From Macrostomum lignano (Eukaryota), in NCBI GenBank assembly GCA_002269645.1, contig NIVC01000625.1, positions 124,001 to 188,000 on the forward strand: a stretch of DNA of 64,000 nucleotides, given 5' to 3'. Made by a program: the position numbers and the translations under genes. Shown here piece by piece: positions 1 through 64,000 of the stretch. Within the stretch, counting starts at the first letter, position 1. Every line of letters begins with the position of its first letter. The notes beneath the pieces were generated by a model. The model did no database searches. It saw only the letters and a list, made by a program, of their open reading frames with translations, and was not told the DNA's origin.

Positions 1-174
1 ATTTTGGCGCCTAAAAAAGGCGCTATATTTTGGCGCCCTGAAGAAAAATTATTCATTAACACAACGAGTCACAAGGTGGGGTTGGGGGGGACAAAGCATT
101 GGCATATCCCCCCATTGCTTTTACTGGGGGGGGACATGTCCCCCTTGTCCCCCCCCCGGTTGGCGACGCGCCTG
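1..174. mobile_element. Probable right end of a non-autonomous DNA transposon, truncated by the window start
   Basis: GGGGGGGGACATGTCCCCCTTGTCCCCCCC subterminal palindrome followed by GGTTGGCGACGCGCCTG, a typical end structure of short CAG...CTG MITEs. The other end is not visible. Confidence 0.35.
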
Positions 175-1373
175 CCAGCTCGTATCTATAGTATTTGAAC
201 CTTTAGCGAGCGATGGTTAGTTGAATGATCGATGTGATTCTACAAGTGCTCGGTGCAGTGAAATTTTTTTTTCATTTCTATTTGCCAATTTATCTGCTTA
301 GCTCGTAGCCTTCAGAAAAATGACTCTTTTTGAAAAACGATACAAAACAAGGATGGCTTAATTCGATCTGGTTATGTCGATTATGCATTTTTTGATTATA
401 AAAACTGGCCTTACAAAAATCACAGAAAATTCGCGTCCCCGTACCTCTATACATTAGTTTCCGAATTTTCGATTTCACCATAAATTTTCAATAAAGAACA
501 ATGTTTCTGCAGAACAAAATCATTTATAAAATTTACAGCAAAACATTTACATTCATAATACGGACTATGACCTTAGGACGAACTGACAGTTATAAGCCAA
601 ATTTTATTTGTATTTTCTGTTGCTGTACATAGTTTCTTTTAAAAAGTTTCCTTGAGATTTTGTTCAATGCAATGCATTCTAAATAATAAGTATTCAATAA
701 CTTATTTATAGTCCGTTTGTTTTTTTACGTTGCACGTGGATGTGCTCCATTTGAGATATCAATGTTCCAAGAAACGAGCCATCACATTCATAGGGGCGAT
801 AATTTTACACACCCTCCACTGGCTGCTGTTTAAGAACCTGTTTCAGTTGTTGTCCAATATAATGCAAAAAGATGAGCAGTCTGATTAGTCATAATTAGTC
901 GCAAACGCGTATTATGTATAGTTTCATCTAAGTTACATGAATTGAATTGGATAGAATAAAAGATGCTGTGAATTAACCATTAAATTGAATCTTATCATAC
1001 TAAATCTACCATTCAGGAAAGGAATATGATATTAAGGATGTAGTAAGAAAATACGGATTTCAGACCATTATGATATATAGTGTTTTAGAATAGTAATATT
1101 TAGTTAGTATTTTAGATTTTTTTAAACTTTTTATATACATATTTTTAAGCTTCCAATTTTGTTTGTTAATTAAGAACTTTGTTTGATTTATTTTACCTAT
1201 TATTTCTAAACAAATATTATATTACAGTATTTTACTGTTGTCTCAAATGAAAAAACCCAATGTCAAGTTTTCTTATTAGACTTAGGTTCAAGCCTATATG
1301 AGACTTCAGATTTTTATATTTAAGCAAGGCAGGATTATAGTTCCATTTTTTTGTTTTGAAAATGAGTTGAAAG

Positions 1374-1560
1374 CAGTAGCACAACCTGAAATTTGTTAAG
1401 GGGCAGCTTCTGGAGGGTAAAGACCCAAGAGGGAGAGTAGAGGGGATGGCTCTGTATTTTGATAAAAATTTGCTTGGCCTGTTCCTTTAAATTCCCTCTG
1501 TTTTTCTAGTCTCTACCTGAGAGGGGCTGCCTTTCTCCCTGCCCCCTGGTTGTGCCATTG
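1374..1560. mobile_element. hAT-type MITE, 187 bp
   Basis: TIRs CAGTAGCACAACC / GGTTGTGCCATTG (11 of 13 complementary), flanked by an 8-bp direct repeat GTTGAAAG / GTTGAAAA (7 of 8 identical). Confidence 0.7.
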
Positions 1561-2026
1561 GTTGAAAATATACATAAGTTAGAGCCAATTTAAAGCTTGA
1601 GAAATGGATATTAAAAACCTATAGCATTGGCACAAATAAGAGATGTAGCAGGGTATAGAAAATAGAAAGTATAAAAGTATAGGCTAGAGTCAACACACTT
1701 TATACCAAGGCTTATAGGCTATTACAAACATAAGTTTATGTATACGTGGATAATATGGTAAATTCAGCTTTTTATTGCCTTATACATAGCTTTAGCATAT
1801 TAATTTTATATTGGCACTTGATACAATGTGTGTTAACTGAGCAAAAGCCAATATAGCCATAAAGCCTATATTGTAGAGTATCTAGCAATTATTAAATTAC
1901 TAATTGACTCATGCCCCATTGTGCTTAGAAATTTTAATTAATTAGGGTGAATTTCGTTTATGCCTATTATTATTTGGGGATCACTATAGAAAATTCATTT
2001 TCTATTCTAATGCGATTTCTGTCCTG

Positions 2027-4328
2027 ATGCACCTGTGCAGTGCTGGGCCCAGTGCTTTGCGCCAGTTGTTGCTGTTAGCACTGCTTTCTATAGCGGTTTC
2101 TGCTGCACCTGACAAATGCAGCGTCTGCAACCGCCTGACAGAGGCTTTTGAGCAAGGCCTGCAGCGCACCGCCAAGGACAACTTTGGCGGGGGCAACACG
2201 CACTGGGAGGAGAGCCGCCTTGGCAGCTGGGCCAGCAGCGAAACTCGCCTTGTGGACATACAGGTAAAGCATTTGCATCCCAATTGCAGTTTTAATCCTC
2301 TACAAATAAATCTAATTGTTGTTTCACCAGCTCATCCAAATCCAGACACCCGAATCTCGAATTTGAGTATCCCGAATTCCAGAGTTCTGAATCCCAGAAT
2401 CCAAGAATCCCGAATCCCAATAACCTAGAATCCTGAATCCGAGAATCCCAAATCCCAGAATCTCGAATACTGAATCCGAGAATCCCAAATCCCAGAATCT
2501 CAAATCCTGAATCCGAGAATCCCGAATCCCAGAATCCCGAATCCCAGAATCCCGAATCCCAGAATCCCGAATCCCGAATCCCCGAATCCCGAATCCCAGA
2601 ATCTCGAATCCTGAATCCCAAAATCCAGAATCCCATCCCAGAATCTCGAATCCCATAATCCCAGAATCCCGGATCCCAGAATCTCGAATCCCCGAATCCC
2701 GAATCCCAGAATCCCGAATCCCACCATCTCGAATCCCGAATCTCGAATCCCAGAATCCCGGATCCCAAAATTCCGGATCCCAGAATCCTGGATCCCAAAA
2801 TTCCGGATCCCAGAATCCTGGATCCCAGAATCTCGAATCCCAGAATCCCCAATCCCGAATCCCAGAATCCGCGAATCCCAGAATCCCAAATCCCGAATCT
2901 ACGAATCCCAGTTTCGGACGCCCCATCAGGCAGCAACTGAGATGGCCATATAAAACCCTCCGCTGCCTGGCAGGAGCGCCTGTGCTCAGACGAAGGCAAG
3001 GAGGAGGCGGTGGCCTGTCACGCCCTGCTCGAGCAGTTCGAGGAGCCTCTCGAAGGCTGGTGGTTTGGCGACTTCCGCCGAGATCCGGGCAAATCCGCCG
3101 CCAAGGCTGCCGCCGCCCTGCGCGAACTGCTGTGCGTGCGGACCGGCGGCCTCTGCTGCCAGCACGGCGCCTTCGGGCCACAGTGCGCCGCCTGCCCCGT
3201 CTGCGGCCTGCGCGGCCACTGCGACGGCAATGGGACCCGCGCAGGCAGCGGCCGCTGCACCTGCGACTCCGGCTACCGGGGTGAGCTGTGCGACCAATGC
3301 GAGACCGGCCGCTACCTGGCCACCGCCGAGCCGCTCCTCTGTCTCGCCTGCCACCCCGCCTGCGGCTCCGCCGGCTGCGTTGACGGCCCCAGCGAGTCCA
3401 ACTGTCGCGACTGCGCCACCGGCTACCAGCCGGCCGAGGCCTCCGGCGCTGCCGACGGCAGAGTCTCCTGCATCGACGTGGACGAGTGCGCGGCCACGCC
3501 CGGGCCCTGCGCCGGGCCGAACGAAACCTGCGTGAACTCGCCCGGCAGCTTCGCCTGCGACTGTCTGCCCGGCTTCCAGAGACCCGCGGCTGGCGGCGAC
3601 TGCCAGCCCGCGGAGACCGCGGCTGGAACTGACGGCGATTCCGCGGAAACTGGTGGCGATTCCGCGGAAACTGGTGACGATTCCGCGGAAAGTAGCGGAG
3701 AATCCGCGGAAACTGGCGGAGAATCCGCGGAAACTGGCGGAGAATCCGCGGAAACTGGCGGAGAATCCGCGGAAACTGCTACTCCAGCTATGGATAAGGG
3801 TACGTTAGTGTTAGTTGTTACTGCATTCTTATATAACTGCAGCTAGTTACCACCGCTGCCCCCCTTCAACTCTCGCTGCCTCGTTACCACCGCTGCCCCC
3901 TCCTCAGTCCCTCAGTGAGCCACCGCTGCCCCCCTCAGTCCCTCAGTGAGCCACCGCTGCCCCCCCCCTCAGTCCCTCAGTGAGCCACCGCTGCCCCCCT
4001 CAGTCCCTCAGTGAGCCACCACTGCCTCACCCCCAGTCCCTCAGTGTGAGCCACCGCTGCCCCCCCCTCAGTCCCTCAGTGAGCCACCGCTGCCCCCCTC
4101 AGTCCCTCAGTGAGCCACCGCTGCCCCCCTCAGTCCCTCAGTGAGCCACCGCTGCCCCCCTCAGTCCCTCAGTGAGCCACCGCTGCCCCCCTCAGTCCCT
4201 CAGTGAGCCACCGCTGCCCCCCCAGTCCCTCAGTGAGCCACCGCTGCCCCTTCCCCCAGTCTCTGAGTGTGGACCGCAGCCTCTGAGACACCCAGCCGTC
4301 CTTCATCAATATTTCAGAGGAGCTGTGA
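2027..4328 (+). CDS. CRELD2: CRELD2-like protein (cysteine-rich with EGF-like domains), soluble ER form, 3 exons, 357 aa
   Basis: Exons 2027-2263, 2974-3799 and 4318-4328 join in phase (0, then 1) at GT-AG sites. Signal peptide, CSVC (CxxC), the CRELD WE-domain motif NFGGGNTHWEESRLGSWASSETRL, EGF/furin-like repeats, a Ca-binding EGF (CIDVDECAA...CVNSPGSFACDC) and C-terminal KEEL ER-retention signal. Confidence 0.9.
2349..2910. repeat. Degenerate 7-9-mer array (GAATCCC/CCCAGAATC) in CRELD intron 1
   Basis: Visible periodicity; explains the low-complexity ORFs at 2292-3181. Confidence 0.9.
3631..3777 (+). repeat. Coding 21-bp minisatellite, 7 units, encoding (G/D)G(D/E)SAET in CRELD exon 2
   Basis: Unit GGCGGAGAATCCGCGGAAACT, in frame. 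Confidence 0.9.
3850..4260. repeat. About 30-33-bp minisatellite (CTCAGTCCCTCAGTGAGCCACCGCTGCCCCCC) in CRELD intron 2
   Basis: About 12 units with a variable C-run. Confidence 0.9.
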
Positions 4329-4904
4329 GCGCCAAGGCCGCCCGCCCACCGAGACTCCCCAAGTTAATTGTGCCAATTCATTGAGTTCGTCTTGTGGACG
4401 TTCCTTTTTATCAGCAATTTCGCGAATAGAATATTAAAAATTAAAGTAAATGCTCTGCGCTTTCCTCACGTCGTGGCTGATTTTCAATTGCTCTCTGTTT
4501 CTGCCTCAGTTTGCTCCTCTCTGCTTTTATTTGCGCCCGTCTGCCTTCGATCGGGCAGCTTTTGTTGCCGCAATGAGCCGTGCAGTAATCCTGTTAACTG
4601 TTAGTCAGTTGTCCTGCTATGCCCAACCCAAGGTTAAATGTTCTCTTGCTTTGAAGTGACATTGTCTTGATTCTGAGTGTGTCAAATATAATTATATAAC
4701 TTACAACTGCCTTGATGTGACCAGTTGCTTCTTACAACTGGGGGATCAGCAAATCTAAACTTTTGTGCCAGTTTTTGCATTTCCTGCGTTTATTATTTGT
4801 TAACCGCGGAGTTCAACTCGCTTGAGTGGCTTCAGAGTGAACTCTCGGTCGATTAGAACCATGAAGGACAACTCAAGTATTGTCTTAAGCAGTTCTTGAT
4901 TAGA

Positions 4905-5590
4905 AGCCGCTCGGTTATTGGGTGACATCACTCCGGATTAGAAGCCGCTCGGTTATTGAGTGACATCACTCCGGACTAGAAGCCGCTCGGTTATTGAGTG
5001 ACATCACTCCGGATTAGAAGCCGCTCGGTTATTGAGTGACATCACTCCGGATTAGAAGCCGCTCGGTTATTGAGTGACATCACTCCGGACTAGAAGCCGC
5101 TCGGTTATTGAGTGACATCACTCCGGACTAGAAGCCGCTCGGTTATTGAGTGACATCACTCCGGATTAGAAGCCGCTCGGTTATTGAGTGACATCACTCC
5201 GGACTAGAAGCCGCTCGGTTATTGAGTGACATCACTCCGGACTAGAAGCCGCTCGGTTATTGAGTGACATCACTCCGGATTAGAAGCCGCTCATCTGGGT
5301 TAAGGAGTGACCCCACTCCGGACTAGAAGCCGCTCATCTGGGTTAAGGAGTGACCCCACTCCGGACTAGAAGCCGCTCATCTGGGTTAAGGAGTGACATC
5401 ACTTCGGACTAGAAGCCGCTCATCTGGGTTAAGGAGTGACATCACTTCGGACTAGAAGCCGCTCATCTGGGTTAAGGAGTGACCCCACTCCGGACTAGAA
5501 GCCGCTCATCTGGGTTAAGGAGTGACCCCACTCCGGACTAGAAGCCGCTCATCTGGGTTAAGGAGTGACATCACTCCGGACTAGAAGCCA
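4905..5590. repeat. Composite minisatellite: 38-bp units switching to related 43-bp units at about 5290
   Basis: GACATCACTCCGGA(T/C)TAGAAGCCGCTCGGTTATTGAGT, then GAC(CC/AT)CACTCCGGACTAGAAGCCGCTCATCTGGGTTAAGGAGT. Confidence 0.9.
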
Positions 5591-6139
5591 CTTGACCTGT
5601 ATCAGTCTGACATCACTCCAGGTGAGTAAAAATAACTGAACCAGTGAAATGAGCACACAGTTTTCCTTCAGAGTCATTGGGTGAGACAGAACGCGTCTGA
5701 CCCGGCCCCTCATACGAGCGTACAGATTGGAATTCAATAATTGTATTTTCAGAGTTGATGCAGCCACTTTAACATTATCCGTAGAGCAGAGATGCTGAGG
5801 ATTAAAGAAACAGTAACACAGTAACAAAGTATAAACAAATTATCGTACAATACAATAGCTGGTGTACAAAGTACAGCATCAGATGCATCCGTGAATAAGA
5901 ATTAATTTCAACACAAAGGCAAGGGTCTTCAGTTCTCAAATATACTCAATTTTTTGCGGCATAAGGTAAAGTTGGCGCACTTTCGAACTTTCAAAAAAAA
6001 TTAAAAAAACAAAAGCAGAGATACTGCAATTTAAAATATTCACAGCAAAGATAAAGCAATGAACACACCTACGGGGTTTTAAAACCACATGCTGTGCAAT
6101 GAAAATATTTTAATATTTTAGGACGTAATGATTCAGCCT

Positions 6140-7320
6140 GCATCTCAACTACCTGTCTGCCTACCACTGCACCTCAGCTACCTGTCTGCCCATCACTGCA
6201 CCTCTGCTACCTGTCTGTGTTCATCACCGCACCTCAGCCACCTGTCTGTGTTCATCACCGCACATCAGCCACCTGTCTGTGTTCATCACCGCACCTCAGC
6301 CACCTGTCTGTGTTCATCACCGCACATCAGCCACCTGTCTGTGTTCATCACCGCACATCAGCCACCTGTCTGTGTTCATCACCGCACATCAGCCACCTGT
6401 CTGTGTTCATCACCGCACATCAGCCACCTGTCTGCCCACCACCGCACCTCTGCCACCTGTCTGTGTTCATCACCGCACATCAGCCACCTGTCTGCCCATC
6501 ACTGCACCTCTGCTACCTGTCTGTGTTCATCACCGCACCTCAGCCACCTGTCTGTGTTCATCACCGCACATCAGCCACCTGTCTGCCCACCACCGCACCT
6601 CTGCCACCTGTCTGTGTTCATCACCGCACATCAGCCACCTGTCTGCCCACCACCGCACCTCTGCCACCTGTCTGTGTTCATCACCGCACATCAGCCACCT
6701 GTCTGCCCACCACCGCACCTCTGCCACCTGTCTGTGTTCATCACCGCACATCAGCCACCTGTCTGTGTTCATCACCGCACATCAGCCACCTGTCTGTGTT
6801 CATCACCGCACATCAGCCACCTGTCTGCCCACCACCGCACCTCTGCCACCTGTCTGTGTTCATCACCGCACATCAGCCACCTGTCTGTGTTCATCACCGC
6901 ACATCAGCCACCTGTCTGTGTTCATCACCGCACATCAGCCACCTGTCTGTGTTCATCACCGCACATCAGCCACCTGTCTGTGTTCATCACCGCACATCAG
7001 CCACCTGTCTGTGTTCATCACCGCACATCAGCCACCTGTCTGTGTTCATCACCGCACATCAGCCACCTGTCTGTGTTCATCACCGCACATCAGCCACCTG
7101 TCTGTGTTCATCACCGCACATCAGCTACCTGTCTGTGTTCATCACTGCACATCAGCCACCTGTCTGTGTTCATCACCGCACATCAGCCACCTGTCTGTGT
7201 TCATCACCGCACATCAGCCACCTGTCTGTGTTCATCACCGCACATCAGCCACCTGTCTGTGTTCATCACCGCACATCAGCTACCTGTCTGCCCATCACTG
7301 CACGTCTGCTACCTGTCTGC
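6140..7320. repeat. 31-bp minisatellite (CACATCAGCCACCTGTCTGTGTTCATCACCG) with shorter variants
   Basis: About 38 units; source of the three overlapping 350-412 aa ORFs. Confidence 0.95.
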
Positions 7321-7451
7321 CCAATTGCTAGACCATTCTGCCGCTATATTTTATCAGGCAATATAAGCTTAGATTTGAAAAAAAGTCAATCAGATTTGAA
7401 CCAGCACAGCTTATGATCAGTCTGAAAGTTAATAACGAAATCCCCAGTCAG

Positions 7452-8903
7452 TTACAGCAGTTGCTCAGCCTGGATGCTCCGCAGCGCCCGCTGAATGAGC
7501 TGCCTGAAGCCGCGTTCGTGCGCCAGGCTCATCATGAGCGACTCCATCGGCTTCTCAGACATCTTGGCGAGCATCACCGCGGTGCCGTGTTCGCCCGAGA
7601 ATGCGTTGAGGAACGCGGTCTCCTTGCCGGTGTCGGCGAGGCCGCTAAGCAGGCGGTGCAGCTCAGCGTCGGAGAGGCCGAGAGGCTGCTGCGAATCCGC
7701 GGCCTCCGGCAAAGACGAGGCAGCCGGGGCGGCGGCGGCCGACGGCACCGTCGTCTGGCGCTGCAGGTCGCCCGCCGGCGCGGTGCACATGCCGCTGTCT
7801 ATGGTGCCCACCGCGCTGCCAGCCGACTTCAGCCAAGTCTCTTCCGCTGCTGCCGCCTCATTTCCGCCTGCGGCCTCCGAGATGCCCGGCTGCAGCTGCT
7901 GCTCGAACAGCTCCTTGAGCTCCGGTCGGTCGGCGGCGAGCTCCTCGGCCGTGACGCCGTCGCTGTCCTCCTCCAGCGGGTCGGCGCCGCTGTCCAGCAG
8001 GAACCTGACCGCCCGAGCGGCCCCGGCACTCACAGCTGACATCAGCGGTGTCCACCGCTTGCCGCGGTGCTGCCTCTCGTCCAGGTTTACGCTGATGCCG
8101 GCATCTCTGGCGAACTGCAGCAGCGGGCTCAGCATGTCCTCCCTGTCCCGAGCTGCCATCATGTGAAGCACCGTGTCACCCGCCCGGTCATTCATGTGGA
8201 TGGCGGCAGACACCTGTCCCGCTGCGAGCCGGCCCTCCTCGATCAGCCTCTTTGTAACCCGCAGACCGGAGACGAGCACCTCCGTGGACTCCTCCAGCGC
8301 GCAGTGGTGCAGGAAGTTCCTACCGTCGTTGTCGTACAGTCGGTGAAGCTGGGTCGGCTCCCGGATCAGCAGGCGCTCCATCAGGCTGTCGGCTGAGCTG
8401 CCGCTCTGCGTGCTGAGCATGAGCAGACTTTCTCGATGGCGAGTCCGATCGTCAAGGGCGTCGGGGTTTCGCTTGACCGCAATGTCCACCAGCTTCTCGG
8501 CCCGCTCGCCCTGCTGCCTCGCCAGCGCGGACGCCATCGGGTTGTCGCCATCGCTGTTGTGGACTCTCAGCATCTCGGAGCTGTCCTCGAACGCCTTCAG
8601 GAGGATGTCCTCACAGTTGTCGCCCTCGCTGTACTGGTGCATCGCTGTAGCCAGGATTCTGGGGTACTCGAGCAGCAGGCGGCGCTGCATGTCCTGCGGC
8701 AGGGAGCGAAACCTCAGCGATTCCGGAGTCTCAGGAGCTGGGCCATCAGCTCCCAGACTTAACTGCTGCATTTGGTCTTCCACACTGATGTCGCTGGCTC
8801 TTGCAGGTTTTTTGCTTTTCTCTTCTAATTTTTTATCCATGAGCAAGTCTGCTTTTTTATTGGCTAGGTCTATTCTGCAATGCAAAACATCATTTTCATA
8901 CAT
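7452..8903 (-). CDS. Ankyrin-repeat protein with DSGxxT motif and C-terminal death-fold-like domain, paralog A (5' end uncertain)
   Basis: 483-aa ORF. Ankyrin motifs GRNFLHHCA, AGDTVLHMMAA, WTPLMSAVSAG...FLLDSGADP, DGVTAEELA; DSGMCT at 7782-7799; helical tail. A possible splice acceptor (ttgcag|) at 8875-8877 means the true start may be spliced or the internal MDKKL. Confidence 0.8.
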   Translation of the reverse strand: MYENDVLHCRIDLANKKADLLMDKKLEEKSKKPARASDISVEDQMQQLSLGADGPAPETPESLRFRSLPQDMQRRLLLEYPRILATAMHQYSEGDNCEDILLKAFEDSSEMLRVHNSDGDNPMASALARQQGERAEKLVDIAVKRNPDALDDRTRHRESLLMLSTQSGSSADSLMERLLIREPTQLHRLYDNDGRNFLHHCALEESTEVLVSGLRVTKRLIEEGRLAAGQVSAAIHMNDRAGDTVLHMMAARDREDMLSPLLQFARDAGISVNLDERQHRGKRWTPLMSAVSAGAARAVRFLLDSGADPLEEDSDGVTAEELAADRPELKELFEQQLQPGISEAAGGNEAAAAEETWLKSAGSAVGTIDSGMCTAPAGDLQRQTTVPSAAAAPAASSLPEAADSQQPLGLSDAELHRLLSGLADTGKETAFLNAFSGEHGTAVMLAKMSEKPMESLMMSLAHERGFRQLIQRALRSIQAEQLL

Positions 8904-10573
8904 TTTACATACATTTCTTTTAATTTTAACAGTCTATACCATATGCACTGATACTATACAAAGTATAGATATAAAAGTTTATGATAAGGAACTACAATTT
9001 TAGTTTATTAGATATTTTTTAAACAAAAAATTGTATGAATTAGACATAAACAGATATTTTTTTACTTATTTTTTGCTTTAACTAAATAATGGATTATTAT
9101 AAACTATTCAATTGTGATACAAAATATTTTGAATAACAAACAAGGTATTCATCACAGGTATGGATCCAGAAAATTTTAAATGGGAGGATGCAGATTACTA
9201 AGGTATATGTAATATACACTCAGCAACATCAAAAAGTCGCCATCACAGAAGATTCCTTTTTGAGAGGGCAGCAGGTAAAGTCTCTCAATCTTTGCGAGTG
9301 ACGCAACTTAGCTACACCGTGGCAGACTTGAGTTGAGGAACAAAGTGGGGGGAGTGGTGTGCAAGGGTTGGATGGATCATAGCTACCCCAATCAGTTTTC
9401 TTGTATATTTTATTTCAGAATAGTCCAAGAGAAATTGCTCACTGGCGCATAGAGTGGCAACTTTTCAACATTGCTGAGTATATATATATATATCATATAT
9501 ATGCATATCATATTACATATATGAGACAGGCATTAATAATAGCTCTAATACTTTTAAATTTTATTTGTTTTATGTTTGCCTTTCTTAGAAAAACCTTTAT
9601 TCAAATCTGCGCAAAATATTTGTTTGAATGTTGTGGTTTGCAAAAATATTTCTGCAATTATTATTTTGTTTAAACTATAATGCATTGTGGGTATAAATAG
9701 ACATGCTGAGCAGACTTGAGGAAGCAACCATTTGCTGCCTCTTGGTTTTTCGATAAGCAAATTTAGTTTGTTCTAAATATTGAAATCGCTTAAAGACTTA
9801 ATCATTTCTTAGAGTATAAGAGCCCCAATTGGGAGTATCAGAAACCGCTACAAGCGAGAAACCGCCTCAGGGCAGTAATAGTAAATTCGCCTCAGGGCAG
9901 GAGAACCGCCTCAGAGCGAGGGAAAGATCGCCTCAGGGCAGAGAAGGAGCACAAGCTGTGACCCTCTGATCCAGGGAACGCCCAGGACTGAGAGAATAAT
10001 ATTAGAGAAAGTATAGGAATAGAATAGACAGTGCTATTAGACCGCTTAGGCCAGAAAAGTACGATAGAAGTACATATGCTACCAATAGAAAGACAATTAA
10101 TAACCAGTAGAATTATTAAGGAGAAATAGCTTTATTACAACTTTGGGTGGCAGTTAGGATTCTCAGTGTACAGGGAAAAGCACTGTGACAACTTGGTAAC
10201 AGCAGAGGGATTTTGTATCGTACAGAAGAAACCCCTAGTACAACTTGGTGGCATAACAGTGGAATTCTCATAGAGAGCCAAAAGGCCTAGTAAAGCTAGC
10301 AAAAGAATAATTAAGAGCCCTGTAACATATATATATGTACACAATAATGTGTATTTTCCATATAAGAAATAAAAAAAAATCTAACTCAATGAAGGATGGC
10401 CTGTGTACCTCCCCCAAAGTCTGCCACTGATTCAATATTATTTATATAGTTTTAAAATATGATTAGGCCTAAAGTCTTTGCAAATATATTTTAACTAGGC
10501 CTAAGCCCTAAGGCTATAGCTTCATTAAACTCGTTGTATAGGCCTAGACATTATGTTATATGAATGGTGAAAG

Positions 10574-11479
10574 ACCTGTATAACTTTCGCCGACACATTT
10601 TCAGACAGATCTTCCGACACATTTTACGACACTTAAAATGTCGCAAAGTGTCAGAAAAAGTGTTGGAAAAGTTGACATTCGCCGACACATATTTTCCGAC
10701 ACCTAAAGTAATGCTGCAGTGTCTGATGCTTTACTTCTGCCAACACATCTTCCGACACTTAAAATGTCACTTCTTAGAGCGAGGTCATATACATGTAGCT
10801 CGTACTATTCATGTTAGCTTCATGTATGTTTGTTAAGGTACTGCAGCAGACTGCAGTGTTGCGCATCATTTAGTTGCATCAATTGATATACACACGTATA
10901 TGTACATGTAATAGTTGGCATTTTCTGATTACAAACAGTACGAGCGTATGTATTGTAAATGAGGGCATGATATTTTCAGTGTCAAATGTATTCGCAGTCA
11001 AATTAATACAAAAAAATGCTAGCTATAATTACTAAGTAAATACATAATACTAAATCCCAGTGAAGTCAGAATATCAGATAATCGTAGTATGGCACTCCAA
11101 AGTAATACGAATCGAAAGCTCGATCTAATTAATGTCCAAATTTTTGAACATTACGGATACTAACTTTTTCGAAATACTTTGTGCATACATGTAGCTACAT
11201 TTACATGACCTCGCTCTAAGAAGTGACATTTTAAGTGTTGGAAGATGTGTTGGCAGAAGTAAAGCATCAGACACTGCAGCATTACTTTAGGTGTCGGAAA
11301 ATATGTGTCTGCAAATGTTAACTTTTACGACACTTAAAATGTCGCAAAAAGTGTCGGAAGATCTGTCTGAAAATGTGTCGGCAAAAGTTAACCGTTGCGA
11401 CACTTTTTGCGACATTTTAAGTGTCGTAAAATGTGTCGGAAGATCTGTCTGAAAATGTGTCGGCAAAAGTTATACAGGT
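10574..11479. mobile_element. Foldback/MITE-like element with long internally repetitive inverted arms
   Basis: Left arm 10574 to about 10800 (ACCTGTATAACTTT...GAGCGAGGTCAT) is the reverse complement of the right arm about 11200-11479. The arms are built from CGACAC/GTGTCG sub-repeats. No clear TSD. Confidence 0.75.
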
Positions 11480-13154
11480 ATAGGAAAGGCTAGGCTTATG
11501 AAAACAAATCCTTTGCATTTAGACTTAAATAGCCCCCCTCTAAGAGTTTGTACAAAGGCATCATTCATCAAGCAAGCCTTTTTTAAATTAAAATATACTA
11601 AACAGACTAAGCTTGCTTTGCCTTTGTTGGGCTCCTATCCTATGCTATGAGATCTATAGTAAAAAATATTTGGAACCATTGCTAAATAAATATTTAATGT
11701 TATGTTATTAAGACAGATTACTAGATTAGTAACTAACAATTAAACTGAAATTTCTAATTTAATGTAATATATGGAGGGCTAATCTTTAGTTCCAATTTTC
11801 CAAGATAGGCCCTAGGCTTAGACATAAGTATGAGCATGACACTATTCATCAAATTAAATAGTTGGCCCTAGAAAGAAATGTTTTTATATTTAAAGATTTC
11901 TAAAATTAATCGGCTACTGGTCACATAGATAGAGACAACTCATTTCAGTGGGGTTTAGCTGTTAAAACCTTTTGTAGGGTCTAATATAAAATAATTATTT
12001 AAAATTAATAATAGATAGTCGGGACTAAATAAAGCAAGTGACTGCCAATTTAATTTATAAACTTCACAAGTCTAAATAGAAAATAAATGTCAATGATATC
12101 TCGAAAAGAAATTCCATGATGCAATTAAATAATTTAGGACAATGAAAAAACACAAATCAATACCTATTGAAACATAATAATTCAATTAAGGAAAAGAAGT
12201 CCCCGGATAATTCATGGAAGAACGAGCGAAGTAGCAGACAAGACAAATACAACAAGGTACCAAACTTGGCCCTAACGCAAGTCCAAAACGAAATTTTAAA
12301 CGCGGCAGCTCCACGGCAGTTCCACGGCAGTTCCACGGCTAGTCCGTATGCATTCTCTTTCTGTGTCATGGAAAAACCCTTGGCAAGCCTGGATATACTC
12401 GTCAGTAGTGAAGAGTGAAATAAAAAATTCTGAATATTGAGGGTGGCAGAAATAAGAAATGTTGAAATTTTCATCGTTTTAACAGCTAAATGAACTTGAA
12501 GAGCAGATCGCAGTTGCTTTCTAATTCTACACAGTTTTTTAACCGCTTTATGGGCATCTTTGCAACCTGAGAGAATCTTGGAGGTTGGAGAGGGAGCCCA
12601 ATAACTGGGGATCTAAAGACTGTGGGCCCAGCCTGAGCATCTGGGAGGAGTCATATCGAAATTGTCTCACAAAAATCCTAAATCCATTATTCCCTTTTTA
12701 GTGTGAAGTGACAAGAAAAATGCCAGGAAGAAGTCTTCATATTTTTATCTCTTCAATGAGTAGTGACACATGCTTTTACATTGTATTATAATTTGAGGTA
12801 ATTTACAAAGCCCTTTAAATATTCATATCGATGGCAGGGTATTGGATGCACAAACACAAGATCAGAGTATAATGACATGTATAAAAAACTATAAACTGAC
12901 GTATACAAGCGTATGCTGTTGAGGCTACTAAACTATGAAGACTATCGGGGATAATATACATGGTTTTAGTACAAACAGTGTAAGATTTTAGTAGCTATAT
13001 GGATATAGTGTATACCAGCGCAAGTGAACAAGAAGAGCAAACATATGGAATTTTAAACAGTTGTGATGAGGCAAGAACTATTAAGTGGCTAAATTAGTCA
13101 AGTAGCAGTTAAGCTGCACAGCTCAGTTTGCACTGGGGCAAACCGTGCAGCTTA

Positions 13155-14498
13155 TCAACCTTCTTTAACTTCTTTGAAGGCTTGAAGCAGAGTTTCCCTG
13201 CTCACGTGATGGCCATGGGCTCCCCAGATGCTCAGGGCGGCTCTGAGGGGCCGCTCAGAAAGGGTTGCTAATCCAGTGTGATCTGGCAGACGATCATCAA
13301 GAATGCGGAAGAGTGCGCTGAAGAATGCCGAAGTCTTGCCAGTGCTCAACAGTTGGTCCTCCAGACTCGCTAAGTCCATCTCAGAGAGCTCACTGCCCCG
13401 TTGAGGTTCAGCCGAGGCGACACTCGGCGCACTGAGAGACGACACACCGCTGTCAATGGAGCGCACCTGCCCCAACCCGCAATTTGTCAGCCACGATTCG
13501 GCTTTGACCATCGGCGGGACGGCATCGCAACTCGAGTCCGGGTTGTCTTCCTCAGCCTCAGCGATCTCCATGTCTTCTGAGTGCTCGGACTGAAGCAGCT
13601 CCTTGAGCTCCGGTCGGTCGGCGGCGAGCTCCTCGGCCGTGACGCCGTCGCTGTCCTCCTCCAGCGGGTCGGCACCGCTGTCCAGCAGGAACCTGACCGC
13701 CCGAGCGGCCCCGGCACTCACAGCTGACATCAGCGGTGTCCACCGCTTGCCGCGGTGCTGCCTCTCGTCCAGGTTTACGCTGATGCCGGCATCTCTGGCG
13801 AACTGCAGCAGCGGGCTCAGCATGTCCTCCCTGTCCCGAGCTGCCATCATGTGAAGCACCGTGTCACCCGCCCGGTCATTCATGTGGATGGCGGCAGACA
13901 CCTGTCCCGCTGCGAGCCGGCCCTCCTCGATCAGCCTCTTTGTAACCCGCAGACCGGAGACGAGCACCTCCGTGGACTCCTCCAGCGCGCAGTGGTGCAG
14001 GAAGTTCCTACCGTCGTTGTCGTACAGTCGGTGAAGCTGGGTCGGCTCCCGGATCAGCAGGCGCTCCATCAGGCTGTCGGCTGAGCTGCCGCTCTGCGTG
14101 CTGAGCATGAGCAGACTTTCTCGATGGCGAGTCCGATCGTCAAGGGCGTCGGGGTTTCGCTTGACCGCAATGTCCACCAGCTTCTCGGCCCGCTCGCCCT
14201 GCTGCCTCGCCAGCGCGGACGCCATCGGGTTGTCGCCATCGCTGTTGTGGACTCTCAGCATCTCGGAGCTGTCCTCGAACGCCTTCAGGAGGATGTCCTC
14301 ACAGTTGTCGCCCTCGCTGTACTGGTGCATCGCTGTAGCCAGGATTCTGGGGTACTCGAGCAGCAGGCGGCGCTGCATGTCCTGCGGCAGGGAGCGAAAC
14401 CTCAGCGATTCCGGAGTCTCAGGAGCTGGACCATCAGCTCCCAGACTTAACTGCTGCATTTGTTCGTCAACTGGTTCCACGTGAGGCATGCTGCGCAT
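13155..14498 (-). CDS. Ankyrin-repeat protein with DSGxxS motif and C-terminal death-fold-like domain, paralog B
   Basis: 447-aa ORF. 289 codons give the same protein as paralog A. DSGVSS at 13437-13454. Tail contains P-x-x-A-L-x-x-W...vs.e.LlqAf.ev, resembling death-domain helices 4-5. A TAG acceptor at 14508-14510 lies just upstream of the ATG. Confidence 0.8.
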   Translation of the reverse strand: MRSMPHVEPVDEQMQQLSLGADGPAPETPESLRFRSLPQDMQRRLLLEYPRILATAMHQYSEGDNCEDILLKAFEDSSEMLRVHNSDGDNPMASALARQQGERAEKLVDIAVKRNPDALDDRTRHRESLLMLSTQSGSSADSLMERLLIREPTQLHRLYDNDGRNFLHHCALEESTEVLVSGLRVTKRLIEEGRLAAGQVSAAIHMNDRAGDTVLHMMAARDREDMLSPLLQFARDAGISVNLDERQHRGKRWTPLMSAVSAGAARAVRFLLDSGADPLEEDSDGVTAEELAADRPELKELLQSEHSEDMEIAEAEEDNPDSSCDAVPPMVKAESWLTNCGLGQVRSIDSGVSSLSAPSVASAEPQRGSELSEMDLASLEDQLLSTGKTSAFFSALFRILDDRLPDHTGLATLSERPLRAALSIWGAHGHHVSRETLLQAFKEVKEG

Positions 14499-14859
14499 TG
14501 CTTGGGCCTAACGCTTTGCTTGTTGTAGATATATGAGCAGATTATAATTTAGTTCCAGGTTCAAAGCCTGCAAGCGTATTATAAATATACCCAGGTTAGA
14601 ATTCTTGCCCGCGGCCGTTCTTTTGGTAACCCGCGAGCAATCCACGGATTCGTCTGAACGATGCTATTTTTAGCACTGGCATAATATGGAACCGCGTAAA
14701 GCGAACGTACTTTGACAGGCACACAATGTGGACCAGAATTTGCTATGCTTTTACTTTAAATTCACTGTCTAAGCTCTAAGCTATTTAATAATTGCTTCTT
14801 CAAGACTATAACCACTGCTAATGCTCAATGTCCAAAAACTGTTTTCTTTAGACCAATTC

Positions 14860-16700
14860 ACTGCTTCCCTCAGTCCAGCCCGCTGTTCCCCCAGTCCAAC
14901 CCGCTGTTCCCTCAGTCAAACCCACTGTTCCCTCAGTCCAGCCCGCTGTTCCCTCAGTCCAGCCCGCTGTTCCCTCAGTCCAACCCACTGTTCCCTCAGT
15001 CCAGCCCGCTGTTCCCTCCGTCCAACCCACAGTTCTCTCAGTCCAGCCCGCTGTTCCCTCAGTCCAACCCGTTGTTCCCTCAGTCCAACCCACAGTTCCC
15101 TCAGTCCAGCCCGCTGTTCCCTCAGTCCAACCCGTTGTTCCCTTAGTCCAACCCACTGTTCCCTCAATCCAGCCCGCTGTTCCCTCAGTCCAACCCGTTG
15201 TTCCCTCAGTCCAACCCACAGTTCCCTCAGTCCAACCCACTGTTCCCTCAGTCCAGCCCGCTGTTCCCTCAGTCCAGCCCGCTGTTCCCTCAGTCCAACC
15301 CACTGTTCCCTCAGTCCAGCCCGCTGTTCCCTCAGTCCAACCCACAGTTCTCTCAGTCCAGCCCGCTGTTCCCTCAGTCCAACCCGTTGTTCCCTCAGTC
15401 CAACCCACAGTTCCCTCAGTCCAGCCCGCTGTTCCCTCAGTCCAACCCGTTGTTCCCTTAGTCCAACCCACTGTTCCCTCAATCCAGCCCGCTGTTCCCT
15501 CAGTCCAACCCGTTGTTCCCTCAGTCCAACCCACAGTTCCCTCAGTCCAACCCACTGTTCCCTCAGTCCAGCCCGTTGTTTCCTCAGTCCAACCCACTGT
15601 TCCCTCAATCCAGCCCGCTGTTCCCTCAGTCCAACCCACTGTTCCCTCAGTCCAGCCCGCTGTTCCCTCAGTCCAACCCACTGTTCCCTCAGTCCAGCCC
15701 GCTGTTCCCTCAGTCCAGCCCGCTGTTCCCTCAGTCCAACCCACAGTTCTCTCAGTCCAGCCCGCTGTTCCCTCAGTCCAACCCGTTGTTCCCTCAGTCC
15801 AACCCACAGTTCCCTCAGTCCAGCCCGCTGTTCCCTCAGTCCAACCCACAGTTCTCTCAGTCCAGCCCGCTGTTCCCTCAGTCCAACCCGTTGTTCCCTT
15901 AGTCCAACCCACTGTTCCCTCAATCCAGCCCGCTGTTCCCTCAGTCCAACCCGTTGTTCCCTCAGTCCAACCCACAGTTCCCTCAGTCCAACCCACTGTT
16001 CCCTCAGTCCAGCCCGTTGTTTCCTCAGTCCAACCCACTGTTCCCTCAATCCAGCCCGCTGTTCCCTCAGTCCAACCCACTGTTCCCTCAGTCCAGCCCG
16101 CTGTTCCCTCAGTCCAACCCACTGTTCCCTCAGTCCAGCCCGCTGTTCCCTCAGTCCAGCCCGCTGTTCCCTCAGTCCAACCCACAGTTCTCTCAGTCCA
16201 GCCCGCTGTTCCCTCAGTCCAACCCGTTGTTCCCTCAGTCCAACCCACAGTTCCCTCAGTCCAGCCCGCTGTTCCCTCAGTCCAACCCACAGTTCCCTCA
16301 GTCCAGCCCGCTGTTCCCTCAGTCCAGCCCGCTGTTCCCTCAGTCCAGCCCGCTGTTCCCTCAGTCCAACCCGCTGTCCCAGTCCCACCTGCTGTCTTCA
16401 CAAGGTCAACCCACTGTTTCTCCAAGGTCAACCCACTGTTTCCACAAGGCCAATCGACTGTTTCCCCAAGGCCAACCCACTAGTCTAACCCACTGTTTTC
16501 CCAAGGTCGATCCACTGTTTCACCAAGGCTAACCCACTTTCCGCAAGACCAACTCAAAAGCCAACCCACTGTTTACCCAAGGCCAACCCACTGTTTCCCC
16601 AAGACCAACTCAAAAGCCAACCCACTGTTTACCCAAGGCCAACCCACTGTTTTCCCAAGGCCGACATACTGTGTTATCAAGACCAACCCTCGTTTCTCAG
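14860..16700. repeat. 21-bp minisatellite (CTGTTCCCTCAGTCCA(G/A)CCC(G/A)) with a degenerate CCAAGGCCAACCCACTGTTT tail
   Basis: About 72 units to about 16390, then a decayed related array; source of ORFs at 14821-16532. Confidence 0.95.
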
Positions 16701-17222
16701 TGTCCAACCCACTTTTTTCCTGAGGCCAAACATGGGGTCATTGCCAACGGCCACAAACTGCTGCTTGCAGGTTTTTTATAAACTCTTGTTTCTTCTAGCA
16801 AGGACAGTGCTTAAAAGGCCCGAGGCTGTATTGTTAACAAAGCACTGATGTCGCAACTAAACGAGCCCTACTGATTCTACTGCTAGCAATTTCAATTTCC
16901 TTCTCCAACAGCTCCAAGGCAGCCAATGAGTGGCAGCTGGAGAAAGCAGGCCGCACTCTCACCTGCCCCAGCTCTCCACCTTTCTATCCCTTGCATTGGC
17001 GAGTGTACGGCAGATCCAGCTATTACTTGGCCTCACCCTCAACTCTCTGAAGCTTAAAGCTTGGGTGGAAGCTACGGCCGCGTACGCTCATCAGGCCAAG
17101 TGTACAGCCGTAGCTGAAGCCGTACCAGCTCACTTTCCCGGGCAGAGACGGCCAGAGTTGGGCGCGAGCTACCAGCCTAGCGCACTGTCAGTCAGCCGGG
17201 CGCAATCCATGCCATCCCGGAC

Positions 17223-20123
<2,901 letters not shown>

Positions 20124-22556
20124 CTGACCTACAAATCGGTTCCGTGCATAGTCATAGAGTTTTTGTACTTTTCCTGAATGCTAAGATTTTTGCAGCTCTG
20201 GTTGCATTTACTCTACTGAAGTCTTTGTATCAGCTGCTTGTGCTGCCAGTCAATGTCCAACTACAAGTCTTTGTGCAACTAAAAATGATGTTACGTGTTT
20301 ATTTAGCAATTCTGTGCTATCTACGAGCTACTAATGGTGTTTCTGTCTACTTAGTATAGGAAGTCTTTGTGCTGGCTACTCGTTTATGTTGTGTGTCCTT
20401 TTGGGAAGTTTTTGCACCATTCGAAGTCATGCAAGTTCACGTGATCTCATAAGGTCATGCAAGCTTTCGCGATCTCGCGCGGAGTCATCCAAGATCACGG
20501 AAGGTCGGTGTTGACCTTCCCATAAATCAAGAGAGCCCGTGTCGAATTTCTTGAGATTTTCATTGCTTTCCTTTGTCACAATTCTGTAATCCCGCATCCC
20601 GAGCTGAAGCGCTCAAGCATTTTCCTTGAGATTCCCCGCCTCTCTCCAGTCTCTTCGCCTCCCTAATCAATTTTCAGTTGCCAGCCTTCGCTTTTAATCC
20701 GGCTCAGCCGAGACGCGAAGGATAATCCAGGTAAAACAAAAATGTAGCTTTCCAGGAATTCTCGCCCGGTCCAAAACCGGCGCTTTTTTGCGCTGCAGCC
20801 GCAGCCTCCGAAGCTTAAAAGCCCCCCTCTTCCTGTGTTGACTTCGGTTTCAAGCTTGCCAAGGAAACCCAAGCGGAATATGAGCGATCGAATGCCTGCA
20901 ATTTCACCACTTGCTTTGGATACTGAACTAGCTATCAATTCTGCTCCTTCATCTATTCATGCTAAAAGAATAAAGCTAGTAGTTGATTTTGACTCCCTTC
21001 CGTACACTTGGAATGCTCCCTAAATAAGAGAGTTTTTATCTGTTTGGAATTAATAATTTACCGGAACCAAGTACAATACGATATCCATTCGTGACATATT
21101 GTAAATTTTGGGTAGCAAAACCTTGAACTATTTGTGGTCTTTCTGTGTTCCAAAACAGAAACTGCTTCAACTGACTTTCGCCTTGTACTCACTCTGTCGG
21201 GGCGGAGAGCAATGCAAGTCAGCAGCATTTGAGACCGCCGAGTTGTTTAACGAATCCTTCGAGAAGACCGGATTTTATGCAAAAAAATCTAGGATTTTTC
21301 ACATTTAGTCTTTACTGAATAACGGGTCCTCTCTTGAGTCCGCATGCGTGCGAATTTTGCTTCCAAAGCACCGGAGATTTACTTGCAGGGCTCTGCATGG
21401 AAAGAAATCTGGCCAAGACCAATGAGGTCCAACCTATACGATACCAGGAGTGCTCAGGAGTGCTCAGGACTGCTTGTCCCGACGCTGGCACGGTCGGCTG
21501 TCGCTCCGAAATGCGGCAGAGACCAGAGCCGCATGCGAGCTGACTGGCGGGAAGATTTCAATCAAAGTGAAGCAACACTTCTACGTAACAACATCGAGCA
21601 ACCCAAAGGAGAGCCTTTGAGTAATTTATTGAGGCTGCGTGAGCAGAGAAATCAGGAAATTGCGTCTCGTATTCGAATTTTCTTTCCACAGCGGTGTAGC
21701 CAAGCAAAGGCCGACTTTCTTCCGACTTTGCCGGAAATTCGAATTCGAAGCTCCACAAGCGTCAAGTCCTGCGAGCAAATCAAAATGATACCGCTTTGAT
21801 ACATCTTCTCTCTCCCCCCGTTTCTTTAATTTTCCATTGCTACTGTGCTGCCGGCAAGGATAATTATCCTCAGATTATAATCTTCAGAGTGGCTCTGACG
21901 AAAGTAACATTCAAGGACAAATATTTCTTTTTAATTAAAATTCTAGCCCACAGAAAAATAATTCAGTAAAACACCGTGCAGACTCACGGCTGTACTTTTC
22001 AACTTTCGACATTTTCGCCTATTGAATATATAAACTATGGGGCTTCAGCTGTTTGGGCAGCAAAACACGGCGGGATTGATGTTGCCTGCCAGCTGGAGTC
22101 GCCAACGGCGGCGCGAAAGCCGTTGAAGGCGTCAAAACTTTCTATTCGAAGGAGTTCCAGCTGAATCTCAAGAAGGATGGAGCAGGACGATCTCGACAGC
22201 CTAGAGAACAAAACGAGTCCATATGGACTATTTAGTGTTATGGATAGGCTGAAGCGCGGACGCACAGCGCTGCATCATGTCCGCGTATAAAGCTTGAAGC
22301 CTTCTTCTCCTGGTGGGTGGGGTAGAAAATCGGATTCAAAAAGTTTTACAGTTTCAGAATTAACCAGTGTTTCCCTGGCAATCAACACTAGAACCAGAGG
22401 AAGATATTAGCGGCTTAGATAATGAGTGAGATTGAGTTTGTGCAGCAATTGGGACACCGTGATCCTGGTGAAGATGTTAATCAGTGGACTGGTCTGAGCG
22501 TAAGACAGCGCCGTCCTTGCATGTTACTTTAGTCAGAGCTACTCAGAAGATTATCC

Positions 22557-22877
22557 GTGCAGGCAGTTGTCGCTGCAGGCAGTTGTCGCTGCAGACAGTT
22601 GTCGCTGCAGGCAGTTGTCGCTGCAGGCAGTTGTCGCTGCAGGCAGTTGTCGCTGCAGGCAGTTGTCGCTGCAGGCAGTTGTCGCTGCAGGCAGTTGTCG
22701 CTGCAGGCAGTTGTCGCTGCAGGCAGTTGTCGCTGCAGGCAGTTGTCGCTGCAGGCAGTTGTCGCTGCAGGCAGTTGTCGCTGCAGGCAGTTGTCGCTGC
22801 AGGCAGTTGTCGCTGCAGGCAGTTGTCGCTGCAGGCAGTTGTCGCTGCAGGCAGTTGTCGCTGCAGGCAGTTGTCGC
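22557..22877. repeat. 16-bp minisatellite (GCAGGCAGTTGTCGCT)
   Basis: About 20 nearly perfect units. Confidence 0.95.
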
Positions 22878-24035
22878 TTGGCTCGTGTGCTTGGCTCTCG
22901 CAGTGAAATATGCTATGGAAAAAAGTGATCATAGTTTGCCCATGCTTAAATCAGTCGTGAGCAGATTTGCTTTGACCTTAGACAGTGATGTCAGTGAATG
23001 GCAAACAAATGTAGGGCGTTTTAATCGCGTTGAATCACCAAAATCACCATACTTTACATTGCAAATCCTTTTTGTACTTCATGAAGCCAAGTCTCCAAAC
23101 CAATGGACCCAAATTCTCAAATTGTTTGCTCTATAGACCCACATTTTGAGCCATAGCCAATGAAAAGCCATTCTTCAACTGCTTTATTCTCCCACACCAA
23201 GGATTGGATTGCCTGCTCTAAGGCTCAATTGGCTTGGAAAGTGCTTATGTTATGCTTGAAGCACACTGAAAACTATATATTTTCAAGAATAGGCCGTGAA
23301 TTTCTCAACATTCTACTGTGCAAAATACACACAGTAGCCTGTTAAGCGCATACTCAGCGAAATTAGTCGGGCGGATAAAAGTCCACTGCTGCTGCCGTGC
23401 AAGGAGAATGGGGGCAGGGGTGGCGGCTGGAACCGGTTCCGAGCCGGTCCGGGGGGGGCTGAGTACGCTGTCAAAGACCCGCGCGCAGAGAGGGAGGGGG
23501 TGGTCGGCCAAAGCCAGTCGGGGCCGGTCCGGGGCCGCCCCCACCCCCCCAAAATCTTATTTAGGAAGGCGGCGCCCCACCCCCTCGCGCCCGGGAGGGA
23601 GAGAGCGAGAGGGCGTACAAGCGAGGCCAGCACGACACGAGGCATTAGAGAACGCTGGCCAACCAAAATTCCCTGCATAGTGTAAGTTGCACGCAGTGCA
23701 TCCTGTTGTTACCGATTCAATCTGATCACATTTTTTATTATTAATTCAACTTTTGATCAAATTTATGCATGACTAAGGCACCTTTATATTATGACCCGTA
23801 ATTTAGTATTAAATATTTGTACGTTTTATTATGAAGCGATAATTAATAATTAATCAGCATAAAAATTGTTCACTTTTCTTTTATAATGCTTTAATAATGA
23901 CTCCAAAGCCTTGTTGCACTTGAAAACAGACTTTAAACAGCATTACGAGTTACTCGCATTCCCTGCCGCCTGCATCGCTGACTCCCAAAGACGCCAAAAT
24001 AATCCCCAAGCACCGCCGCTCCGCAGCCGCTGACC

Positions 24036-25433
24036 ATGGCGCTGCTCCCAGACCTCCGCTCCGGCCCGCTGCTGGACGTCGAGGAATTTCAAATTGACAG
24101 CGACAGCGAGAACGGCGACGCCGACGTCCCGACGCCCTGCGCGACGCCCACCGGGGAGGAGGGCGAGGCGGCAGCTGAGCCTCGCCGAGGCCTCCTGGGC
24201 CGCATCGCCTTCCTGGAGGCGGAGGCCGAGAAGCTCATTGAGCACAGCCGCGGCTGCCGCGGCCACGCTGATGAGATGCAGTCCCTGCTGGCCCGGCTGC
24301 ACGACCAGAAGGCCGCCCTGCAGCGCCTGCTGGGAGCCGGCGACGCTGGTCCCGAGCTCGATTCCTGGGAGGAACCCTGCGACCTGACCGAGCACACGGC
24401 TCGGGCCTACCTGCAGTGGCTGCGCCGCCTGCTGCACGACCTGTCGCAGGCGGTGGACCAGGCGGCCAGCGGGGCCGTCCTCGCCTCCGCCAGTGCCGCA
24501 GGCGCCACCGCGCCCCGCCTGAGCGGCCGGCGTCGGCGAGACGCGCCCAGCCGGATCTTCCCGAACCTCGAGGCGCTGGACATCGCCGCTGTTGACAATG
24601 GATCCGGCGACGTCTTTCATCAGCCTGGCGAGGCCGGCGACTTGCGTGACTCGCCGGGCGAGGGCGGCACCGGCTGGGAGCCGCTGCCCCGCCAGGCGCT
24701 CTACTGTGTGGTTGGCGACGCCCGCCGCGTCACCGTCGTGGGCCTCGGTGGGCAGCTGCTAGCGCGGACGCGGCTGCGCGGCGGCGGCTGCGACGAGCAG
24801 GAGGCGGAGGCGGGCAGCAACCTGGAGCGGATCAACTATCTGCGCTGCTCCGGCCGGCTGCTCCTGTCGGACAACCAGAGCCTGTACATCTGCGACCGCT
24901 GCTGCCGCGTGCTCCGCTGCCTGCACGGCTTCAGCTGGGTTGTTGGGCACTGCGTTGACGAGCCGGCCGACCGGCTGTACATCGTGGACCGCGTCAACGA
25001 GTTCTTGTCCGTGTACGGCCTGGCCAGACTTGGGGAGCTCGACCGCCTCGCTCACCGCGACTTCACCGACGGCATCAGCTCGGTGACGGCCCTGGCCCGC
25101 ACTCTGTTCGTTGCCGATCGCGGCGCCAACGCCATCTTCGCCTTCGAGACCGAGTCGCTGCAGCTGGCCTTCCGGGTGCCGCTGCGAAGCCCGCTGTTCA
25201 TCACTTCAGACTGGCGCGGCGGCTGCCTCTACGTCACCGTGGGCGGCCGGGACAACACCGTGCGGATGCTGGACGGCCAGGGCCAGCTGCGCCGCTCCCT
25301 GTCCGGCGGCCGCGGCTCGCAGCCCGGACAGTTCGGCTCGCCTGGTGGCCTCACCGTCTCTCTGGACGGCACGGAGCTGTTCGTGTGCGACCTGGACAAC
25401 CGGAGGGTGCAGGTGTTCGGGCTGGGGGGCTGA
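24036..25433 (+). CDS. Coiled-coil + NHL-repeat beta-propeller protein, single exon, 465 aa
   Basis: GC-rich ORF with accATGG start. C-terminal NHL repeat GRGSQPGQFGSPGGLTVSLDGTELFVCDLDNRRVQVF and preceding blades (LYIVDRVN, LFVADRGANAIF, LYVTVGG); N-terminal heptad region RIAFLEAEAEKL...LARLHDQKAALQRLL. Confidence 0.85.
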   Translation: MALLPDLRSGPLLDVEEFQIDSDSENGDADVPTPCATPTGEEGEAAAEPRRGLLGRIAFLEAEAEKLIEHSRGCRGHADEMQSLLARLHDQKAALQRLLGAGDAGPELDSWEEPCDLTEHTARAYLQWLRRLLHDLSQAVDQAASGAVLASASAAGATAPRLSGRRRRDAPSRIFPNLEALDIAAVDNGSGDVFHQPGEAGDLRDSPGEGGTGWEPLPRQALYCVVGDARRVTVVGLGGQLLARTRLRGGGCDEQEAEAGSNLERINYLRCSGRLLLSDNQSLYICDRCCRVLRCLHGFSWVVGHCVDEPADRLYIVDRVNEFLSVYGLARLGELDRLAHRDFTDGISSVTALARTLFVADRGANAIFAFETESLQLAFRVPLRSPLFITSDWRGGCLYVTVGGRDNTVRMLDGQGQLRRSLSGGRGSQPGQFGSPGGLTVSLDGTELFVCDLDNRRVQVFGLGG

Positions 25434-25512
25434 GCTGATCGCGTGCGACCTGAGGCTGGGTCTGTGTGCGACTGGCTTGTGGGACTGGGAATTCGTTCAG
25501 TTCCTGTAGATT

Positions 25513-26170
25513 GTCTAGATTAGCAATCCATTCTATTCCTGCACCCATGATAGGCTAGATTAGCAATCCATTCTATTCCTGCATCCATGATAGGCTAGAT
25601 TAGCAATCCATCCTATTCCTGCACCCATGACAGGCTAGATTAGCAATCCATTCTATTCCTGCATCCATGATAGGCTAGATTAGCAATCCATTCTATTCCT
25701 GCATCCATGATAGGCTAGATTAGCAATCCATTCTATTCCTGCATCCATGATAGGCTAGATTAGCAATCCATTCTATTTCTGCATCTATGATAGGCTAGAT
25801 TAGCAATCCATTCTATTCCTGCATCCATGATAGGCTAGATTAGCAATCCATCCTATTCCTGCACCCATGACAGGCTAGATTAGCAATCCATTCTATTCCT
25901 GCATCCATGATAGGCTAGATTAGCAATCCATTCTATTCCTGCATCCATGATAGGCTAGATTAGCAATCCATTCTATTCCTGCATCCATGATAGGCTAGAT
26001 TAGCAATCCATTCTATTCCTGCATCCATGATAGGCTAGATTAGCAATCCATTCTATTCCTGCACCCATGATAGGCTAGATTAGCAATCCATCCTACTCCT
26101 GCATCCATGATAGGCTAGATTAGCAATCCATTCTATTCCTGCACCCATGATAGGCTAGATTAGCAATCCA
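25513..26170. repeat. 40-bp minisatellite (TAGGCTAGATTAGCAATCCATTCTATTCCTGCATCCATGA), array 1
   Basis: About 16 units; same unit as 43307-44662. Confidence 0.95.
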
Positions 26171-26541
26171 CCAATCCCAGTCGCACGCAGGCTCTGCTTG
26201 AATGCTAGAATATGAGTGATTGCACGTTGCAGGGCAGTTCCCAAGTCCCAAGCCTCCGCAGCCCGATCCCTTCTCAATCCAAATCGAGCGCATTTGTTTA
26301 ATCTGCGGCAATGCAGAGCGTAGCTGCATTCGCATTCGCAATAGCGCCATTGTTGTACAACCCAGGGTCGCACGGAGCAACTCCAACTATGAACCCCATT
26401 TTTATGCTTTTCATGCGCGAGTATTGTGTTGCTAGGGCCGTTGGCTTAATGACATCGGTTACATAACAGATTTAAGATCATAGGGGTCCTTCAGGCTGAG
26501 TTAGGGTCAAAGGCGGGCTAAGAGTGTTGAGTTTTGCATTT

Positions 26542-28166
26542 TTTAGGGTCATTGAGATTGGTTCTGTCAGATTTAGGGTCATTGGCATTGATTCTGTCAG
26601 CTTTAGGGTCATTGGCATTGATTCTGTCAGATTTAGGGTCATTGACATTGGTTCTGTCAGATTTAGGGTCATTGACATTGGTTCTGTCAGATTTAGGGTC
26701 ATTGGCATTGATTCTGTCAGCTTTAGGGTCATTGACATTGATTCTGTCAGCTTTAAGGTCATTGACATTGATTCTGTCAGCTTTAGGGTCATTGACATTG
26801 GTTCTGTCAGATTTAGGGTCATTGGCATTGATTCTGTCAGCTTTAAGGTCATTGACATTGACTCTGTCAGCTTTAGGGTCATTGACATTGATTCTGTCAG
26901 CTTTAGGGTCATTGACATTGATTCTGTCAGCTTTAGGGTCATTGACATTGACTCTGTCAGATTTAGGGTCATTGACATTGGTTCTGTCAGATTTAGGGTC
27001 ATTGACATTGGTTCTGTCAGATTTAAGGTCATTGACATTGGTTCTGTCAGCTTTAGGGTCATTGGCATTGATTCTGTCAGCTTTAGGGTCATTGGCATTG
27101 ATTCTGTCAGATTTAGGGTCATTGACATTGGTTCTGTCAGATTTAGGGTCATTGACATTGGTTCTGTCAGATTTAAGGTCATTAACATTGGTTCTGTCAG
27201 CTTTAGGGTCATTGGCATTGATTCTGTCAGCTTTAGGGTCATTGGCATTGATTCTGTCAGCTTTAGGGTCATTGACATTGACTCTGTCAGCTTTAGGGTC
27301 ATTGACATTGATTCTGTCAGCTTTAGGGTCATTGACATTGACTCTGTCAGCTTTAGGGTCATTGGCATTGATTCTGTCAGATTTAGGGTCATTGACATTG
27401 GTTCTGTCAGATTTAGGGTCATTGACATTGGTTCTGTCAGATTTAAGGTCATTGACATTGGTTCTGTCAGCTTTAGGGTCATTGACATTGATTCTGTCAG
27501 ATTTAAGGTCATTGACATTGATTCTGTCAGATTTAGGGTCATTGGCATTGATTCTGTCAGATTTAAGGTCATTGACATTGATTCTGTCAGATTTAGGGTC
27601 ATTGGCATTGATTCTGTCAGCTTTAGGGTCATTGGCATTGATTCTGTCAGCTTTAGGGTCATTGACATTGATTCTGTCAGCTTTAGGGTCATTGACATTG
27701 ACTCTGTCAGCTTTAGGGTCATTGACATTGATTCTGTCAGCTTTAGGGTCATTGACATTGACTCTGTCAGCTTTAGGGTCATTGACATTGGTTCTGTCAG
27801 ATTTAGGGTCATTGACATTGGTTCTGTCAGATTTAGGGTCATTGACATTGGTTCTGTCAGATTTAAGGTCATTGACATTGGTTCTGTCAGCTTTAGGGTC
27901 ATTGACATTGATTCTGTCAGATTTAAGGTCATTGACATTGATTCTGTCAGCTTTAGGGTCATTGACATTGGTTCTGTCAGATTTAAGGTCATTGACATTG
28001 GTTCTGTCAGCTTTAGGGTCATTGACATTGATTCTGTCAGATTTAAGGTCATTGACATTGATTCTGTCAGCTTTAGGGTCATTGACATTGATTCTGTCAG
28101 ATTTAAGGTCATTGACATTGACACTGGCTCTGTCAGATTTAAGGTCATTGACATTGGTTCTGTCAG
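26542..28166. repeat. 30-bp minisatellite (TTTAGGGTCATTGACATTG(A/G)TTCTGTCAG(C/A))
   Basis: About 54 units; source of the 550-570 aa ORFs. Confidence 0.95.
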
Positions 28167-28497
28167 AATTAGTTTCTTTGACACTGGATTAAGGCGTTAG
28201 TGTACTTTTTCATCTTTGCTATCGATTTAGTCAGATTTTGATTGCACTCATTTGCTTCTGTAGTTGAATATCTGTAGTATTAAATTGCTGTAATTACTTT
28301 TCCTGTCTGTGCTTTACTAATAACTATGCTAGAAGATCATTATGTACAGTTAATGCACCGCTGTCAGTTGGTCAGCTCTGCAAGCTACTGCTGCTAGTTA
28401 GCTAATGCCTGGCTGATTTCACTCAAGCCTGGAACTGGAAGGCTGGCAAAATGTTTATTGTTTTCCTATTTTCCAACCTCTGATCTTTTGGTCATAC

Positions 28498-29200
28498 TTT
28501 AGGCGGATTCCGTGGCCATAGACACCAGTTTAGGCAGATTCTGTGGCCATAGACAACAGTTTAGGCAGATTCCGTGGCCATAGACACCAGTTTAGGCAGA
28601 TCCTGTGGCCATAGACACCAGTTTAGGCAGATCCTGTGGCCATAGACACCAGTTTAGGCAGATTCTGTGGCCATAGACACCAGTTTAGGCAGATTCTGTG
28701 GCCATAGACACCAGTTTAGGCAGATTCTGTGGCCATAGACACCAGTTTAGGCAGATTCCGTGGCCATAGACACCAGTTTAGGCAGATTCCGTGGCCATAG
28801 ACACCAGTTTAGGCAGATTCTGTGGCCATAGACACCAGTTTAGGGAGATTCCGTGGCCATAGACACCAGTTTAGGCGGATTCCGTGGCCATAGACACCAG
28901 TTTAGGCAGATTCTGTGGCCATAGACACCAGTTTAGGCAGATTCTGTGGCCATAGACACCAGTTTAGGCAGATTCCGTGGCCATAGACACCAGTTTAGGC
29001 AGATCCTGTGGCCATAGACACCAGTTTAGGCAGATTCTGTGGCCATAGACACCAGTTTAGGCAGATTCCGTGGCCATAGACACCAGTTTAGGCAGATCCT
29101 GTGGCCATAGACACCAGTTTAGGCAGATTCTGTGGCCATAGACACCAGTTTAGGCAGATTCCGTGGCCATAGACACTGCAGTTTAGGCAGATTCTGTGGC
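28498..29200. repeat. 31-bp minisatellite (TTTAGGCAGATTCTGTGGCCATAGACACCAG)
   Basis: About 22 units. Confidence 0.95.
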
Positions 29201-30005
29201 CAAGGACAGGTTTTGTTTTGTCCTGACTTTAGCCAGGAAGTTCTCCAAGTACTTAATGCGTTCGATAACAATGTCGATACAGTGAATTAAAACAAATTTT
29301 CGAGTACGCAAAATACGCTAAGTGGTTGCTTATTGCGCCCAGAGCCTCAGTGAGATTGCATTGTGTTTTAAGCCGCTTTTTCGTGCTCCCCGGTTGCCCC
29401 AGAGGGCGGCACGCTCCTTATTTATTACTGTCTGCAAGTCGCTCTTATCAAAGCAGAGAGCCGGCCAGCTCAGGCTCATCGAGTGGACTTTCCGATTTCT
29501 TTGCCGGCTGAGATTTCCAGAAATTTCTAACTGGCACCCGCCTGTCCTCATTTAGTGAAGTTGCAATGCAAATACCGACTGAATGTTTTAAACACGCTAC
29601 TGACTGCTTATAGCGCGAGTAGGAAATCGCGAACATTTGTTGATATTTTTTATCAGAAATTAATATTCTGACATTAGAAATAGGAGTAAAAATAGAATTC
29701 AGGGTAGGATAATAACAGTATTTATAACTTAGACGATAGCAGGGGCAAAGAGCTGAAGGCATTATAAGAACTGCATGTGTTGGCAGGAAACGCTGGTGCA
29801 GTCATGATGGGCGCATGTACATGTAATTCTCTATAATCCTTTAACTAGTTGGTGCATGCTGGTCTCGGAGATCGGCAGGATTACCGTTCCCTGTACAAGC
29901 TGTGCGGAACGAATTATGGTGCGCGCAGATCCGTGACAGTTCAAGCTTAGCAACCCAGACAGCTGTTTTAGCGATTTTCGTGCCTGAAACCCGTGAGCAT
30001 GGTGC

Positions 30006-30365
30006 ATTGTACAGTTGTACGTGCACACAGCAGCTTTTCCATCGACAGTTGTACATGCACATGTACATGCACACAGCAACCCCTTCATGGACAGTTGTAC
30101 ATGCACAAAGCAACCCATTCATGGACAGTTGTACATGCACACAGCAATCCATTCATGGACAGTTGTACATGTACATGCACACAGCAACCCATTCATGGAC
30201 AGTTGTACATGTACATGCACACAGCAACCCATTCATGGACAGTTGTACATGTACATGCATACAGCAACCCCTTCATGGACCGTTGTACATGCACATAGCA
30301 ACCCCTTCCTGGACAGTTGTACATGCACACAGCAACCCATTCATGGACAGTTGTACATGCACATG
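30006..30365. repeat. Variable-length minisatellite (CACAGCAACCCATTCATGGACAGTTGTACATG[TACATG]) just 3' of the copine stop
   Basis: About 9-10 units. Confidence 0.9.
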
Positions 30366-30529
30366 TGCCTCTCGGATCCATGGGCAGCTTACCATCAAGA
30401 ACCCTCAAGGACCCCAAGGAGTTCAGCGGCAAAGGATCGAAGTGAATCAAAAAAGCAACAAGAGGGAAAAGTGACCAATGCCGCATATTCAGTAAAACAG
30501 TTTTCAAACGAGGCTCCTCCAGCGACGGC

Positions 30530-47035
<16,506 letters not shown>

Positions 47036-47439
47036 TCAGTTCAGTGCTCAGCTTTTTGACTGCAAGCTGGGCGCCCCCCAGAGCTCTGTCCCCATTGGTT
47101 GGCCTCATCCCCCAGCTTCCGGGAGCGTACAGATATCCCTCACTGGGATCTTTTTACAGCGCTTGCATTGACTCTCCTGCTTAAATAGGCAGGAATCGCC
47201 CCGGGGGATCAGTCAGCAGGATAGGCCAAGTTTCAAGCTATTTTCATTACATTTACAGCGTCCTCTCTTGTCTTTGAATTTTGAATTGTAGAAAGACTGT
47301 AATGGCTCGTACCATATACGAGTTAAATTTTCAATTCCTGGAATTGAATCGACGTTTTCATGTTACGCGTAATCAAAGTGGGAATGCGAGTAACTACATT
47401 TATGCTGCTTAAAGGGAAAAAGCAGCAGAGAAGCGGAGA

Positions 47440-47650
47440 CGAGTCCCAGCCAATCAGTGAACCGCTGGGGCAGAAAGACACTAAACGGAGAGAAGACCTT
47501 AAATTGAAAGAGGGAGAGAACTGGGGTCGGGTCCCAGCCAATCAGGAGCCTTCTGGGACAGAAAGGCACTAAAGGGAGAGAGAGAGGGAGATGAACAGAG
47601 CCGGGTCCCAGCCAATCAGGGGCCTTCTGGGACAGAAAGGCACTAAATGG
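47440..47650. promoter_or_regulatory. Three degenerate repeats each carrying a CCAAT box (CCCAGCCAATCAG), about 0.75-0.95 kb upstream of the copine ATG
   Basis: Motif matches the NF-Y consensus and lies 5' of the copine start. Function is inferred only. Confidence 0.3.
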
Positions 47651-48261
47651 AGAGAGAGGAAGAGAACCGGGACGGTGTCGCTGCCAGAAGCCGAAAAAGT
47701 CGAAAGAAAAGCATGAGTAAAAGAAGTCATTAGAGCGAATATCAGGCTTGTGACTTGAATTCAGTTTAACAGTTGCTTGATTTCCATAACAGTTAATAAT
47801 ATTTTGCTCGAAGCTGTTTCATGAATTACTACATAGAGAAGGGGAATAGAAGTTGCTAACCAAAGCACTGAAGGCGGGTTAAAGTGCAAATTCAGGTTTT
47901 TCTACTTTCCGCTCGCTCCAGCTGCCCCTCTCATAGTCTGCGCGAGGCCATTGTTGCCATGCTCCTCCATCGCGAGCAACAATGCTCCAGGTAGTGGGGG
48001 AGATATTTCTGCGGAAATCCCCGTTCCCATTCAGGCCCGGCCGAAATGCAAATCTCCGGCCAGCCCCCCACCAATTTCCTGCGGGAGTCTCCAGCAGCCG
48101 GCTCTGCGTAGCCCAAGTTTTTCTACCCAGGGGGATGGCGAGCTCAGGTGCTGCCTGGCTTTGCAGTGGAAAAGTTTTGGAGAAATATCCCAGTTTGCTG
48201 ACTTTTCTGCTTTACAATGCCTTTTCTGTTCATGTCAGTTTCTATCCGCTCCTTCAGGTGT

Positions 48262-49128
48262 TCTTGTCTGTTCCTGTCTGCTCCTGTCTGTTCCTGTCTG
48301 TTCCTGTCTGTTCCTGTCTGCTCCTATCCGCTCTTTCTGTTCCTGTCGGCTCCTATCCGCTCCTTCTGTTCCTGTCTGCTTTTGTCTGTTCCTGTCTGTT
48401 CCCGTCTGTTCCTTTTTGTTCCTGTTTGTTCCTGTCTGCTTTTGTCTGTTCCTGTCTGTTCCTGTCTGTTCCTGTCTGTTCCTGTCTGTTCCTGTCTGTT
48501 CCTGTCTGTTCCTGTCTGTTCCTGTCTGTTCCTGTCTGTTCCTGTCTGTTCCTGTCTGTTCCTGTCTGTTCCTGTCTGTTCCTGTCTGTTCCTCTCTGCT
48601 CCTGTCTGTTCCTGTCTGTTCCTGTCTGTTCCTGTCTGTTCCTGTCTGTTCCTGTCTGTTCCTGTCTGTTCCTGTCTGTTCCTGTCTGTTCCTGTCTGTT
48701 CCTGTCTGTTCCTCTCTGCTCCTGTCTGTTCCTGTCTGTTCCTGTCTGTTCCTGTCTGTTCCTGTCTGTTCCTCTCTGCTCCTGTCTGTTCCTGTCTGTT
48801 CCTGTCTGTTCCTGTCTGTTCCTGTCTGTTCCTGTCTGTTCCTGTCTGTTCCTCTCTGTTCCTGTCTGTTCCTGTCTGTTCCTGTCTGTTCCTGTCTGTT
48901 CCTGTCTGTTCCTGTCTGTTCCTCTCTGTTCCTGTCTGTTCCTGTCTGTTCCTCTCTGTTCCTGTCTGTTCCTGTCTGTTCCTGTCTGTTCCTCTCTGTT
49001 CCTGTCTGTTCCTGTCTGTTCCTGTCTGTTCCTGTCTGTTCCTGTCTGTTCCTGTCTGTTCCTCTCTGTTCCTGTCTGTTCCTGTCTGTTCCTCTCTGTT
49101 CCGGTCTGTTCATGTCTGTTCCTGTCTG
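48262..49128. repeat. 10-bp repeat (CCTGTCTGTT)n
   Basis: About 85 units; source of ORFs at 47951-49233. Confidence 0.95.
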
Positions 49129-49390
49129 CTCAAAAATGTCTGTTAATATAAGATAAAGCTGAGCACTGCTGCACCAAAGTGAAATGAGAGAATTGTAAAA
49201 ATTGATTCTCTTAAGCTGAGAAAATAATAGCAAAATCAGGAGACTTTATATTTAGGTGAGACAACACCAGTGTGTGTTGTATGTGCTTATTTAAATTACA
49301 AAATTTACCTTTCAGTTTAACCATAAAACAACAAAATTCAATACTGAATCACTACTCATCAATGAACTTCTCCATAAGTACCTAAACGGC

Positions 49391-49693
49391 TGACCCCCAA
49401 GTCAGCAGCTCCGGTCAGGCCCTGACCCCCAAGTCAGCAGCTCCGGTCAGGCCCTGACCCCCAAGTCAGCAGCTCCGGTCAGGCCCTGACCCCCAAGTCA
49501 GCAGCTCCGGTCAGGCCCTGACCCCCAAGTCAGCAGCTCCGGTCAGGCCCTGACCCCCAAGTCAGCAGCTCCGGTCAGGCCCTGACCCCCAAGTCAGCAG
49601 CTCCGGTCAGGCCCTGACCCCCAAGTCAGCAGCTCCGGTCAGGCCCTGACCCCCAAGTCAGCAGCTCCGGTCAGGCCCTGACCCCCAAGTCAG
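49391..49693. repeat. 32-bp minisatellite (CTGACCCCCAAGTCAGCAGCTCCGGTCAGGCC) overlapping the TRP stop codon
   Basis: About 9.5 nearly perfect units. Confidence 0.95.
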
Positions 49694-52600
49694 CGGCGGC
49701 AGGCCGGACATCCCCAGCCAGAAGACGCATCCGCAGCCGCTGCCTGGCGGTGCTGAGCACGGCTCCGTACTCCAGCTGGGTTCGCCGCCGCAGGTAGCTG
49801 ACGGGGACTTCGGCCGGGCCGTCCCGCATAGCGCGGCTGATTGCGTCCCACAGCAGCAGGGTCAGCAGGTGCAGCGGCCACAGCAGGTTGAATGGCACCG
49901 GCAGGTCCGGCCCGACCTGCAGGTACTTGATCTTCGTCAGCGATGCCCGGTACAGCCAGTCGGACTCGCGCACCGCGGACAGCTGGGCGAAGGTCTCGGA
50001 CATCATGGCCACCAGCAGGTTGATCAGCACAACTGCGCCGACTATCACGAAGGAGATGTGCGCCAGGAAGCCCAGCAGCTCCAGGGTCTTCAGGCTGACG
50101 TGGCCGGAGGCGCCAGACTGCAGCAGGTGGTCTTCCCGGGCCGACATTGTCAGCAGCGACCAGAACAGCGTCTGGAACACCGTCCCGTCAGACTGGAAGT
50201 AGGCGCTGGCGCAGGACACCACGCGGTACAGGGTGATCAGCAGGCAGGTCCAGGCGCTCAGCACCACCAGGAGGATCGCGGCAAAGTTCAGCACGTCCTT
50301 CAGCACCCGGCTCAGCGAGACCACCAGGGTGCCCACGTGCCTGCGATGGGGAATCAGTCAGGTGGGGAATCAGTCAGGTGGGGAATCAGTCAGGTAGGGA
50401 ATCAGTCAGGTGGGGAATCAGTCAGGTGGGGAACCAGTCACGTAGGGAATCAGTCAGGTGGGGAATCAGTCAGGTGGGGAATCAGTCAGGTGGGGAATCA
50501 GTCAGGTGGGGAATCAGTCAGGTGGGGAATCAGTCAGGTGGGGAATCAGTCAGGTGGGGAATCAGTCAGGTGGGGAATCAGTCAGGTGGGGAATCAGTCA
50601 GGTGGGGAATCAGTCAGGTGGGGAATCAGTCAGGTGGGGAATCAGTCAGGTAGGGAATCAGTCAGGTGGGGAATCAGTCAGGTAGGGAATCAGTCAGGTG
50701 GGGAATCAGTCAGGTGGGGAATCAGTCAGGTGGGGAATCAGTCAGGTGGGGAATCAGTCAGGTGGGGAATCAGTCAGGTGGGGAATCAGTCAGGTGGGGA
50801 ATCAGTCAGGTGGGGAATCAGTCAGGTAGGGAATCAGTCAGGTGGGGAATCAGTCAGGTAGGGAATCAGTCAGGTGGGGAATCAGTCAGGTGGGGAATCA
50901 GTCAGGTAGGGAATCAGTCAGGTGGGGAATCAGTCAGGTGGGGAATCAGTCAGGTGGGGAATCAGTCAGGTGGGGAATCAGTCAGGTGGGGAATCAGTCA
51001 GGTGGGGAATCAGTCAGGTGGGGAATCAGTCAGGTGGGGAATCAGTCAGGTGGGGAATCAGTCAGGTGAATATCAGTCAGGGTGCTACCTCTGCAGCGCA
51101 GCCATGGAGAAGATGCTCAGCAGGGTGAAGGCGTGCCCGAAGCCCATGGCAACGCTGCCGGCCAGGTGAGGCTCCAGGCCATCCAGCAGGAGGGCGGAGA
51201 AGGCAGCGGTGAAGTTGCCGAGGCCGGGGCAGGCGAGGCTGGCGGGCTGCGAGCAGACCAGAGCGGACACGTTGAGGCCGGCGGCGCACACGCAGGCGCG
51301 GATGTCGGTGCCGTTCGGCAGGCCGGCCAGCAGCCGCTCACTGGAGGCGCGGAGGCGGGAGGCCCAGATGAAGGTCAGCGGCAGGCCGGCCAGATAGCAG
51401 GCAACGGCAAGGTGGTGCAGCAGCCCGAAGAAGCCGGTGACCAGGGCCAATCGGCGAGGCCCCAGCAGGCACAGGTGGTGCACATTCTTCACCAGGTAGG
51501 CGAACATGAAGATGAGGAACAGAGCCTGCAGCGCCAGCTGGCCTCCGCCAATCCAGGCGGTGCCGGACGCGCCGCAGACGGCCGACTTGGCGACGCTGTC
51601 GCCGAGGTCGCGGGCAGAGGAGACCCAGGAGGCCAGCAGGGCGAGGCTGACGGCGAAGGCGACGGTGTCGAGGGCGTGGCAGAAGCGGGCGCTCTGGCAC
51701 AGCGGGCGGAGGCGCGGGTGCGGGAACAGCAGGTAGACGGGAGACAGGGCGTAGCCAGCGGTAGCGGCGAGTGCCAGGCCCGAGCTCGAGCTGCCTGCGG
51801 GGTCGGCGGGGCCAAGGATCCGGATTCAAATCCCTTTTGAACCTCACAAAACTACAACCGAACGCTAAATCCCAAGTCCCAATCCCAAGTCCCAAGTCCC
51901 AACCCCAGATCCAAAGTCCCAGTCCCAAATCCCAAGTCCCAATCCCAAATCCCATGTCCCAACCCCAACTCCCAAGTCCCAATCCCAAATCCCATGTCCC
52001 AACCCCAACTCCCAAGTCCCAATCCCAACTCCCAAGTCCCAATCCCAACTCCCAAGTCCCAATCCCAACTCCCATGTCCCAACCCCAACTCCCAAGTCCC
52101 AATCCCAACTCCCATGTCCCAATCCCAAATCCCAAGTCTCGACCCCAACTCCCAAGTCCCAACCCCAAATCCCAACCCGAATCGCCGCCAGCTCTCACCC
52201 GGCAGACCCTGCGGCAGCCGCTCCTCAGGCCAGCGGCAGCCGTGCTCCCAGGCCCTGTCCAGCACGAGCTGAGCGGCCTGGTGCGCCAGCGGCTCCCGCA
52301 GTTCCAGGTCGGCGAAGTGCTTCAGCCGGCCCAGCCGATCCTCTGGCGCGAAGGCGTCCAGCAGCAGCGCGAAGGCCTCCTCGCTAGTCCAGCAGCCGTC
52401 CAGCAGCAGCACCAGCGAGCGGCAGCCCCCGAGGCGGACCGGCAGCAGGAGCTCCCGCGGCAGCAGCGGCTCCAGGTGGCCCAGCCGGCGCATCAGGTTG
52501 AGGCCCTGCTGAAGGACGTCCTCGCCGGACGCCCTGAATGCCTGGTAGAGCGGCGAGACCAGCGCCGGCAGGAGGCGCTCGGCGTACAGCCGGCGCAGGC

Positions 52601-52910
52601 GCGGGTCCTGGCGCAGCGCTCGGCACAGCGAGCAGCCGCAGGCGGCCAGGCGGTGCGGGAACGGCAGCCGCTCGCTTCGCTCCCGCACCAAGTAGCCCAC
52701 CAGCTCGGCGTGGCCGCCCAGCACCGCCCACGCCAGCGGAGACTGCACGACCAAGGCGGGCGGCAGCGACTCCACGTGCTGGGCTGCGCACCACGGCGAC
52801 TCGTAGGAGGCCTTGAGGGTGGCGAGGTCGCCACGGAGCACCGCCTCCAGCTGCTTCTCCCGCCAGCGCTCCACGGCCAGGATGGACAGGTCGATGCCTT
52901 CGCCTGACAT
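49671..52910 (-). CDS. TRPC-like (canonical/short TRP) cation channel, divergent, at least 3 exons, about 695 aa from the ATG at 52910
   Basis: Exons 52914/52910-52199, 51794-51089 and 50340-49671 join in phase (1, then 2). Ankyrin [18 protein letters not shown]; TRP_2 motif LPFPH...CGCSLC; [10 protein letters not shown]; S4-S5 linker [19 protein letters not shown]; pore FQTLFWSL; S6 [15 protein letters not shown]; TRP domain SDWLYRA...[10 protein letters not shown]. An upstream exon 53930-53786 would join in phase but is unconfirmed. Confidence 0.85.
50347..51067. repeat. 16-bp minisatellite (GGGGAATCAGTCAGGT) filling the last TRP intron
   Basis: About 45 units. Confidence 0.95.
51866..52177. 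repeat. Degenerate 6-7-mer array (CCCAAGT/CCCAAAT/CCCAACT) in a TRP intron
   Basis: Directly visible. Confidence 0.9.
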
Positions 52911-52914
52911 TGGC

Positions 52915-53606
<692 letters not shown>

Positions 53607-54002
53607 TAGTAAAACAGGCTCACTTGAGTGTCCAAAACAAAAGTTCGCACAAGCAGTTTGAGTCTCTGTTCTCCTGTTATGTTTCAAACCCGGCAGCTTG
53701 GCTTTGAATTTTAACTTCCCAAGCCCTCATTGCAATTCCAATATCTGCATATGTCTCACACCCCCTCTGCCCATGTCCCGCTCACGAGGATCCCAGCCCC
53801 GAGTTCGGCCCTCGCCTGTTGGGTGTCGATCGATACGGGAAGCCCGACACCCTCGCCACCGACTCTGGGGCGAGTCCGTGACTCAGCGAGTGAGCAGTGG
53901 GGCGCAACTGTCCGTGGGCGGCTCCTTGAACTGAGTGGTTTGTGCGGAGAATTTGATAATTGCCACACTTTGTATGCAGCATTTGCAGCAAGCAGTTTCT
54001 GT

Positions 54003-54320
54003 GAGGGATGAGGGGAGCTGTGGGGATGAGGGGAGCTGTTGAGATGAGGAGGAGCTGTGGGGATGAGGAGGAGCTGTGGGGATGAGGGGAGCTGTGGGGA
54101 TGAGGAGAAGCTGTTGAGATGAGGAGAAGCTGTGGGGATGAGGAGGAGCTGTGGGGGTGAGGAGAAGCTGTGGGGATGAGGGGGGCTGTGGGGGTGAGGG
54201 GAGCTGTGAGGGTGAGGGGAGCTGTTGAGATGAGGAGGAGCTGTGGGGATGAGGGGAGCTGTGGGGATGAGGGGAGCTGTGGGGATGAGGAGAAGCTGTG
54301 GGGGTGAGGGGGGCTGTGGG
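54003..54320. repeat. About 18-bp purine-rich minisatellite (GAGGGGAGCTGTGGGGAT)
   Basis: About 17 units. Confidence 0.9.
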
Positions 54321-54515
54321 AGATGCAGGCCGCTAATACGGCATGGTTAGTGCCATAGACTACGAAGTGTTTCTGCATTCGCGACGGGCATACTAGAAGG
54401 TAAATGAAAAATAATGTTGATGGGGCACAACTCAGCGTCTCTGCAGTGTTATTTCAAATGACAGTCTGAGCTGCGCACTTCACTGTTTGATTCAGTCGCT
54501 TGCCATAACTGGAGA

Positions 54516-56551
54516 ATGCGGCGCTCAGTCTCTGGCTGCCTCCTCTTCATCAGCCTGGTTCAGCAGCTGCCAACAGCTCAAAGCAACTTTGGTAAGCATG
54601 GCTGACTGCGTGTCCGCGGGAAGCTCCCTATTCTAGAGTCTGATCTCAGGGAGAGATCCTAATCTTGGAGAATCCAATCTCAAAAAGAGATCCTAATCTT
54701 GGAGAATCCAATCTCGGGAGAGATCCTAATCTTGGAGAATCCAATCTCAAAAAGAGATCCTAATCTTGGAGAATCCAATCTCGGGAGAGATCCTAATCTT
54801 GGAGAATCCAATCTCAGGGAGAGATCCTAATCTTGGAGAATCCAATCTCAGGGAGAGATCCTAATCTTGGAGAATCCAATCTCAGGAAGAGATCATAATC
54901 TTGGAGAATCCAATCTCAGGGAGAGATCCTAATCTTGGAGAATCCAATCTCAGGGAGAGATCCTAATCTTGGAGAATCCAATCTCAGGAAGAGATCATAA
55001 TCTTGGAGAATCCAATCTCAGGAAGAGATCCCAATCTTGGAGAATCCAATCTCAGGGAGAGATCCTAATCTTGGAGAATCCAATCTAAAAAGAGATCCCA
55101 ATCTTGGAGAATCCAATCTCAAAAAGTGATCCCAATCTTGGAGAATCCAATCTCAGGGAGAGATCCTAATCTTGGAGAATCCAATCTCAGGGAGAGATCC
55201 TAATCTTGGAGAATCCAATCTCAGGGAGAGATCCTAATCTTGAAGAATCCAATCTCAGGAAGAGATCCCAATCTTGGAGAATCCAATCTCAAAAAGAGAT
55301 CCCAATCTTGGAGAATCCAATCTCAGGGAGAGATCCTAATCTTGGAGAATCCAATCTCAGGAAGAGACCCCAATCTTGGAGAATCCAATCTCAAACAGAG
55401 ATCCCAATCTTGGAGAATCCAATCTCAGGAAGAGATCATAATCTTGGAGAATCCAATCTCAGGAAGAGATCCTAATCTTGGAGAATCCAATCTCAAAAAG
55501 AGATCCCAATCTTGGAGAATCCAATCTCAAAAAGAGATCCCAATCTTGGAGAATCCAATCTCAAAAAGAGATCCCAATCTTGGAGAATCCAATCTCAGGG
55601 AGAGATCCCAATCTTGGAGAATCCAATCTCAGGGAGAGATCATAATCTTGGAGAATCCAATCTCAGGAAGAGATCCTAATCTTGGAGAATCCAATCTCAA
55701 AAAGAGATCCCAATCTTGGAGAATCCAATCTCAAAAGAGATCCCAATCTTGGAGAATCCAATCTCAGGGAGAGATCCTAATCTTGGAGAATCCAATCTCA
55801 AAAAGAGATCCCAATCTTGGAGAATCCAATCTCAAAAAGAGATCCCAATCTTGGAGAATCCAATCTCAAAAAGAGATCCCAATCTTGGAGAATCCAATCT
55901 CAGGGAGAGATCCCAATCTTGGAGAATCCAATCTCAGGGAGAGATCATAATCTTGGAGAATCCAATCTCAGGAAGAGATCCTAATCTTGGAGAATCCAAT
56001 CTCAAAAGAGATCCCAATCTTGGAGAATCCAATCTCAGGAAGAGATCCTAATCTTGGAGAATCCAATCTCAGGGAGAGATCATAATCTTGGAGACTCCTA
56101 ATCTTGGAGAATCCATATCCCACTTATTGAAACCAATCTCTCGAAAAATCCTGATCATTAATTAGCATAATTAGCATAATTAGCATACTACAAAAAAATG
56201 AAAAGCTGAAGCTCCGCAACTGCAGTCAGAAACGCCCCCTGCGGCGAGGTGGACCTGCAGGACCAGTACCGCAGCCTGAGTTACGCCCGCCTGACCAGCC
56301 TCTGTCCGGCCAAGCAGTTCTGCTGCTACCCGGCCGGAGGCAGCCAGGTGGCCACCTGCTGCGACGATTGCACCCGGGAGGTGGACTTCAACCCCACGGT
56401 GCAGCCGAGCGACTGTCTGAGTGGCCAGCGGAAATGGTCGATGGTGCTGATCACCCTGCTGCCGGTGCTCACCGCCCTGCTGCCCGGCATGGTGGCAGTG
56501 ACTGCCGTGCTCATTCTGAGCATGGTCAGCAGGAACAGGGTGGACCTTTGA
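54516..56551 (+). CDS. Small type I membrane protein, 133 aa: signal peptide, 8-Cys ectodomain, one TM helix, short tail
   Basis: Exon 54516-54591 (MRRSVSGCLLFISLVQQLPTAQSNF, donor G|GTAAGC) joins in phase 1 to ctgcag|56226-56551. Cys pattern C-C-CC-CC-C-C, hydrophobic segment MVLITLLPVLTALLPGMVAVTAVLILSMV, tail SRNRVDL. Confidence 0.75.
54642..56115. repeat. 34-bp minisatellite (GAGATCCTAATCTTGGAGAATCCAATCTCAGGGA) in the intron of the small membrane-protein gene
   Basis: About 43 units; the unit is quasi-palindromic. Confidence 0.95.
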
Positions 56552-57551
56552 GCTGGCGAGTTCGTCTGGCATCTGAAATTGCACTCGTGATTTAAAATAA
56601 TTCGATTTCCACAGTTTTCAATCACATACCGATTATCGCTGTTTTTGCTAATATTTCTACTTATAGTAAAGTAGTTTGCGTTCACCGACGCTTCACGATT
56701 CTGCGAGTGCGGCCATATTTATTACATGCAGAGGAAGCAGGCAGGCAGAGGCAGGAAAAGCGGCAGAGTGTCGGCGTAGCGGGCTGTGGGACAAGTTAAT
56801 TAATAATTCATCTCATTATTTTAGCATACCGACATTTGACACGTGTGTGATATGGGGTTCTCGCATGGCCGGCCGCCAGCAATTTCTGGAAAAGCAATCT
56901 GCTTCTGCAATTGCATTACATATGCACTTGGAGTGCTAATTCATTAATGAGAGACATGGCCGTTAATCAGATTCAGAGTTGAGTCTGAACTTTAACAATC
57001 AACTTACGAATCGATCAGTTGGATTAGGGGAGCCCTACATTTAAACACATTACATGTACAATGTAGGCACCCAAATGTGTATAGAATTAACGCATTCACT
57101 ATATTAAGTTACCGTGCCGTTATAAAATGCATAGAATGGTTTCTTTGAAGGCAATTGCATCGCTAATATAAATACACGTAAACAAGCGCCCGTGTTGCGC
57201 CCTGATATACAACAGTAAAATTTTAATGCTGCTTGGAACATTTAATCTGAACAGAAGCTATGTGCATCTAAATTGACGTAAAACAATTTTTACGTAAAAA
57301 GACGTAAAACTTGCGCCCCTCACAAGCCTTTCTGTCCGGCCTTCCGCCGGTCCCCTCAAGGGAGTGTCTATTCTTGTTATTTAAATTCTCAAATAAATTT
57401 AGCAATACAATGCAATAGACATCTACGTAGGATTATTGCAGACTTAGCACACTGACTTTAAAAGTACAGATCGACGATTCTTTTAACCTGTCCTTATAAC
57501 TTCGAAAAGTACATTATCCTATCTACGATGAACAGCAAGCGAAATACTATA

Positions 57552-58158
57552 CTGTCCGTCAAAAGTTCCGGAACCCTTAATTGCTACGATGTCTTCTAGC
57601 GGACATAATTTCAGTCCGTTTCAATTGTAACTTGATTCAAATGAAAGCTGCGGATCTCAGCTCCATGATGTGGTCAAGAAAAAGTTTATTCGAAGGAGCG
57701 CGTGTGAACAGGCCAGTGTTATGTACATAAAGGTTAGAGAAAAAAAGTGAGGAAAAGACAAACAAGCAATTGTTTTTTACTCTTTTTTACTCTCCCATGA
57801 AAGCTGACTGCACAAGAATCCATAAGAGCCTGTTGATTTCAACACAAGTTTTGGCCATAGACTAATGTTAGCCAGGCTGAACACTGCGCGCAAACCGATT
57901 CCTTCCCATGTGTGTTTGCTCCATAGACTCAGCAACCATAGACAATTGCTTGTTTGTCTTTTCCTCACTTTTTTTCTCTAACCTTTATGTACATAACACT
58001 GGCCTGTTCACACGCGCTCCTTCGAATAAACTTTTTCTTGACCACATCATGGAGCTGAGATCCGCAGCTTTCATTTGAATCAAGTTACAATTGAAACGGA
58101 CTGAAATTATGTCCGCTGAAGACATCGTAGCAAGGGTTCCGGAACTTTTGACGGACAG
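57552..58158. mobile_element. Tc1/mariner-type MITE, 607 bp, with TA target-site duplication
   Basis: TA|CTGTCCGTCAAAAGTTCCGGAAC...GTTCCGGAACTTTTGACGGACAG|TA. Inverted arms 57552-57773 and 57942-58158 are nearly perfect apart from two small indels. No transposase. Confidence 0.85.
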
Positions 58159-59968
58159 TATACATGCATGTTCACTGAATTGTTGACGCACAACAAATAA
58201 TTAAAAAAATCATTTAAATATTGTTATTCACAGCAAGAATTGTATCGAATGGGGCTTACATGTAACATGTGCCAGAAGTAATTTTCATTCAAAAAGTCCA
58301 TTTTGCATGCATCGATCATGTAACTGTACACTAGTAGTAGTAGTAGCTCGTACGTTTTTATTCAAACAAACAAAAACGTGTATGACGGAAGCTTTATTAA
58401 ACAAGTCCCCTCAAGGGGGCCAAGAGCTAGTCAATATACTAAAATGATTCAAAACCTAACCTAACAGAATATCCACAACTTTGACGCATTCCGTCCTCTT
58501 ACTTAGCATTGACCCAATTTCTATACCAATCTCTCCAATGTAAAAAATAAAAAACCACTGCACTGCTGCCTTGCCTTGGATTGCGAACTTTGGTGAATCG
58601 AAGAAGCCTCCATTTGCTTCCATGCCAGAAGGCAATCTGCTTTCGGACTCCCCCCGATTGAGCCCGTATGATTGCATTAGGACTGATAAGGGAGTGGCTA
58701 TGCTGACAAGCCGCTGCAGCCATAAAACTGCAGAATGCAGACTAACTGAGCTGCATATCTAATCAGCGGGCTTAGAGGGCCGACAGAGTTGAAAAATAAA
58801 CGGAGTCCACGTAGCAAAGGCGGCTGTCCCGGCGGTGGTGTCTTGCAATATAAAATCGGCCCGATAAAAGGTATTCGAGAGCGGCTCGCCCGCGCGCCTC
58901 CCCCCTGACAGAGGGGGACGCCGGGCGGCCCCGGCCTGCGGCAGTTTGTGGTTCAATATTTTTGTTGTATTTTTCTGGCCACACCAGCAGCGAGCCGGCG
59001 CGGCAATTCTGCCGATGAAATCTCAAATTAAAAACGCGACAGTGCAGAACAGCGGGGGCTGGGTGGGGGCTGCAGTTGTGTTAGCATTTGGTCTACAGAC
59101 AAAGGCAGTTAGATTACGGACTAATCCTTGACTGCTTAGCGCGAATAACAGTAGCTATAGCAGTAGAATAATAATAGTAGTAAAACTCGCTAAGCCGGGG
59201 CTCTACAGTCTAGTCTGAAAAAATGACCAACGTGAGCAAAAAGGGGGGTTCCAGAGGCCGGTGGACTCGCAGAATGTGTCTTCTTGCTTTAAAACAAGCC
59301 GCACACAAACAATGTATTGCAACGCAGAGAGATGAAGGAAAAAAGACAAACTGCATCTAAACAAAAGATGGACTAAAAATAAACAAGTGTGTATATATTA
59401 TTGCCAATGCGGACTGCTCCATTGCACAGTAAATATTAACTTAGATTTCGCTAGATGATGCCCAATATAGAGAGCTAAGGTGAAACACGACTAAAGATAA
59501 TAAAAATCTATGCAGGCTACAGCTTGATTTAAAAATCGGCTAAGGATAAGAGAGAGAGGGGGGAGACAGCGGGGCGGCGGCCTCACTGGCGGGGACGCTG
59601 AGGCACAACACAACAATCAAACACAAAAATGGATAGAGCAAGCAGACAGGCGGGATTAGAGCTACAGTAGTAATAGTAACAATAGTAGTAGTAATTATAA
59701 GTTGAATTATTGCAAAAACGAGTTCATTATTCCCAGTAGAGTTTGAGCCGGTCAGGTGTGAGACCCGATGGGGGAACAGCTTATATATATGCATATAAAA
59801 GACGATCAGTGCCAATGTTTTCCAAGTTCCTGCATCAGTTCAGCTTGTAATTAACGTAAAAGAAAAATTATTCTAATGATTTCTATGATTGCTAAATCCG
59901 TCCGCCAGCTCAGCTGCTAAGCGCAGGAGGTGCTCAAGCACGGGGGCTCAGCGCCAGGCATTCGCTGC

Positions 59969-60421
59969 TCAGTAGTAGGTCTCCCTCTCCAGCCAGTTGC
60001 CGGGCGGCAGGCGGCGCAGCAGAGTCTTGCGAATCTCGTCATAGGTGAAGATGGCCACCGAGAAGGGCAGGGCGGGCAGCCACCAGGTGAAGCGCATGGG
60101 CTGCATGCGCAGGGCCTTGTCCAGGCCCGGGCAGTAGGACATGAAGGCGGCCAGGGTGGTCTCGAAGAACAGGCCGAAGGTCATGTGGTGATTCCACATG
60201 CCCTGCTGGAAGATGGAGTTCTTGCGGGTCTTGCAGATCAGCAGGTCGGTCCACTGCACAATCACGATGCTGGCGAAGAAGGCCGTGTGGCAGGTGTACT
60301 CCAGGCGCTTGCGCTGGGCGTAGGTCTGCGGGCGGGGTGGGGCTCTGTGAGACTGACAGACAGACAGACAGACACTAAGACAGACAGACAGACAGACAGA
60401 CACTAAGACAGACAGACAGAC

Positions 60422-60466
<45 letters not shown>

Positions 60467-63400
60467 CTAAGACAGACAGACAGACGGATAGACAGACAGA
60501 CAGACAGACAGACACTAAGACAGACAGATAGACAGACAGACAGACACTAAGACAGACAGACAGACAGATAGACAGACAGACAGACACTAAGACAGACAGA
60601 CAGACAGACAGACAGATAGACAGACACAGACGAACAGGCTAGCGCAGACAGACAAGCGCAGACAGGCACTAACCCATTCCTGTCCATAGCTGTCCTCCAA
60701 GTCGTTGACCCCCTCGCTGTCCCACTCCTTGCGCAGGCCGAGCAGGCGGGAGGGCAGGAAGCCGTTCTCAGCCAGGATGACAAAGTACACGAAGAAGCCG
60801 CCGCTGGCCTGGATCATGCCGATCTGGCCGTAGGCCATGCTGATGAGGCGCTCGTTAACCAGATTGTCGTGCTGCGGGTCGCGCGGCCTCCTCTTCATGA
60901 TGTCGCTCTCGGCCTCCTCGTAGGCCAGGGAGATGGCGGGCACCATGTCGGTGCCGAGGTCGATGCACAGGATGGTGATGGTGCCGAGAGGCAGCGGCAC
61001 GTCGGCCAGGATGAACAGCAGGAAGGGCGAGATCTCCGGGATGTTGGAGGTCAGCGTGTAGGCGATGGACTTCTTCAGGTTGTCGAAGATGATGCGGCCC
61101 TCCTCTACGCCGGTAACAATGGACGCGAAGTTGTCGTCAAGGAGAATCATGTCGGCGGCCTGCTTGCTGACGTCGCTGCCGGCGATGCCCATGGCGACGC
61201 CGATGTCGGCCTTCTTTAGCGCCGGGGAGTCGTTGACACCGTCGCCCGTGACGGCCACGATGGCGCCCTGGCGCTGGCAGCCCTCCACGATGATGAGCTT
61301 CTGCTGCGGGCTGGTGCGGGCGAACACGATCTCCACGTGGTGGCGCAGGATTTCGTCAATCTGGGCCGGGGTCATGTCGCGCAGGTCGCTGCCGTGGACA
61401 ACGCAGGCCTGGGCCTCGCGGGGGTTCACCATGGACGGGTCCATGTTGCGATCCTTGGCGATGTCCTCGACGGTCTTGTTGGTCGGGCTGATGATGCCGA
61501 CGCCCTTGGCGATGGCCTTGGCGGTGATCGGGTGGTCGCCAGTCACCATGATGACCTGCGGCGGGCGGAGAGTCGGTGAGCCGTCATCAGCGAAGTACAA
61601 GATTCAGGAGTTGATGAGTCATCGGGATTCATGGGTCAGACGTCCCGAGTCCTGGGTCAGGATCCAATAGTCGTGGGTCACCAGGATCCAAGAGTCGTGG
61701 GTCACCAGGATCCAAGGGTCAGGATCAAAGAGTCGCGGGTCACCAGGATTCAAGGGTCAGGATCCACGAGTCACGGGTCAGCAGAATTTAAGGGTCAGGA
61801 TTCAAGAGTCACGGGTCAGCAGGATTCAAGGGTCAGGATTCAAGAGTCATGGGTCAGCAGGATTCAAAGGTCAGGATACAAGTCGCGGGTCAGCAGGATT
61901 CAAGGGTCAGGATACAAGAGTCGCGGATCAGGTATAGTGGGCCCAGCTTGACCCACCTTGATACCGGCGGAGCGGCACTTCTCCACAGCGTCGGGCACGG
62001 CGGCACGGGGCGGGTCGATCATGGACATGAGGCCCACGAAGCGCAGGTTCATGAGCGGGAAGTTCTGCTCCTCGGGGTCGAAGGCGAATCCGTCAGCGTA
62101 CTCCTCAGCGGGCAGGCGGAAGTCGCAGAATCCCAGCACCCGCTCGCCCATGCCGCCGAGCTCCTCGTAGGCGGTATTGAAGGCGCTCTTCCACTCGTCG
62201 TCCATGACGACGTCCTTGCCGTTGATGAGGATGTGTGAGCAGCGGTCCAGGATGCGCTCGGGGGCGCCCTTCATCACCAGCAGGAAACGCTTGTCTCCAT
62301 CGTCAGTCTTGTGGATGGACACCTGGTACTTGTTGGTGCTGTTGAAGGGCACTTCGCACACCTTGGTGTTCTTCTTGCGGTACTCGCTGACCCCGCCGAT
62401 GCTGAGCTCCACGCACTTGAGCAGGGCGCTCTCGGAAGCGTCGCCGTTGCACTCGCGCTTGAGCACGGGCTTGGACTCCTCGCCGGCCTTGAACTCGGCG
62501 CGGTTGCACAGCATGGCGCAGCGGCTCAGGGCGATCCACTCTGGCGATGACTTGTTGTACTCGGCCGTGTTCTGCTCTTCAGAGGTGTCCGCCTCCAGGA
62601 TGCGATTGTTGCACCACATGTGGGCCACGGTCATGCGGTTCTGCGTCAGGGTGCCTGGGTGAGGGAATGCGCGGGTTGGGCTCTGTGATGCTACTGTGAG
62701 TAGTGCAGGTCAATAGCTCAGCTTCAATACTGCAGCCAGATGAGGTGATAATGGTGTCTAAAGCCGGGGGAAAGGAGTTGGCAATCCAGAATCTGGTGCT
62801 GGGTCTCCATGGCTGAGGCGAACTAAAAAGGACACATGCGAGCCATCTGGCAAAACTCCCACACTAGCAAAACTATAATGTGGGCCTGAGTAGCCTCTCT
62901 CTTCTCCAGTGAGCAGCTTGTTAGCTCGTTATCGGAGGCCTCCGGGCCGGCGGTCGATGCCCAGGGAAGCCCGGCTCCCCTGCCGCACTTGCCGGCCAGG
63001 AGTCCCCCAGCTACCAACTCAGGCTGGAGTAGGGAGGGGGAATGGATAGATGGAATTAATCATGACATGGACTCGCCTGACTGACTGACACCCTGCAAGT
63101 GCGGAATCAGATAATCACCTCATTGACCTGCGCTCCCTCATCTGAGTCTCGCCTGACCACCGATTGAAAAAACCTGAGAAATCCTCATGACTGCAAATCC
63201 TGACACCCTCTTGACTGCAAATCCTGACACCCTCTTGACTGCAAATCCTGACACCCTCTTGACTACAAATCCTGACACCCTCTTGACTGCAAATCCTGAC
63301 ACCCTCTTGACTAAAAATCCTGACACCCTCTTGACTGCAAATCCTGACACCCTCTTGACTAAAAATCCTGACCGGACACAGTTTAGCTGACAAGCTGACA

Positions 63401-63822
63401 ACCCTGACTGACTGTCTGACAGCCCTAACACGCTTGCATACCAGTCTTGTCGGAGCAGATGGTGCTGGTCGATCCCAGAGTCTCCACAGCCTCCAGGTTC
63501 TTCACCAGGCAGTTCTTGGACGCCATCCGCTTGGCGGTGAGGGTCAGGCAGACGGTGACGGTGGCCAGGAGGCCCTCGGGCACGTTGGCCACGATGATGC
63601 CGATGAGGAAGATGACGGCTTCCAGCCAGTTGTACTGCAGGATGAAGGCGATGATGAAGAAGGACACGCCGAGGAAGACGGCCACCCCGGTGATGATGTG
63701 GATGAAGTGCTGGATCTCCCTGGCGATGGGGGTCTCGCCCATCTCCAGGCCCGATGCCAGGTTGGCGATGCGGCCCATAACGGTGTGGTCTCCGGTGCAG
63801 ATCACGATGCCCGTGCAGGCGC
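59969..63822 (-). CDS. ATP1A: Na+/K+-transporting ATPase alpha subunit, 3' part (5' exons lie beyond the window)
   Basis: Exons 63822-63442, 62654-61957, 61555-60674 and 60325-59969 join in phase. Motifs [19 protein letters not shown] (phosphorylated Asp), [53 protein letters not shown]; C-terminus ERETYY. Confidence 0.97.
60352..60665. repeat. (GACA)n microsatellite in the last Na/K-ATPase intron
   Basis: Directly visible. Confidence 0.95.
61640..61930. repeat. Degenerate CAGGATTCAAGGGT / CAGGATCCAAGAGT repeat in a Na/K-ATPase intron
   Basis: Variable-length units. Confidence 0.8.
63188..63372. repeat. 24-bp minisatellite (CTGCAAATCCTGACACCCTCTTGA) in a Na/K-ATPase intron
   Basis: About 7-8 units. 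Confidence 0.9.
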
Positions 63823-63879
63823 CTGAGCGGGGAGGGGCAGGGTGCGCGTTGACAGCACGGCTAGTATGCGAATCTGCTA

Positions 63880-64000
63880 CAGAACCTGCCAGACTACAGT
63901 ACGGAATCTGCCAGACTACAGTACAGAATCTGCCAGACTACAGTACAGAATCTGCCAAACTACAGTACAGAATCTGCCAAACTACAGTACAGAATCTGCC
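63880..64000. repeat. 22-bp minisatellite (AGAATCTGCCAGACTACAGTAC) in a Na/K-ATPase intron, truncated by the window end
   Basis: About 5 units visible. Confidence 0.85.

Follow-up and report, generated by a model that had tools for sequence, protein, structure and literature searches.

Near-identical ankyrin-repeat cores, very probably homogenised by recombination, in two old tandem paralogs of Macrostomum lignano

The window, a stretch of 64,000 nt from Macrostomum lignano contig NIVC01000625.1, carries two genes on the same strand, A and B, which share a near-identical core and differ in their C-terminal tails (Table 1). The core copies are offset by 5688 nt and differ at exactly two sites, 7986 and 8742; each falls at the third position (GGC/GGT) of a minus-strand Gly codon and is synonymous. 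At either edge of the core, identity falls from 1.0 to 0.2–0.5 in 30-nt windows and reaches background within about 30 nt. Apart from the core, a direct-repeat search of the window revealed nothing that links the flanks of A and B or the 4.25-kb spacer. These results uphold the original prediction, which had described an 867-nt match with two synonymous Gly differences, an abrupt loss of identity at its edges and a spacer that was not duplicated. In the A/B codon alignment (1287 nt, 242 mismatches), the longest run with at most two mismatches measured 867 nt, against a maximum of 105 in 10,000 permutations of the 242 mismatches. No additional copy turned up when all 64 kb of the window were searched by tblastn with A and B as queries. 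A nearby plus-strand open reading frame (18576–19100) has a weak ankyrin match and is unrelated to A and B (E = 0.82).

Table 1. Coordinates of genes A and B, their parts and the intervening spacer (window positions)
Feature	Position	Strand	Description
Gene A	7452–8903	-	Continuous intronless open reading frame, 483 codons plus stop
A core	7908–8774	-	867 nt, 289 codons; N-terminal conserved region and all ankyrin repeats
A-specific tail	7452–7907	-	151 codons plus stop; GC3 0.85
A motif DSGMCT	7782–7799	-	Linker predicted disordered (pLDDT below 50)
A C-terminal five-helix bundle	7476–7670	-	Predicted; model pLDDT 82–86; best PDB matches are death domains
Spacer between A and B	8904–13154		Non-duplicated, AT-rich (GC 0.35); foldback element at 10574–11479
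Gene B	13155–14498	-	Continuous intronless open reading frame, 447 codons plus stop; own ATG 36 nt upstream of core
B core	13596–14462	-	867 nt; differs from A core at two synonymous sites
B-specific tail	13155–13595	-	146 codons plus stop; GC3 0.61
B motif DSGVSS	13437–13454	-	Fits DSGxxS form; linker predicted disordered
B C-terminal five-helix bundle	13161–13382	-	Predicted; pLDDT 72–90; top three PDB matches are the p75NTR death domain

Gene A starts either at the ATG at 8903 or at the ATG at 8840, the latter following an acceptor-like ttttgcattgcag that sits 27 nt into the open reading frame and ends near 8876. Gene A is identical to the database protein P0001, a fragment without a start Met. 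The copy of B on a second contig (L001, see below) corresponds to GenBank PAA66171.1 (BOX15_Mlig014147g1) and is annotated from B's own ATG.

Both proteins consist of an N-terminal region and ankyrin repeats, which together form the core, followed by a linker that is predicted to be disordered and carries a DSGxx(S/T) motif, and then by a predicted five-helix bundle at the C-terminus. The repeats match Pfam Ank_2 (E = 3e-14; 53.5–53.8 bits against a cut-off of 27.3), and Ank, Ank_3, Ank_4 and Ank_5 pass as well. The DSG motif is kept not only in A and B but also in the paralog C introduced below (DSGVQS); the linkers around it, for which disorder is predicted, show little other conservation. 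Its two hydroxyl residues are S370 and T374 in A and S350 and S354 in B. The motif may act as a phosphodegron. Moreover, B retains residues common to C, namely DSGxxS and an (L/F)S(I/L)W segment in the penultimate helix.

AlphaFold predicted five-helix bundles for the tails of both A and B (pLDDT 72–90), with the helical domain of B at higher confidence than that of A. In Foldseek searches, death-fold chains made up 5 of the 12 top PDB matches for A and 5 of 8 for B, all with E-values of at least 0.5. Four death-fold matches in each list reached TM-scores of 0.39–0.54 (normalised to the target) with RMSD values of 3.3–4.1 Å; PDB matches of other folds and all viral-library matches stayed at or below 0.38. 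Pfam Death (PF00531), CARD, PYD and DED went unmatched at E-values up to 10, whether the query was the full protein, the tail or the isolated helical domain, and searching PDB sequences with tail profiles brought up no death domain. The death-fold nature originally ascribed to the tails can thus be kept tentatively: the models lie nearest to death domains, with TM-scores around 0.5, but Pfam Death is unmatched and the Foldseek E-values are not significant. The profile search gave only a local match, not significant, between the helical part of filovirus VP35 and the tails (E about 0.9, 39 residues), which was taken as chance, and the viral fold library was unsupportive. For the tail of C, Pfam gave only a below-threshold match to PF24410, which spans 27 residues and scores 19.9 bits (cut-off 23).

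The family formed by A, B and C is uncharacterised and lineage-restricted. A protein database search returned only M. lignano paralogs and generic ankyrin proteins, with no IκB or NF-κB, and a full-length word search likewise gave just family members and generic ankyrin proteins. The best PDB sequence matches were NOMPC, ankyrins and designed ankyrin proteins, and the top 60 included no IκB. We detected no homologs outside M. lignano; a tail profile searched against 1.84 billion representative proteins retrieved family members only. Alignment-mode searches of a 5.8-billion-protein database with tail and N-terminal profiles came back empty and also missed the family itself, and are therefore uninformative. 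The literature yielded nothing specific on the locus names or on gene conversion in M. lignano.

To place the two genes, we used paralog C (P0007, Mlig006948) as an outgroup. It lies on another contig, unlinked to A and B. The cores of A and B have a dS of 0.0096 and a dN of 0 and are 100% identical as proteins, whereas each is 50.2% identical to C. The A/B tails share 43% nucleotide identity, with a pS of 0.80, which is saturated (0.82 in the helical domain alone). At the protein level, the three tail pairs among A, B and C are 29.7, 32.4 and 31.0% identical. Tract and flanks are therefore incongruent with respect to C: the core is identical between A and B, and the tails are about equidistant among all three. 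The weak tail alignment noticed at the outset is real (BLASTP, 30% identity over 104 columns, E = 2e-5 in a single comparison), and low-level homology also continues upstream of the tract (VEDQ versus VDEQ). Homology beyond both edges indicates that the tract was overwritten inside pre-existing homologs. Tails that are as distant from each other as from C, together with saturated synonymous sites, bear out the view that the paralogs are old. Purifying selection alone was rejected as the cause of core identity, since the core is identical at synonymous sites too (dS 0.0096 against a tail pS of 0.80). A recent whole-gene duplication followed by fast tail divergence was also rejected, given saturated synonymous sites in the tail and unduplicated spacer and flanks.

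The contrast between a core dS of 0.01 and saturated tails, and between 100% A–B identity and 50% identity to C, points to non-reciprocal recombination confined to the core. We consider it very probable that the core was homogenised by non-reciprocal homologous recombination between old tandem paralogs. A and B would be such paralogs, complete single-exon genes that encode proteins of about 450 aa with an N-terminal conserved region, five to six ankyrin repeats, a DSGxx(S/T) linker and a putative death-domain-like bundle of approximately 70 aa. The 867-nt segment spanning the N-terminal region and the ankyrin repeats would have been homogenised by gene conversion, with unequal crossing-over as a by-product. 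Tails and 5′ ends would lie outside the exchanged tract and would have diverged to saturation, so that they could no longer pair, which would explain the sharp edges. Of the proposed recent homogenisation of an ankyrin exon segment, the recency holds (core dS about 0.01) and the term exon does not, as each open reading frame is intronless and complete. We infer that the identical ankyrin surfaces of the two proteins bind one common partner, and that their tails recruit different factors.

The order B–spacer–A recurs on two further M. lignano contigs, L001 and L003. The M. lignano genome is reported to comprise three subgenomes with approximately 1.1% coding divergence (PMC10733133), and the three contig copies of the locus fit this number. 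Together the three contigs carry seven core copies with the same tract edges throughout. Within contigs, the A and B cores differ at 0 (L003), 2 (window) and 9 (L001) sites. At the two sites that distinguish the other A cores from the B cores, the A core of L003 carries the B state, and for one of the two window differences B of L001 shares its state with A of L001 and of the window. In addition, L003 holds an extra, hybrid gene consisting of a B start, the core and an A tail (annotated as PAA90531.1), the structure expected of a crossover within the core. The sequence of the hybrid joins a 21-nt minisatellite 12 nt past its A-type stop codon. The hybrid in one subgenome copy suggests that exchange has continued, although this evidence for repeated exchange (the 0/2/9 differences, one cross-paralog variant and one hybrid) comes from few sites in a single assembly. 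All copies are drawn from one PacBio assembly of a polyploid genome, and the window contig itself is a mosaic whose B half is identical to L003 and whose A half is identical to L001. The hybrid copy and the mosaic between contigs could thus partly be assembly products.

A possible, though doubtful, alternative is a single recent chimeric event, in which the 867-nt segment was pasted once over the other paralog not long before the subgenome split, with little or no later exchange. One long conversion tract, a template switch or a partial duplication could each have provided the route. The coincidence of tract edges in all seven core copies agrees with such an event, as does the L001 pair, whose cores differ at 9 of 867 sites, about as subgenome divergence alone predicts; conversion has thus not been frequent in every copy. 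The GC3 of the core (0.82) resembles that of the A tail (0.85) and of C (0.81–0.83) and not that of the B tail (0.61), a hint that the core originated in A and was transferred to B. Against a single event, homology-dependent conversion could not start between cores already as diverged as the roughly 50% protein identity seen against C, which would oblige a one-off event to use a non-homologous mechanism that landed in frame and at homologous codons on both sides. The B-like A core of L003, the variant state common to both paralogs and the hybrid with its junction inside the core all speak against it as well. One main replacement just ahead of the subgenome split, followed by a few later events, would fit the data too, and the two to ten informative sites of the core are too few to settle the direction of conversion or the number of events.

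Between B of the window and B of L001, the core has 7 synonymous and 2 nonsynonymous differences, and the tail 0 and 7, respectively (Fisher p = 0.003). The core is under purifying selection and amino-acid changes are in excess in the B tail, in line with the predicted pattern of a constant core and a fast tail. The same tail changes, together with an indel between the subgenome copies, are compatible with neutrality (P = 0.16), and the GC3 of the B tail departs from the 0.81–0.85 found elsewhere in the family. B could accordingly be a decaying duplicate whose tail drifts and whose core stays intact only through overwriting by A, with no selected variable module. We regard this as unlikely, because all three subgenome copies of B keep an intact open reading frame (447, 447 and 450 aa), the helical domain of B is modelled at higher confidence than that of A and the residues common to C are retained.

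It had further been suggested that A and B could belong to a single locus as alternative terminal exons. They would then be either alternative 3′ terminal exons or mutually exclusive exon blocks within a single transcription unit and would share upstream exons, a reading encouraged by their common strand and 5.7-kb distance, the acceptor-like site in A and the database fragment that lacks a start Met. This is highly improbable. Each block encodes the conserved protein in full, N-terminus included, in a complete, intronless open reading frame, and B has its own ATG, from which the L001 copy is annotated. The full protein of C begins at the homologous position, which indicates that no upstream exons are missing, and a 1.6-kb minisatellite and unrelated sequence lie upstream of B. 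Spliced-leader trans-splicing occurs in M. lignano, and the acceptor-like site of A could equally be a trans-splice acceptor. Hardly credible at all is an assembly artefact, in which only one core is real or polishing with multi-mapping reads made similar cores look identical: the genome is neopolyploid, 93% of its read pairs have more than one mapping locus and errors in copy number are on record (PMC10733133), and the window contig is a mosaic, but B–spacer–A stands on three separate contigs with unique flanks and a unique 4.25-kb spacer, every core joins its own tail and 5′ end in frame, the L001 cores keep 9 real differences, and polishing could blur about 1% divergence without creating identity from tail-like divergence (43% nucleotide identity).

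Homogenisation by recombination between A and B makes this a clear yet unexceptional instance of gene conversion in tandem paralogs, a mechanism that is already well known, and knowledge of such mechanisms is unchanged. A, B and C nevertheless provide a clean, quantifiable example of segment-restricted concerted evolution with an outgroup paralog and three subgenome replicates. The locus is thus useful for studying, in M. lignano, how gene conversion and unequal crossing-over operate in the early period after polyploidisation. The analysis also flags an uncharacterised Macrostomum family that may bear on cell-death or stress signalling in a regeneration model; the originally proposed link to innate-immune or cell-death signalling is not supported and stays a reading of the architecture.

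Proteins that combine ankyrin repeats with a death domain include ankyrins and DAPK1. A and B resemble the ANKDD1A/B type in their ankyrin repeats followed by a C-terminal death-fold-like domain and in their total size, yet no sequence homology between the two groups was detected and Pfam Death is unmatched. The best structural neighbours of both predicted tails are the death domains of p75NTR, UNC5H2 and TRADD (TM-scores of 0.48–0.54, target-normalised; RMSD values of 3.3–3.9 Å; 75–80 columns; 9–27% identity), with Foldseek E-values of 0.5–8 that are not significant. The tail models have five helices, whereas the death domain has six.

The architecture is also reminiscent of IκB and the C-terminal half of NF-κB p105/p100, in which an ankyrin block likewise precedes a death-domain-like bundle and a disordered DSGxxS-type motif is present. 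Both tails also have the p105 death domain (2dbf) among their structural matches. However, a Pfam search found no Rel homology domain in the A and B open reading frames, and there is no sequence match to IκB or NF-κB. The order of elements differs as well: A and B run from ankyrin repeats through the DSG motif to the helical bundle, whereas in p105 the degron comes after the death domain. We think it quite unlikely that the family is a flatworm-specific adaptor like the p105 C-terminal half, with the core as a recombination cassette that generates adaptor diversity and not simply as a passive tract. Such an adaptor would join an ankyrin block, a β-TrCP-type degron and a death domain in a phylum, the Platyhelminthes, reported to lack p50/p105 (PMC11432056). 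Recombination in the identical core would then actively reshuffle promoters or N-termini with alternative death-fold tails, as in the hybrid gene.

When comparing A and B with tandem paralogs under partial concerted evolution, there is close agreement with the classic cases, the primate γ-globin genes, RHD/RHCE and the red/green opsins. Like these, A and B have a near-identical tract, synonymous sites included, set with sharp borders inside diverged tandem duplicates, and they show conflicting segment trees and a hybrid gene of the kind that arises from unequal crossing-over. Unlike the classic cases, the contrast is extreme, with a dS of 0.01 in the tract and saturation outside it. The tract further covers about two thirds of the coding sequence and can be traced in three neopolyploid subgenome copies.

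The segment common to genes A and B, two tandem paralogs on the same strand, is a real and well-defined feature. The window matches contig NIVC01000625.1 (assembly GCA_002269645.1) at 100% identity, and the two copies of this core, 867 nt long with an offset of 5688 nt, differ only at positions 7986 and 8742, each time in the third base of a Gly codon (GGC/GGT) of the minus-strand ORFs. At both edges, identity falls from 1.0 to 0.2–0.5 in 30-nt windows, and no further duplication was found between the flanks of A and B or within the 4.25-kb spacer. The original prediction, which described the match, its two synonymous differences, its abrupt edges and an unduplicated spacer, was correct as written. 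A codon alignment guided by the proteins covers 1287 nt of the two ORFs and has 242 mismatches; its longest stretch with at most two of them is 867 nt, whereas the highest value in 10,000 permutations was 105. The 289 codons of the core begin 12 codons past the ATG of B, cover a conserved N-terminal region and all ankyrin repeats, and end directly after the last repeat.

Coordinates of the features in the window
Feature	Position	Strand	Description
Gene A ORF	7452-8903	-	483 codons, intronless
Gene B ORF	13155-14498	-	447 codons, intronless
Core, copy in A	7908-8774		867 nt
Core, copy in B	13596-14462		867 nt
Foldback/MITE-like element	10574-11479		in the A/B spacer
Minisatellite	6165-7319		downstream of A; ~38 copies of a 31-nt unit
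Minisatellite	14859-16481		upstream of B; ~77 copies of a 21-nt unit; meets the L003 hybrid gene at its 3' junction
Minisatellite	25515-26170		40-nt unit in common with 43305-44669
Minisatellite	26542-28183
Minisatellite	34007-35064
Minisatellite	37885-39199
Minisatellite	43305-44669		40-nt unit in common with 25515-26170
Minisatellite	54643-56104
(CTGT)n microsatellite	19096-19622		long
(CTGT)n microsatellite	52915-53607		long
ORF, sub-threshold Ank_2	18576-19100	+	continues into (CTGT)n array
Coding fragment	3010-3846	+
Coding fragment	24036-25433	+
Coding fragment	60587-61600	-

The surroundings of the pair are rich in repeats. More than 35 minisatellite arrays, with periods of 9–74 nt and lengths of 0.1–1.6 kb, lie in the 64-kb window, and those flanking the pair create spurious long ORFs on either strand. 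The foldback element consists of nested inverted repeats, with arms of 74 nt at 99% and 143 nt at 94% complementarity that are composed of 12-nt subrepeats of the type TTTTACGACAC; it is apparently present in all three subgenome copies of the locus, since the spacer alignments are collinear. The plus-strand ORF with an Ank_2 match below threshold (E = 2e-5; 25.4 bits, cut-off 27.3) is unrelated to the A/B/C family (BLASTP E = 0.82). Among the neighbouring coding fragments, which agree with gene calls around the locus in public contigs, are sequences for a calcium-binding EGF domain, an NHL repeat and the C-terminal part of a P-type cation ATPase.

Pfam recognises only ankyrin repeats in the A and B proteins (Ank_2, E ~3e-14), and their sequence matches in the PDB are generic ankyrin proteins. 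No homologs outside M. lignano were found in a database of 5.8 billion proteins. A hidden Markov model of the A and B tails, the paralog-specific C-terminal parts, recovered two proteins among 1.84 billion representatives: P0002, which is the subgenome copy of B representing the family cluster, and P0007 (E = 5.8e-5). The latter, BOX15_Mlig006948g2, is a third paralog, C, of 412 amino acids, located on another contig and present in two near-identical subgenome copies (g1 and g3). Its architecture is that of A and B, and its N-terminus is homologous in position to that of B; a single phase-0 intron of 483 nt, absent from A and B, follows codon 76. The three genes form an uncharacterised family, found only in M. 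lignano among the databases searched. It had been proposed that A and B could be alternative terminal exons of one locus. This view was not supported: each block codes for the whole protein, N-terminus included, the annotation of the B copy on the contig L001 (NIVC01001583.1) starts at B's own ATG, and paralog C indicates no missing upstream part.

With C as outgroup, the three tails form a star (protein identities of 29.7% for A-B, 32.4% for A-C and 31.0% for B-C), whereas the A and B cores are indistinguishable in protein (100%, with 50.2% for both A-C and B-C). Between A and B, the core has a dS of 0.0096 and a dN of 0, whereas the tails are saturated, with a pS of 0.80 overall and 0.82 in the well-aligned helical domain. 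The claim of old paralogs with a recently homogenised ankyrin segment is thus borne out. Low-level in-frame homology continues past the upstream edge (VEDQ versus VDEQ) and past the downstream edge (tail alignment, E = 2e-5), so the tract was overwritten inside pre-existing homologs. On these comparisons, the only coherent reading is that sequence passed non-reciprocally between old paralogs, and only within the core. An assembly chimera is very unlikely: the three contigs are independent, the flanks are unique, and each copy has two in-frame junctions that differ. A recent whole-gene duplication would account for neither the saturated tails nor the unduplicated flanks. Purifying selection cannot render the synonymous sites of the core identical. 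Gene conversion of the core, the main point of the original prediction, was the right inference.

M. lignano has three subgenomes, with a SNP divergence of ~2.2% genome-wide and 1.1% in coding sequence (PMC10733133), and accordingly the A/B locus is also found on two further contigs, L001 and L003 (NIVC01000108.1). In an alignment of seven core copies from the three contigs, the switch from shared to specific sequence lies at identical columns in every copy. Within contigs, A and B cores differ at 0 of 867 positions in L003, 2 of 867 in the window and 9 of 867 in L001, where A carries in addition a 1-nt core deletion (locus coordinate ~16332) that cuts the annotated product to 236 amino acids (PAA66170.1); this may be a genuine pseudogenising change or an indel error of the long reads. 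Neither A/B difference of the window is present in L003, whose A core has the B state at both sites, and at one of these sites the B copy of L001 agrees with both its own A copy and that of the window. The window contig itself is a mosaic, in which the B half (14720-12879) equals L003 and the A half (9056-7420) equals L001 with no substitutions, and the rest of 7420-14720 differs from L001 or L003 by 0.5–2.7%; either subgenome copies have recombined here or the assembly has switched haplotypes. We place the main homogenisation at about the age of the subgenome split, with at least some exchange later and apparently no conversion in the L001 pair since.

L003 contains an extra, upstream hybrid gene (locus coordinates 1019-2541; PAA90531.1, BOX15_Mlig031275g1, 453 amino acids) in which the B start and its 5' flank are followed by the core and by an A tail with the same sequence as in the window. 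Its 3' junction runs, 12 nt past the A stop codon, straight into the 21-nt minisatellite normally upstream of B. If the A and B cores crossed over unequally, a hybrid switching from one gene to the other within the core would be the expected product. As both junctions abut repeats, it may instead be an assembly mis-join rather than a real crossover or duplication product. The mechanism acting on the pair, in which tandem paralogs undergo segmental gene conversion and now and then cross over unequally, is a textbook one.

Composition and short-term divergence differ between the parts of the genes. With a GC3 of only 0.61, the B tail lies below the core (0.82), the A tail (0.85) and C (0.81–0.83). 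By composition, the core thus seems native to A, which may be the conversion donor. Alternatively, the low value may reflect weaker constraint on the B tail, and GC-biased conversion is a possible further contributor. Between the window and L001, the B core shows seven synonymous and two nonsynonymous substitutions (pN/pS ~0.09), and the B tail none and seven, with a 2-codon indel (pN/pS undefined, as pS = 0). This contrast is significant (Fisher p = 0.003), but the tail count by itself shows no departure from neutrality (P = 0.16). Of the seven changes in the tail, four are clustered just before a DSG motif, itself unchanged.

A, B and C have all kept that motif, [IV]DSG[MV]xx[ST], in linkers that are otherwise poorly conserved; in form it matches the β-TrCP phosphodegron known from IκB and p105, and it may act as one. 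AlphaFold models built from five-sequence alignments predict for the A tail a disordered first half containing the motif (pLDDT <50), followed by a five-helix bundle (pLDDT 82–86), and for B the same layout (bundle pLDDT 72–90). Foldseek returned no significant PDB match for either model. Death-fold chains are prominent among the top-ranked, non-significant ones: for A, ASC and the death domains of UNC5H2 (TM 0.52), the p75NTR/TRADD complex (0.52) and NF-κB p105 (0.54), with rmsd values of 3.3–3.6 Å except for ASC; for B, three p75NTR death-domain entries (E 0.5–1.5, TM 0.48–0.53, 23–27% identity), followed by the p105 and TRADD death domains. All other PDB matches have TM ≤0.27 and rmsd ≥7.7 Å, and those in a viral fold library TM ≤0.36 and rmsd ≥6.2 Å. 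No match to the Pfam Death domain appeared up to E = 10, either for the tails or for their helical domains taken alone, and sequence does not place them in the Death family. Support for the predicted death-fold tails is tentative; a death-domain-like fold is likely on the models, if not established. The tail profile matched PDB sequences only locally and non-significantly (helical part of filovirus VP35, E ~0.9, 39 residues), and the C tail gave a sub-threshold Pfam match to PF24410 (wHTH-Hsp90_Na associated; 19.9 bits, cut-off 23); both are probably due to chance.

The death-fold and degron features of the family are plausible but unproven. Flatworms are reported to be without p50/p105 (PMC11432056). 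The A/B/C proteins have no sequence homology to the C-terminal half of p105/p100 or to ANKDD1-type proteins, and no Rel homology domain; however, their overall architecture is similar to both.

Follow-up and report, generated by a model that had tools for sequence, protein, structure and literature searches.

In the flatworm Macrostomum lignano, three genes code for small proteins in which a block of ankyrin repeats is followed by a hinge carrying a conserved DSG motif and then by a helical tail whose modelled shape resembles a death domain. The proteins are referred to here as A, B and C. A and B are encoded in tandem in the window, that is, the whole stretch of 64,000 nucleotides that was analysed, and positions are counted from its first letter. 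The three-part architecture had been read in A and B in a preliminary description of this DNA and is borne out in all three proteins. Our tentatively preferred explanation is that A, B and C are lineage-restricted adaptors, composed of ankyrin repeats, a degron-like motif and a death-fold-like domain, which are turned over via the hinge motif. Gene models, domain order, disorder of the hinge, motif conservation and the death-domain-like shape of the tail are shown. Beyond the architecture the evidence is indirect, and phosphorylation, binding of beta-TrCP, regulated turnover and any connection to Rel/NF-kB, as discussed below, are what we infer from it.

According to this explanation, the proteins are probably cytoplasmic adaptors or scaffolds. 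The ankyrin-repeat platform would bind a putative partner, the flexible hinge bears the conserved [IV]-D-S-G-[VM]-x-[S/T] motif, and the five-helix tail is probably a truncated, highly diverged death-fold module for homotypic assembly. Most likely, a signal-activated kinase would phosphorylate both hydroxyl residues of the hinge motif, and SCF-beta-TrCP, a ubiquitin ligase, would dock on the doubly phosphorylated hinge. Through the docking site created by phosphorylation, the protein could be degraded on demand, or the tail could be severed from the ankyrin platform. IkB-alpha and the C-terminal half of NF-kB p105/p100 work by the same destruction logic.

Flatworms are reported to have lost FADD, TRADD, RIPK, NIK and the death domain of TNFR1 (PMC4894443). 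A protein that joins ankyrin repeats, a phosphodegron-like motif and a death-fold-like tail would be a candidate for a remnant of signal-induced inhibitor destruction in these animals, or for its reinvention. Should the motif work as a degron, the proteins would offer a compact natural case in which a degron sits between a platform for binding and a module for oligomerisation; if it does not, they would simply be fast-evolving, species-restricted ankyrin proteins. Since RNAi and transgenesis exist for M. lignano, the idea can be tested directly.

Gene models and extent of the family

B is read as one uninterrupted ORF in the ORF listing, and its paralog A follows 4.3 kb further downstream, likewise on the minus strand:

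13155..14498, minus strand: gene B, single-exon CDS of 447 aa plus stop, with ankyrin block, hinge and death-fold-like tail
7452..8903, minus strand: gene A, tandem paralog, single-exon CDS of 483 aa plus stop, architecture as in B (Pfam ankyrin families, BLASTP against B)

The protein B is 98% identical to the database entry P0001, listed as 'hypothetical protein BOX15_Mlig014147g1' of Macrostomum lignano. The two share the start Met, and P0001 ends in KEVKEGR, one residue beyond the KEVKEG that closes B. A is matched by a second database protein (P0002). The tandem pair is also found on contig NIVC01001583.1 (L001), and both ORFs are intact in two assemblies or haplotypes. A flatworm host, which had been raised earlier as a condition of interest, is thereby confirmed through the database protein matches and the published contig. 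A and B are annotated yet uncharacterised M. lignano genes, and a literature search with the gene identifiers found no mention of them.

The third paralog, C (P0004, Mlig006948; 412 aa, 44% identical), is encoded on another contig of M. lignano, unlinked to the pair, and its gene is interrupted after residue 76 by a single GT-AG intron, which is absent from A and B. It was missed by a first word-based search and recovered by an exhaustive HMMER scan, in which a two-tail profile run against 1.84 billion representative proteins matched P0001 and P0004 and returned no relatives beyond M. lignano. Outside this species, a search with the family profile yielded generic fungal and metagenomic ankyrin proteins only. 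A word-based search with the N-terminal region came back empty, even the M. lignano proteins being absent, and was treated as uninformative. On present data the family appears so far to be restricted to M. lignano.

The ankyrin block and the N-terminal region

A Pfam scan of A, B and C found ankyrin families and no other domain family. In B, Ank_2 (3e-14), Ank, Ank_3, Ank_4 and Ank_5 match over residues 147–291, and a consensus-repeat scan places three repeats at residues 161–179, 208–236 and 254–277. Two regions can be delimited:

13596..14018, minus strand: ankyrin repeats, three to four recognisable, B residues 161–301, the first containing a long insertion (Pfam and consensus scan)
14019..14417, minus strand: conserved N-terminal helical region, B residues 28–160, 52% identical to C

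The N-terminal region probably consists of two to three degenerate ankyrin-like repeats and a cap. Helix pairs occur there in the low-confidence full-length model, and the spacing of such elements as GDxP and SLLMLS is ankyrin-like; an hhalign comparison of residues 28–160 with ankyrin was not significant (P=0.12). The full-length AlphaFold2 model of B has a pLDDT of 44.7, too poor for judging the ankyrins or for a fold search. Of the five to six or so repeats counted in the preliminary description, three to four are demonstrable, while the two to three additional N-terminal ones are plausible by their spacing and fall short of significance.

A short Leu-rich segment upstream of the ankyrins, QMQQLSL, had been compared with the nuclear export signal (NES) of IkB-alpha. 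The segment is present at B13–19. Its aligned counterpart in C is DRLPEIS, which leaves the export-signal idea without support. With just three hydrophobic positions and a motif that is not kept in C, an NES was rejected.

The hinge and its DSG motif

Between the ankyrin block and the tail lies a segment in which the conserved motif is embedded:

13389..13595, minus strand: hinge, B residues 302–370, Ser/Glu/Ala-rich, pLDDT 24–37 in the full-length model
13437..13454, minus strand: DSGVSS, B349–354, a motif resembling a beta-TrCP-type phosphodegron (translation, regular expression and shuffle test)
7782..7799, minus strand: DSGMCT, A369–374, the counterpart of the B motif in paralog A

The low pLDDT of the hinge in the AlphaFold2 model indicates that it is disordered. 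The ELM expression DEG_SCF_TRCP1_1, D-S-G-x(2,3)-[ST], has exactly one match each in A, B and C, at homologous positions of the hinge; in C the motif reads DSGVQS at 316, in the context VDSGVQS. The linkers of the three paralogs cannot otherwise be aligned; DSG is their sole invariant triplet across A, B, P0001 and C, and the common form of the motif extends to [IV]DSG[VM]x[ST](x0-2)AP[SA]. The C-terminal parts of A and B, linkers included, share about 30% identity and their DNA similarity is undetectable by blastn; the motif has thus been kept in a linker that has diverged around it, as had been observed for A and B, and DSG is found in C as well. Between the B gene of the window and its P0001/L001 copy, the hinge carries five nonsynonymous and no synonymous differences together with one indel. 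Several of the replacements lie within 12 residues of the motif, and none falls within IDSGVSSL. When each linker was shuffled with its composition preserved and searched with DSG.{2,3}[ST], the expression was matched in 1–2% of trials per linker. These comparisons provide good evidence that the DSG stretch is a constrained short linear motif.

The preliminary description took the motif for the phosphodegron that is read by beta-TrCP. In agreement with that proposal, DSG fits the beta-TrCP degron pattern, lies in a segment predicted to be disordered and is kept in three diverged paralogs. As judged from the pattern and by analogy, beta-TrCP is a plausible reader. Flatworms do use this degron system: planarian beta-catenins have retained the equivalent GSK3 phosphorylation sites and are bound by beta-TrCP (PMC5643146). 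The lysine content speaks against the degron reading: no lysine upstream of the motif is conserved, and the hinge of C has none at all.

A motif of six residues could serve another reader. It is possible, though on the whole doubtful, that A, B and C are ankyrin and death-fold-like adaptors whose hinge motif has a role other than that of a beta-TrCP degron. The motif might then be, with the same reservation, a caspase-type site cleaved after the Asp ([ST]-[IV]-D|S-G), a docking site of the kinase or 14-3-3 type, or a fold-back contact on the groove of the ankyrin block or on the tail. The unconserved lysine is in line with such alternatives, and the conserved stretch reaches past the degron core to A-P-[SA]. 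The Asp always follows Ile or Val and precedes a small Ser-Gly, as in many caspase sites, and caspases are generally known as frequent working partners of death-fold proteins. The P4 residue, however, is R, G or S, matching no known caspase preference. Moreover, A, B and C all fit D-S-G-hydrophobic-x-[S/T], in which the hydrophobic fourth position is typical of beta-TrCP substrates, and the death-fold machinery reported to be absent from flatworms comprises FADD, TRADD, RIPK and also caspase-10 (PMC4894443).

The C-terminal tail

The helical domain of some 75 aa that had been described behind the motif was found in both tandem genes:

13158..13388, minus strand: five-helix death-fold-like domain, B residues 371–447, 77 aa (AlphaFold2, Foldseek, profile search and hhalign)
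7455..7676, minus strand: helical tail of A, residues 410–483, homologous to the B tail at about 28% identity

When B366–447 was modelled alone with AlphaFold2, using a very shallow alignment of the tails of A, P0001 and C (three distinct sequences), five helices were obtained with a pLDDT of 84.1 and a pTM of 0.75, and no chain remains beyond the fifth. The six-helix death fold anticipated for this check was not obtained, as the sixth helix is absent, and the tails of A, B and C have no match to Pfam Death (PF00531) at E≤10.

Nevertheless, the closest structures to the tail are nearly all death domains. About 10 of the top 15 PDB matches in Foldseek are death-fold domains, with TM scores of 0.50–0.60 and RMSD of 3.3–4.2 Å. 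They include Pelle/Tube (0.60), UNC5H2 (0.55), p75NTR (0.52, with 27% identity over 75 columns) and p105 (2dbf, 0.50), as well as THOC1/p84, TRADD and the RIG-I CARDs. None of the PDB matches reaches E≤0.001, and those to death folds all have E≥0.8. The proposal of a death-fold tail is supported by the kind of match, that of p105 included, and not by its significance. As a crude control, the tail was compared with a viral structure library, where TM scores lay mostly at 0.2–0.35, with one exception of 0.59 at rank 34. For a tail HMM searched independently against the PDB, one of the best matches was the death domain of p75NTR (E=0.5, helices 4–5), and hhalign of the tail with an alignment of eight death domains gave P=0.0023 and a probability of 12.7% over 28 columns, with helices 4–5 in register. 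The conserved tail pattern, P-x-R/x-A-x-L-S-x-W ... L-L-x-A-x-K/R-E-V, coincides with the position of the helix 4–5 signature of death domains.

It is unlikely, in our estimation, that the tail is a lineage-specific helical domain outside the death fold, whose matches to death domains reflect generic packing of small bundles; just as unlikely is the corollary that A, B and C are fast-evolving, species-restricted ankyrin proteins belonging to no particular pathway. Such a reading would agree with the fact that every death-domain match is individually non-significant, with the five helices in place of six and the unmatched Pfam family, and with the confinement of the tail profile to M. lignano proteins. 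It would also suit the rapid divergence of the tails, which between A and B are as diverged as the linkers (dN 0.93 vs 0.65). On the other hand, three independent approaches, namely structure search, HMM profile and profile–profile comparison, converge on death domains, two of the three on p75NTR; the TM scores in the control library are much lower; and the pattern that the tails conserve is located at the signature of helices 4–5. The tail is thus probably, if by no means certainly, a diverged and truncated death-fold module rather than a private helical domain.

Several other matches were rejected. In Pfam searches with the isolated tails, LETM1_RBD (E=0.085) and DUF1890 (E=0.23) were regarded as noise, as were PsaG and a nitric oxide dioxygenase in a phmmer search of the tail against the PDB (E about 1). 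PF24410 (wHTH-Hsp90_Na-associated) was ascribed to chance, with 17.7 bits against a cut-off of 23 bits over 27 residues; this match is confined to paralog C and lies partly within a C-terminal extension that only C possesses. A viral polymerase cofactor found with the tail profile in the PDB (E about 0.45, 39 residues, sharing a K-x-x-A-F-L-x-A string) had no structural support.

Relation to the IkB family and p105

The combination of ankyrin repeats, a DSGxxS motif and a death-fold-like tail recalls the three modules of the p105/p100 C-terminus, and the preliminary description had likened the architecture to that of IkB and of the NF-kB p105 C-terminus. In phmmer searches of B and C against all PDB sequences, ankyrin-1/2, NOMPC, tankyrase, TRPA1 and designed repeats (DARPins) rank first, and no IkB or Bcl-3 chain is among the best 60 matches. 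The BLASTP score of B with human IkB-alpha is 26 bits (E=1e-3 in a single comparison). In the first word-based search, the sole match outside Macrostomum was a fish protein named 'NF-kappa-B inhibitor cactus-like' (E=1.2e-4), with which C aligns over about 210 aa in the register of the repeats. This match vanishes when the family profile is used, and fungal ankyrin proteins appear instead. With generic proteins leading the PDB ranking, the low IkB-alpha score and the loss of the cactus-like match, sequence similarity does not support IkB membership of the ankyrins; the PDB and family-profile searches favour generic ankyrin proteins over IkB, Bcl-3 and p105.

The position of the motif differs as well. 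A DSGxxS motif N-terminal to the repeats, as in IkB-alpha/beta/epsilon and Cactus, is absent from the N-terminus; the DSG motif comes after the repeats (B349, A369 and C316). The ankyrin block is followed by the death-fold-like tail as in p105/p100, with the order of motif and tail inverted relative to them. The non-canonical order that had been pointed out, with the motif between ankyrins and tail, is accordingly seen in A, B and C. Pfam found no Rel homology domain (RHD) in the ORFs of A, B and C, and the p105/p100-type RHD and glycine-rich region are absent from in front of the ankyrin block, P0001 starting at the same Met as ORF B. A scan of further large ORFs of the window gave EGF_CA, NHL and ankyrin domains, a segment of TRP-like Ion_trans, a copine and a P-type ATPase, in agreement with the earlier remark that the window lacks a Rel domain. 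Platyhelminthes are reported to be without p50/p105 (PMC11432056), and the RHD genes reported from planarians are highly divergent ones only (PMC13563047).

Given the generic ankyrins, the position of the degron-like motif, the lack of an RHD and the five-helix tail, membership of A, B and C in the IkB and p105 families is not supported. That they are true IkB-family members, the stand-alone ankyrin and death-domain half of an ancestral p105/Relish-type gene, is improbable in spite of the p105 death domain among the structural matches and the cactus-like alignment. Equally little credence can be given to its functional counterpart, namely that the proteins retain a Rel-homology factor in the cytoplasm and are destroyed once DSGxxS has undergone IKK-type phosphorylation. 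We also consider it a long shot that A, B and C arose as stand-alone inhibitors by fission of a p105/Relish-type gene and serve as the IkB-like arm of a Rel/NF-kB-type pathway that is cryptic and highly diverged in this early-branching flatworm; if this were true, the NF-kB-type pathway would be rewired, not lost, in Platyhelminthes. By analogy, the proteins may nonetheless work like IkB or like the p105 C-terminus.

Comparison with known architectures

The closest architectural analogues of A, B and C are the C-termini of p105/p100 and the ANKDD1-type proteins, and detectable homology exists to neither. Like A, B and C, p105/p100 (NFKB1/NFKB2) and the Relish-type precursors carry an ankyrin block and then a death or death-like domain in one polypeptide. 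In p105/p100, as in A, B and C, a DSG-type motif lies in a disordered segment, where it is a beta-TrCP phosphodegron in the former and a candidate in the latter. The differences lie in the absence of an upstream Rel homology domain or glycine-rich region from A, B and C, in the degron, which comes after the death domain in p105/p100 and lies between ankyrin block and tail here, and in the five helices of the tail; the ankyrin block has no preferential sequence similarity to that of p105/p100.

IkB-alpha/beta/epsilon and Cactus are likewise small stand-alone proteins built around some six ankyrin repeats. They share with A, B and C a D-S-G-hydrophobic-x-S motif in a flexible region and a long insertion in one ankyrin repeat. 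Yet IkBs carry their degron on the N-terminal side of the repeats and end in a PEST region, whereas A, B and C end in a folded helical domain, and their similarity to IkBs is no greater than that to generic ankyrin proteins.

In ANKDD1A and ANKDD1B, ankyrin repeats are followed by one C-terminal death or death-like domain without any enzymatic domain, which is the arrangement of A, B and C. Unlike A, B and C, the ANKDD1 proteins have more repeats, of canonical form, and a six-helix death domain recognisable by Pfam. A conserved DSG hinge motif is present in A, B and C, and none has been described for ANKDD1 proteins. No ANKDD1 relatives were returned by the word-based, family-profile or exhaustive tail-profile searches. 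The function of ANKDD1A and ANKDD1B is poorly understood (PMC6318269).

The death domains of p75NTR, TRADD, UNC5 and Pelle/Tube, which match the tail best in structure, have the helix 4–5 signature in common with it. They are six-helix domains occurring in receptors, kinases and adaptors with other partner domains, whereas the tail of A, B and C is without helix 6.

Gene conversion between A and B

Residues 13–301 of B and residues 44–332 of A are completely identical as protein. The shared DNA covers 884 bp at 99.2% identity and has sharp edges, on either side of which blastn finds no similarity. The tract in B is:

13596..14462, minus strand: gene-conversion tract, B residues 13–301, near-identical to A 7908–8774

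Within the tract shared by A and B there are just two synonymous differences. In the C-terminal parts of the two genes, synonymous sites are saturated. The L001 copy of B differs from A at 9–10 sites of the core, as compared with 2 in the copy of the window. From the near-identical core with its sharp edges, the saturated flanks and the more different L001 copy, we conclude that the duplication of A and B is old and that the ankyrin core of B was recently overwritten from A by gene conversion. When residues 1–301 of B are compared with the L001 copy (the two being alleles or homeologs of B), dN/dS is about 0.09, from which the N-terminal region and the ankyrin block are seen to be under purifying selection.

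Gene conversion between the tandem paralogs

The tandem genes B and A, both encoding ankyrins followed by a helical tail, share a gene-conversion tract with sharp edges. The pair is also present on a second published contig, NIVC01001583.1 (L001).

13596–14462 versus 7908–8774, minus strand: conversion tract, B versus A, in the window
L001 10001–11353 and 15613–17063: copies of the tandem pair

Over 867 coding bases of the tract only 2 sites differ between A and B in the window, and 9–10 sites differ between the B and A copies on NIVC01001583.1. No DNA similarity between A and B was found in the flanks or in the 3′ thirds of the genes. In the copy of A on NIVC01001583.1, one base is missing relative to the window (at about L001 16332). 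This gap splits the ORF, for which the annotation of that contig gives just 236 aa; either the assembly contains an indel here or the allele is disabled.

Intron of paralog C

The third paralog, C (Mlig006948), lies on another contig (L002 10001–11722), where it spans 1,722 bp with 1,239 bp of coding sequence. A single intron, about 480 bp long and with canonical GT-AG ends, follows codon 76; the UniProt models P0007–P0009 disagree at this junction. A and B are uninterrupted at the intron site of paralog C, which means that the tandem pair either lost the intron or arose as a retrocopy.

Paralog C was missed by the word-indexed protein search despite the many 5-mers that it has in common with the query, and a query with the N-terminal region returned zero matches in the same search, which thus failed to recover even the proteins of M. 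lignano. A lack of hits in that search is therefore weak evidence here.

Repeat arrays and other genes in the window

Minisatellites, in about two dozen long arrays with periods of 10–105 bp and as many as 54 copies, occupy roughly a third of the window together with two (CTGT)n arrays of 130–170 copies. In all frames, these repeats account for most of the spurious long ORFs.

6165–7319, 14859–16395, 26542–28183, 37885–39199, 43305–44669, 54643–56104: examples of minisatellite arrays
19096–19622, 52915–53607: (CTGT)n arrays

Upstream of gene B, at a distance of about 360 bp, the array at 14859–16395 starts. Further genes and coding ORFs in the window are:

3010–3846, plus: calcium-binding EGF-domain protein ORF
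18576–20123, plus: ankyrin-containing ORF, broken by a (CTGT)n array
24036–25433, plus: NHL-repeat protein ORF, also beside the A/B pair in L001
31892–32809 and 30530–31171, minus: copine gene in two pieces (Pfam Copine, 4e-32 and 5e-10)
49671–50336, minus: Ion_trans exon of a TRP-like channel, neighbouring ORF 51852–53687 (minus)
60587–61600 and 61900–62634, minus: P-type cation ATPase exons (Cation_ATPase, 6e-29; Cation_ATPase_C, 4e-19)

The upstream copine piece continues in frame into a 24-bp minisatellite (31923–32483), which is probably intronic. ORF 51852–53687 is joined in frame to an RQTD repeat derived from (CTGT)n; its non-repetitive part appears ankyrin-like by eye and has no Pfam match, and together with the Ion_trans exon it probably forms a single TRP-type channel gene. 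The P-type ATPase looks, from its sequence, like a Na+/K+-ATPase alpha subunit.
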